Shown here: piece by piece, positions 1 to 64,000 of the stretch
Position numbering within the stretch: position 1 is the first letter of the stretch
How the letters are laid out: each line of letters begins with the position of its first letter
Assembly (NCBI GenBank): GCA_964461915.1
Contig: CAYWVD010000001.1
Coordinates: 156,671 to 220,670, forward strand
Source: an uncultured Candidatus Saccharibacteria bacterium
Lineage (GTDB): Bacteria > Patescibacteriota > Dojkabacteria > B142 > OLB20
Length of the DNA stretch: 64,000 nucleotides
Direction of reading: 5' to 3'
Notes under the pieces: model-generated
The model's input: the letters and a program-made list of their open reading frames with translations, nothing else
Databases searched by the model: none
Told to the model about the DNA's origin: nothing
Program-made: the position numbers and the translations under genes

Positions 1-2
1 AA

Positions 3-272
3 ATCTTAAAAGATGAGTCATATATTGAAGATTATAAAGTTGATGGCAAAGTAATATTAATCACTTTAAAATTCATTAATAAGAAATCTGCAATAACTAC
101 ATTAGAACAAGTTTCGAAACCTGGAATAAGAGTTTACTCAAGTTACCAGGATATACCTAAAGTCATTAGTGGTTTGGGTATCAATATTTTTAGCACTTCC
201 AAAGGAATATTGACCGGTAAAAAGGCAAAATTAGAAAAAGTTGGAGGTGAATATCTTTGTAATATTTGGTAA
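3..272 (+). CDS. rpsH: 30S ribosomal protein S8, C-terminal part (5' end outside window)
   Basis: Frame-3 translation ends ...STSKGILTGKKAKLEKVGGEYLCNIW*, matching the S8 C-terminus (GGEvLCyVW). Sits immediately upstream of rplF as in the spc operon. Confidence 0.85.
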   Translation: MLKDESYIEDYKVDGKVILITLKFINKKSAITTLEQVSKPGIRVYSSYQDIPKVISGLGINIFSTSKGILTGKKAKLEKVGGEYLCNIW

Positions 273-276
273 TAAC

Positions 277-837
277 ATGTCTAAGATCGGAAAAAAACTC
301 ATAACAATTCCAGAAAAAGTAACTATAACAGTTGCTGATGGCGGATTGTATAATAATCAAATAATAACAGTCACTGGTCCACAAGGTGAATTAAAACTTG
401 ATACAAGAGAAGGTATTAAGGTTAGCGTTGAAGGATCAGAACTAAAAGTAACAAGAGAATCAGATGATAAACAAGTAAAAGCTTATCACGGTCTTTTTAG
501 AAGTTTAATTGCCAATATGGTACAAGGAGTTGTAACTCCTTTTGAAAAGAAATTAGAAATTCAAGGAGTTGGTTATCGTGGAGCTCAAAAGGGCAATGCT
601 ATCGAATTAGCTTTAGGTTTTTCTCATAAAATTACCTATACAGCACCAGAGGGTATAACAATTAAAATGGCTGATGATACAAATATTTCTATTACCGGAT
701 GTGATAAACAAATGGTAGGTCAAGTAGCATCAGAAATTCGCGCCTTAAGAAAACCAGAGCCTTACAAAGGTAAAGGAATTAGATATTTAGGCGAAGAAGT
801 TAAGAGAAAAGCAGGAAAAACTGCAGCATCTAAATAA
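277..837 (+). CDS. rplF: 50S ribosomal protein L6
   Basis: MSKIGKKLITIPEKVTITV... shows the typical L6 pattern. ATG at 277 preferred over the track start at 241, which would overlap the rpsH stop. Confidence 0.9.
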   Translation: MSKIGKKLITIPEKVTITVADGGLYNNQIITVTGPQGELKLDTREGIKVSVEGSELKVTRESDDKQVKAYHGLFRSLIANMVQGVVTPFEKKLEIQGVGYRGAQKGNAIELALGFSHKITYTAPEGITIKMADDTNISITGCDKQMVGQVASEIRALRKPEPYKGKGIRYLGEEVKRKAGKTAASK

Positions 838-851
838 TTGAAAAAATAAAA

Positions 852-1193
852 ATGGAAACAAAAGAATTTAAAAGACAAAGAAGAAAAAACAGAATTAGAG
901 GTAAAATTAGCGGAACCGCAAAAATGCCAAGATTATCTGTTTACAGATCAAATGCTCATATATACGGTCAATTGATCGATGATGAAAAGGGTGTAACCAT
1001 CTGTAGTATTTGCGATATAGATTTTAAAGATGGAACAAATGTTGAGAAATCTACTAAGGCTGGAAAATCTATTGCGGAATTAGCTCAAAAATCAAAAATT
1101 AAAAAAATCGTCTTCGATAGAAATGGCTACAAATATCACGGAAGAATAAAGGCTTTCGCAGATGGAGCAAGAGAAGGTGGTTTAGAATTTTAA
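852..1193 (+). CDS. rplR: 50S ribosomal protein L18
   Basis: RLSVYRSNAHIYGQLIDDEKG...FDRNGYKYHGRIKAFADGAREGGLEF is the L18 signature. Order follows L6 then L18. Confidence 0.9.
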   Translation: METKEFKRQRRKNRIRGKISGTAKMPRLSVYRSNAHIYGQLIDDEKGVTICSICDIDFKDGTNVEKSTKAGKSIAELAQKSKIKKIVFDRNGYKYHGRIKAFADGAREGGLEF

Positions 1194-1215
1194 TCATAAA
1201 ATTATTATTTATAAA

Positions 1216-1812
1216 ATGTCTGAAGTAAAAGAAACAACAAAAACAGAAAATAAAGTAGCTACAAAAGTTGAAGCTACTAGTGAACAAGCTCAACAAAGAC
1301 AACCATTTGGACAACAAAGAAGAGGACAAAGACCAGGTGGTAGAGAAAGAAAACCATTTAATAAAAAAGATAGACAAGATGGTGATTTAGAAAAGAAAAT
1401 AGTTTCAATTCGAAGAGTTTCTAGAACCTATAGTGGTGGTAAAAGAATGAGATTAAGTGTCTGTTTAGTTGTTGGTGATAAAAAAGGTAAAGTTGGTATA
1501 GCAATCGGTAAAGGAGCAGATGTTGTAAGTGCAGAAGCAAAAGCATATAACAAAGCAAAAAAGAACATGGTTCATATCGATTTGAAAGGCAAAACAATCG
1601 CACATCAAATCTTTTACAAAAAAGCTGCCGCCAGAATTATGTTAAAACCTGCAAGTCCTGGAACTGGAGTTATTGCTGGTTCATCTCTTAGAGCTGTTTT
1701 AGAAGTTATTGGAGTTGAAGATATTTTAACAAAAGTAATCGGATCAAATAATGCTATTAATAATGCTTATGCATGTATTGAAGCTTTACAAAATTTAAAG
1801 AAAATAAATTAA
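1216..1812 (+). CDS. rpsE: 30S ribosomal protein S5 with ~60 aa Lys/Gln/Arg-rich N-terminal extension
   Basis: [41 protein letters not shown]... is the S5 core. Confidence 0.9.
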
Positions 1813-1822
1813 AGAAATAGCT

Positions 1823-2266
1823 ATGTTAAACACATTACCAAAAATAAAATTACATGATGGGAAAAGAGTTGGAAGAGGCTACGGCACAGGTAAAGGTAGT
1901 CACACAACTGGAAGAGGTACAAAAGGACATAAATCAAGATCAGGATATTCAAATCCAAGACCAGGTTTTGAAGGAGGTTCAATGCCCTTATCTAGAAGGC
2001 TTCCAAAGTTGAAAGGTTTTTCTAGAAGGTATTTTAGGACAGAAAAAACAAATGCCACAGTAACAACTTCTTCACTAAATATTTTTGATAATGATTCAAT
2101 AATCGACATCAAAACACTCAAAGAAAAGAATGTAATTGCAAATTCAGTGAATAGTGTAAAAGTTGTTTTAAAAGGCGATCTACAAAAGAAATTACAGTTT
2201 AAAGATATTGCTTTTTCAAAATCTGCAAAAGAAGCAGTAGAAAAAGGCGGTTCAAAAATTAACTAA
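1823..2266 (+). CDS. rplO: 50S ribosomal protein L15
   Basis: [32 protein letters not shown] matches L15. It directly follows rpsE with no rpmD between them. Confidence 0.9.
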
Positions 2267-2271
2267 ACTTA

Positions 2272-3762
2272 ATGGCAAAGATTAATCTTAATACATCCCT
2301 TTCTAATTTAAAGGACAGGATTAAAAATACTGTTACACCTTTGAAAAACAAGGTTAAATTGCCTATTACTAAGTTTAATCCAAATTCATTTATCTCTGCT
2401 TTAAAGACTAAAGAAGTCAAAAAAAAGATTTTGGTCACTATCGGAATAATTTTAGTGTACAGGATCCTTGCCGCAGTACCTTTACCAGGTATTGATATTA
2501 AACTTTTCAATGAAGTCTTTGGTAATAATCCATTAAATAATATTTTCACAATAGTTACCGGTGGTAGGTTAGATAATCCATCTGTAGTTGCTATCGGCTT
2601 AGGTGCATATATTAATGCCTCAATTATTCTTCAATTATTAGGCACTATTATTCCAAAACTTGAAGAACTTCAAAAAGAAGGTGAAAGAGGCAGACGAGTT
2701 ATCAATATGTATACTAGGATACTTGCAGTTCCACTCAATATTGTTCAAGCCATTGTAATTTATACCGTGATGAAGAATGTAGCTCAAACAATACCTTCAT
2801 TGGCAGGGTTACTAGATGGCATTACTACACTTGATATTGTTAGCATGGTTGCAGCTTTAACAGCCGGATCTATGGTTTTAATGTGGCTTGGTGAATTAAT
2901 TACTGAACATGGAATTGGGAATGGTTCTTCAATAATAATTACAATTGGTATTTTAAGCACTATCCCTGGATTAATAGTTAGGGACTTTGCTTTTGTTCAA
3001 AATGATTTAAATTTGTTGTTTCAAAATGGAAACTTTAATGTATTGGTAAGTCCCAATATGATAACTGTGTATTTATCAATATTAGCGCTCATTGTTTTGA
3101 TTTTTGGGATTACCTTTATTACTGAAGCTGTTCGTAAAATTACAATTCAATATGCGAGTAGGGTAAGAGCAACACAAGCTGGACAAAGTAGCTTTTTACC
3201 TCTAAAAATTAATCAAGCAGGAGTTATGCCTGTTATATTTGCATCGGCACTGTTAACATTCCCACAAGTCTTTGCTCAAATTATGACTAGTATTGCTGGA
3301 GCAGATTCAGTACTTTATAAAATCGGAACAGCTATCAGTAATTCGTTCTTGGGTTCTGGTTATTCAAGCACAAATACAGGTAACTTTATTGCTTATGAAG
3401 GTGTTTATCTATTATTAATTATTGCTTTTACATTTTTTTACACACTAGTCACATTCAAGCCATCCGAAACTGCTGATAATCTAAAGAAGAGCGGTGGATT
3501 TATTCCAGGGATTAGGCCAGGTAAAGAAACTGAAAAATTTATATTATCTATATTGTTAAGATTGACTTTTTGGGGTGCATTATTCTTGGGCATTGTTAGT
3601 TTAATACCAACATTATTGAGGTTGTTACCTAATGGAAGCAATCTTTCATTATTCAGTGGAATTGGTGGAACAAGTCTTTTGATTGTTGTAGGGGTAGTAA
3701 TTGATACTTTGAGGCAGATTAAGTCGGTTGCTGTAACTAGAAGTTACGATCAGTTTAAATAA
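2272..3762 (+). CDS. secY: preprotein translocase subunit SecY (496 aa, ~45 aa N-terminal extension)
   Basis: Ten-TM protein with SecY motifs (GIQPYI-like 'LPGIDIKLF', plug region, C-terminal RQIKS...) at the canonical position after rplO. Confidence 0.9.
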   Translation: MAKINLNTSLSNLKDRIKNTVTPLKNKVKLPITKFNPNSFISALKTKEVKKKILVTIGIILVYRILAAVPLPGIDIKLFNEVFGNNPLNNIFTIVTGGRLDNPSVVAIGLGAYINASIILQLLGTIIPKLEELQKEGERGRRVINMYTRILAVPLNIVQAIVIYTVMKNVAQTIPSLAGLLDGITTLDIVSMVAALTAGSMVLMWLGELITEHGIGNGSSIIITIGILSTIPGLIVRDFAFVQNDLNLLFQNGNFNVLVSPNMITVYLSILALIVLIFGITFITEAVRKITIQYASRVRATQAGQSSFLPLKINQAGVMPVIFASALLTFPQVFAQIMTSIAGADSVLYKIGTAISNSFLGSGYSSTNTGNFIAYEGVYLLLIIAFTFFYTLVTFKPSETADNLKKSGGFIPGIRPGKETEKFILSILLRLTFWGALFLGIVSLIPTLLRLLPNGSNLSLFSGIGGTSLLIVVGVVIDTLRQIKSVAVTRSYDQFK

Positions 3763-3796
3763 GAATAGGTAATAACAAGAATCTACAGAGATTCTA

Positions 3797-3825
3797 TTGA
3801 ATCAAAGTAATTCATTTGTTATAAT
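3797..3825 (+). promoter_or_regulatory. sigma70-like promoter TTGAAT-17-TATAAT upstream of infA
   Basis: TTGAAT at 3797-3802, a 17-nt spacer, then TATAAT at 3820-3825. Confidence 0.35.
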
Positions 3826-3891
3826 GACACAATCAGAATTTTTCTGTTGTTGTTGTATTGCTCTTTTATTATTATTTTTAATCAAGGGTTT

Positions 3892-4122
3892 ATGATTGTA
3901 GATCCCAGAAAAACTATTAAGGTTAAAGGTACAGTATTAGAAACTCTGCCTGGGACTAAGTTTAAAGTAAATATAAATATTGGCGGTAAAGATCATATGA
4001 TTTTTGCCTATATTTCAGGAAAAATGCGAATGCATTATATTAAATTACTAGTTGGAGATCAGGTTGATGTTGAAATATCACCTTATGATCTTACAAAAGG
4101 TAGGATAATTTATCGATACTAA
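3892..4122 (+). CDS. infA: translation initiation factor IF-1
   Basis: [69 protein letters not shown] at 3892 (MIVDPRK) preferred over the track start at 3847. Confidence 0.9.
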
Positions 4123-4124
4123 TT

Positions 4125-4256
4125 ATGAAAGTAAAAGCAAGTTTAAAAAAACGATGTGAGCATTGTTACTTTGTTCGAAGACGAAACAAAGCTGGAACCA
4201 AAGTACTTTATGTTTATTGTAAACGAAACCCTCGTCATAAACAAAGACAGGGTTAA
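4125..4256 (+). CDS. rpmJ: 50S ribosomal protein L36 (43 aa; absent from ORF track)
   Basis: Manual translation gives [43 protein letters not shown], with the L36 zinc-ribbon Cys/His pattern and the canonical ...NPKHKQRQG ending. Lies between infA and rpsM. Confidence 0.85.
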
Positions 4257-4280
4257 TTATTTATATATTAATTAATTATA

Positions 4281-4661
4281 ATGGCTAGAATTGCTGGAGT
4301 TGAATTACCAAATGAAAAAAGAGCCGAAGTTGGCTTAACATATATTTTTGGCGTTGGTCCACATACCGCTGCTAAAATTTTAAAACTTGCAAATGTTTCT
4401 GGAGATACCAGAATTAAAGATTTATCTGAGGCAGAAGTACAAAGAGTTGCTAACCAAATAAAAACCATCCTAGTCGAAGGAGACTTAAGACAAAAGTATT
4501 TCCGAGACATTAAAAGACTTAAAGATATCAAATGTTATCGAGGTATCAGACATAAATTGGGTTTACCTGTGCGCGGACAAAGGACTAGATCTAATGCTGT
4601 TACCAGAAAAGGTAAAAATATTGCTGTCGGTGGTCTAAAGAGAAAACTTGAAAAGACATAG
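4281..4661 (+). CDS. rpsM: 30S ribosomal protein S13
   Basis: [34 protein letters not shown]... is a classic S13 N-terminus. Confidence 0.95.
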
Positions 4662-4701
4662 TCTTTAATTAAAATAAATATTTTTTATTAAATAAATAGT
4701 A

Positions 4702-5124
4702 GTGGCTGCAAAAGTACAAAAACAAACAACAAAAGCAAAACAACAGAAAACTGTTGAAAAAAAGAAAAAGAAAGTACAAGTTCCAAAGGTTAAAATCTTT
4801 GTTCATTCTAGCTATAACAATACTATTGTTACAGTAGCCGATTACGATGGAAATGTTTTGGTTCAAAGCAGTTCCGGTGTAGTTGGATTTTCAGGTTCAA
4901 AAAAGAGTACAGCTTATGCTGCTACTAAAGCTGCAGAAGATGCTGTTAGTAAAGCACAGAAATTCGGAATTAAAGAAGCAATGGTTATTATCAAAGGCGC
5001 AGGAATGGGTAGACAAGCAGCTGTAAAGGGCTTAAGAACCGCTGGCTTAAATATTATTTCTTTATCAGATTTCACACCTGTTCCACATGGTGGCGAATCA
5101 CCTAGGAAGTTACCTAGACAATAA
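4702..5124 (+). CDS. rpsK: 30S ribosomal protein S11
   Basis: VHSSYNNTIVTVADYDGNVLVQSSSGVVGFSGSKKSTAYAATKAAE matches S11. Confidence 0.9.
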   Translation: MAAKVQKQTTKAKQQKTVEKKKKKVQVPKVKIFVHSSYNNTIVTVADYDGNVLVQSSSGVVGFSGSKKSTAYAATKAAEDAVSKAQKFGIKEAMVIIKGAGMGRQAAVKGLRTAGLNIISLSDFTPVPHGGESPRKLPRQ

Positions 5125-5141
5125 CATTATAATTTGAAACT

Positions 5142-5735
5142 ATGGCAAGATATACTGGATCAAAATGGAAACAATCAAGAAGAGAAAATTATGATCTTTT
5201 TGGTAATTCTAAATGGCGAAAACGCCCAACTTTACCTGGACAACATCCTGTTTCCAAAGGTAGACCTTCTAACTATGCAATTCAATTCAGAGAAAAGCAA
5301 AAAGTAAAAAGAATGTTTGGTATGTTAGAAAAGCAATTTCATAAAACCTATGAACTTGCTATTAAATCAACTGGTAATACAGGTTTAAGATTATTACAAC
5401 TTCTAGAATTAAGATTAGATAATGTTGTATACAAATTAGGAATGGCTAATAGTATTTTCCAATCCAGACAATTTGTAACACATGGTCATATTTTGGTAAA
5501 TGGAAAGAAACTCGATATCCCATCATATACAGTTAAGGTAAATGATGTTATTGAATATTCTCCTAAGTTTGCTAAAGGTTCAATAGTTCAAATAATTCAA
5601 ACCGATAATAAAGCAAAAAAGGTTATTGTTCCTGCCTGGTTAGAAAATAATAAAGTTGTTTCTCTACCAACTAGAGAAATGATGGACCAAGGTATCAAAG
5701 AACAGTTGATAATTGAGCTTTATTCAAGACAATAA
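5142..5735 (+). CDS. rpsD: 30S ribosomal protein S4
   Basis: MARYTGSKWKQSRRENYDLFG... with a C-terminal S4 RNA-binding domain. Confidence 0.9.
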   Translation: MARYTGSKWKQSRRENYDLFGNSKWRKRPTLPGQHPVSKGRPSNYAIQFREKQKVKRMFGMLEKQFHKTYELAIKSTGNTGLRLLQLLELRLDNVVYKLGMANSIFQSRQFVTHGHILVNGKKLDIPSYTVKVNDVIEYSPKFAKGSIVQIIQTDNKAKKVIVPAWLENNKVVSLPTREMMDQGIKEQLIIELYSRQ

Positions 5736-5759
5736 TATTTTTTACATTTATTAGCAATC

Positions 5760-6704
5760 ATGATCGGCTTAGATTTATTTAAAATTACAAAAGAGAAAGA
5801 GGATTCGAAATTTGCTCACTACAAAATCGGACCTTTACCAAAAGGATACGGAGTCACTCTTTCAAATACTTTAAGAAGATTATTACTATCTTCTATTCCT
5901 GGTGCAGCAATCACTGGAGTTAAAATCGATGGTGTAAAGCATGAATATGCTTCATTAAATGGTTTACAAGAAGACATCCTTACTTTTCTCTTAAAACTAA
6001 AGGATCTTTCAATTAAAATGGATGGGGAAGATAAAAAAGTTTTGAAATTAAATTTAAAAGGCAAGAAAGATAAAGTCGTTGAAATCAAAGCTTCTGATTT
6101 TGAATTACCAAGTGGAATTGAAATTATTAACTCTGATTTAGTTTTAGGTCATTTAACAGCTGAAGTTGAATTTAAAATGGAAGCAACAGTCGAACCTGGT
6201 GTCGGTTATGCTTATCCAAATGAAGAATTAAGAGAAGAATTAGGCACTATTCCAGTAGATTCAATTTTTTCTCCTGTTAAACAGGTACAAGTTGAATTAA
6301 GTAAAACTAGAGTCGGAAAAAACACAAATTACGATCAAATCGATCTTTTCATTACAACTAATGGAACAATTTCTCCATTTGATGCAATGTTAAAAGCTGC
6401 AGAAATCTATGATTCTGTTGCAAACAGATTAGTTGATCTATTAGGTGGAGATTCCGATATGCTTAAAGAAATGACTAAAGTTGATGATCTAAGTGACTTA
6501 AAAGAAGAAAAGAAGATTTTGATCGGTGAATTAAATCTTTCAACTAGATTAAGTAATGCCTTATTAAATGCCGGTATCACAAATTTGAATGATTTATCAA
6601 AATATAGAATGGATGAAGTTGCAAACTTCAGAGGTATGGGTAAAAAATCTTTGACTGAACTTATAGAAGTGATGTCTGTAAATAATCTTAGTTTAATGGA
6701 TTAA
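5760..6704 (+). CDS. rpoA: DNA-directed RNA polymerase subunit alpha
   Basis: LPKGYGVTLSNTLRRLLLSSIPGAAITGVKIDGVKHEY is the alpha N-terminal domain. The C-terminal domain shows the ELNLSTRLSNAL HhH motif. Confidence 0.9.
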   Translation: MIGLDLFKITKEKEDSKFAHYKIGPLPKGYGVTLSNTLRRLLLSSIPGAAITGVKIDGVKHEYASLNGLQEDILTFLLKLKDLSIKMDGEDKKVLKLNLKGKKDKVVEIKASDFELPSGIEIINSDLVLGHLTAEVEFKMEATVEPGVGYAYPNEELREELGTIPVDSIFSPVKQVQVELSKTRVGKNTNYDQIDLFITTNGTISPFDAMLKAAEIYDSVANRLVDLLGGDSDMLKEMTKVDDLSDLKEEKKILIGELNLSTRLSNALLNAGITNLNDLSKYRMDEVANFRGMGKKSLTELIEVMSVNNLSLMD

Positions 6705-6708
6705 GGTA

Positions 6709-7242
6709 ATGAATAGTAAAACAATGATTTCAAAAGTAGGTATAAAGGCTTCACACAGAAGATCATTACAAAAGAATCTTCTAAGTGATCTTATTATCTA
6801 CGAATACCTAACTACTACCAAGCAAAAAGCTAAATTAGTAGTAGGTGATTTTGACAAATTAGTTAAAATCGCAAAAAGTAAGAAAGATGCAGTTTCTAAA
6901 GATAGACTTTTAAAATTAAAAGTCGGTAATGAAAATGCAGTAAAAAAACTTATCGAAGTTTATGCAAAAAGATTCGAAAAAGAAGCAAGCGGATTAGTAA
7001 AAGTATATAAACTTGGACAAAGAAAAGGTGACTCATCTGATGTAGTAAAATTGATGGTCAAAGGTTACGAATACAAAGAAATCGGTAAAAAAGTAAGCCA
7101 ATCCAAAAAGAAGGCTGAAAAAGAAGCAGAACAAAAAGAAGTCGCTAAAAAAGATTTCAATATTTCAAAAGACCAAAAAGGTCATGCTCAAGTTGCAGGT
7201 AATGTATCTGGAGCAAAAATTAAAACTAGATCAGGAATTTAA
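6709..7242 (+). CDS. rplQ: 50S ribosomal protein L17 with Lys-rich C-terminal extension
   Basis: HRRSLQKNLLSDLIIYEYLTTTKQKAKL is the L17 core. Position after rpoA is conserved. Confidence 0.85.
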   Translation: MNSKTMISKVGIKASHRRSLQKNLLSDLIIYEYLTTTKQKAKLVVGDFDKLVKIAKSKKDAVSKDRLLKLKVGNENAVKKLIEVYAKRFEKEASGLVKVYKLGQRKGDSSDVVKLMVKGYEYKEIGKKVSQSKKKAEKEAEQKEVAKKDFNISKDQKGHAQVAGNVSGAKIKTRSGI

Positions 7243-7248
7243 AAAACT

Positions 7249-7683
7249 ATGAACAATACTACAAGAGCAATTAAAGAAAAAGAAGTTGTAAACAAATGGG
7301 TTTTAATCGATGCAAAAGGTGTTAGATTTGGTAAACTTACTGTTAAAATTGCCAAACTTTTAATGGGCAAAGATAAAGTAGGTCAAGCAGATCATTTATT
7401 TATTGGAGATCGAGTCTGCATAATTAATGCAAGTAAAGTTGATTTAAACAAGACTACTGAGTCTAAAAAAACTTATTCATGGCATTCTGATTACCCAGGT
7501 GGTTTAACAACAAAACCAATTACTGAACTTTTAGCTTCTAGACCAGACTTCGTTATTAGAAAAGCAGTTTGGGGAATGTTGCCAAAGAATAAAATGGGTA
7601 GAAGGATGTTAAAGAATTTAAGGGTATTTGCTAACGATCAGCATGATTTAGATGCGCAAAAACCTGAAATTGTAAAAATATAA
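7249..7683 (+). CDS. rplM: 50S ribosomal protein L13
   Basis: KWVLIDAKGVRFGKLTVKIAKLLMGKDK matches L13. Confidence 0.9.
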   Translation: MNNTTRAIKEKEVVNKWVLIDAKGVRFGKLTVKIAKLLMGKDKVGQADHLFIGDRVCIINASKVDLNKTTESKKTYSWHSDYPGGLTTKPITELLASRPDFVIRKAVWGMLPKNKMGRRMLKNLRVFANDQHDLDAQKPEIVKI

Positions 7684-7705
7684 TATTTATCTTAATAATT
7701 AACTA

Positions 7706-8107
7706 ATGGAAAAGCAGAGTAAAAAATATTATTACGCAAAAGGAAGAAGAAAAACTTCAATTGCTGGCGTTAGAATTTACGAAGGTAAAGGTGTTAACTC
7801 AATTAATAAAAAATCATTCGAAGAATACTTTAAATGGGAAAATGACAGAAGAGAAATCTTAGCTCCATTAAAAGCATTAGAACTCCAAGATAAAGTCTAT
7901 TTTACTGCTAGAGCAATCGGTGGTGGAGTAAATGGCCAAAAAGGAGCTGTAATACATGGTATTGCAAGAGCTTTAGTAAATATGGATAAAGAGTACAAAA
8001 CTGTTCTTAAGAAGCTTGGATTCATCTCTAGAGACGATAGAATGGTTGAAAGAAAACATACTGGTCTTAGAAAAGCAAGAAAAGGTCCACAGTACAGCAA
8101 ACGTTAA
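7706..8107 (+). CDS. rpsI: 30S ribosomal protein S9
   Basis: YYAKGRRKTSIAGVRIYEG...GLRKARKGPQYSKR shows the S9 C-terminal signature. Confidence 0.9.
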   Translation: MEKQSKKYYYAKGRRKTSIAGVRIYEGKGVNSINKKSFEEYFKWENDRREILAPLKALELQDKVYFTARAIGGGVNGQKGAVIHGIARALVNMDKEYKTVLKKLGFISRDDRMVERKHTGLRKARKGPQYSKR

Positions 8108-8131
8108 ACTTATAAAATATTTAAGAATTTT

Positions 8132-8162
8132 AATCCCGGCTTTAAGAGTCGGGATTTTTTTT
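8132..8162 (+). terminator. rho-independent terminator after rpsI
   Basis: AATCCCGGC - TTTAAGA - GTCGGGATT stem-loop followed by a T8 run. Confidence 0.6.
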
Positions 8163-8268
8163 GGCTTCTAGTTTTTGATAGACAATTTAACTTTTATCAT
8201 GCAATAATAAAAAGATATTAATCAGCTAAGTGTTTTTTCAAAATTTTTAACTTCTTAGAAGAATTTTT

Positions 8269-9843
8269 ATGAATGAGGAATTTTTTAAAGAATTTCATAT
8301 AGCTTCAATTAATGGTGATAAAAAGTGGCATAGCTTAAAAGTTAATGTACTGTTACAGAATACTGAGGCTAAGCAGCCATCGATAAATGCATTCCTTGGC
8401 GCAAGATATTCAAGATCGGCAGATTCAATTGTCGATATTGCGAAAGAAATTTATGAATCCGGTAAAGATGCTTCAAAGAAATTAGAAGCTATTTTTTATA
8501 ATTATGGACATAAATCCGTAGGTGATATGGCAGATGTTTTTCTTACTTTAGAAAATATTCCAATTTTTGTAGCACAAAGATTCTTCTATTCTAATCCTGT
8601 TCATGCAGGTCAAGAAAGATCGACAAGATATCAAGATTTTTCAAAACCAAAATTTGTGAGATTTCCAGATAGTATTAAAGTAAGTAGGAAAGTGCAAGAT
8701 GGATATGAGGATCTCATGCATTTGGCTTTGAAATATTACTCTGATTTAAAGGATGAGACTGAAAAAGCTTTCATTTCATATTTTAAGGTAACTAATGATG
8801 TTAATGAAAAATCGGCCCTTAAGGCAAGGGTTTTCGACACTGTTAGATATTTCCTACCTATAGGTCTTCAAACTTCAATGGGAGTCTTGATGTCAGCAAG
8901 GGCATGGGCAGAAAGGATTTCTTATTATAGAGCTAGTAAGTTTGAAATAGAAAGAGAACTTGGCGAATTAATTTATAATTTGTTGATGGGGACTGAAAAC
9001 TTGAAGAATCAGGGATATATTCCTGAAGCAGATGGATTAATAAGGCATACTGAAGCCGATACAACTAGGAAAGCAAGTACCGAGGCTATTTTAAAGATAA
9101 TCAGTAAATATAGAACTTCAGATATCCCTTTCGAGTTATTTGTAAGCCCAAATCGAGATCCTTCGGCGGAACTTATAGAAAATTACAGTCTTTTAATTAA
9201 TCCATATTCAAAATTGATTTTGGGCGAAGATGAGTTTGAAAATGTAAAAAAGAAAGTCAGCGAAATTATTTTCCAAAACCACAATCATCACCATCAACTT
9301 GGGAATGTAGGTCAGTCGGGTTCATACTTAATTAGTGGAATCGCAGATTATGGAGCAATTAAAGATCTCATAAGGCATAGAAGTTTCGAAAAATTCATTC
9401 CGCTATTTGAAGAAGAACTAGATTTTGATAAAGAAATGGAAAGAGAAGCTAAAGATATGTTCAGACTTTGCGATTACCTCGAAATCCCTGAATTTCAGGC
9501 ATTGAGAGAAAAATATTCGAAGAATATGTTGGATTATTATTCACGTGTTAAAAAATGGTATAAATTGCTTCAAAAAGAAGCTAGTAAGGATATTGCAAAT
9601 GAATATGGAAGATATGTTTTAAATCATGGCTATAGAGTTTTTTATAAGTTTTATGGATCATTTGACGATATTGCATATACAATTTCGTTAAGGACTCGAA
9701 ATGGCGGACATATTGCATATAGAAAACTTACTAGGGACTGGTTAAAGGCATTGAATATTTTAGATCCAATTTGGAGTGGGTTTGACGCAAAACTTCCTGA
9801 AGTCATTATTAATGATCGACATCAATTTGTAGATAGGTCGTAA
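8269..9843 (+). CDS. thyX: flavin-dependent thymidylate synthase ThyX, long tandem-fused form (524 aa)
   Basis: N-terminal half retains the ThyX SxRY element (AQRFFYSNPVHAGQERSTRY, compare ARQWFRHRIASYNELSGRY) but lacks RHR. C-terminal half has IRHRSFEKF but lacks SxRY. This is consistent with a pseudo-dimeric fused ThyX (the Chlamydia form is similarly ~530 aa). Confidence 0.55.
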   Translation: MNEEFFKEFHIASINGDKKWHSLKVNVLLQNTEAKQPSINAFLGARYSRSADSIVDIAKEIYESGKDASKKLEAIFYNYGHKSVGDMADVFLTLENIPIFVAQRFFYSNPVHAGQERSTRYQDFSKPKFVRFPDSIKVSRKVQDGYEDLMHLALKYYSDLKDETEKAFISYFKVTNDVNEKSALKARVFDTVRYFLPIGLQTSMGVLMSARAWAERISYYRASKFEIERELGELIYNLLMGTENLKNQGYIPEADGLIRHTEADTTRKASTEAILKIISKYRTSDIPFELFVSPNRDPSAELIENYSLLINPYSKLILGEDEFENVKKKVSEIIFQNHNHHHQLGNVGQSGSYLISGIADYGAIKDLIRHRSFEKFIPLFEEELDFDKEMEREAKDMFRLCDYLEIPEFQALREKYSKNMLDYYSRVKKWYKLLQKEASKDIANEYGRYVLNHGYRVFYKFYGSFDDIAYTISLRTRNGGHIAYRKLTRDWLKALNILDPIWSGFDAKLPEVIINDRHQFVDRS

Positions 9844-9847
9844 AAAA

Positions 9848-11038
9848 TTAGATCTTTTGCTTAAAAAGATCCTGCTTTTTAAGTAGATTGATAAAGGAGA
9901 AAATGCCAACAATTAATGCTATCCCAAATAGTAATTGTGAAAAATACCCCTGGTCTATTAAATATCCAGAAATCCATGCTGTTAAAATGTAGGGTATCTT
10001 TAATAGCATAGCAATTGTAGATAGAATTGTGGATCGATTTGAAGATTGTATTTTTTCATTGATAATAATACTAATCCATGTGGTTGTTAATCCGCCTATG
10101 GCACCAATAAGTAACATTGGAATAAATCCCCAGCTACCAAGGTTAAGACCGAATAAGAATAAGGCTAACACTAAAAGGAAGTTTAATATCGAAATTGCTG
10201 TATAATCATTAATCCATTTTCTAAGCTTTGGAATAGTTGGTAGAAGTATTGCGATAAGTAAATAGGAAAGAGAAAATATCAACCCCATCTGTTCGCTATC
10301 ATAACCAAGATTCACTGAAATCGCAGGCTTAATCATGCCCCATTCATACCAATAGGAAATTCCTAGTATTGAAATTATGAAGAATACAAATGGTTTTATC
10401 GAAGGAAGTCTTAAGTCCCTAATACTACTTTTTATGAGATCGAAATAATTTTTTACAGTCATTTTAACAGAATCAATATGTGGTTCAGTCAAGCTAAAGC
10501 TAAAAATAAATCCCAAAAAGTAGAAAATTGCCATTAAAAGGAATGGGTAACGAATATTTATTGTAGCTAGTAGGCCTCCAAGAAGAACGGCTATAATGTT
10601 TGCTAGTGAGTTCAGCGATCTTCCAATTGAAGCTATCTTTTCATAATTATTTTCATCTTTGTTTTTGACTAAGGTATCAAAGGTGAGGGCTTCCATTGAT
10701 CCAGAGTAAAAAGCATTTCCAATAAAGAAAATAATATTTCCAATAAAAATTGCTATTTGATCTGAAGCAAAAAATTGTGTCAATAGGCCGATGGACAATA
10801 GTAACATTGCCATAATAACGGTTTTCTTCCTGCCTATGACATCGGCAATTGCTCCCGAAGGTATCTCTAAAAGAAGACCAATGGAAAAAGCTATAGTATC
10901 AATAAAACCAAGCATTTCATAATTGAAATATATTAGGTAAAGAAATATCCAATTACTTTCAATAAAAAATGCCCCTTGGATTATTGAGAGAATGTAGAAA
11001 ATTATGATATTCCTTTTGACCTGTTTAGCTTTCATCAA
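9848..11038 (-). CDS. MFS transporter
   Basis: Twelve predicted TM segments with the MFS loop motif GAIADVIGRKKTV between TM2 and TM3. Confidence 0.7.
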   Translation of the reverse strand: MMKAKQVKRNIIIFYILSIIQGAFFIESNWIFLYLIYFNYEMLGFIDTIAFSIGLLLEIPSGAIADVIGRKKTVIMAMLLLSIGLLTQFFASDQIAIFIGNIIFFIGNAFYSGSMEALTFDTLVKNKDENNYEKIASIGRSLNSLANIIAVLLGGLLATINIRYPFLLMAIFYFLGFIFSFSLTEPHIDSVKMTVKNYFDLIKSSIRDLRLPSIKPFVFFIISILGISYWYEWGMIKPAISVNLGYDSEQMGLIFSLSYLLIAILLPTIPKLRKWINDYTAISILNFLLVLALFLFGLNLGSWGFIPMLLIGAIGGLTTTWISIIINEKIQSSNRSTILSTIAMLLKIPYILTAWISGYLIDQGYFSQLLFGIALIVGIFSFINLLKKQDLFKQKI

Positions 11039-11096
11039 ATTTCATTTTACTTTAAACAATATATAATATTTAAAGGGTTTTTGATAGAATTAACTC

Positions 11097-12371
11097 ATGG
11101 GAAAAATGACAAATACTGAGATATTGATTATTGGTGGAGGTTACTCTGGAATAGTTGCCGCTCTTTCTGCAGCCAGAAAGTTTCCGAATAAATCCATTAC
11201 TATATTAGAAGGTTCGCATTCTATCGGTAGGAAGATACTTGTTAGTGGCGCTGGAAGATGTAATTTCACTAATTCCAGACTTCAAAATTCACCAGAAAAT
11301 TATTTTTATAATTCAGATAAAAAGCTATTAAGATCAATATTTAATCAATGCGGTTTCCAAGACATCATCAATTATTATGAAGATATTGGCATTCTTTGGT
11401 ATGAAGAATCGAAAACTGAAATGGGGAAGATCTTCCCAATCAGTGATTCGGCGAAAAATATTCTTAAAATATTTGAAAGCCAGTTAGCGTTTTTTAATAT
11501 TCAGGCTTTAACCGGACACAAAGTTGTTGATGTTGAAAAAGAAGGTGAGAAATTTTTTGTTTCTGCAAAAGTGGATGAAAAAACAAATGCATATTTTTAT
11601 GCAGATAAGGTGATCTTAACGACAGGAGGCAGGTCATATCCTGGATTGGGTTCGGATGGCAGTGGATATGCATTAGCGCGAAAATTTGGCCATAATATTG
11701 TTGAGCCAGTACCTGCCGGTTGTCCACTACTAAGTAAAAATCCGATCTGTTCTAACTTGGCAGGCACCAAAATTAAAGCCAACTTGAGATTGATAAATAA
11801 AAATTCAATTTTAGGGGATGTTACTGGAGATTTACTTTTCACAAAAAAAGGCATTAGCGGGAATACAATTTTTGCTTTGAGTCGAGTTGTTTCAGTCGGA
11901 ATTCACAGAGAAAAATCCAATGATTATAGGGTTTTAATAAATTTTACTGAAATGGAATCTTTTAGATTGATCAAGCATTTTGAGGTTGTTTCTAAAAAAA
12001 ATCCTAAGTTACCCATAATAGACATACTTTACGGAATAGTTAATTTCAAATTAGCAAATTATTTAATTGATAGGTTGAAAATTCCACAAAATGCAAAATT
12101 CTTTGAAATTGAAAAGGAGAAAATTCATGAACTGGTAAAAACTCTTACTGAATTTGAAATCAGTATAATTGGCACTGGCAATTGGAATGAAGCCGAATTT
12201 ACTAGTGGTGGAGTCGAAACTAGTGAGGTCAATAGCGTGACTTTAGAATCTTTAAAGGTTAAGGGTTTATATTTATCTGGTGAGATATTAAATATCGATG
12301 GCGAGATTGGTGGATTCAATATGTCTTGGGCTTTTGCATCAGGATACATTGCGGGGAAACTAAATAATTGA
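11097..12371 (+). CDS. HI0933/BaiN-like FAD-dependent flavoprotein (aminoacetone oxidase family)
   Basis: ILIIGGGYSGIVAALSAA (FAD Rossmann) and KILVSGAGRCNFTNS, the HI0933-family signature. Confidence 0.75.
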   Translation: MGKMTNTEILIIGGGYSGIVAALSAARKFPNKSITILEGSHSIGRKILVSGAGRCNFTNSRLQNSPENYFYNSDKKLLRSIFNQCGFQDIINYYEDIGILWYEESKTEMGKIFPISDSAKNILKIFESQLAFFNIQALTGHKVVDVEKEGEKFFVSAKVDEKTNAYFYADKVILTTGGRSYPGLGSDGSGYALARKFGHNIVEPVPAGCPLLSKNPICSNLAGTKIKANLRLINKNSILGDVTGDLLFTKKGISGNTIFALSRVVSVGIHREKSNDYRVLINFTEMESFRLIKHFEVVSKKNPKLPIIDILYGIVNFKLANYLIDRLKIPQNAKFFEIEKEKIHELVKTLTEFEISIIGTGNWNEAEFTSGGVETSEVNSVTLESLKVKGLYLSGEILNIDGEIGGFNMSWAFASGYIAGKLNN

Positions 12372-12374
12372 TTA

Positions 12375-12403
12375 TTGTTAAGAGATATTCTCCAGAGTAT
12401 AAT
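12375..12403 (+). promoter_or_regulatory. sigma70-like promoter TTGTTA-17-TATAAT upstream of lemA
   Basis: TTGTTA at 12375-12380, a 17-nt spacer, then TATAAT at 12398-12403. Confidence 0.3.
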
Positions 12404-12435
12404 TTATTATTAATTTTATTTATTAAATTTTTTTA

Positions 12436-13044
12436 ATGGAAATAGCATCAATCCTAATTCTATTAGTTTGTGGTGTAGTTGTGGCAATACTTATTTTTGG
12501 TATAGCTCTCTACAATAGTTTGGTTCAGGCTAAAATATTGGTCGATGAAGCATGGAGTGGCATAGATGTTCAATTAAAAAGGAGATACGATTTAATTCCA
12601 AATATTGTCGAAACGGTAAAGGGATATGCCAAACACGAAAGTTCTACTTTCGAGAAGATTGCCCAGTTAAGATCTGCTGCAATGAATACCACTAGCATTA
12701 ATGAGAAGGGTAAAATTGAGCAGGAATTATCAGGCACTTTAAAATCCCTTTTTGCTATTGCTGAAGCATATCCAGAATTAAAGGCAAACGAGAATTTCAT
12801 AAAATTACAAGATTCTCTATCAGAGATCGAAAATGAATTACAAGGTGCAAGACGCTATTACAATGGGACAGTTAGAGATTTCAACACAAAAATTATGGTT
12901 TTCCCAAATAACTTATTAGCAGGGATATTGGGCTTTAAAGCTAGAGAATTCTTTGCTGCTGAAGAATCTGAAAAGGCCAATGTTAAAGTTGATTTTTCAG
13001 ATAATAAGCCTGAAGCTCCAACAGAAGTTAAATCTGCTGAGTAA
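12436..13044 (+). CDS. lemA: LemA family protein
   Basis: N-terminal TM, then YNSLVQAKILVDEAWSGIDVQLKRRYDLIPNIVETVKGYAKHE is the LemA core. Confidence 0.8.
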   Translation: MEIASILILLVCGVVVAILIFGIALYNSLVQAKILVDEAWSGIDVQLKRRYDLIPNIVETVKGYAKHESSTFEKIAQLRSAAMNTTSINEKGKIEQELSGTLKSLFAIAEAYPELKANENFIKLQDSLSEIENELQGARRYYNGTVRDFNTKIMVFPNNLLAGILGFKAREFFAAEESEKANVKVDFSDNKPEAPTEVKSAE

Positions 13045-13065
13045 AAAATTTAAAACATTCATAAG

Positions 13066-15117
13066 ATGTTAAAAAACCTGGTAAAGAATCGGAAAAGTAT
13101 ATTGATTAATTTCTTAATATTCTTTTTGATCCTTTTATTTCCAGCCTTTGCCAGCGCCGATTCAGGTTATTACGAATCTTATAATGTTAATGTTGATTTT
13201 AACAATGATTCAACATATACCGTTACCGAATCTGTTTCGATAAATTTTTCCGGAACATTCAGAAAAGTCTTCAGAGGAATCACTTTAGTTGATGAAGATA
13301 TTGAGAAGTTGTGTATTGAATCAAATCTCCTCCAATGTGGTGGTTTTGAATACATGGAATTCCTTGGTGTTTTTGATGAAGCAGGCAATCGTGTTCCCGA
13401 CTCGGAAATTGAGATTGAAAAAGTATATGAAAGTGGCGAAGATAGATTTAAAATTACTTGGTATTTTGATGATGATGGGCGAGTATTTAATAATGAATAT
13501 TTCAATTACTCAATTAAGTATAAGGTTTATGGGGGACTAGGTTTCTTCGAAGATTATGATCTATTTTACTGGGATATGTTACCTCCTGAAAGACCTTCTG
13601 GGATAAACAATTCCTTAATAACCCTAAATTTCCCTCAAGGATTTGTATTTGATGATAATGGCTGGAAGGTTTTAACAGATTTAGGATATTCATATTTAGA
13701 TTATGATATTTCTAACGAAGGCTCTGTAGTAAAAATTAAATCCAAGGATATTAAAGTTGATCAAAATTTGACAGTCGCTTTAAAAATAAATAAAGGTCTA
13801 ATCCAAAAGCCAGGGAAAATCATTCTTGAATCGAAGCCAGATCCAATAAATTTGAAAATTAATGGAGTTCAATTGGATGCGGTATCAAAAGAGCTTGGTG
13901 GTATACCAGCAGGCAATTATGAACTGGAATTCTTCTATACTGGATATGATTCCCAAAAAATGAACATTACAATGGCCCAGGGTGAAGAGAAATCTATAAA
14001 AGTAGAATTAGAAGAAAGTTTAATTACTAAAATCCTTTTTTGGGGAAATATAATATGTGGGATTCTTTCATGCTTAATATTCCCGGTGGGAGTTTTGTGG
14101 ATATTTATGAAATGGAGAAAAAGTGGTAGAGATGAGTTTTACAGAGATACGATAGTCCCAGAATATACGCCACCAGATGATATTAAGCCATATTTACTTG
14201 GCGCTGTGAAAGACGAAAAAGTTGATATGATTGATATAACGGCAACTTTGATTGATGTCGCAAGAATGGGGTATATAAAAATAAGAGAATTTAAAAATCA
14301 AGGATTCCTTGGCATTGGTGGCTCTACAGATTATGAACTTGTAAAATTAAAAGATTTTTCATCCCTCGATGAAAATGAAAAGTTAATCATGGACTCCATG
14401 TTCTCAGGAAAAGAAAAATTAATAATGTCTATCGATTTAACTAATCTCTTCTATCTAAAAGTCCCAAGTATAAATAAATCCATCGATAAAGAAATGGTTA
14501 AAAGGAAATATTACAAAGAAAGTCCTGAAGATGTTAGAAATAAATATATAGGTATTGGAGCTGCAGGAGCATTCATTTCTGGTGGCGTTCTCTTTTTTGG
14601 ATTTGCATTCTTATTAATTATTCCTGGATTATTTATTACTGTAATTAGCATATTCTTATTGAGCATAGGTTTATCTATTGTTGGTAATTATATGCCCGCT
14701 AAGACAAAAGAGGGGGCAAAGATTTTAAATCGCATAAAGGGTTTTAGAATGTATTTGTATACTGCTGAAAGATTTAGAGTACAAGATTTAACTCCAGAAA
14801 CTTTTGAAAAATTCCTACCTTATGCAATGGTTTTTGGGATCGAAAAACAATGGGGAGAAAGGTTTAAAGACATCTATAAAAAAGCCCCTGATTGGTACGA
14901 AACATCTAGCTGGAACACGTTTAATACTATTTATATGATAAATTCTCTATCGAACTTCTCAACATATTCTTCAAGAACCCTAAGTTCAAGGCCTCAAAGT
15001 TCATCTTCGGGAGGCTCAAGGGGTGGATCGATTGGCGGAGGTTGGAGTGGTGGCGGTGGTTTTAGTGGATCATTTAGTGGTGGCGGTGGTGGCGGGGGAT
15101 CATCGGGCTGGGGCTAG
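13066..15117 (+). CDS. DUF2207-like membrane protein with Gly/Ser-rich C-terminal tail
   Basis: Signal peptide, large extracytoplasmic domain, several TMs, and a ...SGGSRGGSIGGGWSGGGGFSGSFSGGGGGGGSSGWG tail. This is the typical LemA partner arrangement. Confidence 0.6.
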   Translation: MLKNLVKNRKSILINFLIFFLILLFPAFASADSGYYESYNVNVDFNNDSTYTVTESVSINFSGTFRKVFRGITLVDEDIEKLCIESNLLQCGGFEYMEFLGVFDEAGNRVPDSEIEIEKVYESGEDRFKITWYFDDDGRVFNNEYFNYSIKYKVYGGLGFFEDYDLFYWDMLPPERPSGINNSLITLNFPQGFVFDDNGWKVLTDLGYSYLDYDISNEGSVVKIKSKDIKVDQNLTVALKINKGLIQKPGKIILESKPDPINLKINGVQLDAVSKELGGIPAGNYELEFFYTGYDSQKMNITMAQGEEKSIKVELEESLITKILFWGNIICGILSCLIFPVGVLWIFMKWRKSGRDEFYRDTIVPEYTPPDDIKPYLLGAVKDEKVDMIDITATLIDVARMGYIKIREFKNQGFLGIGGSTDYELVKLKDFSSLDENEKLIMDSMFSGKEKLIMSIDLTNLFYLKVPSINKSIDKEMVKRKYYKESPEDVRNKYIGIGAAGAFISGGVLFFGFAFLLIIPGLFITVISIFLLSIGLSIVGNYMPAKTKEGAKILNRIKGFRMYLYTAERFRVQDLTPETFEKFLPYAMVFGIEKQWGERFKDIYKKAPDWYETSSWNTFNTIYMINSLSNFSTYSSRTLSSRPQSSSSGGSRGGSIGGGWSGGGGFSGSFSGGGGGGGSSGWG

Positions 15118-15188
15118 GTTTTTAATTCTTCGTTGAATAAACTCTCTAGTCCTGCTAGAATAACAAAATAATTCATTGCGTTTTCAAT

Positions 15189-16580
15189 GTGAAAAAATCA
15201 ATCATTAACACTTTTTTAATGGGCATCTTTGTGGTTTTTGCATTAACTATTGCAATACCAACATTTATCGTAAATATAAACAATCAAAACTATAAGATTC
15301 GAGGGTGGGACCCAATCGATTTTAATCCAAATTTTTTACTTTCAGAATTTAAGTTCTTACCTTCTCTAGATCTATATGGTGGCTCAATTTCAACGATTTC
15401 TGTTGATATGAAAGATGTTCCAGAGGAGCAAAAACTTACTGTTTTAGAAAATACTAAGAATTTACTTTATAGAAGACTTTTAAAAACAAATCCTGGGTAC
15501 TTCGAGATCAATAGTATGGTGAATAAAGAGAAGAATGAATACAATTTGATTTTAAAATTATCAGAAAAAATCAGCGGAGACTATTTATCTATATTAATTT
15601 CTCCAGCAAATATTTCGTTTTGGGTAGAAGACACACAAACTTCTTCAACTGTAACACCAGAAGAGGCCCAGAATAACCCATTAGCAGGTAGAAAAGCTTC
15701 AGCTTTAACAAATGAAGATATTGAATCTGTTTCAGTAATTTCGGATTCTACTTGTTATATTAATGACCCTCAAGCTCCTAGAAATTATTGTTTGAAAATA
15801 ATCTTTAAAGAAGCTTCTAAAAATGAATTTGTAGCAGCACTTTATCAAAGCACAAGTGGTCAATATCCAATGATGATGCTTTTAGATGGTTATCCTATTG
15901 CTGTCCAATCGATGGGGCAATTTTATTCCGGTGTTACTCCAGATAGAGAATTGGTTATTTATCCTGGGATTATCGATACTTGGCTCGCAAATTCTGTATT
16001 GGGAGCAATTGTGAGCGATCAGCCGATTGATAAAACTTTAACTATAGCGAATACAAATACTGTTGAGGCCAGTCTTGGGGCAAATGCTATGATCAATATT
16101 AAGATTGCTTGTGCCTTATCATTAATCGCGGTTATTGCCCTTATTGTTTTCTATTTTAGAAAAAGAAGTACATTAGCAATTTCTTCGATTTTTATTTATG
16201 GAATTATAGTTGTTGCCATAATGAAAGTTTTTAACTTGGTTTTAGACTTAGCCACTATTCTTGGAGCTGTGGCTGGTTTTGTTATGTTCCTGTCTTTGGT
16301 TATTTATTTATTATATAGACTTAGGACTGCTTCAAAATCTGGATTAATTGCGTCTGAAATCGAATCTGAATTCAATTATATTAAAATAGCTTATCGGAAT
16401 ATAACCATAGCATTCATAATCACTACCTTTATTGTGTCTTTGTTTTCTCCGATATTTATTATTAACTTTTATAATAGTTTAGGATTTGGCGTGATCTTGG
16501 GTTATTTTATATTTGCGAATTTTGTTAAAAATTTATTACCAATCTTATTTTTACCTAAAGAAAAATGGCAAACTTTTTAA
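15189..16580 (+). CDS. secD: protein-export membrane protein SecD (divergent)
   Basis: N-terminal TM, then LPSLDLYGGSISTISVDM matches the SecD/SecF 'LGLDLrGG...VD' periplasmic-domain motif. The C-terminal 6-TM block is RND-like (GAVAGFVMFLSLVIYLLYRLR). Size 463 aa. Confidence 0.6.
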   Translation: MKKSIINTFLMGIFVVFALTIAIPTFIVNINNQNYKIRGWDPIDFNPNFLLSEFKFLPSLDLYGGSISTISVDMKDVPEEQKLTVLENTKNLLYRRLLKTNPGYFEINSMVNKEKNEYNLILKLSEKISGDYLSILISPANISFWVEDTQTSSTVTPEEAQNNPLAGRKASALTNEDIESVSVISDSTCYINDPQAPRNYCLKIIFKEASKNEFVAALYQSTSGQYPMMMLLDGYPIAVQSMGQFYSGVTPDRELVIYPGIIDTWLANSVLGAIVSDQPIDKTLTIANTNTVEASLGANAMINIKIACALSLIAVIALIVFYFRKRSTLAISSIFIYGIIVVAIMKVFNLVLDLATILGAVAGFVMFLSLVIYLLYRLRTASKSGLIASEIESEFNYIKIAYRNITIAFIITTFIVSLFSPIFIINFYNSLGFGVILGYFIFANFVKNLLPILFLPKEKWQTF

Positions 16581-17482
16581 GATCAAAAAAAGGAGTAGTC
16601 CTATCAGCGCTTCTTTTATTAGTAATTTCTATTGTTTCAATAGTTTATTTTAAATTAAACATCGGTCCATTTTTTAATGACTCTACTGTTCTTTTAATTC
16701 AGGTCGATCATGAAGTGGAAACTGATAACATAGCAAATGAGTTATATAGTTTCTCAAAACCCTCAAGGATTGAAAAAGAAAGTACTTCAAAATTTTATAT
16801 TCATTATCAACAAATCACCGAAGAAGAAAAATCTGTTGTCTTAAATACAATCGATTCGAAGATTCCGGGCTTAGTTACAAAAACTTTTTATAATTATTAC
16901 CCCGCCAAGGAAATCCTTTTAGCTGAAAGAGCTGGGATTGTCGCGGGGTCCATACTACTAGTCGCAATAGTGTATATGTTTGTTGAATTTAGGAAGACGG
17001 GTTTATTATTAAAAGAAGTTCTTAATCTATTATTAAAAGAGTTATTGATGACAGTCTATTTGATTTTGGTATTGCTCGGGTTTGTATCCATTGTGGGTGC
17101 TTTAGGCGTTGTCATGGAATCAACATTCTTTATTCTAACTATTACTAGTGTCTTTATAATAGTATTGTTTAATATTTATTATGTTTTTCGCTTTAAGCAT
17201 TTGAAAATCTTAAATGAAAAAATGAAAATTTCTGAAATTTCACAAAAAATTTCAAAAGACTATTGGCCTGAATTCGTTTTCTTATTAGCTGTAGTACTAG
17301 TCATTTTTGTTTTACCATGGTTAGTTGTGTCTAGAGATGTTACATTTGGGGTTGTTCAAATACTTTTTGCTATGCTCTTAATTGCTTACAACTTCTTTAT
17401 TTTAAGAGAAAATCTATTGCCATCGAATTTGTTTCAAAATAAAATCTTTAGAGATAGCAAATTATTAAATAAAAAATGGTAA
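16565..17482 (+). CDS. secF: protein-export membrane protein SecF-like (divergent)
   Basis: 305 aa, overlaps secD by 16 nt. N-terminal TM plus a small periplasmic domain, then RAGIVAGSILLVAIVYMFVEFRK resembles the start of the SecF TM bundle. Confidence 0.45.
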   Translation: MANFLRSKKGVVLSALLLLVISIVSIVYFKLNIGPFFNDSTVLLIQVDHEVETDNIANELYSFSKPSRIEKESTSKFYIHYQQITEEEKSVVLNTIDSKIPGLVTKTFYNYYPAKEILLAERAGIVAGSILLVAIVYMFVEFRKTGLLLKEVLNLLLKELLMTVYLILVLLGFVSIVGALGVVMESTFFILTITSVFIIVLFNIYYVFRFKHLKILNEKMKISEISQKISKDYWPEFVFLLAVVLVIFVLPWLVVSRDVTFGVVQILFAMLLIAYNFFILRENLLPSNLFQNKIFRDSKLLNKKW

Positions 17483-17985
17483 TAGAGGAGCTAGGGTTTA
17501 ATAACCTGGATTCATTTTATAAATGTTTCTCGTCTATAATGAATGAGGGCTATGGCCAATTCCCACCAGTTCTTTCAGAATATTTCTTACTCACAGACTA
17601 TACTATTGAAAACTTTAGACTTTGGATCGATCGAAATTTTAGAAAGGTTTATTTAGCATTAGATGATAATTCGAATGTAATAGGATTTGTAATTGGGGAT
17701 CACACTTATGGAGGGGTTGGGTTTGTAAGTTGGTTGGGAGTATACCCAGAATACCGAAATAAAGGTATTGGCGGAGTTTTATTAGATAAATACACTGAAT
17801 ATATTAGGCAAATCAAAGGGCATTTAATTGAGCTTTACACATACGATAGAGCAAGGCCCTTTTACGAAAGACATGGATTTGTGTTGATTGGCAAAAGGCC
17901 AGAAGGATATTTTGGACGCAAGAACCTAATTATGAACTTAACATTAAAGCCCTTTGATATTAATGACTTATTGAAACGCTCTTAA
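17476..17985 (+). CDS. GNAT family N-acetyltransferase
   Basis: Acetyl-CoA motif A WLGVYPEYRNKGIGGVLL and a C-terminal RPFYERHGF. Confidence 0.75.
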   Translation: MVIEELGFNNLDSFYKCFSSIMNEGYGQFPPVLSEYFLLTDYTIENFRLWIDRNFRKVYLALDDNSNVIGFVIGDHTYGGVGFVSWLGVYPEYRNKGIGGVLLDKYTEYIRQIKGHLIELYTYDRARPFYERHGFVLIGKRPEGYFGRKNLIMNLTLKPFDINDLLKRS

Positions 17986-19168
17986 GTGCTTCAATAAGTT
18001 TGTTGATGTCTTCTTCGTCATTATAGATCCCTAAACTTATTCGTACGCTTGAGGGAATATTTAAAACTTCTCTATGCAATATTTGTGTGCAGTGATGGCC
18101 GGCCCTAACAGCAATGTCCTTATAATCCAATTTTTGGGCGATATCGTGCGGGTGAATGCCTTTATGAGTAAAGCTAATTATTGGGCCGTGAACTTTAGAA
18201 TTAAATTCTTTAACAATGAGTTCAATATTAGGGATCTCTTGCAATCTATTATGAAGTAATTGAGCAAGATTAGATTCCATCTCTTGGATTTTCTCGATAC
18301 CAATTGAGTTTACATATTCGATAGCTTTAGCAAGGCCAATTACTTCGGCAATTGGGGGTGTTCCAGCCTCAAATTTTTGGGGATGGTTAATAAGGGTGAA
18401 TGAGTCTCTTGTAACAATTTCGACTATTCCTCCGCCTACAAATAGATTGTCAATTTTTTGCAAAGCCTCGGATTTTCCCCATATAACTCCTAAGCCAGTT
18501 GGGCCATATACTTTGTGAGCAGAAAAAACAATAAAATCTGCGCCTAGATCTTTTACATCGATTTTCATATGCGCTATGGCTTGGGCTGCATCAAGTAATA
18601 GGAGTGTGTTTGGGGAATATTGATTAATTAATTCTTTGATTCTTTTGATTGGTGGGATATATCCTGTTACATTACTCATTAAGGTAATTGAGACAAGACT
18701 GACCGATCTAGTTTTTAGGGCTTTTTCGATTTGATTCAGATCAAAATATAAATTTTCGTCTAAATGAATATATTCAAGATTAAGTTCTTTTTCTTTTAAT
18801 ATGCATTGCCAAGGTAGGATGTTGCTATGATGCTCAAGATCACTTAAAAGAATTGTTGAATTTTGGGGTAAGAATTTCCTAAAAAAATATTCTGCTAATA
18901 AGTTGATTGATGCAGTTGTTCCGGATGTGAATATGATTTGGTCTTTTTCGGCCCCAATAAAATCGGCTACGGTTTGTCTACCAGTCTCATACATACTAGT
19001 AGCGAGTTCCGAAAGTTTGTATATACCCCTATGTACATTTGAATTTTGTTCGTTATAAAAATTCCCCAGTGATTGGATTACAGAGATCGGTTTTTGAGTG
19101 GTGGCCGAATTATCCAGATAAACTAATTCTTGGAATTTTTGGAAAATTGTAAAGTCGGATTTATTCAT
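17960..19168 (-). CDS. sufS: cysteine desulfurase SufS (class V aminotransferase)
   Basis: PLP-Lys motif FSAHKVYGPTGLGVIWG and the SufS active-site loop RAGHHCTQ. Confidence 0.85.
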   Translation of the reverse strand: MNKSDFTIFQKFQELVYLDNSATTQKPISVIQSLGNFYNEQNSNVHRGIYKLSELATSMYETGRQTVADFIGAEKDQIIFTSGTTASINLLAEYFFRKFLPQNSTILLSDLEHHSNILPWQCILKEKELNLEYIHLDENLYFDLNQIEKALKTRSVSLVSITLMSNVTGYIPPIKRIKELINQYSPNTLLLLDAAQAIAHMKIDVKDLGADFIVFSAHKVYGPTGLGVIWGKSEALQKIDNLFVGGGIVEIVTRDSFTLINHPQKFEAGTPPIAEVIGLAKAIEYVNSIGIEKIQEMESNLAQLLHNRLQEIPNIELIVKEFNSKVHGPIISFTHKGIHPHDIAQKLDYKDIAVRAGHHCTQILHREVLNIPSSVRISLGIYNDEEDINKLIEALKSVSISH

Positions 19169-19617
19169 AGATCATTTATAAAGGCCTGAATTAAAAGTTT
19201 CTCGGTTTGTTTTAAAGTTAAGCCTCGACTCATCAAATATTTTATCTCATTTTGATCAAGTTGTCGTATTGTTAAGCTATGCGATGCTTCGATATCATTA
19301 TCGAGGATTTCCATATTGGGGCTTATTAAAACATGAGGATTTTTTGCTAGGTTCAGGACTTCGATTCTTAAAACACTTTTTACGCCTCTAGCCCCCTTCA
19401 TGATAACTATTGTCGGAGCATAGTCGACAGGGTCTTTAGAATTCACAACAATTTTTATTCTGATTTCAGATTTAATATCCTTTTTTTTGTGAATGAATTT
19501 AATTTTATTAGAAAGTTTTCCAAATAATCTTGTTTGTATAATAGCTTTGAACAAAGTATCTTTGTTTACCTCAATGGCTTCTAATTTTTTAGATAGTAGT
19601 AATTCAAATATTTCCAT
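19165..19617 (-). CDS. sufD: minimal SufD-like protein (SufBD family, 150 aa)
   Basis: C-terminus HSLTIRQLDQNEIKYLMSRGLTLKQTEKLLIQAF matches the SufB/SufD terminal motif (...QLFYLMSRGi...). Lies between sufB and sufS, coupled by 1-nt and 4-nt overlaps. Confidence 0.6.
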   Translation of the reverse strand: MEIFELLLSKKLEAIEVNKDTLFKAIIQTRLFGKLSNKIKFIHKKKDIKSEIRIKIVVNSKDPVDYAPTIVIMKGARGVKSVLRIEVLNLAKNPHVLISPNMEILDNDIEASHSLTIRQLDQNEIKYLMSRGLTLKQTEKLLIQAFINDL

Positions 19618-21053
19618 TAAAGAACGCTTCCTTCCATGCTAAGGTTGATTAAAGTATTAAGTTCTGCGGCATATTCCATAGGTAATTCTTTAACAATTGG
19701 TTCAATAAAACCGGATACTATTAAAGCTGATGCTTGTGCTTCGTTGAGTCCTCGGGACATTAAATAACTTAATTGTTTTTTATTAAGTTTACTAACACTA
19801 GCTTCGTGAGATATTTCTGTACTATTGTTGAGAACTAAATTTGTAGGGTAGGTATCAGTTTGAGAAATATTATCAAGGATGAGAGCTTCGCAATTTACCT
19901 TAGATTTGGCTTTTAACGCAAAAGTATCAGATTTAACAAATCCTCTAAAAGAACTTCTGCCACCCCTTAAACAAATCGACTTAGAATTAATAATACTGGA
20001 AGTGTTCTTCCCGATATGGATGGCTTTGCCGCCGGCGTCGATGATTTGACCCTTACCTGCTAAAGCTATTGAAAGGATTTCTCCATGTGAATTATCACCT
20101 TCAAGGATCATTGCGGGGTATTTCATTGTGATTTTGGATCCTAGATTACAATCGACCCATTCCATAACGCCATTTTCAAAGACCTTAGACCTTTTTGTTA
20201 CAAGATTCAAAACATTTGTCGACCAATTTTGAATTGTGGTGTAGCGAACCCTAGCATTTTTCATGACTATTACTTCGACGACGGCGGCATGAAGCGAATC
20301 AGCGCTATATGTTGGAGCAGTACAGCCTTCGATATAGTGAACTTCACTGCCTTCATCGGCAATAATAAGAGTCCTTTCAAACTGGCCCATACTCTTTGTA
20401 TTAATTCGGAAGTATGTCTGAAGAGGAATTTTAAGTTTTATATGTTTTGGTATATAGATAAATGATCCACCGCTATAAACAGCCGAGTTTAGGGCCGCGA
20501 ATTTATTATCTGTAAAAGGGACGACAGAATTAAAGTATTTTTTAAAAAGATCTGGATATTTTTTATATCCTTCGGAAATATCTAAAAAAATTACGCCTTG
20601 TTTTGCCCATTTTTCTTTAAGATTTTTATAGATTATCTCAGATTCATATTGTGTGGCAATGCCAGCTAGGTATTTTTTTTCGGCTTCAGGTATCCCCAAT
20701 TTCTCAAAGGTTTCTTGAATTTTTGCGGGGACAGAATCCCAAGTTTTTTCTTTTGAATCTGAAGCCTGAACAAAATATTTTATATTGTCAAAATCTAGGG
20801 CTTTTAAATCGGGGCCAAATTCAGGCCATTTATGTTTTAAAAATTCTTTATAAGCTTTTAAACGGAAGTTTAGCATCCATTTGTCCTCATCCTTAATTTT
20901 GGCAATATTTTTTACAACATCTTTTGAAAGGCCTTTTTTAAATTCAATTTTATTCTGCAAATCGGTATGAAAGCCGTATTTCTCGTCGTAATCGTTTTTT
21001 GTATATATTTTTTTTACTTCGCAGTTTTCAGCTTCTGAATTTTTCATAACCAA
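19617..21053 (-). CDS. sufB: Fe-S cluster assembly protein SufB
   Basis: SufB beta-helix region and C-terminal QLSYLMSRGLNEAQASALIVSGF. 478 aa. Confidence 0.9.
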   Translation of the reverse strand: MVMKNSEAENCEVKKIYTKNDYDEKYGFHTDLQNKIEFKKGLSKDVVKNIAKIKDEDKWMLNFRLKAYKEFLKHKWPEFGPDLKALDFDNIKYFVQASDSKEKTWDSVPAKIQETFEKLGIPEAEKKYLAGIATQYESEIIYKNLKEKWAKQGVIFLDISEGYKKYPDLFKKYFNSVVPFTDNKFAALNSAVYSGGSFIYIPKHIKLKIPLQTYFRINTKSMGQFERTLIIADEGSEVHYIEGCTAPTYSADSLHAAVVEVIVMKNARVRYTTIQNWSTNVLNLVTKRSKVFENGVMEWVDCNLGSKITMKYPAMILEGDNSHGEILSIALAGKGQIIDAGGKAIHIGKNTSSIINSKSICLRGGRSSFRGFVKSDTFALKAKSKVNCEALILDNISQTDTYPTNLVLNNSTEISHEASVSKLNKKQLSYLMSRGLNEAQASALIVSGFIEPIVKELPMEYAAELNTLINLSMEGSVL

Positions 21054-21771
21054 ATTTTTCGATTGTTTGTAAGATGCTTGAATCTCTAGTCTTAACTATT
21101 TTTCCATCAATCATAATGTGGATTTTATCTGGTATAAGATCTTCGAAGATCTTGTGATAGTGCGTGATCACTAAAATTGTTAGATTTGGATTTGTATCCC
21201 TTAAATTCTTTATATAGCTAAAGATCGTCTTTAATGCTTCAATATCAAGACCGGAATCTGTTTCATCAAGGATGGCAAGTTTTGGACTTCTTAGGGCCAT
21301 CTGAAGTATCTCCAGCTTCTTTTTTTCACCACCAGAAAGACCTTCATTCAGATTCCTTTCTATTAAAGAATCAGGAATATTTAATGTCCTTGCAAGAGAA
21401 AGTAAATACTCCTTAAATTTAAACACGGGAAGTTGTTGGTCCTTAGGTTTTTGATTATTGTAAATTAGTCGAGCAAAGCTTCTAAAGTTTAAGCCCGGGA
21501 CTTCAATAGGAGTTTGATAAGCCATAAAGATACCTTTATTAGCCCGTTCTGTAATTGTTAAATCGGTAATATTATGGCCTTCAAAGTATATTTTGCCTGA
21601 AGAAATCTTACAATCGGGATCTGCTACAATTGCTTTCGCTAAGGTAGATTTGCCTGATCCGTTTGGGCCCATAATGACATGAACTTCACCTTCTGAGATT
21701 TGTAAAGAAATGTCAGACAAAATCTTTTTTGAATTAATTTCGCAACTGAGATCTTTTAATTCTAATATCAT
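21028..21771 (-). CDS. sufC: Fe-S cluster assembly ATPase SufC
   Basis: Walker A GPNGSGKSTL, ABC signature LSGGEKKKLEIL, Walker B LAILDETDSGLD. Confidence 0.9.
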   Translation of the reverse strand: MILELKDLSCEINSKKILSDISLQISEGEVHVIMGPNGSGKSTLAKAIVADPDCKISSGKIYFEGHNITDLTITERANKGIFMAYQTPIEVPGLNFRSFARLIYNNQKPKDQQLPVFKFKEYLLSLARTLNIPDSLIERNLNEGLSGGEKKKLEILQMALRSPKLAILDETDSGLDIEALKTIFSYIKNLRDTNPNLTILVITHYHKIFEDLIPDKIHIMIDGKIVKTRDSSILQTIEKFGYEKFRS

Positions 21772-21772
21772 T

Positions 21773-23560
21773 TTAGATAAAAATTGGTGAAATTAATTTA
21801 ATTACATCGGCTGGCTTCATTTTAATTGATTCGGTATTTAAACCATCGTTGAATGCCGAAACAGCTTTGCTTTCAATCTCTCTTGAAAAATAGGTTGTCA
21901 TCCCTAAAAGATTTCCAAAAGGTGGGATTGAGCCTAGTTCTAGTCCAAATTTGTCTTTGATGATTTGAGGATTCTCAAATTCAAACTTCTCAGTTTCAAA
22001 GTTGGCAAGTAAGTTCATATCCAGCTTTTGATCGGCTGGAATACAAACCATAATATTCTTACCTGTTTTTTTCCCTCTTAATATAATGGCCTTAATTCCT
22101 TCATCGAGCTTGGTGTTTCTTAGTGTGGCTGATTCTTCAGAGGTTTTTGCAGGCTCATGGGTTACTGTTTCGAATTTGATTTTATTTTTGTTAAGTTGAG
22201 ATAATATTTCTGTATTTAATTCTTTGCCAAAGAAAATCTTAGGAGCTATTCTTACTCCTCCAATAAGTTTTGGATCTGATGGGAATAATTCGGCTTCTTT
22301 GATATTATCTAGACCAATCATTTTTTGGACAAATCTTGCAATTCCTAAGCCAAAACCGCCTTCCTCAGGCATGCCGTATTTAAAACCATCTAAATATTGT
22401 TTTAAACCTGGGTTATTTGAATCAATCCCTTTGGATTGGATTTGCGAAACTAACTTCTCATAATTTACTTCACGCCTAGTAATGGTAGCAAGTTCTACAC
22501 CTCGGAATATCAAATCAGCTCTATCTGCAAATTCTAGGTTTTTCTCATTTTGATGATGATAAAATTTTGCATCGGCCCAAGGGAAGTCAACAATAAATAA
22601 GGCTTCACTATTCCAGTTCTTAATGGAATATTCAGTAATGAACTTTTCCTCAGAGGGTGCAACATCCATTTCGCCTGTGTGATCTTCACCTGTCTCTTTT
22701 TTCATAAGCTCATGAAGATCTTTAACACTTATTCGAGGAAGTTTTTCAGAAATGATTGGCTTTTTTGCTCCAAGTTCTTCTAAAAGAGTCTTTGATTCAT
22801 TCCAGGTATTTTCGGTTATGTATTTGATAAAGGTCTCGGATACATTAAGAATATCTTCAAAGGAATTAATAAATCCCATCTCCATGTCCAACATTAAGAT
22901 CTCGGAGACATGTCTGCTGGTATTACTTTTTTCGGCTCTATAGGCTCTTCCGATTTCATAAACTTTTTCAAAAACTCCTACCATGATTTGTTTATAAAAC
23001 TGAGGGCTTTGCGCCATATAGGCTTTTTTATCAAAATAATTAACTTCGAAAACTTCTGCGCCACCTTCAGTTGGGAAGGCGATCATTTTTGGTGAATTAA
23101 TTTGAGTGAAATCATTTTGGTTGAAAAAGTCCCTAATAATCCTTTCTGCATTACTCGCTATTTTAAAAATTGATGATTGCTTGGGGTGTCGTAAAGTTAC
23201 AACTCGATTCTCAAGCATAGTATCAAATTCGACATTAAGATCATTCTTAGAAATATCGACCGGACTAGGAAATTTGACAGGCTGAATTATTTCAATATTG
23301 CCTTTTTGAACTTCCACGCCATATTGTGATTTTTCCGAAAGTATTGCATTACCTTTTATTCTTAAAACTGACCCAGTGTATAAACCGTCTAGTTTTTTAA
23401 TCTCTTCTTCAGATTCTAAAACAATTTGGCTTAAACCTTTTCTGTCTCTAAGGATCAAGAACGCAAGCTTTCCCATTGTTCTTAAATTATGGAGCCAGCC
23501 TTCAAGTAGGATTTCTTCGCCAATGTGATTTTTAAGATCATTCGATAATATTCTTTGCAT
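21773..23560 (-). CDS. aspS: aspartate--tRNA ligase, archaeal/eukaryal type, fused to C-terminal YbaK/ProX-like aminoacyl-tRNA deacylase domain
   Basis: N-terminal OB-fold anticodon domain, class II motifs (FTQINSP; GGAEVFEVNYFDKKAYMAQSPQFYKQ; GRAYRAE; GGFGLGIARFV). The last ~150 aa align end to end with E. coli YbaK (LNKNKIKFETVTHEP vs LEKNKISFQIHTYEHDP; KAII vs KTLL; GSIPPFG vs GGISPLG). Confidence 0.8.
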   Translation of the reverse strand: MQRILSNDLKNHIGEEILLEGWLHNLRTMGKLAFLILRDRKGLSQIVLESEEEIKKLDGLYTGSVLRIKGNAILSEKSQYGVEVQKGNIEIIQPVKFPSPVDISKNDLNVEFDTMLENRVVTLRHPKQSSIFKIASNAERIIRDFFNQNDFTQINSPKMIAFPTEGGAEVFEVNYFDKKAYMAQSPQFYKQIMVGVFEKVYEIGRAYRAEKSNTSRHVSEILMLDMEMGFINSFEDILNVSETFIKYITENTWNESKTLLEELGAKKPIISEKLPRISVKDLHELMKKETGEDHTGEMDVAPSEEKFITEYSIKNWNSEALFIVDFPWADAKFYHHQNEKNLEFADRADLIFRGVELATITRREVNYEKLVSQIQSKGIDSNNPGLKQYLDGFKYGMPEEGGFGLGIARFVQKMIGLDNIKEAELFPSDPKLIGGVRIAPKIFFGKELNTEILSQLNKNKIKFETVTHEPAKTSEESATLRNTKLDEGIKAIILRGKKTGKNIMVCIPADQKLDMNLLANFETEKFEFENPQIIKDKFGLELGSIPPFGNLLGMTTYFSREIESKAVSAFNDGLNTESIKMKPADVIKLISPIFI

Positions 23561-23592
23561 TTAAAAAAATTTAATAAATATAAATAAAAAAA

Positions 23593-23638
23593 GAGCCGTT
23601 TTAGATTATATAAAAAAATTTACAATCTAAAAGGGCCC
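23593..23638. promoter_or_regulatory. strong hairpin in aspS 5' leader (terminator-like on minus strand)
   Basis: GAGCCGTTTTAGATT ... AATCTAAAAGGGCCC pairs 12 of 13. On the minus strand it is followed by a U-rich tract ending at the aspS ATG. Confidence 0.3.
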
Positions 23639-23856
23639 TTCATTTTTAAAAAATATCGGGTGGTGCCACCTTTGTTCTACAAATGCAATCGCTTGATTTA
23701 TAGCACTTTATGAAGATATTTAGTTTTAATCACTTAATTTTTAAGGCTTACACCAAACCCTTAATCGCTTATGTTTATTTTAACATATATCTTAAATTTA
23801 AAAAGTAGAGGTCCTTCAATTTTATTGCTATAATTTTTGAAAATAGTTTTGCAAAA

Positions 23857-24540
23857 TTGAAAAACTTCGGTCGTATAGTTTTACTGTTAATAGTACTTAT
23901 TCTTATTGGGATTTGGTCCCCTTGGCATAATTGGGATTTTTCCTTCCTATCAATGATAGGTATAGAAAATGATAATAGCTATTCTACACTTAAAGTTAAA
24001 TCATTATCTGGAAGCATAGATATTTATATCGATGACAAACTTGAAGGTAGTGTTGTTGCTGATGAATCTTTTGCAGAAATAAATACCATAAAAGAGGGCA
24101 TGCACTTAGTAAAACTTAAAAGGCAATCCGAAAATGGAGACATCTATTTTGAACTTAATAAAGAAATTAACTTTATTTCTGGAGTTGAAGTAGTTATGGC
24201 TTATGATCTTGGGCCATCTGAGGCTTTTTCAGAAGGTCATATTCTTTTCACTTCAAAAAATTACAAGAAAAACCAAAACCCTGTTGTTAATATAATTTCT
24301 TCACCAGAAGATCTAAATGTTTTTATTGATGATGAGCAAATTGGTACGACCCCAATAAGTGAATTAGAATTAGATTTGTCAAGACAACATAAGATCAGAT
24401 TTGAGAAAACCGGTTACGATTCTTTAGAATTTATGATTTTACCCGAAGATCAAGAGAGTAGGGATAAATTGAAAGATTTAACGATCAATCTTGAGGTAAA
24501 TTTATTTTTACAGCCGGTTAAAATAATTAAAAATACCTAA
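23857..24540 (+). CDS. membrane-anchored PEGA-domain protein (TTG start as given by track)
   Basis: N-terminal TM and two PEGA-like repeats (IDIYIDDKLEGS...; NVFIDDEQIGTTPIS...GYDSLEFMI). Confidence 0.45.
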   Translation: MKNFGRIVLLLIVLILIGIWSPWHNWDFSFLSMIGIENDNSYSTLKVKSLSGSIDIYIDDKLEGSVVADESFAEINTIKEGMHLVKLKRQSENGDIYFELNKEINFISGVEVVMAYDLGPSEAFSEGHILFTSKNYKKNQNPVVNIISSPEDLNVFIDDEQIGTTPISELELDLSRQHKIRFEKTGYDSLEFMILPEDQESRDKLKDLTINLEVNLFLQPVKIIKNT

Positions 24541-27500
24541 TGGTCACTGCCAATCAATTAAAAAACGCAATAAAATTTCCGACCTCGATTATTGTAAGGG
24601 GACAAGATCTTCTTGGGATTGAACTAGCAAAATCTCTATTAGAACAAGGTGGATTTGTAATTATTATCGATAAAGGCAGTCGAGAAGTTGAAAAATATTT
24701 ACCACTTATAGATTCCTATAAGAATTTAGTTTTAATGGATTATAGCGGCATAAGTTCGCTCCAAAGGGATCTAAGAAGGCTTGATTATGTTTTTTATCTT
24801 GATCATCAATATTCAGATTATTCGGAGAAAATTTCTACACAAGAATTTTTACAAGCATCAAATTATTTAGACACTGTACTTGATTTGACTGCAAAATTTG
24901 ATGCGAAATTCTTACTTACAACCTCAATTAAAGCGCATCAAGCGATTGTTGGAAATAAAGTCATCGATTTAAATTATGAAATGCAGGCTGCAGAAAAATA
25001 CTCTGCATATTCTGAGCTTGAAATTCAGAGATATTCTGAAAGTCTTGTTCGTGAATACCAGGAGAAGGTGGGTATTAATACTCGAATCGTTAGATTGGGG
25101 ACATTACTTGGCAGAGGTATGGAAATCAACCTTGATTCCATAGTAGTAAAATTGATAATTCAAGCCTTACAAAACGAGAGACTATTAATCCCCGGCGATG
25201 GTCTTGATACAGATTATTACATCCATTACCTTGATGCCGCTTATGGAATAATTAAGGCACAATTTTCACCAAATACAAAAGGTCAAATTTTTACATTATC
25301 AAATGAAGAGGAGATTTCTGTATTAGGCATAGCATATAAATTGATAGAACTCATTCCATCGGCTAAAGAAATTCAATTTGATCAAAATGATAATTCTCTT
25401 CCTCCAATTAAATTGTACAAACCAGCTGCTAATCTTACATCTATTGGCTGGTCACCAAGAATATCCTTCGATAGGGGTTTATCTCAGACTATTGATTTTA
25501 TAAAAGCGAGACTAAGTGAAGTGAATGGTAATGTGCAAAATTTAGAAAAAGAACTTATTCCCATATCAGGGAAAAAGGAACCGAAAGAAATCAAAAAGAA
25601 ATTTCTAGACTTCTTTTTCATTGCATCTAAAGAAGATGATCCATCTGCTACAGCCAATTTGAATACTCAAAACCTTAACAGCGAAGGAGCTTTAGCTAGG
25701 CTTATAGCGGAAAGAAAAAATCAAGAAAGAGCTAGAAAGGGGAGCATAATTTTAGCGAATAATAATTTACGAGAAGCTCTTCAGAAAAGGCCCGATCGAA
25801 CTCCTTTAGAAAGGTTTGATGATTGGCTAAATGATTTATTTGTGAGAATAAAACAAAGATTAAATGTCTTTAAAAATTTGACTCTCAAAGAATTTGCACT
25901 ATGGATGGCCGGACTGACTGCTTTTTTTATCATCTATTTCATATTTATTTCTCCATTGCTAAGTCTGTCAAAGGATATCCTCCTTTTTAGAAAAAATATT
26001 AAAGATTTATCAAATTCAGCAGAAATTTATAATTTCAATGAAATAAATGTAAAAACAAATGAAATTCTTGAAAACATCAATAATATTGAATCCAGATTAA
26101 AAGATCTTGAATTTGCATTTGTTTTAGTCAACCAAAATGATATTTATGCAAATACCAGATTGTTTATAACACAAGTAGAACAGTATTTTTTTGGGTTAGA
26201 TAATTATTCAAAATCTCTTATCCCATTAGATAATTTTCAAAAGATCTATTCACCGGGATTTGTCCAAAGATTAGATGAACAATTAATAATCGCAGATAAT
26301 AAGTCGAATTATATTGATAATCTTAACGAGCTATATAAAAACAGGTCGCTACTATCTTTAGGTCAAAAAGCAATGGAAGAAAATCAAGGTAGGATAATTG
26401 AAGGATTAAAATCTTTTCCAGATTGGGCAAAAACTTTTTTTGGCAATGATTTAGAAAGTTCTTTAACTTTTTATGAAGATGGCAAAGATATTGTAGAAAC
26501 TGTTAATAATTTGAATGTTCTTGTTGGCAAGGACAAAATGAGGCATTACTTAATAATCTTGCAAGACAATGAAAGATTTTATGCAAATGGTGGAAAGCTA
26601 GTGGGTTATTATCTATTAGGTGTTCAAAATGCTGAAATTAAAAATGTTAAATTTGTAAATATTTCTGAATTTCAAAATATTAATCCTAATTTATCAACAG
26701 CAGCAGTTAAAGATATAACTTTAGTGAGTAAGAAGATGCTCACACTTAACAATGTGGTTTTTAATGATATAAATTTTATTTCTGATCCCGACCTATTCTA
26801 CGATGAAGTTGAAGAAGTTGTTGAAGCAAAAGAACTAGTTCCCATTGATATGGGAATAATTGTAAATATGAATGCAATTGCTAATATAACCGGTGAAAGT
26901 GGGGATTTAATATTCAAACAAAAAAACATTTCGACAAACAACTTTTACGAATCGTTCAATGGTTTTCTAGCAAGTGATGCTACAGATAAACAAAGAAATG
27001 ATTTGATAATTTCGTATTTTTCTACGCTTTTAGAGAAAAAGGTTAACAATGTTTTTATTGATAAATCAATTAGCGATGCAGTCTTTAAATCAATATCATC
27101 TAATGATATTAGGGTATTTACAAATGAACCAATAATTCAAAAATATTTATCAAGTATTTTTACAGATATTAAAGTTAAAGATGAAGTGTTCATAGGAATG
27201 AACTATGACGGTATGTCAGCAAAATTTTCAAATTTAAATGATATTGAAATCTCGGGCAATATCCTAGTTAAAAAAGATTTTACTACAACAAAGAATTTTA
27301 AAATTAAATTCAATGCAAATGGAGTGCTGAATACATATTTTTGTATGCCAAGCAGTGTTTCAGAACTCGATATTAACGAAACTGCTACCGAAAACTATTC
27401 TCAAGCCTTTGATGTAACCAATCTCCAGAAGCTTTGCGTAATAATGCTTCCTGATGACGATCTAAAATATGGAATAAATTATAAAACTGGAGTTTTTGAA

Positions 27501-27707
27501 AAAACTACTGATTCAAGCTATAATTATTTATTCAAGATAAATTCCATCTCAGGCACTCAAGTAAATTATGATTTAGAGTTTTTGTTTGAAGATACACTGG
27601 ATCATGTGATTCCGATAACTGAAAACTCAATTAATCAATCTGATGGATATTTATTTAAAGGACAGTTTGTAAATTCAAAAACTTTTAATTTTAAAATTAA
27701 CCGATAA
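24540..27707 (+). CDS. large membrane protein: degenerate NAD-epimerase-like N-domain + TM + DUF4012-like extracytoplasmic domain
   Basis: N-terminal ~330 aa have an SDR/epimerase fold but the Gly motif is degenerate (VRGQDLLG) and YxxxK is missing. TM at ~aa 455-478. C-terminal region contains HYLIILQDNERFYANGGKLVGYY, resembling the DUF4012 LLxQNnaElRxtGG motif. Confidence 0.4.
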   Translation: MVTANQLKNAIKFPTSIIVRGQDLLGIELAKSLLEQGGFVIIIDKGSREVEKYLPLIDSYKNLVLMDYSGISSLQRDLRRLDYVFYLDHQYSDYSEKISTQEFLQASNYLDTVLDLTAKFDAKFLLTTSIKAHQAIVGNKVIDLNYEMQAAEKYSAYSELEIQRYSESLVREYQEKVGINTRIVRLGTLLGRGMEINLDSIVVKLIIQALQNERLLIPGDGLDTDYYIHYLDAAYGIIKAQFSPNTKGQIFTLSNEEEISVLGIAYKLIELIPSAKEIQFDQNDNSLPPIKLYKPAANLTSIGWSPRISFDRGLSQTIDFIKARLSEVNGNVQNLEKELIPISGKKEPKEIKKKFLDFFFIASKEDDPSATANLNTQNLNSEGALARLIAERKNQERARKGSIILANNNLREALQKRPDRTPLERFDDWLNDLFVRIKQRLNVFKNLTLKEFALWMAGLTAFFIIYFIFISPLLSLSKDILLFRKNIKDLSNSAEIYNFNEINVKTNEILENINNIESRLKDLEFAFVLVNQNDIYANTRLFITQVEQYFFGLDNYSKSLIPLDNFQKIYSPGFVQRLDEQLIIADNKSNYIDNLNELYKNRSLLSLGQKAMEENQGRIIEGLKSFPDWAKTFFGNDLESSLTFYEDGKDIVETVNNLNVLVGKDKMRHYLIILQDNERFYANGGKLVGYYLLGVQNAEIKNVKFVNISEFQNINPNLSTAAVKDITLVSKKMLTLNNVVFNDINFISDPDLFYDEVEEVVEAKELVPIDMGIIVNMNAIANITGESGDLIFKQKNISTNNFYESFNGFLASDATDKQRNDLIISYFSTLLEKKVNNVFIDKSISDAVFKSISSNDIRVFTNEPIIQKYLSSIFTDIKVKDEVFIGMNYDGMSAKFSNLNDIEISGNILVKKDFTTTKNFKIKFNANGVLNTYFCMPSSVSELDINETATENYSQAFDVTNLQKLCVIMLPDDDLKYGINYKTGVFEKTTDSSYNYLFKINSISGTQVNYDLEFLFEDTLDHVIPITENSINQSDGYLFKGQFVNSKTFNFKINR

Positions 27708-28174
27708 TGGATAATAAAACTCAAATCACAAAAGAAGGTTTAGCTGATTTAGAAAAAGAACTTGCTGATAGAATAAATGTAGTAAGGAAAAAGATAGCTG
27801 ATGAAATTGAAACAGCTAGGGAGCAAGGAGATCTCTCTGAAAATGCAGCATATAAAGCAGCAATGGATGAAAAAGAATTCAATGAAAAGAAGATAGAAGA
27901 ATTACAGGATCTTATAAAAAATGCTGTTATTATTGAAGAAAATCATAAAACCTCTAATGCTGTAATTGGTAAAACAGTTGTCGTCTTGAACAAAACTACG
28001 AATTCTAAATCTACATTTGAGTTGGTCGGTGCAAGTGAAGCTGATCCGACCAATGGCAAGATTTCAATCGAATCGCCTTTAGGAATGTCGATTGTTGGTA
28101 AAAAGAAGGATCAATCTTTTAAATTCGCTACTCCAGTTGGAGAATATGAATATGTGGTCCTAGAAATTAAATAA
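27707..28174 (+). CDS. greA: transcription elongation factor GreA
   Basis: N-terminal coiled coil with the acidic tip AREQGDLSENAAYKAAMDE and a C-terminal FKBP-like domain. Confidence 0.85.
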   Translation: MDNKTQITKEGLADLEKELADRINVVRKKIADEIETAREQGDLSENAAYKAAMDEKEFNEKKIEELQDLIKNAVIIEENHKTSNAVIGKTVVVLNKTTNSKSTFELVGASEADPTNGKISIESPLGMSIVGKKKDQSFKFATPVGEYEYVVLEIK

Positions 28175-28196
28175 GTTTATTATTGTTAAAATTTAA

Positions 28197-29204
28197 ATGG
28201 AAAGACATCCAGTGCCCCATAATTTTATGGATGTTGAATTTAAGCTTTTCGGTTTTTTTACTGTAAAGCAATTTGGATATTTGGCTGTTGGCTTTATTCT
28301 CTCATTGCTTATTTATTACTCGACTTTCCCTGATATTCTCAAGTTAATTTTCATTGGAGTTTCAATGGGTAGTGGGCTTGTTTTAGCGCTTGTTAAAATA
28401 AATGGCCAACCATCGGTAATTTATGTCCAAAACTTTATTACTAGTTTATTTGAACCCCAAGAAAGGCTCTGGAAAAAGACTCCTGTTGTTCCAGACATTT
28501 TACAAGAATCAAAGAACAATACAAAAGTTGAATCTAATAAAGAACTAGATAGCGCGCTTTCTAGAATAAAAGTTGCAAATATACCAGATCAGCCTTTAGC
28601 AAAATTATCTGAAGAAGAAGAAAAACTCGATAAATTCGAAAATGAAAATCTCAACAAAATTGACGAACATTTTGATTTCCTTTTTAATCAAGTCCCTGAA
28701 ATACAAGGCGAAAAATCTCAAACGCCATCTCACGATCGGGCCGTAAATACTCCACCAATAAACGAAACTATGTTTAAAAAGCCATCGACGATTGCTGATT
28801 CGATTAATCAAAATCTTCCGGGTGAAAAACTTTATGAAGGATCAAATTACGCTGTTTCGTTTAAACCTATGACGAGTAGGGTTAATAGACCGATTAATTT
28901 TAATGTTGCAAATCCTACCATGGCCGTTGTTAAAAATAATAATGCAAAATTGTACTTAACGGGAATAGTCGTTGATAGTGCTAATCAACCTATAAAATCA
29001 ACTAGAGTGGATATCATTGATCTTTCGGGCAAATTAGTTAGGTCACTAGCTACGAATAATGAGGGCAGATTTGAATTGATAAACCAATTACCAAGTGGCG
29101 ATTACTATTTAGATATTACAAAACCTGACTTCAACTTTGATCGCATAAGCGTTAATATAGAGGAAGGAAAATTATCAGACATTATTATTAAAGCGAAAAA
29201 CTAA
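28197..29204 (+). CDS. PrgI/VirB3-like membrane protein with C-terminal carboxypeptidase-regulatory-like beta-sandwich domain
   Basis: MERHPVPHNFMDVEFKLFGFFTVKQFGYLAVGFILSLLIYY matches the PrgI family N-terminus (VPQ..D.EDKI.G.LTLRQF.YL), with two TMs. C-terminus YLTGIVVDSANQPIKSTRVDIIDLSGKLV...GDYYLDITKPDFNF. Confidence 0.5.
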   Translation: MERHPVPHNFMDVEFKLFGFFTVKQFGYLAVGFILSLLIYYSTFPDILKLIFIGVSMGSGLVLALVKINGQPSVIYVQNFITSLFEPQERLWKKTPVVPDILQESKNNTKVESNKELDSALSRIKVANIPDQPLAKLSEEEEKLDKFENENLNKIDEHFDFLFNQVPEIQGEKSQTPSHDRAVNTPPINETMFKKPSTIADSINQNLPGEKLYEGSNYAVSFKPMTSRVNRPINFNVANPTMAVVKNNNAKLYLTGIVVDSANQPIKSTRVDIIDLSGKLVRSLATNNEGRFELINQLPSGDYYLDITKPDFNFDRISVNIEEGKLSDIIIKAKN

Positions 29205-29869
29205 TGGGATTATTCGGGTCATCTACAACACCAAGTACACAACAACATCTAGCGATTGAAGATATCAGGGACGATCTTGTAATCCTTAAAAATGGAATGA
29301 TTTCGTTAGTTCTCGAAGTAAATGCTTTGAATTTCGATTTGTTATCAGAGAAAGAGCAAGACATTAAAATCATGAGTTTTGCAGGTCTTTTAAATTCTTT
29401 GGAATTTCCTTTCCAAATCGTTATTCGTACAGAAAGAACAGATATTAGTACATATTTAGATAGATTAAGAATCTATAGAGAGAAACAAATATCCGATGCC
29501 CTAAAAAGACAAATAGATATTTATATGCAATTTATTCAGAATTTAACTGCGAATAAAGATATTCTTGATAAAACCTTTTATGTCGTAATTCCTGAGACAG
29601 GTAGTGTAGTCCAAAAAACTAGTAGTGTTAAACAATTTTTTGGCAAAAAAGAAAAGATTATTAATGTTAATTCAATTATGGACGAAATTAAGCCTAGGCT
29701 TTACCCTAAAAGAGATAATTTTATAAAACAATTTAAAAATATTGGTTTAACAGCATTTCAACTTGATAATGATCGACTCATCAAGCTTTATTATTCAATG
29801 TACGATCCAGATAAATTAGGAGTTTCTAAATTACAATTAAAAACAACACAATACACATCTAGTAAATAA
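29204..29869 (+). CDS. VirB4/TrsE/PrgJ N-terminal domain protein (separate ORF)
   Basis: HLAIEDIRDDLVILKNGMISLVLEVNALNFDLLSEKEQDIKIMSFAGLLNSLEFPFQIVIRTER matches the Gram-positive VirB4 N-domain. Stop overlaps the next start (TAATG). Confidence 0.55.
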   Translation: MGLFGSSTTPSTQQHLAIEDIRDDLVILKNGMISLVLEVNALNFDLLSEKEQDIKIMSFAGLLNSLEFPFQIVIRTERTDISTYLDRLRIYREKQISDALKRQIDIYMQFIQNLTANKDILDKTFYVVIPETGSVVQKTSSVKQFFGKKEKIINVNSIMDEIKPRLYPKRDNFIKQFKNIGLTAFQLDNDRLIKLYYSMYDPDKLGVSKLQLKTTQYTSSK

Positions 29870-31929
29870 TGAATATACTTGACGCAATATTAGGCAGAAA
29901 ACCAACTCAAAACGCCCCTCAAATTCAAGGACAAAAGTCTGTTGCCGATCATCAGACTAATCAATCACAAGTATCTAAAACAACTCCTGTAGCTTCAAAT
30001 AAAGCCGATGTCAAAGAAAATAAAAAAGAAAGCATTGGAATTAAACAAGTTTTAGAGGCTGTTATGGGTAAGCCAGAGGTAAAAGTAACGGAAGAAAAAA
30101 CTGAACAGCAATTAGAAGAAGAGGCTATTAAGAATTTTTCCGAAGGTATAGTTGATGTTAAAGATATCATTGCTCCGCCAGCTATTGAGATAGACTTTAA
30201 TAACATGCAAATAGGTAGTAAATATTTTAGGACCTTTTTTGCGACAGGATTCCCAACTTGGGTAGGCGCTAATTGGCTGTCCCCCCTTATAAATTTTGAA
30301 AAACCGATCACGATTTCAACTTTTTATTATCCAACAGATTCTGGACTTGTTTTACAGAGACTAAAAAGGAAGATAACTGAATTCCAAGCTACTTTGAACT
30401 TGGATTTAGAAGCAGGGAAACTTCCTGATCCAAATGTAAAGGTCGCATTAAGATCAGCGGAAGAACTTCAAGACCAGATTGCTTCTGGTAATCAAAAATT
30501 TTTTCACTTTGCTTTATATGTAACAATTCGTTCAACAAATCTAAAAGAGCTTGAGGAGATATCAAGAAATGTAGAATCAACCCTTTCAGCAATTGGAGTT
30601 ATTGTAAAAGTTGCTTCTCTTCAACAAGAGCAAGGCTTTATCTCAAGTCTGCCATTAGGATATGACAAAATCTATCTTAATAGGAATATGGACACAACTT
30701 CACTTGCGACTACATTCCCATTCGTATCTTCTGAGCTTACTATGGACGATGGAATTATGTATGGAATCAATAAGCATAATAAGAGTTTGATCATTTTTGA
30801 TAGATTTCAAATGCCTAACCCCAATATGGTAATTTTTGCCACATCTGGAGCAGGTAAATCATACTTCGTAAAACTCGAAGCTATGAGAAGTTTAATGCTT
30901 GGAACGCATATTCTTATTATTGATCCTGAAAAGGAATACGAAAAACTTACAAATGCGATTGGGGGAGAATATATTACATTCTCTCAAGATTCGAGAGCAA
31001 AATTAAATCCCTTCGAGCTGTCTGGAATTTTTGAAAAAGATGAGGATGAGCTTCGATTCAAGATACTTTTTCTTCAAGGTTTAATTAGAATCATGGTAGG
31101 GGGTTCTTTAACTCCAATCGAAACTGCTATACTTGATAGAGCCTTGATCCTTACTTATAAAGAAAAGGGCATTACTCCTGACCCATCAACGCAAAGACGA
31201 CCTCCACCACTACTGGAAGATCTTTATAAGATTTTAAATGCAATGGCAGAAGACGAAGCTCATTTACTTGCAAGTAAAATTGAAAGGTTTATAAAAGGTA
31301 GCGCAGCTGGAGTTTTCGATCAAGCCACAAATGTAAAAATTAACAATACATTTACTGCTTTTAGTATTAGGGATTTATCTGATGAACTTAGGCCTGTCGC
31401 AATGTATATCATGTTGGATTATATCTGGACGCTTGTTAAAAAAGATAAAAGACAAAGGATTCTAATTATTGACGAGGCTTGGTGGATGATGCAATATCCT
31501 GACGCTGCTCGTTTTGTGTATTCTATTGTAAAAAGATCTAGAAAATATGGACTAGGAGTAACCACAATCACACAGGATGTTAATGACTTTTTGAATTCTG
31601 ATTATGGAAAGGCTGTAGTTAATAACTCTTCGATCCAACTTCTACTAAAGCAAAATGCTGCTGCAGTCGATCAGATACAAAAAGTTTTCTATTTGTCTGA
31701 TGGAGAGAAAGATTATTTATTATCGGCTGGCATTGGAGAAGGTTTGTTTTTTGCTGATTATAATCATGTTGCTATTCAAGTTTTAGCTAGTGAAAATGAG
31801 CATAACCTTATAACAACAAACTTAAGAGAACTACTTGCGATGGAAACTAAGGCCAAAGATGAAGCTGCTGCGGTAAAAGATGTTAGACCTCAAAAAAGTG
31901 TAGTTAAGACGAATTTATCAGTAGAATAA
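29869..31929 (+). CDS. virB4: VirB4-like type IV secretion ATPase (ATPase domain)
   Basis: Walker A FATSGAGKSYF, Walker B ILIIDEAWWMM, and a C-terminal CagE/TrbE/VirB architecture. Confidence 0.8.
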   Translation: MNILDAILGRKPTQNAPQIQGQKSVADHQTNQSQVSKTTPVASNKADVKENKKESIGIKQVLEAVMGKPEVKVTEEKTEQQLEEEAIKNFSEGIVDVKDIIAPPAIEIDFNNMQIGSKYFRTFFATGFPTWVGANWLSPLINFEKPITISTFYYPTDSGLVLQRLKRKITEFQATLNLDLEAGKLPDPNVKVALRSAEELQDQIASGNQKFFHFALYVTIRSTNLKELEEISRNVESTLSAIGVIVKVASLQQEQGFISSLPLGYDKIYLNRNMDTTSLATTFPFVSSELTMDDGIMYGINKHNKSLIIFDRFQMPNPNMVIFATSGAGKSYFVKLEAMRSLMLGTHILIIDPEKEYEKLTNAIGGEYITFSQDSRAKLNPFELSGIFEKDEDELRFKILFLQGLIRIMVGGSLTPIETAILDRALILTYKEKGITPDPSTQRRPPPLLEDLYKILNAMAEDEAHLLASKIERFIKGSAAGVFDQATNVKINNTFTAFSIRDLSDELRPVAMYIMLDYIWTLVKKDKRQRILIIDEAWWMMQYPDAARFVYSIVKRSRKYGLGVTTITQDVNDFLNSDYGKAVVNNSSIQLLLKQNAAAVDQIQKVFYLSDGEKDYLLSAGIGEGLFFADYNHVAIQVLASENEHNLITTNLRELLAMETKAKDEAAAVKDVRPQKSVVKTNLSVE

Positions 31930-31934
31930 GATAT

Positions 31935-32507
31935 ATGGACCTATTTCAACAACAAATTTCAATAAATTTGAATAGCTTATTTTTTATTGCTTTGATATTA
32001 TTATCTTTAATATTACTAATAATTGTATTTTTTCAATTAAGAATTAAAAAGCTAACCATGGAAAACGAAAATAAAACCAATACAGGCTTTTTAGGGAAGT
32101 CTCTCTACGCTTTACTGGGTCTTTTTGTAATCGGCGCCGGAATTGTCTTTGCTGTTTTAGCTTTAAACAAACAAGAAATATTTAATATTGAAGCAAAAAG
32201 GACTGTTACCGCCGACATTTATACACAGGTTTTAATGGTCGATGGTGATCATTCCTATGTAGACTTTAAAGTTACCCCTAGTGTTGAGGGGGTAGTATGG
32301 GGTGAAACCGGTTCTGAATTTGAAATATATTGGTCCTTTGTAAAGATGGATGATTCTTCTGTAAATTATTCTTTTATTGAAAAATCAAAAGATATTAATA
32401 ATCGAAGTGGTCTTCAAGATTATTTCGAAAATGGTTCATACAATTTAAATGTAACTATCCTCTTCGAAGATGAATCATATACATTTACGAAAGTAGTTGA
32501 TTTCTAG
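31935..32507 (+). CDS. hypothetical two-TM membrane protein (last gene of T4SS-like operon)
   Basis: Two N-terminal TM helices and a beta-rich C-terminal region. No recognisable family. Confidence 0.3.
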   Translation: MDLFQQQISINLNSLFFIALILLSLILLIIVFFQLRIKKLTMENENKTNTGFLGKSLYALLGLFVIGAGIVFAVLALNKQEIFNIEAKRTVTADIYTQVLMVDGDHSYVDFKVTPSVEGVVWGETGSEFEIYWSFVKMDDSSVNYSFIEKSKDINNRSGLQDYFENGSYNLNVTILFEDESYTFTKVVDF

Positions 32508-32518
32508 TATAATTATCC

Positions 32519-32843
32519 CAACTGATCAAGATAGTAGCCCCTAAAATAATATTTATGGGGAGGAAAGTCCGGACTCTAAGCTAAGTAAAAATTAGCAAAA
32601 AGTACCATGGAAACATGGATAGGTGTGAGCTTATAGAACAGGGCCACAGAAAGCAAAATCCCAAGTCTAATCGATTTGGAGATTGTGAAAAGGTGGTGTA
32701 AAAGACCACCGGTTTCAACTGTAAAGTTGAAATGCTGGGTAACCCTTACTTTAGAGCAACTAGAAAGTCTCTAGGCATAGATAAATTACTATCTGAATCC
32801 AAAACTAATTGGAAGATACAGAATCTGGCTTATTGATCAGTTA
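32519..32843 (+). ncRNA. rnpB: RNase P RNA (bacterial type)
   Basis: P4 strands GGAGGAAAGTCCGG (32559-32572) and ACAGAATCTGGCTTA (32817-32831). P1 pairs AACTGATCAA with TTGATCAGTT. Internal ACAGAAAGCAAA and GGTGGTGTAAAAGACCACC (GGUAA-type P15/16 region). Confidence 0.85.
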
Positions 32844-32846
32844 AAA

Positions 32847-33548
32847 TTATTCTTCTCTGGTTCGAGATAATCCTTGGATCCTAAAAACGAAGTACAATAG
32901 TTGACCTAGTGACTGAAAAAGTCCAGCAACATAGGTAAGAGAAGCAGCTACAAGTACCGATTTTATCGCAGGCTTTTCAGATGGGAAGATCAATTGATTT
33001 CTCTCCAAAATTTTTATTGCTCTATCACTTGCATCAAATTCCAATGGGACTGTCACTAGTGCAAAAACAGTTGCAAGCGAAAAGAAAATAACACCTAACC
33101 ATGCTAGACTTGAGAATTCAAGTACGAACCCTATTATGAGTAAAATGTAACCAAAATTCGTGCCAAAATTAACAAGGGGTACTATTCCTGTCCTAATCCT
33201 GAACAAAAAATTATTCTTTTGATGTTGAACTATATGACCAAGTTCATGGGCGGTAATTGCTGTGGAAGTAATAGTGCGTCCGTGTGCGCTATCAATCGAT
33301 AAATTTAATGTGTGACTTGAAGGATCATATGATTCACTCAGCAAATCGGGTAGTAGATTAATTTGGAATTTTATATTTTCACTTCTGCCGATTTGTTCGG
33401 CAACTTCTATTCCAGTTAACTTCCTTTTAGTTTCGATTTGGTTATATTTTTTTACCGAATAATTTAAAAATAAAGTAGCACCTAATCCTAAAATCAATGC
33501 AGGAAGGGCGAAAAGAAGATATATCGGATCAAAAGTCGGGAAGAACAT
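32847..33548 (-). CDS. Zn_peptidase_2 family putative neutral zinc metallopeptidase (membrane)
   Basis: ITAHELGHIVQHQKNNFLFRIRTGIVPLVNFGTN (HExxH) and TLPVEFDASrRA-like VTVPLEFDASDRAIKIL. Confidence 0.8.
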   Translation of the reverse strand: MFFPTFDPIYLLFALPALILGLGATLFLNYSVKKYNQIETKRKLTGIEVAEQIGRSENIKFQINLLPDLLSESYDPSSHTLNLSIDSAHGRTITSTAITAHELGHIVQHQKNNFLFRIRTGIVPLVNFGTNFGYILLIIGFVLEFSSLAWLGVIFFSLATVFALVTVPLEFDASDRAIKILERNQLIFPSEKPAIKSVLVAASLTYVAGLFQSLGQLLYFVFRIQGLSRTREE

Positions 33549-33628
33549 ACAACAAAAAATACAAATTTTAGTTCAAAAATAGTATAGCATATTCAAATCT
33601 TTTAACGATTCGGCTATTATTTAATAAT

Positions 33629-34003
33629 ATGAATGTTTATAAACCTGGACAAATTAATATTGGGGAGAAAGGTCTCGAGAAACATCGGGACATGGCCATT
33701 GGAGCTGGAATGATAACTATGGGCTGGACTTTTTTAAGCTATGTTTGGGTATTCTCTACGGTATTACAACTTTTTGTATTCATACCGGCGCTTTTTTGCA
33801 TTTTAGGGATAATTCAGTACAGAAATAAGTTCAATATAATTTTTGGTTTAACTCAAAAATACAATGTGGACGATTCCCCAGAACCACACAATGTTTTGGA
33901 TAGTGTCTCAATTGATAAAGATCGTGAAAGGGCTGTGTTTTTATTATTGCTCTCAATTTTTTTGGCACTTTTATACAGTGTGATAATCATCCTGATTTTT
34001 TAA
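33629..34003 (+). CDS. hypothetical small membrane protein
   Basis: 124 aa with 3-4 hydrophobic helices. No family recognised. Confidence 0.3.
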   Translation: MNVYKPGQINIGEKGLEKHRDMAIGAGMITMGWTFLSYVWVFSTVLQLFVFIPALFCILGIIQYRNKFNIIFGLTQKYNVDDSPEPHNVLDSVSIDKDRERAVFLLLLSIFLALLYSVIIILIF

Positions 34004-34065
34004 TTTCCTTAAATCCCCAATAATCATTAGCATTTATTGCTGATATTACATATTAAAGAAACCTC

Positions 34066-34094
34066 TTGACAAAAAAATCCCTTTTGAGTTACAC
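34066..34094 (+). promoter_or_regulatory. sigma70-like promoter TTGACA-17-TACACT for hsp20
   Basis: TTGACA at 34066-34071. The -10-like hexamer lies immediately upstream of the CIRCE-like element. Confidence 0.3.
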
Positions 34095-34096
34095 TT

Positions 34097-34123
34097 TTAG
34101 CAGAAGAGTGGTTGGAGTGCTAA
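34097..34123 (+). promoter_or_regulatory. CIRCE-like inverted repeat (HrcA operator candidate)
   Basis: TTAGCAGAA-N9-GAGTGCTAA compared with the CIRCE consensus TTAGCACTC-N9-GAGTGCTAA. Right half-site perfect, left 6 of 9, spacing exact. Confidence 0.4.
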
Positions 34124-34161
34124 CTCTCTTCAAAATTATTTTATTTTTTATTTTTTTTAAA

Positions 34162-34584
34162 ATGAATGACAGAAGAATAACTCTAATGGATCCAACGAGA
34201 TTCTGGACAGCTAATTGGATGGACGATGTTATGAAAGATTTCGTTCCTGTTAGTACCGGCGAACTTGAAATGTACGAAGATGATGACAAAGTTGTTGTAA
34301 AAATAAAAGCGGCTGGCTTTACACCTGAACAAATCGAAATTAGTATCGAAGGTAAAGTTCTTACGATTACCGGTAAATATGAACTAGAAAAAGAAGAAGA
34401 GGATAAAAAGAGGAAATATTACTACAAAGAAATGCGAAACGAATCTTTTACAAAATCCATTAGTCTACCCACATCAGTTAAGTCTGATAAAGTAGAAGCA
34501 GAAATGAAAAATGGTATTTTAAAAGTTGTTTTACCTAAGGTTGAAGAAGTAAAACCTAAAAAAATTGCTATTTCAGTTAAATAA
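34162..34584 (+). CDS. Hsp20/alpha-crystallin family small heat-shock protein
   Basis: Alpha-crystallin domain DDDKVVVKIKAAGFTPEQIEISIEGKVLTITGK...AEMKNGILKVVLPK. ATG at 34162 chosen, since the track start at 34066 sits on the promoter/CIRCE. Confidence 0.8.
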   Translation: MNDRRITLMDPTRFWTANWMDDVMKDFVPVSTGELEMYEDDDKVVVKIKAAGFTPEQIEISIEGKVLTITGKYELEKEEEDKKRKYYYKEMRNESFTKSISLPTSVKSDKVEAEMKNGILKVVLPKVEEVKPKKIAISVK

Positions 34585-34610
34585 AATCAATTTAGTTAAT
34601 TAAAAGTTAA

Positions 34611-34651
34611 GATCTCGGGCTACTAAAAGTAGCCCGAGATTTTGTTTTATT
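34611..34651 (+). terminator. rho-independent terminator after hsp20
   Basis: ATCTCGGGCTACT-AAAA-GTAGCCCGAGAT perfect stem followed by TTTGTTTTATT. Confidence 0.7.
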
Positions 34652-34665
34652 GATATAATATTCTC

Positions 34666-35121
34666 ATGAGAGATGATGATTGGTTACAAGAACAACTTTA
34701 TGATATTTGGGAAAGCTATTTTGCTGATGTACCTCGATTAAATATTGTTTTGATTAAGTTTAGTAAAAAATCCAAACGACAATTAGGGGCTATTTCATGG
34801 CTTGGCAACAAAACCAAAAAAATTGAAAAGATGCTTGAAGTTGAAGGTCCTGCAGACGAATCTCGAGTCTCTTTAATAACTATTACATCCTTTTTTAAAG
34901 ATCCATTAATACCCGATTATGTTGTTTTAGGCACAATTGCTCATGAGTTATGTCATTATTCACATGGATTTAGTTCTCCATTGAATCAAATTTTTGAACA
35001 TCCTCATAAGGGCGGAGTAATTCGCAAAGAAATGCAAAAGAGGGGACTACTGGATCTTTATAAAACTTCAAAAAAATGGTTAAAAACCAATTGGCGCAAT
35101 TATCTAATTAAAGCGAGATAA
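34666..35121 (+). CDS. SprT/DUF45-like HExxH zinc metallopeptidase-domain protein
   Basis: YFADVPRLNIVLIKFSKKSKRQLGAIS... and AHELCHYSHGF (HExxH followed by His). Confidence 0.5.
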   Translation: MRDDDWLQEQLYDIWESYFADVPRLNIVLIKFSKKSKRQLGAISWLGNKTKKIEKMLEVEGPADESRVSLITITSFFKDPLIPDYVVLGTIAHELCHYSHGFSSPLNQIFEHPHKGGVIRKEMQKRGLLDLYKTSKKWLKTNWRNYLIKAR

Positions 35122-35881
35122 TATTTTTATAGCGTCTTAAAAACTGCATATTTGGATAAAACTCAACTACCGAAAATCTAGGATTCTTCTCTAATGATTC
35201 GTTTGAATAATGCATTTTTATAGGATGCTCTTTAGTCCCAAACACTATTTGCCTTTTATTGATTGGGATTGAATGAAAAGCAGTATCTTGAATGACGATT
35301 TCATGCCAGAGTTTATTTGCCTCTTCATTAGATCGAATTGTTTCAATTATTTTATTAAAATATTTATCATCGACCATAAAACCCATCCTATTTTTAACTC
35401 TAATAAGGATTTGCTGTAAATTACTTATAAATTCAGATCCCAAAAAACGATTGAATGAATTATCCCCAGAAATTAATAGTTCCGGCAGGGTCTTTAATTT
35501 TAGGGTTGAATTAAATTCGGTATCATTAATTCCAATAATTTGTTTATATGTTTTCGACATTTCAATAAGTCTAAATCTATCATCGATTAAAAGCGCCAAT
35601 ACTAAAGGTTTTTGGAAATAGTATTCAATTTCTTTTAAAGCTTCTAGAATTTCATTGTCATTGGCTGGATTAGCTGTAGAACCAACGAGATAATCAAGTT
35701 CGGCATTAGAGAGATTTAAAATCTCAGAAATTTTATAGATACTTTCCTTGGTGGGATTAGTTTTTCCGGATTCAAATCTACTAACACAACCAAAAGCAAG
35801 GTCGGTAGAAATTTCAATGTCCATCTGACTGATTCCTTTTGAATTCCTGAAATAGCGTAGTTTTTGTCCTAGATTTGCCAT
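35108..35881 (-). CDS. XRE-family helix-turn-helix transcriptional regulator with C-terminal sensor-like domain
   Basis: N-terminus LRYFRNSKGISQMDIEISTDLAFGCVSRFESGKTNPTKESIYKISEILNLS is an HTH_XRE fold. Confidence 0.6.
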   Translation of the reverse strand: MANLGQKLRYFRNSKGISQMDIEISTDLAFGCVSRFESGKTNPTKESIYKISEILNLSNAELDYLVGSTANPANDNEILEALKEIEYYFQKPLVLALLIDDRFRLIEMSKTYKQIIGINDTEFNSTLKLKTLPELLISGDNSFNRFLGSEFISNLQQILIRVKNRMGFMVDDKYFNKIIETIRSNEEANKLWHEIVIQDTAFHSIPINKRQIVFGTKEHPIKMHYSNESLEKNPRFSVVEFYPNMQFLRRYKNIISL

Positions 35882-35967
35882 AGTAGTTATTTATATATGG
35901 ATTATATTATATATCTAGCTTTTATCAAACTATCTATGGATAAATCTATGTATTTTAATACAAATGT

Positions 35968-36612
35968 TTAAATTTTCTCTCCACATTCTGCACAAAATTT
36001 CATACCGGGTTTTAAATCAGCAGAACATTTTGGACATTTTGTTTTGGGTTTTAAGTTGGTACCACATTCAGGACAAAATTTTGCATTTTTAGCTAAAGGT
36101 TTTTCGCAATTGGGACAAGAACCAATTATGCCTTCTCTCCAATATTCTGTACCTAATTTTTTGTCCTCTTCGGCCATAGCTGCATGTGCGTAAACTTCTT
36201 CAACAGATTTTTGAGATTGTGCTCTTGCCATTTCAACTCCTAAATCAGGAGAACATTCCTTACAAAGGCCTTTATTTGAGTTCCAACAGCGTTCTCTACA
36301 TATCCATTTATTGCAACTTGGGCATTGTATAAATTTGGGGGAAATTTCTTTTCCGGCATTTTCTAGAGCTTTTTCATGTGCTTGTTCCCATGTGGCTGAT
36401 TTAACATTCTGAGATATGTCAGATGCATTTGAAAATATTCCACCTAGGATTCCACTTGCGCTGTCTAAAATTTTTGAAACAGTTCCTGTAGCAGAAGTTT
36501 CAAATTTGCTTTTATATCCATTGCCACATCTATCGCAAAAGAATTCAAATTGAAAACCAGTATCGGTACTTTTATCTTCGTAATTTCTTGTGAATTTAAT
36601 TGGGTCTGACAT
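35968..36612 (-). CDS. multi-zinc-ribbon protein (hypothetical)
   Basis: Several CxxC pairs (CDRCG, CPSCNKWIC, CKEC, CPNCEK...CPECG, CPKC...CAECG). Confidence 0.4.
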   Translation of the reverse strand: MSDPIKFTRNYEDKSTDTGFQFEFFCDRCGNGYKSKFETSATGTVSKILDSASGILGGIFSNASDISQNVKSATWEQAHEKALENAGKEISPKFIQCPSCNKWICRERCWNSNKGLCKECSPDLGVEMARAQSQKSVEEVYAHAAMAEEDKKLGTEYWREGIIGSCPNCEKPLAKNAKFCPECGTNLKPKTKCPKCSADLKPGMKFCAECGEKI

Positions 36613-36646
36613 TTTTTAAATTTTTATAAATTAAAAATATATACAA

Positions 36647-37042
36647 TTATTTTGAACATTCATTGTTAAAGAATGCCCATTCTTCGCATTCTTTGCCATC
36701 TTCAAAAACACAATATCCAACTTCTCCTTGCAAATCTTTTCGGATCTCAATTTTACCACCATTTTCAATACAGTATTCAGATGCAGGATTAGCTATTTGA
36801 GATGTAGTTTGAGTGAAAATTTTGCCATCAGAAGTCACGCATTTAGGTGGGTAGCCTTCGATAACAGGGAAACCTTTTTCTACACACGCATCAAAAGATT
36901 TAATGTCGCTTTCGTTTTGGGTGTCTGTTTCGCCAGTAAATGGAAGATTTTTCATTGAAAAAAAAGAAGTTGCACTACCGACAATGACAATAATCAGGGC
37001 AAAAATACCAATTACGGTAAATAAGGTTTTTTTCTCCATCAT
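36647..37042 (-). CDS. secreted DUF333 (putative hemolysin-like) domain protein
   Basis: Signal/TM N-terminus. C-terminus ANPASEYCIENGGKIEI...GYCVFEDGKECEEWAFFNNEC matches DUF333 (NPAS.YC..GG...C.F.DG..CEEWA). Confidence 0.55.
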   Translation of the reverse strand: MMEKKTLFTVIGIFALIIVIVGSATSFFSMKNLPFTGETDTQNESDIKSFDACVEKGFPVIEGYPPKCVTSDGKIFTQTTSQIANPASEYCIENGGKIEIRKDLQGEVGYCVFEDGKECEEWAFFNNECSK

Positions 37043-37070
37043 TAGGATTTTAATATATAAATATATTACA

Positions 37071-38774
37071 CTAAGAATCTTTTAATTTAAAAGCCTTTTT
37101 AACTAGTTTATATGTTTCCTCTCCATTAAGTTCTGTGCTATCAATAATTGTGCCTTTAAAATTTGTAGGGAGTTTATTGGGTTCTGGATAATCAACTAAA
37201 TTATATCTCCTAATATAGTCTTGACGATCAGCAATTTGCCTCTTTGATAGATTTAACATCTCGTTACGAATTAAATCTTCGGTCAGATTTTCTTTTGAGA
37301 GTGTTTTTAATAGTGATCTTTTTGCTCGAACTTCTAAGTTTGTGTGCAACCAAACGGCTTTTGAATTTTCAAAAATAAAATTATAATACGATTCAAATAG
37401 ATCTGCTTTATTTTGTGAAGTTAATTCCTCAAGCAAAAACTTTTTAAAAGAATTTGAAAACATAAATAAAGGAAGTATTTTGGAATCTATTAAAATCTTA
37501 GATTTGTCATCAATTGCTTTGATAATTCTTTTAATCATGTAAGAATCTAATTCCTTATCAACATCACGGCCAATCAAAACACAATTATCTCTAAATCCTT
37601 TTATGTCTGCTTTATCTAAATCAAAATCATCAGGATCTTCTGGTATTTTATAACCACTCTTAACAAATCCGGCTTGTATTGATTTTTGTTTTAAAATCGA
37701 GCCAATATATAAAAATTCGAATTTATTGTCTTTAAGTATTCTATGGGAGATGTAACTAGTTCCGGTCTTCCCTGGGCCACTTAAGATGTAAATTTGAGCC
37801 TTTTTAGATTGTTTAAGTATAAAGAAAATAAAATAAGTGAAAATACCTAGTGGAATAGAGATATAAAGACATCTTAAAAAAAGTTCGTAACTAATTATCG
37901 GCTGAACTGCAATAGTAGGAGTAATTGTAGGGTATTCAGTAGGTTTTTGTGTAGGGATATAAGTAATAATAGATGGTTCAAAAGTAATATCTGGAGTGTC
38001 GCTAGGATATTCTATTGTAACAGTAAACCCCGGGGATGTTGTGATTGAGACTGAGGGAGTAATAGTCACACTAGGTGTAATATAAACACCGTTAATAGTA
38101 AAAAACAATACTTGGCTTTGAGTAGAATTATCAATAATTCCATTAATAAACAAATTTGCATAAGTTGAATAATTCAGGTTCGGGAAATTAGACGATGGTA
38201 GCGAAATTATATAGTTTCCATTTTCATCAGCATTAATAGTATATCTATAAAAAGAATCCCCAATAATTGTTATCTGCAACACAGCGTTAGGATATGTATA
38301 CCCGGATATTTCTATGATTTCGTTCTCAACGAAGTAATTTTGATTAATTGAAATAGTTGGGGGTAAAAAAATATTTGTAAATACAGTCGTTTGTTTAGGT
38401 AATAAAAGTGCAGGAATATTTATAGTATTTGAAACATTATTAAGGGGATCAGTTGAATAGATTTCGACATGATGGACTCCTGGAGTTAATGCAAAAAGTT
38501 CCTTAACGAATAGCCCATTTGTCCCATCGCTATTAACGCTCCAGTTGTATCCAGGGGAAACACTATCTAAACCGACAGTTCCATACCATGAGCCAACATT
38601 ACCTGAAGTACTTCCTGAGTTTATTGCCGCCTCAGTACCAACAACAAGAGTGCCACTAGTTGCAGTATATCTATGAGAAGCATCTACTTTAATTGGGTTA
38701 ATTAATAAAAAAGATAGCACCAGAAAGGTACAGGAAAAAATGAATTTTGTACTTAAAAAATACAATTTAAACAA
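37071..38774 (-). CDS. membrane protein: extracellular Ig-like/TP-rich region + TM + cytoplasmic archaeal-type cytidylate-kinase-like P-loop domain
   Basis: Signal peptide, TPSVTITPSVSITTSPG linker, TM. Then YILSGPGKTGTSYISHRIL (P-loop), AVWLHTNLEVRAKRSLL and IRRYNLVDY resemble archaeal CMP kinase (IWLKAPLEVRAERI; RYkeyYGID). Confidence 0.5.
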   Translation of the reverse strand: MFKLYFLSTKFIFSCTFLVLSFLLINPIKVDASHRYTATSGTLVVGTEAAINSGSTSGNVGSWYGTVGLDSVSPGYNWSVNSDGTNGLFVKELFALTPGVHHVEIYSTDPLNNVSNTINIPALLLPKQTTVFTNIFLPPTISINQNYFVENEIIEISGYTYPNAVLQITIIGDSFYRYTINADENGNYIISLPSSNFPNLNYSTYANLFINGIIDNSTQSQVLFFTINGVYITPSVTITPSVSITTSPGFTVTIEYPSDTPDITFEPSIITYIPTQKPTEYPTITPTIAVQPIISYELFLRCLYISIPLGIFTYFIFFILKQSKKAQIYILSGPGKTGTSYISHRILKDNKFEFLYIGSILKQKSIQAGFVKSGYKIPEDPDDFDLDKADIKGFRDNCVLIGRDVDKELDSYMIKRIIKAIDDKSKILIDSKILPLFMFSNSFKKFLLEELTSQNKADLFESYYNFIFENSKAVWLHTNLEVRAKRSLLKTLSKENLTEDLIRNEMLNLSKRQIADRQDYIRRYNLVDYPEPNKLPTNFKGTIIDSTELNGEETYKLVKKAFKLKDS

Positions 38775-38877
38775 AATATATACTTTGACTAATAATAATA
38801 TACATAAAATTAAAATCTAAAAAAAGTCCATATAAAAATGCTATAATTTTTCGTTGTTAACTTTTTATTTTCTAAAA

Positions 38878-39864
38878 ATGAACTTAATCACAGGAGCAAA
38901 CGGAAGAATAGGTAATGTAGTTGTTCGTAAATTACTTGAAAAAGGTGAAAAAGTAAGGATATTTGCAAGAAATACTTCAAATTTATCATCCCTTAAAGGA
39001 CTTGAATATGAAGTTGCAAATGGTGATATTAATGACTTGCAAAGTGTTTTGATGGCGATGGATGGCTGTGATCAAGTTTATCATTTAGCTGCAGACATCA
39101 ATATTAATAATAAAAATGCCGATAAAACTTTTAAAATCAATATTCTAGGTACTGAAAATATCCTACAAGCCTGTATTGAAAAGAAAGTAAAACGACTAGT
39201 TTATGTAAGTTCAATTCATGCTTTCTCTTTACCACCTAAGGGGCAACAAATAAACGAAGAAACTCCATTATGTGATGAAGATGACAAAAGGGGAGTATAT
39301 GATAGATCAAAAGCTAAAGCTACAAGAAAGGTCTTAAATACAAAAGCAGAAGGCTTTGAGGCTGTTGTTGTTTGTCCAACAGGTGTTGTCGGGCCTTATG
39401 ATTTTGAGCCATCATTTTTTGGCAAAGGAATGATCGAATCAATCCAAAGTGGACTAAAAATCACAGTGCCAGGTGGTTTTGATTATGTAGATGTAAGAGA
39501 TGTTGCAGATGGAATAATTTCCGCAATGAAAAATGGTAAACCTTATCAAATTTATTTACTTGGTAACGAATACATAACAATGAAGGAATATTTTGGCTAC
39601 CTTGCTGAACTTAGCGGAATTAAAGTGAAAACAAAAGTTTTGCCTTTCTGGCTTGCTAAAACAATGGGATATGTTTTGAATCTCTTTTCTGATAATTCAT
39701 CCATTACTGATTATTCTGTTGATACTTTAATGGGAAATGCAGACATTTCTCATGAAAAAGCATCAAAGGAATTAGGCTACAAGCCAAGATCAATGAAAGA
39801 ATCAATCACTGATCAATACAATTGGTTTAAAGATAATGGATACTTTAAAACTAAAGAGAAATAA
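38878..39864 (+). CDS. NAD-dependent epimerase/dehydratase family (SDR) protein
   Basis: ITGANGRIGNVVVRKLLEKGEKV Rossmann motif. ATG at 38878 preferred over the track's TTG at 38854. Confidence 0.8.
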   Translation: MNLITGANGRIGNVVVRKLLEKGEKVRIFARNTSNLSSLKGLEYEVANGDINDLQSVLMAMDGCDQVYHLAADININNKNADKTFKINILGTENILQACIEKKVKRLVYVSSIHAFSLPPKGQQINEETPLCDEDDKRGVYDRSKAKATRKVLNTKAEGFEAVVVCPTGVVGPYDFEPSFFGKGMIESIQSGLKITVPGGFDYVDVRDVADGIISAMKNGKPYQIYLLGNEYITMKEYFGYLAELSGIKVKTKVLPFWLAKTMGYVLNLFSDNSSITDYSVDTLMGNADISHEKASKELGYKPRSMKESITDQYNWFKDNGYFKTKEK

Positions 39865-39884
39865 GCATTGGTTTGATCGAATTA

Positions 39885-40307
39885 TTAATTAGACATTGCA
39901 AATTTATCTGAAATCCTTTTATATTCTTCGGAAGATTTCCTTCTTGATTGATCATCTTGCATCGATCCAATTTTTGATAGGGCTTCCTTCCACTCAGGAT
40001 TATCTTCATTATGTGGAATCAAATGAATATGGGCATGAGGTACACCTCTACCTAAAACAAAAATATCAACGAATTTATACCCTAGATCTTTTTTAAAATG
40101 TCTTGCAACTTTTGTGGCAAATTCAAAATAATCATCGACATCATCAACATCTGTAAATGTCTCAAAATGCTTTTTAGGAATAACAATTGTATGACCTTCA
40201 ACAATTTGTGAGATATCAATAATTGCTAAAAAGTTTTCATCTTCAGCAATTTTGAAGCAGGGGATTTCATTATTAATGATTTTGCAGAAAGCACAATTAT
40301 TTATCAT
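39885..40307 (-). CDS. HIT family (histidine triad) protein
   Basis: CAFCKIINNEIP...VEGHTIVIPKKH...HAHIHLIPH. Start at MINN (40307) so that it does not overlap the divergent promoter. Confidence 0.8.
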   Translation of the reverse strand: MINNCAFCKIINNEIPCFKIAEDENFLAIIDISQIVEGHTIVIPKKHFETFTDVDDVDDYFEFATKVARHFKKDLGYKFVDIFVLGRGVPHAHIHLIPHNEDNPEWKEALSKIGSMQDDQSRRKSSEEYKRISDKFAMSN

Positions 40308-40360
40308 CTTACTTAAATATAAAAAAGTTTTTAAATTATACAATAATTTTAATAATTTAT

Positions 40361-40388
40361 TTGACATAAGAAAAATTTATTATACAAT
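40361..40388 (+). promoter_or_regulatory. sigma70-like promoter TTGACA-16-TACAAT for the DUF5320 gene
   Basis: TTGACA at 40361-40366, then TACAAT at 40383-40388. Confidence 0.4.
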
Positions 40389-40391
40389 TTA

Positions 40392-40407
40392 ATGGGTATA
40401 TACCCAT
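40392..40407. promoter_or_regulatory. perfect 16-bp palindrome ATGGGTATATACCCAT (operator candidate)
   Basis: Self-complementary 16-mer located 4 nt after the -10 and 28 nt before the start codon at 40436. Confidence 0.4.
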
Positions 40408-40435
40408 TTGTGTTCTATTTTTTATTATTAAAAAC

Positions 40436-40672
40436 ATGCCAAGATTAGATGGAACTGGTCCTTTAGGACAGGGACCAATGACTGGACGAGGAAGAGGTAA
40501 AGGTATGGGACGTGGTAGAGGAAAAGGAATGGGAGGTCGTGGACAGGGAGGAAGTAAAGAGTGCACATGTCCTAAATGTGGTTATAAAGAACCACATACA
40601 AGAGGAATTCCTTGTTCAGAGAAAAAATGCCCTGAATGCGGAACACTTATGAAAGGTGCTTTTTGCTTATAG
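40436..40672 (+). CDS. DUF5320-like small Gly/Arg-rich, Cys-cluster protein
   Basis: MPRLDGTGPLGQGPMTGRGRGKG... (compare the DUF5320 N-terminus MPRGDGTGPMGmGPmTGRG) followed by a CxxC...CxxC zinc ribbon. Confidence 0.45.
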   Translation: MPRLDGTGPLGQGPMTGRGRGKGMGRGRGKGMGGRGQGGSKECTCPKCGYKEPHTRGIPCSEKKCPECGTLMKGAFCL

Positions 40673-40688
40673 GATTTTTATGAGGGGT

Positions 40689-40735
40689 AGCAATAGAAAA
40701 TTATTACTGCCCCTCTTTCTTATTTATTATCTATA
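40689..40735 (+). terminator. terminator-like hairpin after the DUF5320 gene
   Basis: GAGGGGTAGCAAT-N8-ATTACTGCCCCTC (13-bp stem, two G.U positions) followed by a T-rich tract. Confidence 0.45.
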
Positions 40736-40740
40736 AATTT

Positions 40741-41019
40741 ATGCGACAACGATGTAGAAGAAGACTCGGAAGAGATTTTAGTGAAATTTACTTTAAACCA
40801 AGAGGAATTCCTTTAAGGGAACTTAATGAAGTTACAATAACAGATGAGGAACTTGAAACAATAAGACTAAGATATTTAGAAAAAATGGATCAGGATGAAG
40901 CTTCAAAGAAAATGGGTATTTCTCAGAGTCAATATCAAAGAGATTTAACCTCAGTACTAGAAAAAATTACAAAAGCCCTCATTGAGGGATATGCTATCAA
41001 TATAGCCAAAACGAAGTAA
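40741..41019 (+). CDS. DUF134 (UPF0251) putative DNA-binding protein
   Basis: RRRLGRDFSEIYFKPRGIPLRELNEVTITDEELETIRLRYLEKMDQDEASKKMGISQSQYQRDL aligns with the DUF134 consensus (CRRV...YFKP.GVPlreLeEV.Lt.DElEAlRLaDleGlsqeEAAe.MgvSrpTf.R.l). Confidence 0.7.
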   Translation: MRQRCRRRLGRDFSEIYFKPRGIPLRELNEVTITDEELETIRLRYLEKMDQDEASKKMGISQSQYQRDLTSVLEKITKALIEGYAINIAKTK

Positions 41020-41027
41020 TTTTTTAT

Positions 41028-41083
41028 ATTTCAATCTTGACTGAAATTTTCTGCTATTGTATATTTCAATGTACGTTGAAATA
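41028..41083. promoter_or_regulatory. two inverted repeats (ATTTCA-N8-TGAAAT; TATTTCAA-N6-TTGAAATA) overlapping a TTGACT-17-TATATT promoter upstream of the ArsR-family gene
   Basis: IR1 at 41028-41047 and IR2 at 41062-41083. -35 TTGACT at 41037-41042, -10 TATATT at 41060-41065. Could be an operator and/or terminator hairpins for the DUF134 gene. Confidence 0.35.
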
Positions 41084-41099
41084 ACTTTTTAATATTTTC

Positions 41100-41378
41100 T
41101 TGATGAATGGAACAGTAAAGAAAAAAATAGAGGATTTACAGAAATTATTAGTATTAAACAGAATAAAAATACTTGATTTACTATATAAAGAGGATACCTG
41201 TGTTTGCCAAATGGTAGAAAAGCTTAGTATGAAACACAATCTGATATCACATCACCTAAAGACACTGTTAGATATGGGTTATTTAAAAAGCAACAGAAAT
41301 GGTCAGCATATTATGTATAACCTTGTAGATGATAAAAAAGAGATTGTAGGTGAATTATTAACACTTATAAATAAATAA
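41100..41378 (+). CDS. ArsR/SmtB family transcriptional regulator
   Basis: LNRIKILDLLYKEDTCVCQMVEKLSMKHNLISHHLKTLLDMGYL is a winged HTH with Cys residues in the alpha3 position. Confidence 0.7.
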   Translation: MMNGTVKKKIEDLQKLLVLNRIKILDLLYKEDTCVCQMVEKLSMKHNLISHHLKTLLDMGYLKSNRNGQHIMYNLVDDKKEIVGELLTLINK

Positions 41379-41382
41379 CATT

Positions 41383-41649
41383 ATGAAAGTACTTAAATTT
41401 GGTGCAATTTGGTGTTCGGGATGTTTAGTAATGAAGCCTAGATGGGCTGAAATTGAAAGAGAATTAACTTGGCTTATTACTGAGTACCACGATGCAGATA
41501 CTGAAAAAGAACTAGTAAAAAAATATTCGGTTAAGTATTATCCATGTTTTATTTTTTTTGATAAAGAAGGTAATGAAATACATCGAGAGTATGGTGAAAT
41601 AGAAAAAGAAAAATTAATTGAGATTATTAATACTTATAAAGATAAATAA
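41383..41649 (+). CDS. thioredoxin-like protein (WCSGC)
   Basis: KFGAIWCSGCLVMKP has a CxxC in thioredoxin-fold context. 88 aa. Confidence 0.6.
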   Translation: MKVLKFGAIWCSGCLVMKPRWAEIERELTWLITEYHDADTEKELVKKYSVKYYPCFIFFDKEGNEIHREYGEIEKEKLIEIINTYKDK

Positions 41650-41650
41650 T

Positions 41651-42898
41651 ATGATTGGTAGACTGCTCAAAATAACATTGTCATTAGCAATCCTATTTGG
41701 TGTTTTTTTTGCAGGCACTATTAACGAAGTTAGCGCAGAAGTTAATGAACCCATTAATGTTTATCTTTTTTATGGGCAAGGTTGTCCTCATTGTGCAAAA
41801 GAACGAGAATATTTAACGACTCTAAAAGATACCTATGGTAATAAAATAAACATTTATGAATATGAGGTCTATTACAATCAGGAAAATGTCAAACTATTTA
41901 CTAAAACCTCGGAGTTTTTAAATATTGATGTCGGAGGAGTTCCTTTTCTTGTTATTGGAGAGAAGTACTTTGTTGGTTACGAGAGTAATGAAACGACTGG
42001 AACAGAAATTTCAAATGAAATCGAACGATGTATCGAGCATGGCTGTATAGATAATCTATCTGAGTTGCTTCTTGGAGAAAAAAAGTTAAATACTACCAGT
42101 ACTCCCAAAGGTGTAATCATTTCGAGTGGTACTAATTCTGAAAATAATTCTCCACTGTACTTAGAGACATATATTTTTGGAAAAATTAACATTAAAGACA
42201 TCTCTCTCCCTCTTGCAACCATATTAATTGCATTAGTTGACGGATTTAATCCTTGTGCGATGTGGATTCTTATCTTTCTAATTACCATGTTAATAAACAT
42301 GAAAGATAAAAGGAAACTGTATATTTTAGGATCAACTTTTATCTTTACCTCTGGGATTGTTTATTTCTTCTTCCTTTCTGCTTGGTTTAATTTTTTTAAA
42401 CTTGTAGGTTATGTATATTGGATAAAAGTTATTATTGGAATTATCGCAATAGTTAGCGGAATCTTACACATTAAAAGTGCATTGTTTTCAAAAGGAGGAT
42501 GTCATGCAACCAACGAGAAACAAAGAGAAAGCATCATAGAAAGAATTAAAAAGGTTTTAGGAGAGAAAAGCTTTGTATTGGCAATATTTGGAATTGTAAC
42601 ACTAGCCATTTCAGTAAATTTAATCGAAGTTGTATGCTCTGCTGGACTTCCAGCTGTTTATACCAACCTTTTATCATCAATAAAATTATCTCCTTTTGAA
42701 TACTATTTCTACTTGTTCCTTTATGTGATTATTTTTATGTTGGATGATCTAATTATATTTTTCATTGCAGTAAAAACTTTTGAAGTAACAGGAATAACAA
42801 AGAAATACACAAAATGGTCAAGTCTTATAGGAGGCATAATTATTTTAATTATTGGAATAATTTTAATAATAAAACCTGAACTTTTGATGTTCGGGTAA
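41651..42898 (+). CDS. thioredoxin-like (CPHC) domain fused to CcdA/DsbD-type thiol:disulfide-transfer membrane domain
   Basis: Signal peptide, then YLFYGQGCPHCAKEREYL. TM domain has ALVDGFNPCAMWILIFL (compare the CcdA LSPCvLPl motif) and a second Cys (VVCSAGLPAV). ATG at 41651 avoids overlap with the trx gene. Confidence 0.65.
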   Translation: MIGRLLKITLSLAILFGVFFAGTINEVSAEVNEPINVYLFYGQGCPHCAKEREYLTTLKDTYGNKINIYEYEVYYNQENVKLFTKTSEFLNIDVGGVPFLVIGEKYFVGYESNETTGTEISNEIERCIEHGCIDNLSELLLGEKKLNTTSTPKGVIISSGTNSENNSPLYLETYIFGKINIKDISLPLATILIALVDGFNPCAMWILIFLITMLINMKDKRKLYILGSTFIFTSGIVYFFFLSAWFNFFKLVGYVYWIKVIIGIIAIVSGILHIKSALFSKGGCHATNEKQRESIIERIKKVLGEKSFVLAIFGIVTLAISVNLIEVVCSAGLPAVYTNLLSSIKLSPFEYYFYLFLYVIIFMLDDLIIFFIAVKTFEVTGITKKYTKWSSLIGGIIILIIGIILIIKPELLMFG

Positions 42899-42923
42899 TT
42901 ATTTAATTTATTAATTTAAAATT

Positions 42924-44177
42924 ATGAGCAAAAAACTGCCAATAATTCTAGGAGTTCTTTTAGGACTTGGGATTCTTATAGGATGTGAATTTTTACTAGT
43001 GAGAAATTTTGGATGTCCTAAAACAACTGAAAAAACAGAGACAAAAGAATCGGAAGTTATGTCTAAACCCAAAGCGATGATGCTTCTAATAGAATTTAAG
43101 AACACAGAGGGATTAGTAAATATGGTAAATGACATGAAGGAAAGAAATATCAAGGGATTATTAATGGTAAACGCTGATTTCGTTGATAAAAATAAAGATG
43201 CAATTAAGGAAATTTTAGCAACAGGAAATGTTGAGATTGCAGCCTCATATGATCCAAAGCCCTATTGGGAAATGACCTACGATGAACAATATGCCACTAT
43301 TACGGATATGATTACAAGAATTGAAAGTGCCCTTAATGTTAAGGTTAGAATTATCAGCTCAAGATATATGGCTTCTGATGAAAATACAGTAAAAATTGCT
43401 GATAAATTAGGTATTGAATATATTACTGCTAGAGGAACAACAGAACTTGCTACTACTGTTTATAAACCTGAAGAATACAATGTAAAAATTATTTCTGTTT
43501 CGAATATTGATGTGCCTGAATTCAAATATGGAAGTTTTTGTGATTACAGTTTCTATGAAAGAAGCGGAAGCCCTGAAGACATGGAGAAGGAATATAAAAG
43601 AGCGATACAGGAAGAGAAATTTATCGGTGTCTCTCACACATATATTGGAGGATACAAAGAAAGATGGAATGATATGTGGCATAACTTTTGGGACAATTAT
43701 GAAGTGGATTGGGTTGATTTAGACACATTAGGGACTGTTGATAAGGTAATGCCAATGTGGCAGATCCCTATTAACAAAAATGCTCCATATACCCCAGAAA
43801 AAATTAGACCAGCTATTCCTTATGATGAGGAAGAAAATGTTGTTAATCCATGTGCGGTAGATGATTTAAATGAATCAAAAGATAGTAATGGAGCGAAAAT
43901 TCAAGAAAATACTCTAGTAATTTTCCATAACAATACGGGGCCAATGTGTATAGAGGCCTTAGAATTTCTTAGAAATTCAAATATTGAATTTAAAGAGTAT
44001 TTAACTACTGATGATAATTATTATTCGAATTTAATTCGATATAAAAATGTTTTTACAGGTAGTGAAGGTGTTTCTGAAGATTTTGATTATTATCCTTTTA
44101 TTTTTTATAAAAACCATGCTTTTTCTGGGTTTAATGAAAATATTAAAAATGATATAAATAAGTTAATTCTTAATTAA
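42924..44177 (+). CDS. lipoprotein with C-terminal monothiol glutaredoxin-like domain (hypothetical)
   Basis: Lipobox LLGLGILIGC. C-terminus LVIFHNNTGPMCIEALEFLRNSNIEFKEY...YPFIFYKNHAFSGF has a Grx-like topology. Confidence 0.35.
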   Translation: MSKKLPIILGVLLGLGILIGCEFLLVRNFGCPKTTEKTETKESEVMSKPKAMMLLIEFKNTEGLVNMVNDMKERNIKGLLMVNADFVDKNKDAIKEILATGNVEIAASYDPKPYWEMTYDEQYATITDMITRIESALNVKVRIISSRYMASDENTVKIADKLGIEYITARGTTELATTVYKPEEYNVKIISVSNIDVPEFKYGSFCDYSFYERSGSPEDMEKEYKRAIQEEKFIGVSHTYIGGYKERWNDMWHNFWDNYEVDWVDLDTLGTVDKVMPMWQIPINKNAPYTPEKIRPAIPYDEEENVVNPCAVDDLNESKDSNGAKIQENTLVIFHNNTGPMCIEALEFLRNSNIEFKEYLTTDDNYYSNLIRYKNVFTGSEGVSEDFDYYPFIFYKNHAFSGFNENIKNDINKLILN

Positions 44178-44194
44178 TTTTTTACAAAACAAAT

Positions 44195-44905
44195 ATGGAA
44201 AACGAGTCAATTACTCCTATGCCTAGAATAGGCGAGAAGGCTCCTTCATTTCATGCAGTTACTACACAAGGAGAAATTAATTTTCCTGAACAGTATAAGG
44301 GTAAATGGGTAATTTTATTTAGTCATCCAGCAGATTTCACTCCTGTTTGTACTTCAGAGTTTATGACGTTTGCCAATTTAGAAAAAGATTTTTCTCAACT
44401 TAATTGTAAATTAGTGGGTTTATCGGTTGATGGATTATATAGCCACATTGCTTGGTTAAGAACGATCAAAGAGAAAATTGAGTATAAAGGGATGAAGAAT
44501 ATTGAAGTTAAGTTCCCACTAATTGAAGATATTACAATGGATGTCGCAAAAAAATACGGGATGATTCAACCTGGAGAAAGTAATACAAAAGCTGTTCGAG
44601 CAGTATTCTTTATTGATCCTAAGGGCATAATTAGAACAATTCTTTATTATCCATTAAGTTTAGGTAGAAATTTTTCAGAATTATTAAGGATTTTAATGGG
44701 ACTTCAAACTGCAGATGAATTTTCAATTGCAACTCCTGCAGATTGGATGCCTGGAGATGATGTAATTGTTCCAACTGCAGGATCATGCGGTGTTGCTAAA
44801 GAAAGGATGGAAAGTAAAGATGAAATGAAATGTTATGATTGGTTCTTTTGCACGAAAAAACTTAAGAAAGAGGATATTGTAAAAAAATTAAAAAAATCTA
44901 AATAA
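44195..44905 (+). CDS. peroxiredoxin (1-Cys/Prx6-like)
   Basis: WVILFSHPADFTPVCTSEF is the peroxidatic Cys motif. Confidence 0.9.
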   Translation: MENESITPMPRIGEKAPSFHAVTTQGEINFPEQYKGKWVILFSHPADFTPVCTSEFMTFANLEKDFSQLNCKLVGLSVDGLYSHIAWLRTIKEKIEYKGMKNIEVKFPLIEDITMDVAKKYGMIQPGESNTKAVRAVFFIDPKGIIRTILYYPLSLGRNFSELLRILMGLQTADEFSIATPADWMPGDDVIVPTAGSCGVAKERMESKDEMKCYDWFFCTKKLKKEDIVKKLKKSK

Positions 44906-44912
44906 AGTTTAA

Positions 44913-46103
44913 TTGCTGGTTATGTTTAAATTGATGAAATTATTTTCAGTATTTGTTATTTTGATTTTTTCATTTTTTCTGAATAGAACTTATGCGGAAG
45001 AAATTCTTATAGAAGATTTAGAGTTAAATCAATTAGATAATTCTATAATATTGAATGAAGATAAGGCTCCATTAGAAGCTCCTGAAGAAACTGAATACTT
45101 AAATGCTAAGGTGGTTGAAATTATCGATGAAGACTCTATAGAAATTGAGGGTAAGATACAAATTCATCAAAAGATTAAAATATCTTTGTTAGAAGGAAAT
45201 GAAATTGGAAAGGAAGTTATTGTTGAAAATGGAGCTACGAATACTACTCAATTAATTCAGTATAAAAAGGGAGACGAAGTAATTGTTTCGTTTGTTAAGA
45301 ATTTGAATGGTGAAGAAATTTTTTATATCACAGATATTGTTCGTACAAATGCAATACTTGTACTTTTTATACTATTCGTTATTTTAGCAATTTTGGTCGG
45401 TGGGAAAAAGGGATTCAGTTCCCTTTTAGCAATGGTAGCTTCGTTTGTGATCCTTTTTTTGTTCATTTTGCCTCAAATTCAATCAGGTAAAGATCCAGTA
45501 ATAACTGCAATTTTCGCTTCAATAATAATTATCCCCATTACATTTTATTTGTCCCATGGATTCAATAGGAAAACAACAATTGCTATGATAGGAAGTTTTG
45601 GATCATTGATAATAACTGGGATTTTAGCTAGTTTATTTGTCGAATTTAGCCATCTAACAGGAACTGCATCCGAAGAAGCAATATTCTTACAAATGTCCAA
45701 TGAAATTCAATATAATCTTAAGGGGTTATTATTGGCGGGGATTATAATTGGCACTCTCGGTGTAATGGATGATATAACTATTTCACAAACGTCAATTTGT
45801 TTTCAACTATATGACTTAAAAAATGATTTGTCTTTTAAAGAACTTTTTACCAGGTCAATAAAAATTGGGAAGGATCATATAGCATCAATGATCAATACGT
45901 TGATTTTGGTATATACTGGAGCTTCAATGCCTCTTTTACTTCTTTTTATGAACAATCCAAGGCCATTTGATGAAATATTAAACTATGAAATGATAAGTAC
46001 TGAAATCGTTAGGACTCTTGTGGGTAGTATAGGACTTATTTTAGCTGTTCCAATTACAACATATTTAGCTTGCTATTTTGTAAAAAAGCAAAAAAGAAAT
46101 TAA
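44913..46103 (+). CDS. YibE/F-like membrane protein
   Basis: Signal peptide, soluble N-domain, then GKKGFSSLLAMVASFVILFLFILPQIQSGKDPVITAIF...LTGT multi-TM pattern typical of YibE/F. Confidence 0.55.
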   Translation: MLVMFKLMKLFSVFVILIFSFFLNRTYAEEILIEDLELNQLDNSIILNEDKAPLEAPEETEYLNAKVVEIIDEDSIEIEGKIQIHQKIKISLLEGNEIGKEVIVENGATNTTQLIQYKKGDEVIVSFVKNLNGEEIFYITDIVRTNAILVLFILFVILAILVGGKKGFSSLLAMVASFVILFLFILPQIQSGKDPVITAIFASIIIIPITFYLSHGFNRKTTIAMIGSFGSLIITGILASLFVEFSHLTGTASEEAIFLQMSNEIQYNLKGLLLAGIIIGTLGVMDDITISQTSICFQLYDLKNDLSFKELFTRSIKIGKDHIASMINTLILVYTGASMPLLLLFMNNPRPFDEILNYEMISTEIVRTLVGSIGLILAVPITTYLACYFVKKQKRN

Positions 46104-46112
46104 TTTAAAAAT

Positions 46113-46655
46113 TTAATCTATAATTAGTTTTTTTAGCAAGGGGAATTCTTTGTATGATTGATTAAATCGCATAGACCCCATATGACCTTCACCTTTAATA
46201 ATTATTTGAATGCCGCCTGCTAAGTCAAGCATCTTGCGACCCTGCTTGTCATCACAACCCCATGGATCGTTTTCGGAATTAATAAAAATCAATTTTTCAG
46301 AAGTGCCTTTTGAGATTTTATCCCAGTTATAATCTTCTTTGAGAATCGAATCTAAGATACCATAATCCACAAAACCCGAGACCAAAACTGCTTGTTTGAT
46401 CTTTACATCAATCTTATCTAATAAGGCCAAAATTAAAGTCGCTCCGGCGGAATGGCCAATAATTATTGTATCGTTATTGAATTTGCCATTCTCCATAACA
46501 AATGGCAACCATTTATTGATATCCGGATTGTCGGCATCAGGAAGGAGAGGTGCCCAAACTTCATAACCATGCTTTTCAAGTTCGCTTTTGAGCCATGGTA
46601 TCCAAAAACTTTCAGGAGAATCTCCAGAACCGTGTAATATAATTGCGTTTTTCAT
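46113..46655 (-). CDS. alpha/beta hydrolase, RBBP9/YdeN-like serine hydrolase
   Basis: AIILHGSGDSPESFWIPWL and the nucleophile elbow IIIGHSAGATLIL. Confidence 0.65.
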   Translation of the reverse strand: MKNAIILHGSGDSPESFWIPWLKSELEKHGYEVWAPLLPDADNPDINKWLPFVMENGKFNNDTIIIGHSAGATLILALLDKIDVKIKQAVLVSGFVDYGILDSILKEDYNWDKISKGTSEKLIFINSENDPWGCDDKQGRKMLDLAGGIQIIIKGEGHMGSMRFNQSYKEFPLLKKLIID

Positions 46656-46673
46656 GATTTATTTATAAAGAAA

Positions 46674-46913
46674 TTATCTTTCTGAAATATATTTAAATCT
46701 TTTCACTTTTTTTCCATCTTCGAAAACTTTGTATCCCATAAAATCCTCAACAGATCTTATCCAGGCCCTAGTATTGCTTTCAGGTTTATAATATAAAGGA
46801 ATGTATACAACGAAATCATTTAAAGTCTCAGAATCTTTGGCAAGCATTATTGCATAATATAATCCTCCTTTAAAATGCTTATATACTCCCGGTTTAAAAT
46901 TGTTTTTTTTCAT
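46674..46913 (-). CDS. DUF1653 domain protein
   Basis: YKHFKGGLYYAIMLAKDSETLNDFVVY matches DUF1653 (YrHyKGgLYqvl..A.hSEt.e..VvY). Confidence 0.65.
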   Translation of the reverse strand: MKKNNFKPGVYKHFKGGLYYAIMLAKDSETLNDFVVYIPLYYKPESNTRAWIRSVEDFMGYKVFEDGKKVKRFKYISER

Positions 46914-46918
46914 TTTTT

Positions 46919-47554
46919 TTATAAATACTGAATTATTTCCGCAAGGTTTTTAACATAATCAGCATTATTCTCTTCAAATTCTTTTTCTCTTTTGTCGAAC
47001 CGGGCAACACCCAAAAAATCGATATCAGCATTCTTTGCTGCGATATAGTCATCTAAAGAATCTCCTATATAGATCGCTTCTGAGTATTTTATGCCTTTTT
47101 TATTCAGGAAGTTTTTTAATGAATCGAAAACCTTTCCGTCAGGCTTGTGGTGATCAGAATCTTCTGATGCTTGAATATATGCAAATATGTCATAAGAGAT
47201 ACCGACATCCATAAAACCACGCTTAATTAATTCCTTTGTACTAGAACTAACCATAGTTAAAATATATTTATTGCTTAATCTTTCTAGTGTCGCTACAGCA
47301 TCATCAAACTTTTTTAGAGGGAAAAGATGAATAATCTCTTTGTAATGCTGTGCAATATTTTCAAAAGAATCTACATCATTGAACAAAGCTTTTATAAGAT
47401 CCCTAAAAGGAAGCCCCCAATATTTATCTATTGTTGAATCTGATATCTTGAGGTTATAAAAATGTTTAGCAGTATATTTAGCTGCTTCATATCGAATTGC
47501 TCTAGTTTGAACTAGCGTATCATCAAAATCGAAAACTATTACTTTGTATGGCAT
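46919..47554 (-). CDS. HAD-family hydrolase/phosphatase
   Basis: Motif I VIVFDFDDTLVQT immediately after the start, motif IV IYIGDSLDD. ATG at 47554 (MPYK) preferred. Confidence 0.8.
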   Translation of the reverse strand: MPYKVIVFDFDDTLVQTRAIRYEAAKYTAKHFYNLKISDSTIDKYWGLPFRDLIKALFNDVDSFENIAQHYKEIIHLFPLKKFDDAVATLERLSNKYILTMVSSSTKELIKRGFMDVGISYDIFAYIQASEDSDHHKPDGKVFDSLKNFLNKKGIKYSEAIYIGDSLDDYIAAKNADIDFLGVARFDKREKEFEENNADYVKNLAEIIQYL

Positions 47555-47582
47555 ATTAATTGTAAAAAGAATCAATTAAGAA

Positions 47583-47656
47583 TCGGGATGGTGAGACTTG
47601 AACTCACAACCTTGCGCCCCCGAAGCGCACATTCTAGCCAATTGAACTACATCCCG
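47583..47656 (-). tRNA. tRNA-Pro (anticodon CGG)
   Basis: Manual fold gives acceptor CGGGATG/CATCCCG, D-arm GTTC-AATTGGCTA-GAAT, anticodon arm TGCGC-TTCGGGG-GCGCA (anticodon CGG, G37), T-arm GTGAG-TTCAAGT-CTCAC, discriminator A, no encoded CCA. 74 nt. Confidence 0.85.
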
Positions 47657-47744
47657 TAATTGTGTTAATTCAACTAGACCATTATATCTTATTGCGTATA
47701 TTTCTAAAACATAGCATAATTAGTATGATTTTTATAATAAAAAA

Positions 47745-48746
47745 ATGGAAAACAAAATTGAGCCTGATAAGCAATTCGAAAGAATTACTTCAGCTTTATC
47801 TTTGATAGTTGTCGGGTTTGTTCTATTGTTGAATACATCGGGAGTCCTCCCTTGGACGGTCTGGATCGAGCTTTTAAAGTTTTGGCCTGTATTTATAATT
47901 TCGGCGGGCTTAAGCTTAATTTTGAGCTTTAATAACACATCAAAAATTATTGCGCATATACTAACTTTTTTAATATTCATATTTATATTATTCTACGCAG
48001 CTGTAAATACAGGATTATCTTCATTAAGCGGGTTCAATACAATTTTACCTAAATTGGGTTGGATTGGGTTCACGGAAGATTCAAATAATGTTTATTTAAA
48101 TCAAGAATATAAATCTATTCCAATTTCCGTAAATGAAAACCTCAAGGGAGCAAATATGGAAGTAGTATTAGGGGCAGGTAAGTTCGAATTAAATTCCATA
48201 AAAACTGATAATATAATAGCTTCCGTGAATGCTATCAATAATAACCAAGAATTTTCTTTGGAGTCAACAAATAGAGGTGAGGTTACAGATATCAAATTTG
48301 AAAATAAACCTGTAAATAATTTTATGGATTTTGATAATAAGCAGGAATATTACCTAGATCTTAATAGCGGTATATATTTTGATAATTTTGATATGAAAGT
48401 AGGAGCAAGTGATGCTACATTAAACTTTGAAAATAATATTTCTGTTAATAAAATAAATCTTGAAAGCGGTGCAAGCAGTGTAACTATGAATTTTACTGAA
48501 GGATCCTTGCCTTCTGTATTGAATGTAAAAGTCGGAGCTGGTAAGACTTTGATCGTGTTACCTGAAAATGCTGGCATTAATGTTGAATATAGTGTGGGAG
48601 TTGGTAGTTTAAAAATTGAGGGAGAGAGGGATATTAATGGATTAGGTGCTAAAGGAAAGTTTATTTCGAAAACAGTTAACCCAAATGGGAATACCAATAT
48701 CACTTTAGATATTGGAGTGGGCGAATGCGAAGTTCTTTTCAAATAA
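47745..48746 (+). CDS. membrane protein with LiaF-like N-terminal TM region and DUF4097/'toastrack' beta-repeat C-domain
   Basis: 4 TM helices, then repetitive beta-strand modules (...LNFENNISVNKINLESGASSVTMNF...IGVGECEVLF). Confidence 0.45.
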   Translation: MENKIEPDKQFERITSALSLIVVGFVLLLNTSGVLPWTVWIELLKFWPVFIISAGLSLILSFNNTSKIIAHILTFLIFIFILFYAAVNTGLSSLSGFNTILPKLGWIGFTEDSNNVYLNQEYKSIPISVNENLKGANMEVVLGAGKFELNSIKTDNIIASVNAINNNQEFSLESTNRGEVTDIKFENKPVNNFMDFDNKQEYYLDLNSGIYFDNFDMKVGASDATLNFENNISVNKINLESGASSVTMNFTEGSLPSVLNVKVGAGKTLIVLPENAGINVEYSVGVGSLKIEGERDINGLGAKGKFISKTVNPNGNTNITLDIGVGECEVLFK

Positions 48747-48772
48747 ATAATTAATTATTAAAAAATTTAAAA

Positions 48773-49435
48773 ATGGCAAAAATAATTACCGGATCATTTT
48801 TAGTTCTATTAGGACTAAGTATTCTTTTTCAGCAAAGTCCCTTTTCTATGCTTGGTATAGGTTTTGGAAATATATTTTCACTTTTTTGGTTAGTGATAGG
48901 GATAATTTTATTAACAAGAAAGAACTATTTTTGGGGGTTTTTATTTTCTGCCATAGGTTTTGTGGGTTTTGTTTCGGGAATATTTAAGATTGATTTTGGC
49001 GCATGGATATTCCCATTAATAATAATTGCCATAGGCTTTAGTATACTTTTTAAAAAACAAAAAGTTTATAACGAAGAGGGTAAAGAACAATCCACATCAA
49101 CTGAAGATCTGTTAAATGAATCAATTGTTTTTAGCGGTTTAGAAAAGCGAGTTAATAGTACAAATTTTAAAGGAGGCAAGGTAGATTCAGTTTTTTCCGG
49201 AATTAAAATCGACCTTACAAATGCTGAAATCTCAAAAGAAGGTGCTGAATTAGAAATCAATTCTGTTTTTGGTGGAGTCGAAGTAATTTCCGGAAAAGAC
49301 CAAAATATAATTTCAAATGGCACAGGTATTTTTGGTGCTTGGACAAATAAATTTTCCTCAAGTAGTAATGCATCTAGTCCAAAGATTTTAATAAAGGGTG
49401 CTGCTGTATTTGGTAGTGTAGAAATAAAAAACTAA
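48773..49435 (+). CDS. LiaF-like cell-envelope stress membrane protein (toastrack domain)
   Basis: 4 TM helices, then VFSGIKIDLTNAEISKEGAELEINSVFGGVEVIS...GAAVFGSVEIKN, a LiaF C-domain pattern. Confidence 0.5.
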   Translation: MAKIITGSFLVLLGLSILFQQSPFSMLGIGFGNIFSLFWLVIGIILLTRKNYFWGFLFSAIGFVGFVSGIFKIDFGAWIFPLIIIAIGFSILFKKQKVYNEEGKEQSTSTEDLLNESIVFSGLEKRVNSTNFKGGKVDSVFSGIKIDLTNAEISKEGAELEINSVFGGVEVISGKDQNIISNGTGIFGAWTNKFSSSSNASSPKILIKGAAVFGSVEIKN

Positions 49436-50019
49436 TGTCAAAAAAAAGAAAGTTTTTATTAATTTTAATATTAATTTTCTTATCTGTCTGTTTTGTCTTT
49501 TTTGTTTTACCAGGCAAAACAAGTGATGATTTTAGTTCTAATCAAATTCAAACAACCATGAAAATTTCTATTGATGATTTTGTTGATGGAGAAAGAATGC
49601 CCACAAAGTATACTTGCCAGGGTCAAAACATTGCTCCGATAATCAATATTTCCGAAGTACCAAGTGAAGCTAAAAGTCTTCTCCTATTGGTTGAAGATCC
49701 TGATGCTCCGGGTGATATTTGGAATCATATGATCATTTGGGGAATTAAGCCTATTGATCAGGTCCTTGATCTGAATAACCTTCCTGATAATGTTATTGTC
49801 GGTAAAAATAGCTGGGGTAAGAATAATTATGGTGGACCATGTCCTCCATCAGGAACTCATAGATATTTTTTCAATCTATATGCACTTGATTATGATTTAA
49901 AATTAGATAAAAACGCATATTCATCTTTAATTAAAGATGAAATTTCAGGGCATGTCCTTCAGTATGCAAAACACATGGGAACTTTTAGTAAAGTATCAAA
50001 TCCTACTGAATCTCCTTAA
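49435..50019 (+). CDS. YbhB/YbcL family PEBP (Raf-kinase-inhibitor-like) protein, secreted
   Basis: Signal peptide. DPDAP...CPPSGTHRYFFNLYALD are PEBP motifs. Confidence 0.8.
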   Translation: MSKKRKFLLILILIFLSVCFVFFVLPGKTSDDFSSNQIQTTMKISIDDFVDGERMPTKYTCQGQNIAPIINISEVPSEAKSLLLLVEDPDAPGDIWNHMIIWGIKPIDQVLDLNNLPDNVIVGKNSWGKNNYGGPCPPSGTHRYFFNLYALDYDLKLDKNAYSSLIKDEISGHVLQYAKHMGTFSKVSNPTESP

Positions 50020-50653
50020 TTAAATCTCTGGTGTTATTTTGTGGTGAATTAACAAGCGGAGAAACTTTATAATTCGTGATTTCTTCGGAAGGTGTAAATG
50101 TCTTTAAACTATCAAGCATGCTTTTATCAAAGTCTTTTGATAGCCAGAGATTTTCAAGTTCTTTATTCAAAATTAGAGGCATACGGTCATGAATCGATTC
50201 AATCGTCGTATTGGGCTTAGTGGTCACAATAGTAAAACCTAAATAGTTTTTATTGGTTTTAGGGTCAAAAAATTCATCAAAAAGTCCCGCAAAAGCAAAG
50301 TAGTTGTCATCATTTGGTTTAATATAAATTGGTTCTTTTTTCCCATTTTCGGTACCTTTCCATTCATAAAATCCGCTGGCTGGGATTATGCATCTTTTTG
50401 AATCAATTAATTTTTTGAAGAAAAATTTCTCATCTAGTGTTTCAACCTTTGCATTGATAATTTGAAATTTTTCGCTTGGGGCAAGTCCCCATTTCATAAT
50501 TACTGGCTTGTTTTTGTTTTCATCACCTAAAATGACGACGCTAGATTGGCCTGGAGCTATATTGTAACTTGATGGGAACTCAATTAAAACTCTATCTAAA
50601 TTAAAACGAGGATAAAATCTTTCATCAATATCGAGTGTAAATCTTCCGCACAT
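50003..50653 (-). CDS. SOS-response-associated peptidase (SRAP/YedK, abasic-site processing protein)
   Basis: MCGRFTLD N-terminus (catalytic Cys2) and an SRAP fold. Confidence 0.85.
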   Translation of the reverse strand: MCGRFTLDIDERFYPRFNLDRVLIEFPSSYNIAPGQSSVVILGDENKNKPVIMKWGLAPSEKFQIINAKVETLDEKFFFKKLIDSKRCIIPASGFYEWKGTENGKKEPIYIKPNDDNYFAFAGLFDEFFDPKTNKNYLGFTIVTTKPNTTIESIHDRMPLILNKELENLWLSKDFDKSMLDSLKTFTPSEEITNYKVSPLVNSPQNNTRDLIKEIQ

Positions 50654-51093
50654 TATTTACTTAGATTCTTAATTACATAAGTAACGATTCCCCAAATCTT
50701 GAAATCCATATCTGATGTGATTTTAATCGGTTTGTATTTTGGATTTTCAGGGATAAGGAAAACTCCTTTTTTATCTTTTGAAAGCCTTTTAACTACAAAT
50801 TCTCCATCCAAGAACGCTATTACAATTGAATCTTTTTGAATATTTAAAGCTCGATCAACAACTAAAATGTCACCATCTGAAATAGATGCGTTCATCATTG
50901 AGTCGCCTTTGACTTTGACAAAGAATGTTGCGGCAGGATGATCGATCATCATTTTATTAAGATCGAGTTCGTTTTCGACATAATCTTCTGCAGGCGAAGG
51001 AAATCCTGCCGAAATTGTTGAAGTGAATAATTGCAACTTTACATTAGTTGTTGTGTCGGGTTTGAATATAGTGAGCTTAGTTTTTTGTTTCAA
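50653..51093 (-). CDS. umuD: UmuD-like S24 peptidase (LexA-like C-domain only; TTG start)
   Basis: Ala-Gly cleavage site (ISAGFP), Ser nucleophile VKVKGDSMMN, Lys FVVKRL. No HTH domain, 146 aa. Confidence 0.7.
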   Translation of the reverse strand: MKQKTKLTIFKPDTTTNVKLQLFTSTISAGFPSPAEDYVENELDLNKMMIDHPAATFFVKVKGDSMMNASISDGDILVVDRALNIQKDSIVIAFLDGEFVVKRLSKDKKGVFLIPENPKYKPIKITSDMDFKIWGIVTYVIKNLSK

Positions 51094-51110
51094 TATTGTA
51101 TACTTAAAAT

Positions 51111-52397
51111 ATGAATTCTAGAATTTTTGCATTAGTAGATTGTAACAACTTTTATGTCAGTTGCGAAAGGGTTTTTAATCCGAAACTCGAAAATAAGCCG
51201 ACAGTAGTGCTATCAAATAACGATGGATGCGTGATTGCTAGGTCACAAGAAGTAAAAGATCTTGGTGTAACTATGGGCGCTCCAATTTTCAAACTAAAAG
51301 AGTTGGTTGAAAGGGAGAAGATAAATGTATATTCGGCAAACTTCCCTTTGTACGGCGATATGTCACATAGGGTGATGGCAACAATTTCAGAGTTCGTGCC
51401 TGATGTAGAAATATATTCCATAGATGAGGCCTTTTTAGATTTAACTAATTTAAGGGTTCCCGATCTAACGAAATTTTGCATAAAACTCCGAAAAACAATC
51501 TATAAGTGGACAGGAATCCCTGTCAGTATTGGTGTTGCCCCAACAAAGACCTTAGCAAAAGCCGCAAATAAACTAGCCAAAAAACAATTTCGTGATATTG
51601 GTGTGTTTAATTTTTTTGAACATTTAGGTAACGAGGAAGAATTCCTAAAACTAATACCTGTAGGTGATTTGTGGGGGGTGGGCAGAGCCTATACAAAGTT
51701 TTTAAATCAACATAATATTAATAATGCATTTGAACTTAAAAGTCTTGACATCGGATATGTAAAACAGGTTATGACAGTTGCCGGTGAAAGATTGGTTATG
51801 GAATTAAATGGTGAACCTTGTTATTTGCTCGAGAAAAACCCAAAGCTTAAAAAAAATATTGCTTTTACAAGATCATTTGGTGAATATCAAACAAAACTAA
51901 ATCAAGTTGAAGAAGCTGTTGCTTACTTCTCTAGAAAAATCGGTGAAAAACTAAGAAAAGAAAAGGAATTAGCTCAGTTTTTGCAGGTATTTATTCTTAC
52001 GAACTTCCACAATAAAAATCTCCCTCAATATCATAATTCCGTGATAATAAAATTAGAAAGGCCTACTAATAATTCGATTACATTAATAAAAGAGGCATTA
52101 AGAGGACTAAAATATATTTTCAAAGATGGTTATCAATACAAAAAAGCGGGTGTTATATCACTGGGTTTGATACCTGAAAGCCATAGACAATATGACTTCT
52201 TTTGTGATCCAAATGATGAAAAGTATCTACAAAAAGACTTAATGGCAACTCTTGACAAGATAAATTTTGAAGTTAATTCAGATTCTGTGAAATTTGCCGC
52301 TGAAGGTGTAAGTAGAAAGTGGTGGATGAACCAAACAAAGAAATCCCAAAGATATACTACAAATTGGAAAGAATTGCCTAAAGCTATTGCTGAATAG
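51111..52397 (+). CDS. umuC: Y-family translesion DNA polymerase UmuC
   Basis: [19 protein letters not shown] (UmuC: MFALcDvNaFYASCE), plus palm/fingers and little-finger domains. 428 aa. Confidence 0.85.
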
Positions 52398-52539
52398 GTT
52401 AAAAGATCGATCCCCCGTATAATTAAAGGATGAAAACATTTGACATCTCTGAAAGAACTTTCTAGACTTGTAATGAAATAAATTAAATAACTTATTTTAA
52501 TTTATTTTCACTTTTATTTATTTTTTATTTATCAACCAT

Positions 52540-53025
52540 ATGGCAAAAGCCAAAAATTTCAAGGGTTTTACCCTTATTGAAATTCTAGTGGTTGTGGCCT
52601 TAATTGCAATTTTAACTGCAATTACTTTTATTGCCATCAACCCAGCAAAGAATTTCGCAGATACAAGGAATGCACAAAGAAGTTCTGATGTAGGTCAGAT
52701 TCTAAATGCAATGACTCAGTACACTTCTGATTCAGGAAGAACAACAGCAGCTCTAGAAACAGAATTTGCTGTAACAATTCCTTCATGCGATGCAGTAGCA
52801 CCTTCACCAACAGCAATTCAAATTGGATCAGGTGTCGGATTATTAAACTTGGGTGATGCAACAAAAGCATTAGTTGATGAATATATTGTTGGTATCCCTT
52901 TTGATCCAAGCACAGGTACAGCAGCTGCTACAAATTACTGGGTATGTCAAACTACAGGTGGAAGACTACAAGTTAGTGCTCCAGGTGTAGAAAATGGTAA
53001 ACCAGTCATCGTAGTAAAGAGATAA
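52540..53025 (+). CDS. pilA: type IV pilin (prepilin N-methylation motif)
   Basis: KGFTLIEILVVVALIAILTAI is the class III signal with the Glu5 motif. Confidence 0.85.
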   Translation: MAKAKNFKGFTLIEILVVVALIAILTAITFIAINPAKNFADTRNAQRSSDVGQILNAMTQYTSDSGRTTAALETEFAVTIPSCDAVAPSPTAIQIGSGVGLLNLGDATKALVDEYIVGIPFDPSTGTAAATNYWVCQTTGGRLQVSAPGVENGKPVIVVKR

Positions 53026-53042
53026 AATTTTATTAAAATTTT

Positions 53043-53077
53043 AAATCCCGGCTAGTAGTAGTCGGGATTTTTTTTGC
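53043..53077 (+). terminator. rho-independent terminator after pilin gene
   Basis: AATCCCGGCTA-GTAG-TAGTCGGGATT followed by T9. The stem is nearly identical to the rpsI terminator at 8132-8162. Confidence 0.65.
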
Positions 53078-53113
53078 CTTTATTTTTCCCTTCAAAACCT
53101 GTAAATTATTACT

Positions 53114-54388
53114 ATGGATTCCGGAAAAAGTAAAAAAGTAGATTCTTCTAAAGAGGAATCGACAGAAACTCAAGCGGCTGCTCCCCGTAATGCTGGGGAA
53201 TCTTCTAATATTGGCAGTCTTCTTGAAAATATTGTATTTACTGCGCTTGATCAAAAAGCGTCAGATATTCATATTGAACCAACCGAAAAAGATGTTCTTG
53301 TTAGGTATAGGATCGACGGTATGTTAAAGGATATTCTCTTAATTGATAAATCATTTGAGGATGAACTTATTTTTAAAATTAAAATTTCTGCAAGGCTTAG
53401 GACTGATGAACATTTTTCGCCGCAAGATGGTCGTATTTCGTTTAAAGTCCCTGAATATGGTAAGTTAGATACTCGTATATCAATCCTACCTACTACAAAG
53501 GGTGAAAAAATTGTAATTAGACTTTTAACTAAAGATGCAAAACAATTGGGCCTTGATAAACTTGGAATTACAGGAAAAGGACTCGAAACTGTTGAAAAGA
53601 ACTATGAAAAGCCTTGGGGCATGGTTTTAGCGGTAGGGCCTACTGGATCGGGTAAAACTACAACTTTATATTCGATATTACAAATTATAAATTCTCGCGA
53701 AAAAAATGTTACTACCATTGAAGATCCGGTAGAATTTGACATTGATGGAATCAACCATATACAGGTTAATCCTAATGGAAACTTAACCTTTGCCAATGGG
53801 TTAAGATCTATTTTGAGGCAGGATCCTGATATTGTTATGGTTGGTGAAATTAGAGATACCGAAACTGCTAGGATTGCTATCAATGCTGCAATGACTGGGC
53901 ACTTGGTTTTATCAACCTTACATACAAATGATGCTGTAACTACGATTCCGCGTTTGATTGATATGGGGGTAGAGCCTTATCTTGTTGCATCTACAGTTAA
54001 CTTAGTAATTGCTCAAAGGCTTGCCAGACTTTTATGTCCAAAGTGTAAAGAAGAATATAAGTTAACTAAAGAAGAAGAGGACGATTTAGAAATGGCAAGG
54101 CCTGATATTTCCAGGAAAATTAATAAAGGGCAAAAATTCTTTAGGCATAAAGGATGTAAAGAATGCGGAGATTCTGGATATAAAGGTAGGATTGGACTTT
54201 ACGAAATCATGGAAATTACTAAAGAAATGCGTGCCATCATTAATAATGAAGAGTTTTCTGTCGATGATCTTTATAAAGAAACTGATAAATCTGGTCTTGT
54301 GACATTGTTGCAAGATGGGATCAATAAATTAACTGAAGGTTTAATTGATATCCCCGAACTTATAAGAGTTACTGCTTTAAATGAATAA
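53114..54388 (+). CDS. pilB: type IV pilus assembly ATPase PilB/GspE family
   Basis: Walker A LAVGPTGSGKTTTL, Asp/His boxes, and a tetracysteine CPKC...CKEC zinc motif typical of PilB/GspE. Confidence 0.85.
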   Translation: MDSGKSKKVDSSKEESTETQAAAPRNAGESSNIGSLLENIVFTALDQKASDIHIEPTEKDVLVRYRIDGMLKDILLIDKSFEDELIFKIKISARLRTDEHFSPQDGRISFKVPEYGKLDTRISILPTTKGEKIVIRLLTKDAKQLGLDKLGITGKGLETVEKNYEKPWGMVLAVGPTGSGKTTTLYSILQIINSREKNVTTIEDPVEFDIDGINHIQVNPNGNLTFANGLRSILRQDPDIVMVGEIRDTETARIAINAAMTGHLVLSTLHTNDAVTTIPRLIDMGVEPYLVASTVNLVIAQRLARLLCPKCKEEYKLTKEEEDDLEMARPDISRKINKGQKFFRHKGCKECGDSGYKGRIGLYEIMEITKEMRAIINNEEFSVDDLYKETDKSGLVTLLQDGINKLTEGLIDIPELIRVTALNE

Positions 54389-54403
54389 TATTAAATAAAT
54401 AAA

Positions 54404-55567
54404 ATGGAGAAAATTAAACAAGAGAATAAACCCGAAGTTAAAATCGAAGAAAAGAAGGCGCTTAAAACAAGCACTGTAGTTGCTTCGAAATATATCAAAA
54501 AGAAAAGCGGTAGTGTTTATTTCGGTAAAATTAGTCCCCTAAAAATGGCTTTTGCATTTAGGCATATGGGGATTATGTTAAAGTCGGGGCTTTCACTAGA
54601 GGCTGCAATTAAGGTGCTTTCCGAGCAGTTAGATGATGCAAGGCTAAGAGAAATTTTTGCAGAAATTTTATTCGGAATAAACGAAGGTGTTTCGATTGCT
54701 GAAACAATGCGTAATCATCGAGATATTTTTTCTAACCTTGTAATTTCTTTGATCAGTTCGGGAGAACAAGGTGGAACACTTGAAAAGAATTTATTCATTT
54801 TAGCTGACTATTTAAAGAAGGCTCATGAACTTCAACAAAAGGTTAAAGGTGCAATGATTTATCCTTTGATTGTTTTGGGTATGACAAGTGTTGAAGTACT
54901 AGGTGTAGTATATTTTCTTTTACCAAGGCTTGATTCAATGTTTTCAACATTTGGTGAATTGCCAGCTTTTACGAAAGTAATATTAGATGCTGCAAAGTTT
55001 ATTCGTGACAATACAGTCTCCTTATTACTCATATTAATAGTATTCATAATTACTTTATCTTTGTTTTTAAATAAGACAAAAATTGGCAAAAGGATAAAGA
55101 ATTGGTTTGCTTTAAACTTCCCTGTATTTAAAAATCTTAATAAAAACACAATTTTATCTAATTTTTCGCAAACTTTTGCACTTTTACTTGAAAACGGAAT
55201 TCCGATTACAAAAGCTTTAGAAATAGCGGCAGAAACAAGCGATAATGTTTATTATCAAGAGTCTTTAGCCAAAATTAATGAAAGTGTTCAAGGGGGACTA
55301 AGTATGGCTCAATCGATGGAAAAATTCCCCAAGTATTTTCCCCCCACTTATTCAAAAATGGTTGAAATCGGAGAACAGACGGGTTCTTTGTCTGAAACAC
55401 TTTTATATGTTCACGAATTTTATGCCGAAGAAGCTGCTGAAGTCAGTAATAATCTTGCGACTTTACTTGAACCAATTCTTTTGATTTTTATTGGTGTCAT
55501 GATCGGAGGATTAGCAATGATTATTATAGGTCCAATTTATCAGCTAATGGGTACTATCAATGGTTAA
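54404..55567 (+). CDS. pilC: type IV pilus platform protein PilC/GspF family
   Basis: Two GspF repeats and 3 TM segments. 387 aa. Confidence 0.8.
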   Translation: MEKIKQENKPEVKIEEKKALKTSTVVASKYIKKKSGSVYFGKISPLKMAFAFRHMGIMLKSGLSLEAAIKVLSEQLDDARLREIFAEILFGINEGVSIAETMRNHRDIFSNLVISLISSGEQGGTLEKNLFILADYLKKAHELQQKVKGAMIYPLIVLGMTSVEVLGVVYFLLPRLDSMFSTFGELPAFTKVILDAAKFIRDNTVSLLLILIVFIITLSLFLNKTKIGKRIKNWFALNFPVFKNLNKNTILSNFSQTFALLLENGIPITKALEIAAETSDNVYYQESLAKINESVQGGLSMAQSMEKFPKYFPPTYSKMVEIGEQTGSLSETLLYVHEFYAEEAAEVSNNLATLLEPILLIFIGVMIGGLAMIIIGPIYQLMGTING

Positions 55568-56024
55568 TCATAGTCGAATCAAAGCCTTTACTCTCATCGA
55601 GATATTAATCGTCTTAGGTATGTTCTTGGGAATTTTAGTTATAGTTTTGCCAATAGGAATAAGGGAATTACAGTTTAATAAAGCCCAAAACACTGCTTAT
55701 GACATTGAATCATCAATACATTTAGCTCAGAGTAATAGTTTTAGTGGACTTGATTCAAGTAGCTATGGTGTAGCTATTTTTAATGATCATTATATTTATT
55801 TTAAAGGGGATTCTTTAAGTACGGCTATTAGCCAAGATGAGTTCCGATACAACAACGGTGTGAGTATTAAAAATAATTTATTAAATCCCTCTACTACAGA
55901 AATTGTTTTTCAAGCTGGAGATTTAAAAGCAAATTGCGAGGGTTCTTTTGACATCGGAAGTGATGTTGATAATTATCGAATAACTATAAATAAAATAGGA
56001 TTAATCAGTTTGTTAAAATTATGA
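55560..56024 (+). CDS. prepilin-type minor pilin/pseudopilin
   Basis: KAFTLIEILIVLGMFLGIL N-terminal methylation motif. Confidence 0.7.
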   Translation: MVNHSRIKAFTLIEILIVLGMFLGILVIVLPIGIRELQFNKAQNTAYDIESSIHLAQSNSFSGLDSSSYGVAIFNDHYIYFKGDSLSTAISQDEFRYNNGVSIKNNLLNPSTTEIVFQAGDLKANCEGSFDIGSDVDNYRITINKIGLISLLKL

Positions 56025-57973
56025 CGAATAAAAAAAATAAAAATTTAAAGGGATTTACATTGGTTGAGATTATGCTCGCCATAACACTTTTTGTAATGAT
56101 AATTTTTGTTGTTGCTAATTTCTCGATAGATTCATTGACTGGGAGTAGAAATGCTTCAATAAGAACAACTGCTGTAAGTAAAGTTAAAGAGATCCAAAAT
56201 GCAATTAATATTATTAAAAATGATAAGTGGAGTACTGTTGTTCTAAATACTGATGTAGGGCCTATGCATATTGAGTTCACTGATGGAACATATACTTTAG
56301 AAGCAGGAGAACTTGTTGAAAATGGTGTTACATATTCTATAAACATCAAATCAATTCAAAGAGATATCAATGGTGATATTGTTGAATCTGGGGGGACTGT
56401 TGATCCTCATACTAGATCAATCGAAATCAATGCGTCTTGGCAGGGCACAGGGGAAAATCCTATGCAAATTGATTCAGAATTCTTTGTAAACGATTGGAGC
56501 ACTTTAGAACTTCTTAGTACAACAAAATCCGATTTCGATTTGGGGACTTTCTTTCAAGCAAGATCGACTTCTGTTGCAGATGGTGAAATTTCATTACAAC
56601 AAATAATTTATCCCGATTGGTGTAAACCTGCATTGAGTCTTAATGAGTATGATATTCCAGGTGCGGCAACTGCTAAAACATTGTTTTCATATATTGGCGA
56701 AACATATTTAGGAACTGGTGGAAATTCTACTGGTGTAGCTTTTACAAAATTGACAATTGAAGGCATTGATAATCCGACTATAAATGTTGAAGGAGAATTT
56801 AATGGGTATTTAACTAATAATATTTTTGTTCTTGGTGATTATGCATTTTTAGGTACAACAAATGATTCTAAAGAAGTGGTCATTTTAGATATTTCTGCAA
56901 CTCCATATACTGAGGTGGGTTATTTTAATACTTCAAGGACTGATGATGCTAATTCAGTTTATGTGGTGGGTAATATTGGATATGTAGCTGCCGGCAAATA
57001 TGTTTATACTTTTGATGTTACTTCAAAAACAGGTTCAAGAACTGCTCTAGGGTCGATTAAAGTTTCCCTTAATCAAAATTGGGGGAAATTATCAGCAGTT
57101 AGTCAAATCGTCGTTAAAAATAATTATTTATTTGCCTCATTAGATGAGGATTGGTATGAATTAGCAATTGTTAATGTTGCAAATCCTGCAAGCATGAATA
57201 TTACTTCTCAAACTAGCGTAAATAATCAACAGACATTTGATATTTATGTTAGTGAAAATTCAAATCGAACTTATTTTGGTACCGGAAATTCTTCTAGTGA
57301 AAGAGAATTTTTTATTCTCGATACAACATCAAAATCCGGAGCAAGACCAATTATAGGAAGATATGATACAAACGGAATGAGCGTTAACGGAATTGCTATT
57401 ATCGAAAAAGATAAAAGGGCGGTACTAGTTGGTAAAAATGGAGAAGAATACCAGGCCGTGAATATTTCAAATGAGGCTTCACCAGTAAGATGTGGCGGAA
57501 TGCAACTAGATAGCGGCATTAATGATATTGATTCTGTTTCTGATGTCCAAACTAACTCTTTTTCCTACATTTTAACAGCCAATACAACGAAAGATTTTCT
57601 GGTATTAAGAGGGGGGCCTGGACTTGGTGGAGACGATCAAGGTTATGGGTATCCAACAAATGGTGAATTTGAATCTCGAGTATATGATACGGGGTCGGCT
57701 TCTACCTACTTTTATTTATTGGATGCTTATGGTTTAAAGCCAAGTGGCACAGATATAAAAATTCAGATTAGAACAGGCACGACTAGTGATCTTTCTTCGG
57801 AATCCTATCGAGGGCCAGATGGCACAACTGGAACATATTTTAATATAAATTCATCTAATCCTATGAGTACTTATTTTAATAATAAACAATATTTTCAATA
57901 TAAAGTGATACTTGAATCGGATACTATTTCAACTCCAAGATTAGATGAAATTAAATTAACTTATCAAAAATAA
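56021..57973 (+). CDS. large (650 aa) pilin-like protein with prepilin N-terminus
   Basis: KGFTLVEIMLAITLFVMIIFVV followed by a ~600 aa beta-rich domain. Possible tip or adhesin subunit. Confidence 0.6.
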   Translation: MTNKKNKNLKGFTLVEIMLAITLFVMIIFVVANFSIDSLTGSRNASIRTTAVSKVKEIQNAINIIKNDKWSTVVLNTDVGPMHIEFTDGTYTLEAGELVENGVTYSINIKSIQRDINGDIVESGGTVDPHTRSIEINASWQGTGENPMQIDSEFFVNDWSTLELLSTTKSDFDLGTFFQARSTSVADGEISLQQIIYPDWCKPALSLNEYDIPGAATAKTLFSYIGETYLGTGGNSTGVAFTKLTIEGIDNPTINVEGEFNGYLTNNIFVLGDYAFLGTTNDSKEVVILDISATPYTEVGYFNTSRTDDANSVYVVGNIGYVAAGKYVYTFDVTSKTGSRTALGSIKVSLNQNWGKLSAVSQIVVKNNYLFASLDEDWYELAIVNVANPASMNITSQTSVNNQQTFDIYVSENSNRTYFGTGNSSSEREFFILDTTSKSGARPIIGRYDTNGMSVNGIAIIEKDKRAVLVGKNGEEYQAVNISNEASPVRCGGMQLDSGINDIDSVSDVQTNSFSYILTANTTKDFLVLRGGPGLGGDDQGYGYPTNGEFESRVYDTGSASTYFYLLDAYGLKPSGTDIKIQIRTGTTSDLSSESYRGPDGTTGTYFNINSSNPMSTYFNNKQYFQYKVILESDTISTPRLDEIKLTYQK

Positions 57974-58458
57974 TGCAAAAGAAGAGCTTTAAAGCAATGT
58001 CTTTAATAGAAGTGGTTGTTTACCTCGCATTATTTGGTGTGATTTTTTTATTAATTATTCAATTTGTTATCGATACTAATAAAAACAATAATTTTGCCAG
58101 GCACAGGAATATTATTGAGAAAACAAGCCTTTTTGTATTAAGACAGCTTGATCTGAATGTTAAGCCGGGTATAGTTCTAAATGAAACTGAATCTGTTTTT
58201 GATTCTAACCAAGGGAAACTTGTTTTCTCAAAAGATTCAATTGTTTACCAATACTACATTCAAAATGATAGACTCTTTTTTAATGAGGGAACTAATAATA
58301 GCGAAATGCTTGATCCTAATATGAAAATTAATGCTTTTTTAATTGAAAAGGTGATTAATAATGACCAGACAGTTGGACTTCGAATTACTTTGGAGTTGGA
58401 ATCCATTTCTCTGGATACTGTTAACAAAAATGTAACTACAATGTATTTGATTAAATAG
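57973..58458 (+). CDS. prepilin-type minor pilin
   Basis: KAMSLIEVVVYLALFGVIFLLI. Confidence 0.6.
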   Translation: MQKKSFKAMSLIEVVVYLALFGVIFLLIIQFVIDTNKNNNFARHRNIIEKTSLFVLRQLDLNVKPGIVLNETESVFDSNQGKLVFSKDSIVYQYYIQNDRLFFNEGTNNSEMLDPNMKINAFLIEKVINNDQTVGLRITLELESISLDTVNKNVTTMYLIK

Positions 58459-58460
58459 AC

Positions 58461-58838
58461 ATGAGAACATTCAAAGCCAATATTAGTTTAACTTTGGTAT
58501 TAATTACTGGAGCAGTGTTATTAGTTAGCGGTTTAACACTTTTATATGTTTCGATGGATTCCGCAAGGATATCAAGGGATAGCTATAATTATAATCTGGC
58601 CATAATTAATTCAAAAAGTTGCTTTGAAGAAGCTTTGCATCAAATCAAATTAGATAGTTCATATACAGGCACTTTAGAATTAACTTTTGACATGGGAACT
58701 TGCTCGGTAATAACTTCAAATGATCCAATGAATCCAAATTATAAAATATTAGCAATAGAATCTGATGTAAATGGATATACAAAACAGGTTACAAATACTG
58801 TAGATATTTCTACTTCACCATATTCCACAATAAATTAG
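58461..58838 (+). CDS. pilin-like small protein (PilX-like, hypothetical)
   Basis: Hydrophobic N-terminal helix without the canonical G-F-T-L-E motif. Last gene of the pilus operon. Confidence 0.35.
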   Translation: MRTFKANISLTLVLITGAVLLVSGLTLLYVSMDSARISRDSYNYNLAIINSKSCFEEALHQIKLDSSYTGTLELTFDMGTCSVITSNDPMNPNYKILAIESDVNGYTKQVTNTVDISTSPYSTIN

Positions 58839-58865
58839 GTATCAATCGGGATCGCCTTAAAGAGA

Positions 58866-60263
58866 CTAAAAGAGATTCTTTTCCAAAATATACTTTAATA
58901 GATATTCATCATTAGATTCCGTATATTTTCGATTAAAAAGTTCAGTGGCATAATCAATTCCAATATATCTAATATGCCAAAGTTCCGTATTGTAGCCGGT
59001 TCTATCTTTTTTACCTTCCGGATAAGAAATTACAAAGCCATATTTATGAGCATTATTTTTTAGGAAGTTATACATCTTTATATTTGCGGGTGAATTGTCA
59101 AAATTCCCGCAAGTAGAGCATTTTAAATCGACAGTTGTTCCCAATTGGTGTTCAGATTGACCCGCCTTAGCTGAATAATTATTGGCATTTGCATAAGCTT
59201 GTTGCTTTGATGCTCCATTAATAACTTCTCTTTGAACCCAATACAGGAATGTGCTTTGTTGTGTTGAATACGATCTGAAAGCTGAAATTATTGTAATATT
59301 AATACCTTCTTTTTTAGCATCATTTATTAATAATTTAAGATTATCAACAGTAGTAGATGTTAATTCGCCACCTCCATTAAGGCCTGTAGCTTTTACATTC
59401 GGATAATAATTGCTTGGTAGAGAAAATTGTTTTGATGCTGGAGCAAGCGAACAGTCAGAACAATCCAAATTCAAAGAAAGACCTTTTGATTTAGCCGTAT
59501 TATTAATTAATAAATTTAACTCGGAAATTGAAAATTTAATTTTGTCTAATAGTAAGTCATAATATATATTTACATTATTTGATTTTCCTATTAAATATAC
59601 ATTGGTGTCTACAGGATTGATGGAGTCTGCTTTTTTAAAATCATTTAATTTTGATTCCTTGAGTAAATTTCGTCCAGTCTCTAGTATTTTTGTATTTTGG
59701 GTAGCAACATTTGAGGGGAAGTAAATTGATTCGGTAGAAAGTTCTGACCATTTGTTTTTTAGTAAATTCATGAAAGCATCATTAGATAAAGTGCCTGTTA
59801 TTGTGGTTTTAAAAGGTTCAGCTGTAGTTTCTATATCAAAAACACATTCAAATGTAGTATTAGTATTTGTGAGTTTTAAGGGTATGCTAACTACTTTTTT
59901 ATTGGTTTTTTGATCTTCAAGATTTTGGATCTCAACGCCAAAAGGCAATTCCATAGAATCTATAGTTACTTCAGGAATAGTAACCTTTATTTCTCCGTTT
60001 AACTCAATTGAATGAATTATATTAAATGGGTTAATAGGTGTATTAATGGAATTTAGAATATTCTCGATTTGTTCAGTATTATCTGTGGAATTGATCTTTG
60101 AATAGGATTTTGATTCCAACCATTTATTTAAAGAATCTAAATCACAATTTTTTGAAAGATTATCTGTAAAAGTATTTTGAGTATTAACAAAATCTAAGAA
60201 GATAAGAAAAGATGAGCCAATAAGGATAATCGGGACTAAAACTATTAATAATAATTTTTTCAT
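58866..60263 (-). CDS. membrane-anchored peptidase M15B (VanY-like D-Ala-D-Ala carboxypeptidase) with large N-terminal domain
   Basis: C-terminal motifs SAFRSYSTQ, SEHQLGTTVDL and ELWHIRYIG (SxYRSyxxQ / SEHqxGxAvDl / EpWHxRYvG). Confidence 0.75.
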   Translation of the reverse strand: MKKLLLIVLVPIILIGSSFLIFLDFVNTQNTFTDNLSKNCDLDSLNKWLESKSYSKINSTDNTEQIENILNSINTPINPFNIIHSIELNGEIKVTIPEVTIDSMELPFGVEIQNLEDQKTNKKVVSIPLKLTNTNTTFECVFDIETTAEPFKTTITGTLSNDAFMNLLKNKWSELSTESIYFPSNVATQNTKILETGRNLLKESKLNDFKKADSINPVDTNVYLIGKSNNVNIYYDLLLDKIKFSISELNLLINNTAKSKGLSLNLDCSDCSLAPASKQFSLPSNYYPNVKATGLNGGGELTSTTVDNLKLLINDAKKEGINITIISAFRSYSTQQSTFLYWVQREVINGASKQQAYANANNYSAKAGQSEHQLGTTVDLKCSTCGNFDNSPANIKMYNFLKNNAHKYGFVISYPEGKKDRTGYNTELWHIRYIGIDYATELFNRKYTESNDEYLLKYILEKNLF

Positions 60264-60269
60264 AATGGA

Positions 60270-63200
60270 TTATAGTATCTGAGAATAGATTTTCTCAAGG
60301 TATTCGCGAACCATTCTATCAGTTGAGAAGTCTTTTAGTGCCATCTGCATTGAATTCAACATCATATCTAACCAATCAGAATTATATTCCCCCTCATTAA
60401 TATTATAATAAAGAGGTAGTATCTCATTTTCTAAAATCTCGTACATTTTTTGAGCAGAATCATCTTCTGGGATTTCCCAACCGATTTTGTACCAATTTAC
60501 TTCATCTGTCCAACCATCTCTAGTAGTAAACTGAATAAGTCCATTGGCGGCTGCTTTCATTCCGCTAGTACCAGATGCTTCCTCATAACGATAAGGTGTA
60601 TTTAACCAAATATCAGCGCCACTTACCATTCTTCTTGCGAGTTGCCAATTATATCCGGGAATAATTTCAATTTTATTATGAAATTCTTCTGAAGCAAAGC
60701 ACTGGTTCATTCTTTTTAGAATTTCCTTGCCAATATTATCTTTAGGATGAGATTTCCCGGCAATTAGAATCTGAATAGGTCTTGATGAATTGTTAATTAT
60801 TCTTTTTAGTCTTTCAATATCAGTAATGAGTAGGTCGGGTCGTTTATAAGCAGCCAGTCTTCGCGACCATGCGATAGTTAAAACATCATCTCTAAGATTT
60901 AATCCTAGTTCGGTATTTAGTGAATGAATTAGTTTTTGCTTACGAATTTTATGAGCATTCCAAAGTCTAGCTTTAGGAATCTTTTTAATATTTTCATAAT
61001 TTACGAAAGGACAACCTAAATGCCAGTTTTCACCTAAAAATTCATCATAAAGTTCATGAATTTCAGTACTAACCCAAGTAGGCATATGAACTCCATTAGT
61101 TACAGGAACTAAATTGTATTGAGGCCAAATCTTTTTTGCAGCGACAGAATGAATTTTACTAACTGCATTTGAAACTTTAGCATTTCTCATCCCGAAAATG
61201 GTCATCGAAAAACCTCCAGATGAATAAGTTTTATCGTCTCCAAGTTCAAAAAGTTTAGCAATATCTACTCCAAGTTCTTTAGCTGTTGAACTAAGATATT
61301 TTTCAAATAATAAAAAGTCGAAAATGTCATTACCAGCTTGCTTTAGTGTGTGGTTTGTAAATACAAGCTTATCTTGGGCCTTTTTAAGTGCTGTTTCAAA
61401 ATCTAACTTTTCATCATGCATTAATGATAATGTGTATTCAAAGATGATAAAACCAGAATGGCCTTCGTTCATATGCAAAATTGAAGGATTAATATTTAAA
61501 GCATGCATCAAACGCATACCGCCATAGGCTAAAACCAATTCTTGTCTTATTCGATTTTCTATATCGCCACCATATAAATAACCAGTGATAAGTCGATCTT
61601 CCCATTCTTCATTATCCTCGAAATTTGTATCCAACAAGTAGAGATTGTTCATGCCTACTCTTTGTTTCCAAGCTCGAACCTTTACGATATGGTCAAACAG
61701 CAGTACAGGAATCGTAAGCTGTGTTCCATCGGGATTTTTTACAAGCTCAAGATTAAAATCCATTGGATCCTGATGGATATAGTCTTCAATTTGTTTTCCA
61801 TCCGGAGAAAAGTCTTGATGAAGATAACCTTGATGATAAAAAAGACCAATTGCAACTAAAGGTATTCCGTAATCTGATGTTTGTTTTACAAAATCACCGG
61901 CAAGTATTCCCAAGCCACCTGAATAAATTTGCATCCAGTCTATTAGACCGAATTCCATGCAGAAATACGCAATAGGATTTTCGATTAATTTCTCGAATTT
62001 TTGATTTTTATTAACAAAATTTTCAAAAAAGCAGGTTCGTTTGAAATAGTTATAATAAAGCCTGAGGCTTTGTTCTAATTCCCATTGTTTACTTTCTAAA
62101 ATTTGATTGAGTTTTTCTTTTCCATAATTAGCAATGATTGCCTCTGGCGGAATGTTTTTTCTCCAACCATCACCATACATGTCAATTATTGGCAAAATAT
62201 AATGAGGATTCCAGGTAAACCACAAGTTATTAAGTAATGTTTCAAATTTATCACGATTAGAAGATGTCAAAATCTCTACATCGACTTCTTCGTGTTGAGC
62301 TCCAATAAAAACACCGAAATTTAATAATTTCGAGTAGATTTTGTTTTCGATCTCATGTAAAAGAATATCGCCCTGAGCTTCAATATAAACTTGAATAAAA
62401 TGTTTTCTGTATAAAGAACAATATATTGCAAAGCCTTCTTGAGTCAAAGTGATACCGTCTTTAGTATCGGGAGTGGCATCGGGGAAAATATCCATCAATG
62501 CATAAGTAATATCATCCCAGCTTACAAATTCATTCAATAAGAAATTGTTTTGCCAAGACAATGAGGTCGATAGGTTTAAATTTGAAATCTCTTGAGAAAG
62601 TTTATTATTAGTTTCATTTAACAACTCTAGGATTAAGAAAAGTGTATAGATAGGACTGCTTGAAAAATTGCAGTCACTATAATAATAAGTGCCATTCGAT
62701 TCTGAAGCATATTTAAGTTCTAAATCTCTCAGGCTCCTATTAATAAGTTTAAAACTTGAGGATAATTTTATTCCAACCAGTCCAAATTCTTCTGTTTTTT
62801 TATTGAGTCCTATGGATTGTTTAAGATCAAATCCGACCTTAGAACCTGGATATTTTTTGCTAATTATTTTTAATAAAAGCGCAGATAAATGATTAGGATT
62901 AATTATGATTCCAGTTTCATCAATAAATACTAAACTGTTCCCATCTTGATCAAGACTTATTGCTAGGTCTGCTTTTTCTTCTCTAAGTTTTTCAATTAAT
63001 TTTAAACTGTTATTGGGTACTAAGGGGTTTGGTATATGGTGAGGGAATTGTTCGTTAGGTTCAGTATTTATAGTAATTACATTTACCTTTGTAAACTGTG
63101 ACAAGAATTTTTTAAAAATTATTCCACCAAGTCCATTACCTCCGTCAATGACTATTTTGAAATTTTTCCAATTATTCGGATCGAAAAATTTCATTATGTG

Positions 63201-63680
63201 TAAGAAGTAATCTTTTTCGAGATTTAGTTTGTGATAGAAAAGATTAGAAACTTCATCATTTGGATTGTAATCGGCAACTTCAGAAGCAATTAGAGATTTT
63301 AAAGACTCATATTCAATTTCAAAATTATCTCTTTTGAAAATTTTAAATCCAGACCAGCTGGCATCTCCATGTTGAGGAGAAATAAAAATAGCTGCATCAT
63401 ATAAACCGAGAGTATTTTGGAATTGGAAAATATCGTAGCTGATTTCACCAGCATAATAGATCTCTTTATGTAAGTGTGAAGCTGCAAGGCAAATGATGTT
63501 AAATAATTCTTTTGAATAGTTTCGGAAATCAGTTCCGATAAGGAATTTATCGCCGGGGATAGTTTTTGAAATGGCATAAAATAACTTATAAGCAAAGCTC
63601 TTTGTTATTTGTGTTCGAGCAATACCTTTAATGCCATCGGCATAGAAAATATCCTGTTTTTTTAAATCGGGCAGTGACAT
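60270..63680 (-). CDS. fusion: phosphoglucomutase/phosphomannomutase-like N-domain (~520 aa) + GT35 alpha-glucan (maltodextrin/glycogen) phosphorylase (~600 aa)
   Basis: N-terminal region has DGIKGIA, FISPQHGDASWSGFKIF (compare TASHNPaeyNGiKff) and SLDQDGNSLVFIDETG (compare DGDGDR metal loop). C-terminal region has FCMEFGL...YSGGLGILAGDFVKQ and the PLP-site EASGTSGMKAAANG. Confidence 0.75.
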   Translation of the reverse strand: MSLPDLKKQDIFYADGIKGIARTQITKSFAYKLFYAISKTIPGDKFLIGTDFRNYSKELFNIICLAASHLHKEIYYAGEISYDIFQFQNTLGLYDAAIFISPQHGDASWSGFKIFKRDNFEIEYESLKSLIASEVADYNPNDEVSNLFYHKLNLEKDYFLHIMKFFDPNNWKNFKIVIDGGNGLGGIIFKKFLSQFTKVNVITINTEPNEQFPHHIPNPLVPNNSLKLIEKLREEKADLAISLDQDGNSLVFIDETGIIINPNHLSALLLKIISKKYPGSKVGFDLKQSIGLNKKTEEFGLVGIKLSSSFKLINRSLRDLELKYASESNGTYYYSDCNFSSSPIYTLFLILELLNETNNKLSQEISNLNLSTSLSWQNNFLLNEFVSWDDITYALMDIFPDATPDTKDGITLTQEGFAIYCSLYRKHFIQVYIEAQGDILLHEIENKIYSKLLNFGVFIGAQHEEVDVEILTSSNRDKFETLLNNLWFTWNPHYILPIIDMYGDGWRKNIPPEAIIANYGKEKLNQILESKQWELEQSLRLYYNYFKRTCFFENFVNKNQKFEKLIENPIAYFCMEFGLIDWMQIYSGGLGILAGDFVKQTSDYGIPLVAIGLFYHQGYLHQDFSPDGKQIEDYIHQDPMDFNLELVKNPDGTQLTIPVLLFDHIVKVRAWKQRVGMNNLYLLDTNFEDNEEWEDRLITGYLYGGDIENRIRQELVLAYGGMRLMHALNINPSILHMNEGHSGFIIFEYTLSLMHDEKLDFETALKKAQDKLVFTNHTLKQAGNDIFDFLLFEKYLSSTAKELGVDIAKLFELGDDKTYSSGGFSMTIFGMRNAKVSNAVSKIHSVAAKKIWPQYNLVPVTNGVHMPTWVSTEIHELYDEFLGENWHLGCPFVNYENIKKIPKARLWNAHKIRKQKLIHSLNTELGLNLRDDVLTIAWSRRLAAYKRPDLLITDIERLKRIINNSSRPIQILIAGKSHPKDNIGKEILKRMNQCFASEEFHNKIEIIPGYNWQLARRMVSGADIWLNTPYRYEEASGTSGMKAAANGLIQFTTRDGWTDEVNWYKIGWEIPEDDSAQKMYEILENEILPLYYNINEGEYNSDWLDMMLNSMQMALKDFSTDRMVREYLEKIYSQIL

Positions 63681-63808
63681 AAATTCGAATTTATACTCAA
63701 ATCTATATTACAATTTAGGCTTAACGAGTGCAATTAAAAAATTTTGCTCGAAAGCTTAATACCTAATTAATATAATAAACTTATTCCCAAGTTTTTAAAA
63801 AGCTATAT

Positions 63809-64000
63809 ATGTCCAACAAAAACTATGATGTTTTGGTTCTAGGAGCGGGTCCTGCAGGAATATTTGCTACTTTAGAATTATTAAAGCAATCTAAAAATAA
63901 TCTTAAGATTGGTTTAATTGATATGGGTAAAAGGATTGAAAATAGAGCGCCACACGAAGTGATGATGGGGTTTGGAGGAGCAGGTACATATTCTGATGGA
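63809..64000 (+). CDS. FAD-dependent oxidoreductase (N-terminal part; 3' end outside window)
   Basis: YDVLVLGAGPAGIFATLEL Rossmann FAD motif. Truncated by the window end. Confidence 0.6.
   Translation, partial: MSNKNYDVLVLGAGPAGIFATLELLKQSKNNLKIGLIDMGKRIENRAPHEVMMGFGGAGTYSDG

What the first reader, a model, noticed from the sequence alone, without database searches (positions are those of the whole stretch)
21773..23560. Archaeal-type AspRS with a C-terminal YbaK/ProX aminoacyl-tRNA deacylase domain fused in cis
The first ~440 aa are a complete class IIb aspartyl-tRNA synthetase of the archaeal/eukaryal type. They show the QSPQ(F/L)YKQ flipping-loop motif and have no bacterial GAD insertion. 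The final ~150 aa (about nt 21773-22225) align along their whole length with free-standing E. coli YbaK, including the catalytic Lys position and the GxxSPxG loop. YbaK/ProX/INS editing modules are classically associated with ProRS. An AspRS carrying one is not a textbook architecture. It could mean cis-proofreading of a mischarged tRNA, or a tRNA-handling role linked to non-discriminating Asp-tRNA(Asn) formation in a reduced genome. Because the total length (595 aa) mimics a bacterial-type AspRS, automated annotation would not flag it.
Basis: partly seen in the sequence, partly recalled or inferred. Interest (0 to 1): 0.65.

Follow-up and report, generated by a model that had tools for sequence, protein, structure and literature searches.

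The report
AspRS with appended YeaK-like editing domain
This gene really does encode an aspartyl-tRNA synthetase with a tRNA-proofreading (deacylase) domain fused to its end; the architecture turns out to be conserved in hundreds of bacteria, including cultured Parachlamydia, yet I found no published description of it, and AspRS is not an enzyme thought to need proofreading.

Summary
Window 21773-23560 (-) is one uninterrupted 595-aa ORF: a complete archaeal-type AspRS (aa 1-431, above NCBIfam's aspartate--tRNA(Asn) ligase cut-off, no GAD), a short junction, and a full-length PF04073 aminoacyl-tRNA editing domain (aa 446-595).

It is not an assembly artefact. The identical gene was assembled from five sequencing runs. 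79 of the 80 best reference-genome loci carry the same fusion (Dojkabacteria, many environmental Chlamydiota, Bdellovibrionota, Verrucomicrobiota MAGs), and so does cultured Parachlamydia acanthamoebae.

The module is not YbaK proper: it falls far below both YbaK equivalog cut-offs. It belongs to the YeaK/ProXp-ST1-like and lpg1207-like part of the INS superfamily. The catalytic Lys and GXXXP loop are kept in all 79 fused proteins, and the module is under purifying selection.

The same module family is also fused to bacterial-type (GAD-containing) AspRS, and to no other synthetase among its 150 nearest cluster representatives.

Best reading: an active cis-acting deacylase that proofreads tRNA charged by AspRS. 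The substrate is unknown (Ser/Thr-type by homology; Asp-tRNAAsn is the main rival). No paper in the searchable library describes it. I rate it a new variant of a known kind, of moderate to high interest.

The parts
21773..23560 (-). Whole fusion gene (595 codons plus TAA stop): AspRS with a C-terminal editing domain. It is the first gene of a tightly packed aspS-sufC-sufB-sufD-sufS string.
   Evidence: ORF list. Pfam and NCBIfam scans. The stop codon lies 1 nt before the sufC ATG. Neighbouring genes are given.
23303..23509 (-). N-terminal OB-fold anticodon-binding domain (aa 18-86). It has His24 at the position of Trp26 of T. kodakarensis AspRS, and Gln79 at the position of Lys85.
   Evidence: PF01336 E 5.7e-10. 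The best solved relative of aa 1-120 is T. thermophilus non-discriminating AspRS2 (1n9w, 67.9 bits), against 34-35 bits for the T. kodakarensis enzyme (1b8a/3nel).
22274..23224 (-). Class IIb catalytic core (aa 113-429), archaeal type, with no GAD insertion. It contains QSPQFYKQ (22988-23011), motif 2 YRAE, and motif 3 GFGLG..R.
   Evidence: PF00152 E 3.5e-70. NF003483 scores 456 bits against a cut-off of 353. Invariant residues are listed. Foldseek best hits are 3nel/1b8a, 1wyd and 3kfu/1n9w.
22226..22285 (-). Junction and linker (aa 426-445, FPSDPKLIGGVRIAPKIFFG). The derived 'FPSD' replaces the canonical C-terminal 'FPRD..R.TP' of unfused archaeal-type AspRS.
   Evidence: Translation. 78 of 79 fused proteins have FPSD; 83 of 85 unfused relatives have FPRD. 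AlphaFold2 pLDDT is below 50 for residues 428-440.
21776..22225 (-). INS-superfamily aminoacyl-tRNA editing (deacylase) module, aa 446-595, of the YeaK/ProXp-ST1-like branch.
   Evidence: PF04073 matched over profile positions 1-123 of 123, E 3.4e-19. AlphaFold2 pLDDT is 95.7. Foldseek TM-scores are about 0.8 to 3op6, 1wdv, 1vki, ProX, YbaK and the ProRS INS domain. BLASTP against YeaK gives E 3e-18. Against its closest homologue, pN is 0.116 against a saturated pS of 0.82.
22091..22093 (-). Codon of Lys490, the superfamily's catalytic lysine (it aligns with K46 of YbaK).
   Evidence: Translation. Alignments to YbaK. Invariant in alignments A1 and A2, and the motif G.K[AS] is present in 79 of 79 fused loci.
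21920..21934 (-). GXXXP loop (G543-S-I-P-P547) of the editing site.
   Evidence: Translation. G543, P546 and P547 are invariant. The motif G..PP[FL] is present in 79 of 79 fused loci.

Best explanation
The gene encodes the organism's aspartyl-tRNA synthetase with a catalytically competent aminoacyl-tRNA deacylase appended in cis.

Shown:
- The N-terminal 431 aa are an intact archaeal-type class IIb AspRS.
- The last 150 aa are a well-folded INS-superfamily editing domain that keeps the catalytic Lys and the GXXXP loop.
- The two parts are joined by a flexible linker of about 20 residues.
- The fusion is real, widespread and under purifying selection.
- The same module family is attached to both AspRS lineages, and to no other synthetase among its nearest relatives.

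Inferred:
- After AspRS esterifies the 3' end of its bound tRNA (tRNAAsp, and probably tRNAAsn), the tethered module samples the aminoacylated CCA end.
- It hydrolyses the ester when the amino acid is wrong, and spares Asp-tRNAAsp. This would be post-transfer editing, with AspRS supplying the tRNA binding that free-standing INS-type factors lack.
- By homology to YeaK/ProXp-ST1, the most likely targets are small polar non-cognate residues (Ser/Thr type). The real substrate is unknown.
For: Architecture and integrity. AspRS motifs 2 and 3, QS.Q.YKQ, E356 and R363 are invariant.

Not an artefact: the identical gene is found in 5 runs. 79 of the 80 best genome loci are ORFs of about 600 aa with the same order of parts. 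A cultured organism, P. acanthamoebae, has a 602-aa version.

Active-site retention: K490, G543, P546 and P547 are invariant, and both motifs are present in 79 of 79 fused loci. The module is better conserved than the core between phyla (42-54% against 34-44% identity to the window). pN is 0.116 against a saturated pS of 0.82. The fold is confirmed at pLDDT 95.7 and TM about 0.8 to INS-family structures.

Specific coupling to AspRS: 22 of the 150 nearest 50%-identity cluster representatives are AspRS-attached, 9 archaeal-type and 13 bacterial-type. These include P0137 and P0158, which pass the bacterial aspS equivalog cut-off. No other aaRS partner is seen. The junction signature FPSD is shared by fused proteins whose cores are only about 38-40% identical, while the window's core is 57-66% identical to unfused FPRD-ending enzymes. 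This suggests that the linker plus module moved between AspRS cores.

Subfamily: YeaK gives 64 bits and E 3e-18, against 40 bits for YbaK. YeaK shares 18 of the 28 family-conserved positions.

Precedents from the literature: ProXp-ST1 and ProXp-ST2 clear Ser/Thr from several tRNAs, including tRNALys, which is charged by a class IIb enzyme. Trans-editing factors generally lack RNA-binding domains, and YbaK gains tRNA specificity through ProRS (PMC11295145; PMC11286415).
Against: - No misactivation by AspRS that would call for editing is known to me, and none was found in the searchable literature. AspRS is not, to my knowledge, among the 10 of 23 aaRSs for which editing has been described (the count is from PMC7373986).
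- No residue distinguishes fused modules from free-standing ones, so nothing in the sequence points to an AspRS-specific substrate.
- The AlphaFold2 model gives no confident inter-domain geometry (pTM 0.63, linker pLDDT below 50). Access of the CCA end to the module is therefore assumed, not shown.
- The NJ tree of modules has no support values.
- Only the best 80 of 519 matching genome loci were inspected.
Confidence: 0.5

Rival explanations
1. Tethered general trans-editing factor. The module does what free-standing YeaK/ProXp-ST1 does: it clears Ser/Thr (or similar) from many different tRNAs mischarged by other synthetases. Fusion to AspRS would then only provide stable stoichiometric expression, dimerisation or general tRNA affinity, not proofreading of AspRS's own products.
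For: Fused and free-standing modules share the same conserved positions, with no fusion-specific residues. ProXp-ST1 is reported to have broad tRNA specificity (PMC11295145). The linker is flexible. Most family members are free-standing proteins of 150-165 aa (117 of the 150 representatives). The free-standing gene in L090 is not next to aspS.
Against: The partner is always AspRS, in both the archaeal and bacterial lineages, and never another synthetase among the 150 nearest representatives. A merely convenient carrier would be expected to vary. The junction and module appear to have been retained or transferred specifically between AspRS cores.
Confidence: 0.25
2. Safety valve, or discrimination by editing, on the indirect asparagine pathway. 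The AspRS core is non-discriminating, and the module hydrolyses Asp-tRNAAsn that is not handed to GatCAB. This would keep the toxic intermediate away from the ribosome.
For: The core passes the aspartate--tRNA(Asn) ligase equivalog cut-off. Its anticodon-binding domain is closest to T. thermophilus ND-AspRS2 of the transamidosome, and it has His at the W26-equivalent position (the meaning of W26/K85 is from my memory of Feng et al. 2003). There is a precedent: H. pylori GluRS2 deacylates excess Glu-tRNAGln (PMC3241645). NCBIfam also holds a model for an AspRS-GatC fusion (NF009460, listed), so the AspRS C-terminus can carry a partner that acts on the charged acceptor end.
Against: - Asp-tRNAAsn is a required intermediate where the pathway is used.
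- The K85-equivalent residue is Gln, not the Pro seen in the ND enzymes.
- P. acanthamoebae UV-7 and Waddlia are listed with asnS as well as gatCAB, so the fusion is not tied to AsnRS-less genomes.
- The nearest characterised relative acts on Ser/Thr, not on an acidic residue.
- No basic residue specific to fused modules was found.
- No gatCAB is linked to the gene in the window or in the 80 loci.
Confidence: 0.15
3. YbaK or ProX proper: a Cys-tRNAPro or Ala-tRNAPro deacylase that compensates for a ProRS lacking an INS domain and merely happens to be fused to AspRS.
For: E. coli YbaK aligns over the whole module and shares the Lys and the loop. TIGR00011 is the best-named NCBIfam hit.
Against: Scores are far below both YbaK equivalog cut-offs (46 against 153; 24 against 243). 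E. coli YeaK itself scores the same against TIGR00011 (45.5 bits), so that hit reflects only superfamily membership. YbaK shares only 14 of the 28 family-conserved positions, against 18 for YeaK. Sequence identity to ProXp-ala structures (1vjf, 1vki) is 13-18%. No proS is in the window.
Confidence: 0.04
4. Artefact or dead domain: either a chimeric assembly or two genes merged by a sequencing error, or a decayed module kept only as a structural appendage or tRNA-binding pad.
For: None for the artefact. For a non-catalytic role, the only support is that no activity has been measured.
Against: Independent assemblies give the identical gene. 79 continuous fused ORFs are found in different genomes. 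The catalytic Lys and GXXXP loop are kept in 79 of 79. The module is under purifying selection. The fold is predicted with high confidence.
Confidence: 0.03

Closest known systems
E. coli YeaK (ProXp-ST1), free-standing Ser/Thr-tRNA deacylase of the INS superfamily
   Same: It is the closest characterised relative of the module: BLASTP 64 bits, 28% identity over 156 aa. It shares the H..E / R-G-T / G-x-K-A / PPF / FN-G / S / D signature, 18 of 28 conserved positions. It scores 80-91 bits against some AspRS-fused modules.
   Different: YeaK is a single-domain protein acting in trans with broad tRNA specificity (PMC11295145). Here the module is covalently attached to AspRS. Identity is low, and no curated YeaK model exists to test membership.
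lpg1207 of Legionella pneumophila (PDB 3op6), an uncharacterised INS-superfamily protein
   Same: It is the best solved-structure match by sequence (E 6.8e-13) and by fold (TM 0.80).
   Different: Its function is unknown and it is free-standing. It is closest to the three-fold tandem proteins P0177 and P0205 and lacks several family-conserved residues (16 of 28 shared).
ProRS editing architectures: the bacterial ProRS INS insertion, and the N-terminal ProXp-ala-ProRS fusions of Plasmodium and Trypanosoma
   Same: A domain of the same superfamily is joined in cis to a class II synthetase to hydrolyse mischarged tRNA. It uses the same catalytic Lys and GXXXP loop (PMC11286415).
   Different: The partner is ProRS, not AspRS. 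The domain is inserted between motifs 2 and 3, or placed N-terminally, rather than appended at the C-terminus. The substrate there is Ala-tRNAPro.
Archaeal-type non-discriminating AspRS2 of Thermus thermophilus (1n9w; transamidosome 3kfu) and Deinococcus
   Same: It is the same type of AspRS core in a bacterium. It is the best match for the anticodon-binding domain, with TMt 0.93.
   Different: It ends at the canonical C-terminus and has no editing module. In Thermus and Deinococcus it is a second AspRS (PMC4206432). In P. acanthamoebae UV-7 only one aspS is listed.
AspRS-GatC fusion (NCBIfam NF009460, bifunctional aspartyl-tRNA synthetase/amidotransferase subunit C)
   Same: It is another C-terminal appendage on AspRS. 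By its name, that appendage serves processing of the aminoacylated acceptor end.
   Different: It has a bacterial-type core and its appendage is GatC, not a hydrolase. The window protein scores only 73 bits against a cut-off of 1379.

Membership tests
Aspartyl-tRNA synthetase, archaeal/eukaryal type (class IIb) | The sequence scores above the curated equivalog cut-off and has an OB anticodon-binding domain plus a class II core without a GAD insertion. | tested here: met
   NF003483 scores 456 bits against a cut-off of 353. Bacterial aspS models score 153-163 bits against cut-offs of 374-443. AsnRS models score 240-246 bits against cut-offs of 343-414. No PF02938 (GAD) hit is found. Foldseek best hits are archaeal AspRS.
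Aspartyl-tRNA synthetase, archaeal/eukaryal type (class IIb) | Asp-binding and catalytic residues are present: QSPQxYKQ with Lys, motif 2 RAE, motif 3 G.G.G..R, and the Arg of the GGQR region. | tested here: met
   Q184, S185, Q187, Y189, K190, Q191, R208, A209, E210, E356, R363 and G402-R409 are invariant in 22 fused homologues. In the window's clade GGQR reads (I/V)TRR, as in its unfused relatives.
Non-discriminating AspRS (charges tRNAAsn as well) | Anticodon-domain signature of ND enzymes (His and Pro at the positions of W26 and K85 of T. kodakarensis AspRS; from my memory of Feng et al. 2003), together with dependence on GatCAB. | tested here: inconclusive
   H24 aligns with W26, where 1n9w and 1wyd have His. 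Q79 aligns with K85, where 1n9w and 1wyd have Pro. No gatCAB or asnS is in the 64-kb window. The rest of the genome could not be searched.
INS superfamily of aminoacyl-tRNA editing domains (Pfam PF04073) | A full-length match above the gathering score, and the YbaK-like fold. | tested here: met
   The match scores 66.9-69.6 bits against a cut-off of 25.5, over profile positions 1-123 of 123. The AlphaFold2 model has pLDDT 95.7. Foldseek E-values are 1e-12 to 1e-9, with TM about 0.8, to 3op6, 1wdv, 1vki, 8huz, 2cx5, 2dxa and 1dbu.
INS superfamily of aminoacyl-tRNA editing domains (Pfam PF04073) | A conserved catalytic lysine and the Gly-XXX-Pro loop (PMC11286415). | tested here: met
   K490 and G543-S-I-P-P547 are present. 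They are invariant in A1 and A2 and present in 79 of 79 fused loci.
INS superfamily of aminoacyl-tRNA editing domains (Pfam PF04073) | Hydrolysis of a mischarged aminoacyl-tRNA. | not testable with these tools
   This needs deacylation assays.
YbaK (Cys-tRNAPro/Cys-tRNACys deacylase) | The sequence scores above the curated equivalog cut-offs (TIGR00011, NF007951). | tested here: not met
   TIGR00011 scores 42-46 bits against a cut-off of 153. NF007951 scores 20-24 bits against a cut-off of 243. YeaK itself gets 45.5 bits on TIGR00011, so that hit is only at superfamily level.
YeaK / ProXp-ST1 (Ser/Thr-tRNA deacylase) | Closer to YeaK than to other characterised INS families, and sharing its conserved residues. 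| tested here: inconclusive
   BLASTP gives 64 bits for YeaK and 40 for YbaK. phmmer gives 45 bits for YeaK, 50 for 3op6 and 27 for YbaK. 18 of 28 conserved positions are shared. No curated model or reference sequences for ProXp-ST2, -x, -7, -8 or -9 were available, apart from PDB folds. The defining SSN paper (Kuzmishin Nagy 2020) is not held.
YeaK / ProXp-ST1 (Ser/Thr-tRNA deacylase) | Ser- and Thr-tRNA deacylase activity. | not testable with these tools
   This is a biochemical property (Liu et al. 2015, as summarised in PMC11295145).

The most novel reading that the evidence does not exclude
AspRS has a previously unrecognised error (a near-cognate amino acid, or its own Asp-tRNAAsn product) that cells must correct, and the YeaK-like branch of the INS superfamily is its dedicated editing partner. 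The partner would be fused in cis in Chlamydiota, Dojkabacteria, Bdellovibrionota and others, and would act in trans elsewhere (possibly including E. coli YeaK). AspRS would then become an eleventh synthetase with post-transfer editing, and the repeated capture of the module by both AspRS lineages would be a Rosetta-stone signal for that partnership.
Probability: 0.25. Interest if true: 0.8.

Novelty: new variant of a known kind. Interest (0 to 1): 0.62.

Why it matters
AspRS is treated as a synthetase that needs no proofreading, and experts' reviews describe INS-type factors as single-domain proteins linked to ProRS. A conserved, selected AspRS-deacylase fusion changes that picture. It is found in several phyla, on both AspRS lineages, and in an organism that can be grown (Parachlamydia acanthamoebae in amoebae).

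The fusion implies one of two things. Either tRNAAsp/tRNAAsn charging has an error that matters in vivo, or the Asp-tRNAAsn intermediate is policed by hydrolysis. Both options are directly testable with one recombinant protein and a K490A mutant.

It would also give a functional lead for the large, mostly uncharacterised YeaK-like family. Most carriers identified by taxon (intracellular chlamydiae, CPR bacteria, predatory Bdellovibrionota) are known, from general knowledge, to depend on a host or prey for amino acids. This might point to proofreading driven by skewed amino-acid pools. That last point is speculation.

Tried and rejected
- Chimera or merged genes: rejected.
- YbaK proper: rejected on curated cut-offs.
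- Genomic linkage to gatCAB, asnS or proS: none found. I annotated the whole window through the look-up of encoding contigs and Pfam. I also clustered the flanking ORFs of 80 loci; the recurrent neighbours are pnp, ftsH, tilS, HSP20 and similar, which are uninformative.
- Fusion-specific specificity residues: none found.
- Free-standing module next to aspS: not the case in L090.
- RNA leader or T-box upstream of the gene: none. Rfam finds only RNase P RNA and tRNA-Pro in the window. Promoter-like and terminator-like sites are not clearly above chance.
- dN/dS: dS is saturated, so only pN and pS are reported.
- AFDB fold search for UniProt annotation of the fusion: the library was unavailable.
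- Key subscription papers are not held: Kuzmishin Nagy 2020 and Liu 2015.
- Eight literature searches for any description of an AspRS plus YbaK/YeaK/INS fusion found nothing. This is absence in the held library, not proof that it is unpublished.
- Whole-genome content (second aspS, asnS, gatCAB, dtd, free YeaK) could not be examined for the window's organism.
Full report
**1. The observation**

Window 21773-23560 on the minus strand is a single 595-codon ORF with an ATG start and a TAA stop.
- Pfam finds three domains in order: tRNA_anti-codon (aa 18-86), tRNA-synt_2 (aa 113-429, E 3.5e-70), and tRNA_edit PF04073 (aa 468-589). The last covers the whole profile, 1-123 of 123, with E 2.3e-18, and 3.4e-19 when the last 160 aa are scanned alone.
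- NCBIfam places aa 1-431 above the curated cut-off of NF003483, aspartate--tRNA(Asn) ligase (456 bits against 353). The same region is well below the cut-offs of bacterial aspS, asnS and lysS models.
- There is no GAD domain.
- QSPQFYKQ, the motif 2 RAE, the motif 3 G.G.G..R, E356 and R363 are present, and they are invariant among fused homologues.

**2. Not an artefact**

The identical 595-aa protein is encoded on at least eight contigs from five sequencing runs, always followed by sufC-sufB-sufD-sufS.
- A homologue search returns fused proteins of 595-620 aa at identities from 85% down to 40%.
- A scan of one genome per species with the module motif G[GAS][VI]PPFG[NRT]L[LF] gave 519 confirmed loci. 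In 79 of the best 80 loci the module lies in a continuous ORF of about 600 aa whose N-terminal 430 residues are an archaeal-type AspRS.
- By record title these are Dojkabacteria/WS6 (including the complete genome AP024679), many environmental Chlamydiota (Parachlamydiales, Simkaniaceae, Rhabdochlamydiaceae), Bdellovibrionota, Verrucomicrobiota MAGs and a few others. The window's own clade is represented by a MAG labelled Ca. Saccharibacteria (L011, core 87% identical).
- A cultured species has the fusion too: P0273, 602 aa, named 'aspartate--tRNA(Asn) ligase [Parachlamydia acanthamoebae]'.

**3. What the C-terminal module is**

It is an INS-superfamily editing domain.
- Folded alone it gives pLDDT 95.7.
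- It matches 3op6 (lpg1207), 1wdv, 1vki, ProX (8huz, 2cx5), YbaK (2dxa, 1dbu) and the INS domain of bacterial ProRS, with TM about 0.8 for the free-standing proteins.
- Two elements are said to be common to all characterised members: a conserved Lys and the GXXXP loop (PMC11286415). Here they are K490 and G543-P547. They are invariant in my alignments, and both motifs are present in 79 of 79 fused loci.

It is not YbaK in the strict sense.
- TIGR00011 gives 46 bits against a cut-off of 153, and NF007951 gives 24 against 243.
- E. coli YeaK gets the same TIGR00011 score, so this hit reflects only superfamily membership.
- Against real E. coli sequences fetched from MG1655, the module scores 64 bits (28% identity, E 3e-18) with YeaK/ProXp-ST1 and 40 bits with YbaK.
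- With phmmer the scores are 45 bits (YeaK), 50 (3op6) and 27 (YbaK).
- Of 28 positions conserved in the family, YeaK shares 18, 3op6 shares 16 and YbaK shares 14.
- I therefore file the module in the YeaK/ProXp-ST1-like and lpg1207-like part of the superfamily. A finer assignment is open, because reference sets for ProXp-ST2, -7, -8 and -9 were not available.

**4. The module is functional and specifically coupled to AspRS**

- Between the window and the chlamydial or Dojkabacteria proteins, the module is better conserved (42-54% identity) than the AspRS core (34-44%).
- Against the closest homologue, synonymous sites are saturated (pS 0.74-0.82). Non-synonymous differences are 0.085 in the core and 0.116 in the module.
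- An exhaustive phmmer search of 1.84 billion cluster representatives with the module alone found 1069 relatives at E <= 1e-3.
- Of the best 150, 117 of the non-attached proteins are free-standing, at 200 aa or less. 22 of the 150 are attached to an AspRS, 9 archaeal-type and 13 bacterial-type.
- The bacterial-type set includes P0137 (748 aa) and P0158 (744 aa), which carry GAD domains and pass the bacterial aspS equivalog cut-off. It also includes P0123 (625 aa), a bacterial-type core with no detectable GAD domain.
- No other synthetase is a partner. The only other architectures are three-fold tandem modules, a DD-carboxypeptidase fusion and a GmrSD_N fusion.
- In a rough NJ tree, AspRS-fused modules sit in several places among free-standing ones (no support values).

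**5. The junction tells a story**

- Unfused archaeal-type relatives end in ...LFPRD..R(V/I)TP (83 of 85).
- 78 of 79 fused proteins have ...LFPSD(P/T)K.I(A/G)... followed by the module.
- The window's AspRS core belongs to a group of mostly unfused CPR-like enzymes. It is 57-66% identical to them and shares the unusual E(L/V)AT(I/V)TRRE in place of EI.SGGQR.H.
- Yet it carries the FPSD junction and a module most like those of fused proteins whose cores are only about 38-40% identical.
- The simplest reading (inference) is that the junction plus module was transplanted onto a different AspRS core.
- Two close relatives, P0010 and P0011, have the FPSD junction and then stop after about 15 residues. 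They look like secondary losses.
- In bacterial-type fusions the module follows the complete bacterial C-terminal extension, so that is a different junction.
- Selection has thus put or kept this module on AspRS at least twice.

**6. Discriminating or not**

- The anticodon-binding domain is far closer to T. thermophilus ND-AspRS2 (68 bits) than to the T. kodakarensis enzyme (34-35 bits).
- It has His at the W26-equivalent position but Gln, not Pro, at the K85-equivalent position. The meaning of these two positions is from my memory of Feng et al. 2003.
- The 64-kb window holds no asnS, gatCAB or proS, and I could not search the rest of the genome.
- A published survey lists P. acanthamoebae UV-7 and Waddlia chondrophila with one aspS, one asnS, gatCAB and no glnS (PMC4206432 Table S1).
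- If the fused gene is that single aspS (inference), two things follow. The fused enzyme is the housekeeping AspRS there, and the fusion is not restricted to AsnRS-less genomes.

**7. Mechanism**

Shown: an intact AspRS, an intact deacylase-type module, a flexible linker of about 20 residues (pLDDT below 50 for 428-440; pTM 0.63, so no reliable inter-domain geometry), strong conservation, and AspRS-specific coupling.

Inferred: the module samples the aminoacylated CCA end of tRNA held by AspRS and hydrolyses a wrong aminoacyl ester.
- Free INS-type factors generally lack RNA-binding domains, and YbaK borrows tRNA specificity from ProRS (PMC11295145, PMC11286415). Covalent attachment to AspRS would give the same specificity for tRNAAsp and tRNAAsn.
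- By homology, the substrate would be of the Ser/Thr type. ProXp-ST1 and ProXp-ST2 already serve tRNALys, which is charged by another class IIb enzyme.

Rivals:
- A tethered general trans-factor. This is favoured by the lack of fusion-specific residues and disfavoured by the exclusive AspRS partnership.
- Hydrolysis of excess Asp-tRNAAsn. It has a precedent in H. pylori GluRS2 (PMC3241645), but it is weakened by asnS-containing carriers and by the Ser/Thr-type relatives.

**8. What is known**

- A 2020 review counts editing in 10 of 23 aaRSs (PMC7373986). AspRS is not among them, to my knowledge.
[quoted passage not shown] Its own figure legend lists ProXp-ala-ProRS and the plant CTD form as additional architectures.
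- Eight full-text searches found no paper describing an AspRS-INS-type fusion.
- No solved structure spans both parts.
- The architecture is nevertheless visible in databases: precomputed Pfam strings list PF01336, PF00152 and PF04073, and the names given are plain AspRS.

**9. Verdict**

This is a real, widespread, selected and apparently undescribed variant of a known kind (a synthetase with an appended editing domain). The partner synthetase is unexpected and the substrate is unknown.

Noticed in passing
window 8269-9843 (+): A ThyX (Pfam Thy1) protein of 524 aa, which from memory is about twice the usual length. It may be an internally duplicated flavin-dependent thymidylate synthase.
   Followed up: no
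window 60270-63680 (-): A 1136-aa ORF that combines phosphoglucomutase domains (PGM_PMM I-III) with DUF3417 and an alpha-glucan phosphorylase domain. This is an apparent fusion of two consecutive steps of glycogen breakdown.
   Followed up: no
window 24540-27707 (+): A 1055-aa protein in which only an N-terminal NAD-dependent Epimerase domain is recognised. About 700 C-terminal residues have no family match. It follows a PEGA-like (faint hit) 227-aa protein.
   Followed up: no
window 28197-31929 (+): A cluster of PrgI-like/CarboxypepD_reg, TraC-like and VirB4-like (DUF87, AAA_10, P-loop_TraG) genes directly after greA. These look like type IV secretion or conjugation-like components.
   Followed up: no
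window 50003-52397: An SOS-type cassette. An SRAP peptidase and an S24 (LexA/UmuD-like) peptidase on the minus strand are divergent from a Y-family polymerase (IMS, IMS_C, DUF4113) on the plus strand.
   Followed up: no
window 32518-32848 (+) and 47583-47656 (-): Bacterial class A RNase P RNA (144 bits) and a single tRNA-Pro(CGG). These are the only RNA genes detected in the window.
   Followed up: yes
proteins P0010 (444 aa) and P0011 (448 aa), close relatives of the window's AspRS: They carry the fusion-type junction FPSDTKMIGA(V/I)R but stop about 15 residues later. They look like secondary loss or truncation of the editing module.
   Followed up: partly
proteins P0177, P0205, P0239, P0176 (relatives of the module): Other architectures occur in the same module family: three tandem tRNA_edit domains (3op6-like), tRNA_edit plus a D-Ala-D-Ala carboxypeptidase (Peptidase_S11), and GmrSD_N plus tRNA_edit.
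   Followed up: partly
window 21772-21775 and 17960-21771 (-): The fusion gene's TAA stop is separated by a single base from the ATG of sufC, and sufB, sufD and sufS follow. The synthetase therefore heads an Fe-S cluster assembly operon in this organism. This linkage is not seen in the chlamydial loci.
   Followed up: partly
window 22201-22230 (-): A promoter-like pair of hexamers (TTGGCA-18-TATTAT, 10 of 12 matches) sits at the linker/module boundary inside the gene. The number of such sites in the region is not above that in shuffled sequence, so it is probably chance.
   Followed up: partly

Follow-up and report, generated by a model that had tools for sequence, protein, structure and literature searches.

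Gene content and chromosomal setting

The stretch of DNA analysed here (64 kb, hereafter the window) derives from Candidatus Dojkabacteria (WS6, CPR/Patescibacteria), an ultrasmall bacterium. An ORF scan of the block of interest returned seven genes, all on the plus strand and with exactly the coordinates given in a preliminary description of the locus, and independent public assemblies carry identical gene calls. The features are as follows.

23857..24540, plus strand: g1, 227-aa PEGA protein predicted at the surface, first gene of module 1 (PEGA profile, TM prediction)
24540..27707, plus strand: g2, the 1055-aa 'giant', SDR-TM-DUF4012, module 1 (profile and fold searches)
27496..27524, plus strand: candidate sigma-70-like promoter within the 3' end of g2 (consensus match TTGAAA-17-TATAAT)
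27707..28174, plus strand: g3, greA, last gene of module 1 (TIGR01462)
28197..29204, plus strand: g4, PrgI/VirB3-like membrane protein with CarboxypepD_reg, first gene of module 2 (Pfam profiles)
29204..29869, plus strand: g5, TrsD-like, homologue of the VirB4 N-terminal domain, module 2 (NF045975, TrsD/TraD family)
29869..31929, plus strand: g6, VirB4-family ATPase of CD1110 / MPF-FATA type, module 2 (NF045971)
31935..32507, plus strand: g7, 190-aa protein with TM hairpin and Ig-like domain, companion of module 2 (AF2 model, synteny)
32518..32848, plus strand: rnpB, RNase P RNA class A, in neither module (RF00010)

From g1 to g7 the junctions measure -1, -1, +22, -1, -1 and +5 nt, and all four of the -1 junctions are TAATG stop/start overlaps, in keeping with the tight packing described earlier. 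A sequence scan found no terminator-like sites on the plus strand within the seven-gene block. The rnpB gene (143.8 bits to RF00010) begins 10 nt past g7, as the preliminary description had placed it, and a promoter-like site (32484-32513; score 10/12) lies ahead of it. In all seven loci tested from group A (defined below) rnpB follows g7, and in locus L019 it is inverted and must therefore have its own promoter.

The surroundings of the block are of housekeeping character, comprising a ribosomal/SecY/RpoA cluster, ThyX, Suf and an Asp/Asn-type class II tRNA synthetase, with rnpB itself, a Zn-peptidase, Hsp20 and a T4P cluster as further flanking genes, and the GC content of the region is uniform (about 0.28-0.35). 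Profile searches of the 64-kb window returned no VirD4, VirB6, relaxase or integrase, as had been claimed; the flanks of the block yielded no mobile-element gene, integrase and relaxase included, and no tRNA, and dnaA and dnaN are absent from the window. The earlier view of the locus as a chromosomal, non-mobile, minimal T4SS-like module in a CPR bacterium agrees with both the profiles and the housekeeping flanks, which are syntenic across species and give no sign of an integrative element.

The PEGA protein, the giant and GreA

Module 1 opens with g1, which matches the PEGA profile (28.7 bits versus a cut-off of 20.8) and is predicted to carry an N-terminal TM helix (residues 4-22) and one or more PEGA beta-sandwich domains. 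Its TTG start is supported because the orthologue alignment begins at residue 1. In 20 loci of group A, and in all three trios that stand apart from T4SS genes, a g1 orthologue lies immediately 5' of the giant (HMM E 1e-61 to 1e-74), while the giant is always followed directly by greA, both in every group-A locus and in the same three trios.

The giant begins with an NAD-epimerase domain (37.7 bits) absent from the preliminary description. This part corresponds to a predicted cytoplasmic extended-SDR domain with a UDP-xylose-synthase-like fold, and fold searches with the giant were dominated by it rather than by the ectodomain. Beyond the SDR domain follow a disordered linker, one predicted TM helix (~residues 450-470), a helical bundle, and an ectodomain combining a DUF4012-type alpha/beta region with a beta-rich region and two invariant Cys. 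DUF4012 itself scored 22.7 bits, below the cut-off of 28; among the domains previously named, PEGA, GreA, VirB4 and, marginally, PrgI were upheld by profile searches. DUF4012 is known only from an EPS/CPS locus and as an envelope family enriched in CPR bacteria. Compared with UDP-xylose synthase and with DUF4012 proteins encoded in EPS/CPS loci of Gram-positives (B. longum BL105A_0406), the giant holds both parts fused across a TM helix in ~1050 aa, and its gene, unlike theirs, always has greA next to it. It further differs from extended-SDR nucleotide-sugar enzymes such as UDP-xylose synthase in that another residue stands in place of the catalytic Lys (30/30 sequences) and in its degenerate glycine motif. 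Among the matches listed, all named proteins with the SDR-TM-DUF4012 architecture are from Dojkabacteria. Because a nucleotide-sugar SDR without its Lys is joined through one TM helix to a DUF4012 ectodomain, a role of the giant in envelope glycans appears more likely than a role in a T4SS.

The third gene is, judged by its sequence, the canonical housekeeping transcript-cleavage factor GreA (TIGR01462, 154.6 bits versus a cut-off of 139), and its translation holds the GDLSEN acidic tip. The candidate promoter lies ~180 nt ahead of greA and, at 11/12, has the best score of the region, although it is a consensus match only and the total of such sites falls below shuffle expectation. On these features, module 1 would comprise two cell-envelope proteins, probably with a role in surface glycans, and a housekeeping GreA, and would contain no T4SS component.

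The PrgI, TrsD and VirB4 genes and g7

The PrgI match of g4 is a marginal pass (27.4 bits, cut-off 27, residues 5-91); the orthologue in locus L066 reaches 29.5 bits and has the same C-terminal domain. Two hydrophobic segments (residues ~25-66) lead into a low-complexity linker of ~160 aa, and the C-terminal part is a CarboxypepD_reg beta-sandwich (37.7 bits, residues 254-329). PrgI-like proteins were detected in 51 of 80 species loci, and 45 of these 51 carry the C-terminal domain.

The g5 product aligns to positions 103-228 of the 894 in the full-length VirB4_plasma model NF045975 (E 5.6e-9), matches the TrsD/TraD family (E 7.9e-5) and has a precomputed Pfam match to PF26593 (TraC-like). Its kinship to the VirB4 N-terminal domain rests on profile HMMs; against one unsplit plasmid VirB4, neither BLASTP nor hhalign was significant, with hhalign placing TrsD 9-84 on VirB4 21-99. 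The gene lies immediately 5' of virB4 in 80/80 species loci (junction median 1 nt). The 'split VirB4' of the preliminary description therefore holds insofar as g5 matches the VirB4 N-terminal region, but the arrangement is not peculiar to this locus, as the TrsD+VirB4 pair is the commonest in Patescibacteria T4SS (PMC12102498).

Of all genes in the locus virB4 shows the strongest conservation, with 55-93% identity across the 80 species loci and a median of 70% (versus 44% for GreA). The g6 product belongs to the CD1110 family, of monoderm type (NF045971, 393.7 bits versus a cut-off of 325), so that VirB4, like PrgI, stands above its cut-off, and it matches PDB 4ag5 (E 3e-45). Behind a ~85-aa low-complexity N-terminus, both Walker motifs are intact (A: GAGKS, 327-331; B: DEAW, 535-538), and the Walker residues are invariant in the alignment (A1). 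The best plasmid VirB4 matches, from Bacillota/Actinomycetota, reach at most 37% identity.

No family match was obtained for g7 in profile searches. Its AF2 model has helices at 12-44 and 53-80, the TM hairpin bearing a conserved GFLGK loop motif, and a 7-strand sandwich with pLDDT >90; this C-terminal Ig-like domain is predicted to face outward. A fold search of the PDB gave generic matches only, all with E >1e-3 and none a T4SS component. In 23 loci, which include no member of groups B or C, the gene lies downstream of virB4.

Separability of the modules and their putative roles

By synteny, the block resolves into two separate conserved modules that are neighbours within a single branch of the Dojkabacteria. 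Group A (25 species loci) keeps both together. Three loci (L087, L088 and L089) hold the g1-giant-greA trio by itself, the nearest 8 kb being free of T4SS genes, and in BOLA01000001 the trio (393-412 kb) and virB4 (1087-1109 kb) are ~690 kb apart. Conversely, the deeper-branching group C has PrgI-TrsD-VirB4 without the trio, beside LepA and a RecF/SMC-type ATPase, while in group B TrsD-VirB4 adjoins MFS, U5-methyltransferase, DsbA and SSB genes. In an NJ tree of VirB4, group C branches deeply, and the group-A sequences fall into one large clade within which group B is nested. The greA|prgI spacer is the loosest junction (median 27 nt, up to 621 nt), compared with within-module medians of -1 to 3 nt.

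The preliminary description had treated the seven genes as one functional unit; on this view they would form a single apparatus in which the PEGA protein and the giant replace the missing VirB6/VirB8/adhesin as the envelope-spanning or surface part, and GreA secures transcription of a long operon. It would fit the co-directional tight packing with TAATG overlaps, a greA|prgI gap of only 22 nt and the lack of any internal terminator, the retention of the full order in 25 species-level relatives despite strong divergence, the beta-sandwich domains shared by three proteins (g1, g4 and g7), and the need for unassigned envelope proteins somewhere when no VirB6/VirB8 is recognisable. However, we consider it unlikely: both the trio and the T4SS core stay intact when apart, the nesting of group B in group A indicates that separation is tolerated, and the variable junction is precisely greA|prgI. 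In addition, a single TM helix with a sugar-nucleotide SDR is unlike any known T4SS part, and GreA is a canonical housekeeping factor. Nor do greA and the giant look functionally coupled to the T4SS, given their distance from virB4 in other Dojkabacteria. Nevertheless, in group A the modules stay adjacent while accessory proteins have diverged to 24-50% identity, and in the window only 22 nt and no terminator separate greA from prgI, so co-expression and some functional link are possible there; in this lineage both modules, arranged head-to-tail, are probably read through as a single transcript.

The explanation we favour, with reasonable confidence, is that two independently conserved chromosomal modules adjoin, an envelope pair with GreA and a Patescibacteria-clade T4SS core. 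A chromosomal PrgI/VirB3-TrsD-VirB4 set without relaxase has already been published as the T4SS of this clade (Wang 2023; Quiñonero-Coronel 2025), and the preprint version of PMC12102498 names Dojkabacteria explicitly as a carrier. The window shares with that system (Quiñonero-Coronel et al. 2025, Microb Genom, PMC12102498) a virB4 that is chromosomal and of MPF-FATA ancestry, TrsD as a gene of its own just 5' of it, an adjoining PrgI/VirB3 homologue, vertical inheritance within a class, and the lack of a relaxase and an adjacent T4CP. It differs in that the surroundings of virB4 yielded no VirB2-like pilin, VirB6 or VirB1, dnaA/dnaN are not in the window, PrgI has a C-terminal CarboxypepD_reg and g7 follows virB4. 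The trio beside the T4SS is not mentioned in PMC12102498 or in the part of its supplement that was available. Bacillota MPF-FATA loci such as C. perfringens pSXP-169_2 (NZ_CP143494) have the same order, PrgI then VirB4, and a CD1110-family VirB4 (~32% identical), and the pGO1 subclass (trsC-trsD-trsE type) likewise has TrsD as its own gene (PMC12102498). In contrast to the chromosomal window, pSXP-169_2 is a mobile replicon on which a PrgI of 126 aa and an unsplit VirB4 of 783 aa are accompanied by a VirD4-like T4CP, an SLT hydrolase and a topoisomerase, partners that the window lacks. Pairwise comparison of the window's PrgI and TrsD with the plasmid proteins detected no similarity.

On the two-module reading, prgI-like, trsD, virB4 and g7 would form the cytoplasmic-membrane core of the T4SS. 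By analogy with homologous systems, the PrgI/VirB3-like protein would hold the ATPase at the membrane, TrsD would provide the VirB4 N-terminal domain as its own polypeptide, and VirB4 would drive assembly and/or substrate passage; from its structure model, g7 would contribute an outward-facing Ig-like domain. A complete translocon is putative, as no VirB6, T4CP, VirB2-like or other pilin, VirB1 or recognisable VirB8 was detected near virB4, and a VirB6-like channel and any coupling protein or pilins would have to be encoded at other sites of the genome or have diverged beyond recognition. The system would most likely serve contact-dependent macromolecule exchange with a host cell rather than conjugation, because of its homology with the T4SS of Candidatus Southlakia epibionticum ML1, an essential system whose VirB3-, TrsD- and VirB4-like genes are required for growth as an epibiont (Wang et al. 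2023, Cell, PMC10633639). Both are monoderm-type systems of CPR bacteria, the Southlakia cluster (SEML1_0006-0019) similarly having no relaxase or recognisable coupling protein. However, that cluster also includes VirB6, cell-wall hydrolases and an array of VirB2-like pilins that is essential, whereas the window has only three or four T4SS-related genes together. The earlier proposal of a domesticated T4SS for an epibiotic lifestyle is already in the literature (PMC10633639, PMC12102498).

The core could instead be a Ced-like (archaeal) importer of host DNA or RNA rather than an exporter, which would suit organisms unable to make nucleotides and the SSB gene directly after virB4 in group-B genomes; with no relaxase or T4CP, classical conjugative export is unlikely, and a 2026 preprint ties patescibacterial T4SS-like pili to host RNA uptake. 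VirB4 is weakly similar to CedB and CedD, but its CedB score (NF041017, 66 bits) is far below both the cut-off of 700 and its CD1110 score. Furthermore, in Southlakia ComEC natural transformation is dispensable while the T4SS is essential, the authors favouring protein export or another role (PMC10633639), and the window carries nothing that bears on transport direction; we regard import as quite improbable.

A decaying integrated conjugative element or plasmid, or a HerA-type defence role for VirB4, is effectively refuted: the VirB4 family is typical of Bacillota conjugative elements, the T4SS gene set is fragmentary and weak PADLOC matches exist (mad8, 68.8 bits; DndH), but these score far below the VirB4 models, plasmid homologues are distant, the GC content is uniform, the flanks hold no integrase or relaxase, and VirB4 is the most conserved gene, with invariant Walker residues and synteny in 80 species. 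Within the favoured two-module arrangement, the lineage-specific traits are the fusion of PrgI to a beta-sandwich domain and g7 itself.

Gene block and chromosomal setting

An ORF scan recovered the seven open reading frames on the plus strand at exactly the coordinates of the preliminary description, and independent public assemblies carry identical gene calls for the block. The genes are as tightly packed as had been claimed, with junctions of -1, -1, +22, -1, -1 and +5 nt, each -1 junction (four in all) being a TAATG overlap with one A shared between the end of the stop codon and the start of the following ATG, and no plus-strand terminator-like sites were found within the block. In profile searches, the proposed PEGA, GreA and VirB4 assignments all scored above the family cut-offs, as did the PrgI-like assignment, but marginally, and rnpB was located directly after the block, as expected. 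As the ORF scan and the profile searches both agree with it, the observation of the block itself is confirmed.

Genes of the block and their profile matches
23857-24540 (+): g1, PEGA protein, 28.7 bits (cut-off 20.8)
24540-27707 (+): g2, the giant protein; DUF4012, sub-threshold at 22.7 bits (cut-off 28); N-terminal NAD-epimerase/dehydratase domain, 37.7 bits, overlooked in the preliminary description
27707-28174 (+): g3, GreA, TIGR01462, 154.6 bits (cut-off 139)
28197-29204 (+): g4, PrgI-like, PF12666, 27.4 bits (cut-off 27), a marginal score with the whole model covered; C-terminal CarboxypepD_reg domain, 37.7 bits
29204-29869 (+): g5, TrsD; positions 103-228 of a full-length VirB4 model (E 5.6e-9); TrsD/TraD family (E 7.9e-5)
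29869-31929 (+): g6, VirB4; positions 257-893 of the same full-length model; CD1110 VirB4 family NF045971, 393.7 bits (cut-off 325)
31935-32507 (+): g7, no family match in profile searches
32518-32848 (+): rnpB, 143.8 bits

The window is core chromosome. Upstream of the block lie a ribosomal-protein/SecY/IF-1/RpoA cluster, ThyX, LemA/DUF2207, a Suf operon and a class II Asp/Asn-type tRNA synthetase, while rnpB, a Zn-peptidase, Hsp20, peroxiredoxin/thioredoxin genes, a Y-family polymerase and a type IV pilus cluster lie downstream. GC content is uniform (about 0.28-0.35) and the sole tRNA gene is 15 kb distant. No integrase, relaxase, VirD4, VirB6 or VirB2-like genes were detected across the fully annotated 64-kb window, which upholds the claimed absence of VirD4, VirB6, relaxase and mobile-element genes. 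Two outcomes contrary to the original reading, failure of the PrgI and VirB4 profiles and a location inside an integrative element, were looked for and neither was found.

The synthetase gene (21773-23560, minus strand) encodes a class II D/K/N-type enzyme with a C-terminal YbaK/tRNA_edit domain (PF04073, 66.9 bits), an unusual fusion. Upstream of this divergent gene, in the 296-nt spacer preceding g1, is a weak match to the T-box leader RF00230 (23628-23774, minus strand; 22.3 bits against a gathering score of 93; E 0.0048 in a 401-nt search) that includes the GGTGGCACCACC element, and a large part of the spacer may be the leader of the synthetase gene rather than the promoter of g1. The ThyX (Thy1) gene (8269-9843, plus strand) encodes 524 aa, far above the typical ThyX length, and may have arisen by duplication or fusion. 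A 1136-aa protein (60270-63680, minus strand) combines PGM_PMM I-III phosphoglucomutase domains with DUF3417 and a glycogen-phosphorylase domain, an unusual fusion that unites two steps of glycogen breakdown. The type IV pilus cluster (52540-58838, plus strand), ~20 kb from the T4SS genes, encodes an N_methyl pilin, a T2SSE ATPase and a T2SSF platform protein, followed by four unannotated genes whose products each have one N-terminal TM helix (one of them 650 aa) and are possible minor pilins.

The PrgI-TrsD-VirB4 core

VirB4 has been reported from 2,417 of 3,035 Patescibacteria genomes, nearly all in one clade nested within MPF-FATA (Quiñonero-Coronel et al. 2025, PMC12102498), and Dojkabacteria are named among the carriers in the preprint version of that study. 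Its commonest partner is TrsD, a remote homologue of the VirB4 N-terminal part, which adjoins virB4 in 1,664 cases, while PrgI/VirB3 does so in 880 (PMC12102498). These systems are chromosomal and vertically inherited within classes, with relaxases nearly absent and T4CP genes mostly distant (PMC12102498). The module in the window is likewise chromosomal and, across the 64 kb annotated, where the other genes found were of housekeeping or T4P type, it is accompanied by neither a relaxase nor a neighbouring coupling protein; given its PrgI and split VirB4, it is therefore the described Patescibacteria T4SS (PMC12102498, PMC10633639). It differs in that no VirB6-like channel or VirB2-like pilins, which are frequent but not universal near virB4 in this clade, were found in the window. 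The preliminary description was thus right to see a domesticated T4SS-like module, of a kind already described but with a new Dojkabacteria member; its proposal that the module forms one unit with greA and the giant was not supported.

VirB4 is of the monoderm CD1110/MPF-FATA type, with intact and invariant Walker A (GAGKS) and Walker B (DEAW) motifs, and its closest solved structure is the C-domain of a Firmicute VirB4 (4ag5, E 3e-45). PADLOC matches, which might suggest a defence protein, were weak and of HerA type only, and that reading was rejected. Its named homologues are from Candidatus Dojkabacteria, candidate division WS6 or Patescibacteria, with one exception labelled Rhodospirillales, and the 80 species-representative loci recovered bear similar record titles. 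Identity is 55-93% within the class versus at most 37% to plasmid VirB4s, the nearest of which are from Bacillota/Actinomycetota, a sequence pattern consistent with a position inside the Patescibacteria clade. Conjugative T4SS of mobile elements, in contrast, carry a relaxase, VirD4/TcpA and a cell-wall hydrolase on a plasmid or ICE, and none of these was found in the window. For example, a Clostridium perfringens conjugative plasmid locus encodes VirD4, a 126-aa PrgI, an unsplit 783-aa VirB4, an SLT hydrolase and a topoisomerase, and the window VirB4 aligns with the plasmid VirB4 only from about residue 203 of the latter.

The division of VirB4 between two genes is real, but it is no peculiarity, as the genes form the standard TrsD and VirB4 pair (PMC12102498). 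TrsD is encoded immediately 5' of virB4 in 80/80 loci, with a median junction of 1 nt, which rules out a frameshift artefact. Comparisons of TrsD with the VirB4 N-terminal part were not significant: BLASTP of g5 against one unsplit plasmid VirB4 gave no match, and in hhalign a TrsD profile paired 9-84 with 21-99 of one plasmid VirB4, which is the correct region, but at a non-significant E of 0.29. The assignment therefore rests on curated HMMs; a PDB sequence search with g5 also gave no match. The small VirB3/PrgI-like membrane protein beside virB4 is g4, which has two hydrophobic segments visible in its sequence and a marginal profile score (its orthologue in a related locus, L066, scores 29.5 bits); BLASTP against one plasmid PrgI gave no match. 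The membrane part is followed by a long low-complexity linker and the CarboxypepD_reg β-sandwich, a fusion found in 45/51 Dojkabacteria orthologues, including those of loci that encode only PrgI-TrsD-VirB4 (group C).

Synteny and phylogeny across the Dojkabacteria

Loci with enough upstream sequence were sorted into arrangement groups by profiles built from the window proteins, a synteny comparison that had been suggested at the outset. The full order was kept in one group, and in the two others the T4SS genes stood without the trio beside them. Group A (25 loci) has PEGA-giant-GreA-PrgI-TrsD-VirB4 as in the window, usually with g7 next. Group C (18 loci) has PrgI-TrsD-VirB4 only, with neighbours including LepA and a RecF/SMC-type ATPase, and group B (22 loci) has TrsD-VirB4 only, amid unrelated housekeeping genes (an MFS transporter, U5-methyltransferase or DsbA upstream; SSB downstream). 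In two group-B loci, the gene directly 3' of virB4 encodes a short (~105 aa) SSB (L048, 11984-12301; L049, 11965-12279), which is either a housekeeping SSB or a PrgE-like T4SS-associated SSB.

Group-B genomes still carry the giant, for example BOLA01000001, with the giant at 393-412 kb and virB4 at 1,087-1,109 kb. In this and two more genomes, the stand-alone giant is preceded by a g1 orthologue (HMM E 1e-61 to 1e-74) and followed by greA, and no T4SS genes lie within 8 kb of the trio in any of the three. Since each set is kept together when the two are apart, g1-giant-greA is one unit and PrgI-TrsD-VirB4 another. The loosest junction is likewise greA-prgI (median 27 nt, maximum 621 nt), while medians are -1 to 3 nt at g1-g2, g2-g3, g4-g5 and g5-g6. 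The co-location of greA and the giant with the T4SS genes, taken originally for an unusual operon, is by synteny a case of two separable modules brought side by side in this lineage; tight, overlapping packing of genes in a small genome is not enough on its own to define a functional unit. In the text of the supplement to PMC12102498, GreA, PEGA and DUF4012 were not found as neighbours of virB4, though its Table S4 may still list them.

In the VirB4 tree (within-class NJ, midpoint-rooted), group C is deepest, group A forms one large clade and group B is nested in A; as a distance tree without outgroups or support values, it gives polarity by inference only. Most simply, the modules came together once and were later parted once, both units surviving intact. 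rnpB follows g7 in 7/7 group-A loci tested, including one (L019) in which its orientation (12490-12892, minus strand, versus plus in the window) indicates a local inversion; because it is inverted there, rnpB has its own promoter.

Median identity to the window protein within group A was highest for VirB4 (70%), followed by TrsD (55%), GreA and the Zn-peptidase (both 44%), g1 (40%), PrgI (34%), the giant (32%) and g7 (28%). VirB4 is therefore under stronger constraint than GreA, a housekeeping transcription factor, and this conservation counts against a decaying mobile-element remnant. The T4SS cluster of Candidatus Southlakia epibionticum, a CPR epibiont, is essential for epibiotic growth (Wang et al. 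2023, PMC10633639; restated in a 2025 review), a need established for Southlakia only (PMC10633639), and by analogy the conservation of VirB4 would fit a similarly essential role. The Patescibacteria T4SS belongs to the small number of machines on which epibiotic life has been shown to depend, and the locus, while offering no new principle, shows its paring-down and scattering within one class, where only PrgI-TrsD-VirB4 stay together and one sub-lineage keeps TrsD-VirB4 alone.

Accessory proteins and possible functions

No VirB6- or VirB2-like Pfam matches were found among the virB4 neighbours in the window, and individual candidates for the missing subunits also failed. A 124-aa two-TM ORF (33629-34003), considered as a VirB2-like pilin, and polytopic ORFs (15189-17482 and 41618-42898), considered as VirB6, gave no family match even at E up to 1. 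The first of these polytopic regions (plus strand) consists of two adjacent overlapping membrane genes (463 and 305 aa) downstream of LemA/DUF2207. g7, which occurs in 23 loci and in none of group B or C, was modelled by AF2 as a TM hairpin, its loop bearing a conserved GFLGK motif, plus a confidently predicted Ig-like sandwich (pLDDT above 90). With only two TM helices it is not a VirB6-like polytopic channel, and with its all-beta ectodomain it is not VirB8-like either (bitopic, with an NTF2-like alpha+beta ectodomain). Its PDB structural neighbours are generic beta-sandwich proteins only, and the model rests on a shallow alignment, as a word-based search found just 5 homologues. Together with the fusion of PrgI to a beta-sandwich, g7 is a Dojkabacteria-specific lead.

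The locus encodes together, on the chromosome and with strong conservation, a PrgI/VirB3-like protein, a free VirB4 N-domain protein and a VirB4 ATPase with intact Walker motifs. By analogy with known T4SS, PrgI would anchor the TrsD/VirB4 assembly at the membrane and ATP hydrolysis would power assembly and/or substrate passage, while g7 would present its Ig-like domain outside the cell and the channel and any pilus would be encoded elsewhere or be unrecognisable. The most likely role, on the same analogy, would be contact-dependent macromolecule exchange with the host cell, not conjugation; an import machine would be a less likely alternative.

With only 22 nt and no terminator between greA and prgI, transcription is likely to continue from the one into the other in this lineage, and a candidate promoter-like site inside the end of g2 (27496-27524, scoring 11/12) could serve both greA and the T4SS genes. 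It is improbable that, in the fused-module clade, g1 and the giant are both co-expressed with and functionally coupled to the PrgI-TrsD-VirB4 core and that, separately, the class-wide giant-greA linkage is a regulatory tie between envelope status and transcription. Under such coupling the giant could, for example, recognise a nucleotide-sugar in the cytoplasm and reshape or pierce the surface glycan layer at the T4SS assembly site, in place of the VirB6, VirB8 and hydrolase functions undetected here.

The upstream module is of modest interest as a small curiosity in its own right, a class-wide trio of PEGA protein, pseudo-SDR-DUF4012 protein and greA. g3 is a canonical GreA, with both Pfam domains (an N-terminal coiled-coil with acidic tip and the C-terminal domain, above cut-off) and GDLSEN in the translation. 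g1 is a PEGA protein with a TM anchor. The giant's architecture (~1000-1070 aa among the matches listed, those with names being Dojkabacteria) was modelled by AF2 (mean pLDDT 80): an N-terminal Rossmann domain is joined by a disordered linker to a single long TM helix (about residues 450-470), beyond which come a helical bundle, an α/β core bearing the invariant QDN...GG motif of DUF4012, and a β-rich C-terminal domain in which two cysteines are invariant. Many full-length orthologues have a precomputed match to PF13196, for which the window protein is below the cut-off. PDB structure searches were dominated by the SDR domain. The giant does not have the full set of extended-SDR enzyme features (Rossmann fold, GxxGxxG and a Ser/Thr-Tyr-Lys triad with YxxxK). 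DUF4012 has been discussed only in a B. longum EPS/CPS cluster, beside a priming glycosyltransferase and Wzz, and as a CPR/Gram-positive envelope family, and the g1-g2 pair is probably a glycan-related cell-envelope module. In one related Dojkabacteria locus (L089, 1-655, minus strand), ~7 kb from the giant, lies the gene for another DUF4012 protein, of 715 aa and lacking the SDR domain, and the class therefore has DUF4012 paralogues.

Follow-up and report, generated by a model that had tools for sequence, protein, structure and literature searches.

A membrane-tethered homologue of archaeal-type CMP kinases in a Patescibacteria lineage, with an N-terminus rearranged by deletion

One minus-strand gene in the window (by which we mean the whole 64-kb stretch of DNA analyzed here) encodes a single-pass membrane protein with a cytoplasmic domain that profile comparisons identify, at the superfamily level, as a homologue of archaeal-type CMP kinase. 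Nucleoside-monophosphate (NMP) kinases are normally soluble housekeeping enzymes. We think it probable that the domain is a divergent type-2 (d)CMP-kinase homologue, tethered to the membrane by gene fusion and putatively active, and that the copy in the window is a deletion rearrangement of that fusion. Only one Patescibacteria lineage has the tethered form, an unusual and very rare gene fusion and not a new kind of system. The gene model in the window is itself a deletion chimera.

Layout of the open reading frame and the deletion at its N-terminus

The ORF begins with a TTG start codon, and the identical 567-aa protein is encoded on 4 contigs, one of which is an 808-kb NCBI contig. Its features are as follows.

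37071..38774, minus strand: chimeric membrane-tethered CMP-kinase-like protein, 567 aa, stop codon within the coordinates
38511..38774, minus strand: residues 1-88, derived from a giant surface protein, signal peptide included (83% identity to P0004 residues 1-88)
38679..38774, minus strand: residues 1-32, signal-peptide-like segment ending in VDA and followed by SH
38515..38521, minus strand: deletion junction, a 7-nt microhomology (CAAATGG) common to the giant gene and the kinase gene
38091..38510, minus strand: residues 89-228, beta-rich ectodomain, equal to that of the intact 548-aa allele, with the C-terminal remnant of a Big_6 domain
37890..38090, minus strand: residues 229-295, Thr/Pro/Ser/Ile-rich linker, its C-terminal end being the conserved juxtamembrane motif PIISYELF
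37812..37883, minus strand: residues 298-321, single transmembrane (TM) helix, followed by KQSKK (positive-inside)
37074..37811, minus strand: residues 322-567, cytoplasmic domain homologous to archaeal-type (type-2) CMP kinases, divergent and interrupted by two insertions
37752..37781, minus strand: residues 332-341, phosphate-loop region SGPGKTGTSY, with Thr339 at the Walker-Lys position and a conserved Lys336 at loop position 4

The signal peptide, the Thr/Pro linker (15 Thr and 11 Pro in its 67 residues) and the single TM helix described in the first-pass annotation are all found in the ORF, as are the three motif strings that it had picked out, SGPGKTGTS, VWLHTNLEVRAKR and IRRYNLVDY; the cytoplasmic part is 246 aa long rather than the 260 aa given there. 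The single helix and the positive-inside KQSKK that follows it predict that the kinase-like domain, and the phosphate-loop region with it, lies inside the cell.

The sister loci encode a giant secreted protein, then a 307-aa secreted and C-terminally TM-anchored protein (WxLIP-like, see below), then the kinase-like gene. Residues 1-88 of the window protein are foreign to the kinase gene and originate from the adjacent giant surface-protein gene by way of a deletion; the DNA that encodes them matches positions 7875-8263 of locus L084 at 88%. An in-frame deletion mediated by microhomology fused codon 88 of the giant gene to the kinase gene at about its codon 70, with the loss of the remainder of the giant gene, the WxLIP-like gene, the original signal peptide and half of the Big_6 domain. 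By tblastn, the WxLIP-like ORF is absent from the window. In the syntenic position, L085, L002 and L003 carry an intact 548-aa gene with the WxLIP-like gene before it, and L084 carries a 2073-aa fusion. Two independent in-frame deletions have occurred at this one locus, which also has a 117-aa remnant allele in L002; the reading frame, a signal peptide and the TM helix survive both deletions.

The extracellular part had been described as Ig-like repeats, and this description holds better for the intact sister allele than for the window copy. The 548-aa protein (P0005) passes the Big_6 model PF17936 over residues 30-103, with 31.2 bits against a cut-off of 27.6, and so has one such domain. The ectodomain of the window protein gave only a sub-threshold match to DUF4183 in Pfam and none to Big_6, because the deletion took approximately the first 40 residues of that domain. 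In the AF2 model, strands are predicted for residues 89-228 at low pLDDT, and the chimeric N-terminal region is predicted to be disordered, with a pLDDT of about 22 for residues 33-99. In the window copy, the receptor-like architecture proposed earlier is in part an accident of the deletion that produced this N-terminus. Comparison of the ectodomain with the WxLIP-like and giant proteins, as possible paralogues, revealed no similarity between them.

Relationship of the cytoplasmic domain to archaeal-type CMP kinases

Neither the window protein nor its domain taken alone matched any kinase family in Pfam or NCBIfam, even with the threshold relaxed to E<=10. The domain belongs to a family of 14 representatives in 1.84 billion proteins; the family alignment and profile comprise 13 sequences. 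No member of this family reaches the TIGR02173 cut-off of 102.1 bits (the best, P0010, scores 38.6, and the domain of the tethered P0002 scores 18.8), the PF02224 cut-off of 26 bits (best member 25.4; the window member has no match) or the TIGR00017 cut-off of 135.6 bits (best member 22.2). PDB searches with a single sequence or a shallow profile gave non-significant matches to NMP kinases (E=0.17-1.1), hhalign with a 4-sequence profile was not significant (P=0.1), and phmmer searches of all window ORFs with the CMP kinases (CMKs) of E. coli, Yersinia and M. abscessus found nothing.

The homology was established with the 13-sequence profile. Aligned by hhalign to 22 type-2 CMKs, it matched with 99.1% probability and E=1.4e-18, family positions 3-245 corresponding to kinase positions 1-180 of 181 (180/181 columns). 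The same profile matched P0019 with 97% probability; as a positive control, P0019 passes TIGR02173 with 115.4 bits. In each library searched, CMKs come out on top: TIGR02173 is the top NCBIfam model for 11/13 members, PF02224 is first for 8/13, and the top four PDB profile matches are all CMKs. Fold searches likewise rank CMKs first, and the predicted structure has the central parallel sheet, the phosphate loop after strand beta-1 and the LID and NMP-binding helices of the NMP-kinase/P-loop kinase fold, with significant structural similarity to solved kinases. The domain modeled alone has a pLDDT of 87.7 and is again confident in the full-length AF2 model. When an HMM built from the 22 type-2 CMKs was run against the window ORFs, only the ORF at 37071-38774 matched (E=3e-7), and no canonical cmk was found within the 64-kb window. 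Two soluble family members carry the automatic JGI name "cytidylate kinase". The suggestion of archaeal CMP kinase motifs in the cytoplasmic domain is thus upheld. The particular models that had been named for a profile check fared less well: PF13189 (Cytidylate_kin2) matches in 1/13 members and AAA_18, like AAA_17, matches weakly in some, with TIGR02173 leading. The domain does not score as a generic AAA or ABC fragment.

The phosphate loop departs from the canonical form, and the "P-loop" of the first-pass annotation is accordingly best described as a Lys-shifted phosphate-loop region. The window protein contains no GxxxxGK[ST] Walker A motif; in every profile alignment T339 occupies the Walker-Lys position and K336 lies three residues upstream. 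A loop of the form G-x-P-G-x-G-[ST]-[ST]-T, without the Walker Lys, occurs in 21/22 of the retrieved type-2 CMKs. The window loop, G333-P-G-K336-T-G338-T339-S340, keeps the G...G-[ST]-[ST] frame and replaces the Gly at position 4 with Lys; this position is K or R in all 12 of the 12 family members that include the region. The two AF2 models start helix alpha-1 at different residues (T339 and K336), so the geometry of the loop is uncertain. We had considered the missing Walker Lys as a sign of a pseudokinase, and dropped this idea on finding that 21/22 archaeal-type CMKs also do without it. A swap of the helix alpha-1 Lys of type-2 CMKs (K22) for K336 was also dropped, since a semi-conserved basic residue persists in the family at the adjacent position. 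To our knowledge, the activity of Lys-less type-2 CMKs has been assigned by similarity, and we found nothing in the literature on the biochemistry of archaeal or Lys-less type-2 CMKs.

The remainder of the putative active site is well preserved. Residues that are >=85% conserved in type-2 CMKs include, in window numbering, G358, K362, D410, K432, W475, R483-A484-x-R486, K490, R512, D516 and Y524. In the alignment with P0019, its K40, D70, K87 and R110-A-x-R113 correspond to K362, D410, K432 and R483-A484-x-R486, and its R117, R132, E136 and Y144 to K490, R512, D516 and Y524. The first-pass annotation had proposed comparing the LID and NMP-binding residues with archaeal CMK structures; in alignment with P0019 and the 22 type-2 CMKs the conserved set is kept, and the mapped substrate- and phosphate-binding positions are invariant or conservatively replaced across the 13-member family. 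At the conserved positions of the soluble family, tethered members show only the changes R362K and E430D and three aliphatic swaps. The family also has two insertions that could alter the substrate, one of about 20 aa within the NMP-binding region and another, of about 28 aa, following strand beta-3.

Distribution, selection and gene neighborhood

The usual form of the family is a soluble bacterial (CPR) protein of about 250 aa. Fusion behind a signal peptide, an ectodomain and a TM helix is found in three clusters, which are 47-60% identical, and the juxtamembrane and TM segment is conserved among these tethered members. Protein-alignment scans of GTDB genomes and JGI metagenomes recovered no relatives, and we found nothing relevant in the literature on membrane-anchored NMP kinases or on Patescibacteria CMK. 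Compared with sister strains, dN/dS is 0.12-0.15 for the cytoplasmic domain and 0.09 for the ectodomain, estimates that derive from only 8-9 substitutions; by this measure the cytoplasmic domain appears to be under purifying selection. The domain evolves faster than its neighbors: relative to L002 the kinase domain is 63% identical, the DUF333 protein 81% and the epimerase 91%, and relative to L086 the kinase domain is 42% identical and the zinc-ribbon protein 76%. The genes next to soluble relatives include NUDIX, HD and dCMP-deaminase genes, and a YfbR-like 5'-nucleotidase with a TK-like gene.

Two genes follow the kinase-like gene in the window.

36647..37042, minus strand: membrane-anchored DUF333 protein (PF03891, E=1e-22), 28 nt downstream of the kinase-like gene
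35968..36612, minus strand: 214-aa multi-zinc-ribbon (DZR) protein (PF12773, E=8e-12), 34 nt after the DUF333 gene

Both had been put forward as candidates for coupling to the kinase-like protein. The linkage of the DUF333 gene is upheld, as it follows the kinase-like gene in every subclade locus, including that of a 42%-identical soluble relative; we found nothing relevant in the literature on DUF333 function. The case for the zinc-ribbon gene is weak. It is syntenic only in a narrow clade and belongs to a widespread family with >286 metagenomic relatives, and in 0/80 other loci does it have a kinase-like or DUF333 neighbor; for these reasons we downgraded the idea of a conserved three-gene module. 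A scan for promoters and terminators gave signals not above shuffled expectation.

Interpretation and comparison with known systems

In one lineage of Patescibacteria, a gene encoding a surface protein with a C-terminal TM anchor acquired a kinase gene at its 3' end, and by this fusion the kinase domain is attached to the membrane from the cytoplasmic side. We propose that the domain would bind ATP together with an NMP, either CMP/dCMP or a related one, and transfer phosphate between them, using the family-specific K336 in the phosphate loop in place of the Walker Lys, together with the LID arginines R483 and R486, K362, K432, R512 and acidic residues. That binding and phosphotransfer are retained is the most likely reading of these sequences. 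Catalytic activity, the substrate and any benefit of tethering are inferred; a tether might, for example, put the recycling of CMP to CDP beside membrane enzymes that release CMP, such as the CDP-alcohol and CDP-diacylglycerol transferases. The tethering fusion could also be neutral.

The first-pass annotation had offered a signalling pseudo-kinase and a localized kinase as alternatives, and the retained catalytic-type residues and the salvage context of the soluble relatives favor a real kinase. We give a minor but appreciable chance to the opposite view, that the domain is a signalling pseudo-kinase or nucleotide sensor: a module that has lost phosphotransfer and binds ligands or proteins at the cytoplasmic end of a surface protein with a single membrane pass. 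It would perhaps report what state the ectodomain is in to partners, for which the zinc-ribbon and HTH proteins are examples. The absence of Lys at the Walker position and the invisibility of the domain to curated kinase HMMs are consistent with such a sensor, but the Lys-less loop is ancestral in type-2 CMKs rather than a decay that accompanied tethering, the remaining conserved basic and acidic residues have all been kept, and the changes between tethered and soluble members are conservative. A sensor would also fit a domain whose rate of evolution equals that of the ectodomain and exceeds that of the flanking genes, the conservation of the juxtamembrane/TM segment, and an operon in which the DUF333 protein is membrane-anchored and the zinc-ribbon protein cytoplasmic. 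However, the zinc-ribbon family lacks the kinase in 80/80 other loci, nucleotide-salvage genes adjoin the soluble relatives, and purifying selection persists although the window ectodomain is partly destroyed. As for a more elaborate version, we consider it improbable that the intact form is a single-pass receptor kinase, in which the state of a surface ectodomain, part of a giant-adhesin/WxLIP-like complex, would control a membrane-bound, Lys-shifted NMP kinase. Attachment or the assembly of the envelope would then be linked to the local supply of CDP/CTP or to a nucleotide signal, and the co-transcribed DUF333 protein would be an extracytoplasmic partner.

It is unlikely that the fusion, and above all the deleted allele of the window, is a by-product of surface-locus decay with no envelope-related function, and we hold to the same degree the variant in which its frame is kept only for the promoter and start of downstream genes or for a still-useful kinase. 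The two in-frame deletions with the L002 remnant, the predicted disorder of the chimeric N-terminus, the loss of the WxLIP-like partner from the window and the extreme rarity of the family would all agree with decay. Against it, the fusion architecture persists across 47-60% identity, dN/dS is low in both parts of the protein, neither deletion has disrupted the frame or removed the TM helix or the presence of a signal peptide, and the deleted allele is the one sampled most often (the 4 contigs, the NCBI contig among them). It is extremely improbable that the domain belongs to another P-loop family, whether a generic AAA, an ABC fragment, or a shikimate, gluconate or dephospho-CoA kinase: the weak AAA_17 and AAA_18 matches would point that way, but CMK models top every library, the alignment to type-2 CMKs is full-length, the LEVRAKR, RQ..D..Y and IID motifs match, and neither an ABC signature nor an AAA-type Walker B was seen.

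An NMP kinase that is anchored through a TM helix to a surface protein, and conserved as such in three ultra-small bacterial lineages, would rarely be matched as an example of nucleotide metabolism physically located at the envelope. The "invariant" Walker lysine is missing from archaeal-type CMP kinases as a group, and in the sub-family of the window a lysine has become fixed at position 4 of the loop instead; both are testable points of P-loop chemistry. The analysis also defines a small family that present Pfam and NCBIfam models miss. Its practical weight is limited, as the family is tiny, the tethered form occurs in one lineage and the fusion may be neutral.

Among known systems, the sister loci recall the WxL/Csc clusters of Firmicutes in carrying a gene similar to WxLIP (PF06030, formerly DUF916) after the giant gene. 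The likeness is incomplete: the 307-aa sister-locus protein is borderline for PF06030 (26.4 bits against a cut-off of 27.3), neither the 117-aa remnant nor P0004 gave a match to a WxL domain, and the window has no WxLIP-like gene. We know of no kinase-like component in WxL clusters.

The closest relatives of the domain itself are the proteins of TIGR02173 (cyt_kin_arch), the "cytidylate kinase type 2" of HAMAP. The homology spans the whole kinase. In the alignments, the Walker-Lys position of the phosphate loop is Ser/Thr in both groups, and they share the motifs IW(L/I)xAxLEVRAKR, R(E/Q)xx(E/D)xxxY, YG.D and (I/V)ID, and a Lys after strand beta-3. The loop is GPGK[ST]G in the window family and GPPGxG in type-2 CMKs. 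Members of TIGR02173 are soluble single-domain proteins of about 170-210 aa, whereas the window domain has about 247 aa with two insertions and is tethered; its family scores far below the equivalog cut-off, is bacterial (CPR) and is fused in three clusters. Scores to the bacterial Cmk (PF02224, TIGR00017; PDB 1kdo, 3r20 and 2h92) are much weaker than to the archaeal type, and the GxxGxGK[ST] Walker A of that enzyme is absent here. PF13189 (PDB 3hdt and 3fdi, proteins of unknown function) matches its single family member at E=0.005.

Natural replacements of the Walker Lys in P-loop kinase-fold ATPases offer a precedent for the proposed role of K336: the K14L form of Kti12 in Eurotiomycetes is active without the lysine, with lower ATP affinity, and in the gp28 terminase of phage Mu an upstream loop Lys has been proposed as its substitute (PMC7363723). 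These families are unrelated to that of the window, and Leu is the substitute there, compared with Thr/Ser here. The guanylate-kinase-like (GK) domain of MAGUK proteins would be the working analogue of a pseudo-kinase, related to the window domain by fold and not otherwise in sequence. The tethered members have lost none of the residues conserved in the soluble family, and whereas MAGUK GK domains are without catalytic residues, the window domain keeps them.

Architecture and family of the tethered protein

The gene under study lies upstream of two others on the minus strand:

37071-38774, minus strand: 567-codon ORF with a TTG start
28-nt gap after this kinase-like ORF: DUF333 gene (PF03891, E=1e-22)
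35968-36612, minus strand, a further 34 nt past the DUF333 gene: double-zinc-ribbon gene (PF12773, E=8e-12)

Hydropathy analysis of the 567-aa protein revealed two hydrophobic segments, a signal-peptide-like one at aa 4-30 (ending ...PIKVDA/SH) and one at aa 298-321 that is followed directly by KQSKK. Because an N-terminal signal, cleavable or anchoring, is combined with a single TM helix that fits the positive-inside rule, residues 322-567 are predicted to be cytoplasmic. The linker at aa 229-295 is rich in Thr, Pro, Ser and Ile (15 Thr and 11 Pro per 67 residues). Hydropathy, composition and the KQSKK motif thus bear out the signal peptide, Thr/Pro linker, single TM helix and internal C-terminal domain described in the first-pass annotation. 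The host is a Patescibacteria/CPR bacterium with low-GC DNA (~32%); the SecY of the window is 91% identical to that of one MAG and ~40-44% identical to those of Gottesmanbacteria, Levybacteria and other CPR.

Curated HMM models gave no kinase family match to the window protein even at E<=10, and a single-sequence search of the PDB had a cytidylate kinase (E=1.1) as its one match. When 1.84 billion representatives were searched exhaustively with phmmer, 14 proteins emerged in all: three tethered clusters or fragments and about ten soluble proteins of 231-288 aa, with 30-42% identity across the whole domain. Two soluble members carry the JGI name "cytidylate kinase". Remote comparisons used a profile of a 13-sequence family alignment, A3. 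TIGR02173, the model for type-2 (archaeal-type) (d)CMP kinases, is the top NCBIfam match for 11 of the 13 members (best E=1e-9); six members match TIGR00017, the bacterial cmk model, and eight match Pfam Cytidylate_kin weakly. The best four PDB matches of the profile are all CMKs. By hhalign, A3 scored 81% against bacterial CMKs, 97% against P0019 (a 181-aa protein above the TIGR02173 cut-off) and 99.1% against 22 aligned type-2 CMKs (E=1.4e-18, 180 of 181 positions covered). The archaeal-type CMP-kinase-like motifs had been read correctly from the start. No family member reaches the TIGR02173 equivalog cut-off (best 38.6 versus 102.1 bits), and the family differs from type-2 CMKs by two insertions of ~20 and ~28 aa; it is therefore a divergent sister family rather than an equivalog. 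Fusion to a TM-anchored surface protein keeps a type-2-CMK-family domain at the inner membrane face, and three clusters, 47-60% identical, retain this fusion.

The soluble relative P0008 (L086, 6001-6747) has an odd polar N-terminus, MLDSNIGGPGK, at the expected strand beta-1. No better start codon was found upstream as far as the first stop, and either a non-canonical start or a degenerate strand beta-1 is indicated.

Alleles of the surface-protein locus

The 90%-identity cluster of the window protein includes two 548-aa proteins (P0005 and P0006) and a 2073-aa protein, P0004. The 548-aa allele starts with another signal peptide (MKNFLKF...) and carries a Big_6 Ig domain in its N-terminal part (31.2 bits versus a cut-off of 27.6). 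The window protein shares 83% identity with the P0004 N-terminus over aa 1-88 and matches P0005 exactly from NGLFVKELFAL on. The left part of the window gene matches, at 88% DNA identity, the start of a giant surface-protein gene in L084, a fully syntenic locus; the right part is 99% identical to L084 and 97% to L085. A 7-nt microhomology, CAAATGG, marks the junction of the two parts (window 38515-38521). Judged from these alignments, the window gene is a deletion chimera. The identical protein occurs on four contigs, one of them an 808-kb NCBI contig, so this allele is not an assembly one-off. It is without the original signal peptide and about the first 40 residues of Big_6; the Ig-like region noticed earlier corresponds to a single Ig domain in the intact allele and is truncated in the window copy. 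The grafted segment, aa 33-99, is disordered in the AF2 model (pLDDT ~22).

Directly upstream of the intact gene in L002, L003 and L085 is a gene for a 307-aa secreted protein with a C-terminal TM anchor and a borderline, sub-cut-off WxLIP match (PF06030, 26.4 versus 27.3 bits). No strong Pfam domain is present in the giant protein, whose gene has shrunk to a 117-aa remnant in L002. Neither the WxLIP-like gene nor the giant gene body has left a trace in the window. A second in-frame fusion, independent of that in the window and with another breakpoint, is present in L084. Close strains thus carry an intact 548-aa gene after the WxLIP-like gene, the 2073-aa giant fusion, the 567-aa window fusion or the 117-aa remnant, and this variety of alleles among sister loci marks a structurally polymorphic surface-protein locus:

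38511-38900: window
8001-14222: L084
1-1996: L085
385-3282: L002

Both independent in-frame deletions keep a signal peptide, the TM helix and the kinase. When L002 is compared with window 36647-39864, identity falls sharply at the target gene: the flanking epimerase is 91% identical, the DUF333 protein 81% and the kinase-like domain 63%, and the Ig-TM-kinase protein reaches 60-66% in its ecto and cyto parts alike. Against L085, dS is uneven along the gene (0.17 ecto, 0.03 cyto). The identity drop and uneven dS suggest allelic replacement or mosaic recombination at the locus.

Phosphate loop and possible activity

The proposed P-loop, SGPGKTGTS, does align with kinase loops, but the window protein has no GxxxxGK[ST]; T339 occupies the Walker-Lys position in all profile alignments, and K336 aligns to a conserved Gly at loop position 4. 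Two AF2 models differ in the start of helix alpha-1 (T339 versus K336). The missing Lys might have meant a dead kinase, a reading that was dropped since 21 of the 22 type-2 CMK relatives with a readable loop (P0019-P0040, outside the window) likewise have none, their loop being G-x-P-G-x-G-[ST]-[ST]-T. This Lys-less set includes proteins called (d)CMP kinase by NCBI and JGI, and 3hdt, a PF13189 structure, is Lys-less too. Absence of the Walker Lys is therefore ancestral in type-2 CMKs, and archaeal-type (d)CMP kinases (TIGR02173-like) lack it almost universally; we found no literature discussing or testing this loss. Unlike type-2 CMKs, the family has the loop GGPGK[ST]Gx[ST][ST], with its Lys in 11 of 12 members and Arg in the twelfth.

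Positions at which 85% or more of type-2 CMKs agree are invariant or conservatively replaced in the family; K40, D70, K87, R110-A-x-R113, R117, R132, E136 and Y144 of P0019 correspond to window K362, D410, K432, R483-A484-x-R486, K490, R512, D516 and Y524. R362K, E430D and three aliphatic swaps are the only departures of tethered members from the soluble consensus. Between near-identical strains dN/dS of the cytoplasmic domain is 0.12-0.15, a value based on just 8-9 substitutions. One soluble relative (L090) adjoins NUDIX, HD and dCMP-deaminase genes and another (L174) a YfbR-like 5'-deoxynucleotidase gene, with a TK-like gene nearby; others have unrelated housekeeping surroundings. Residue retention, selection and salvage-gene neighbours favour a working nucleotide kinase. 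Against this stand evolution faster than that of the neighbours (63% identity to L002, versus 81% for DUF333 and 91% for the epimerase), the two insertions, and the fact that we found no published biochemical validation of Lys-less type-2 CMKs.

Gene neighbours and possible role

Both downstream genes had been put forward as candidates for coupling. DUF333 follows the kinase-like gene in all subclade loci (window, L001, L002, L003, L084 and L085), and on three contigs P0008, the 42%-identical soluble member, is followed by DUF333 and also by the 214-aa zinc-ribbon gene. Distant soluble kinase-like genes have neither partner, and the DUF333 linkage, although real, is therefore restricted to a narrow clade. 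The zinc-ribbon candidate fared worse: in 80 zinc-ribbon loci (L094-L173), of which 65 extend far enough upstream for a verdict, neither a kinase-like gene nor DUF333 was seen as a neighbour. L086 and the window share 42% identity in the kinase-like domain, 59% in DUF333 and 76% in the zinc-ribbon protein, whose linkage may be inherited synteny only. With more than 286 metagenome relatives of the same length (43-63% identity), the 214-aa multi-zinc-ribbon protein is a highly conserved, widespread uncharacterised family in its own right; its N-terminal 160 aa matched no known domain.

Other features of the window are as follows.

60270-63680, minus strand: 1136-aa ORF with phosphoglucomutase/phosphomannomutase domains I-III, DUF3417 and a glycogen-phosphorylase-like domain; it looks like an unusual fusion of two glycogen-breakdown steps
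21773-23560, minus strand: class-II aminoacyl-tRNA synthetase (Asp/Asn/Lys type) with a C-terminal YbaK-like tRNA_edit domain (PF04073, E=2e-18), an uncommon pairing
28197-31929, plus strand: conjugation or type-IV-secretion-like block
29869-31929: VirB4/TraG-type ATPase (P-loop_TraG, AAA_10), adjoined in syntenic L084 by a TraC-like gene and a PrgI/CarboxypepD_reg gene
2272-5124, plus strand: secY, then directly infA-, rpsM- and rpsK-like genes, with no adenylate kinase or map gene between them; the usual bacterial arrangement differs
40436-40672, plus strand: 78-aa ORF with a Gly/Arg-rich N-terminus (GRGRGKGMGRGRGKGMGGRGQGG) and a CxxC...CxxC zinc ribbon, adjoining a DUF134 gene and conserved in syntenic L084

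No adk- or cmk-like ORF was seen across the 64-kb window.

The cytoplasmic domain would phosphorylate CMP/dCMP or a related NMP by way of K336 and the LID arginines. Tethering may serve CMP recycling beside CMP-releasing membrane enzymes, or may be neutral. In the window allele the TM helix and kinase are kept and the ectodomain is damaged; any sensing of the cell exterior by this protein would probably be poor in this copy. The simplest explanation is a lineage-specific gene fusion. Neither transmembrane-anchored NMP kinases in prokaryotes nor this family turned up in our literature searches; both the tethered architecture and the loop stand out as unusual and can be tested, although the family is tiny. 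Among P-loop kinases, Kti12 K14L is active without the canonical Lys, and in Mu gp28 an upstream loop Lys has been proposed to compensate for it (PMC7363723). The present family is a divergent, Lys-shifted branch of the archaeal-type CMP kinases, and its membrane-tethered architecture is rare.
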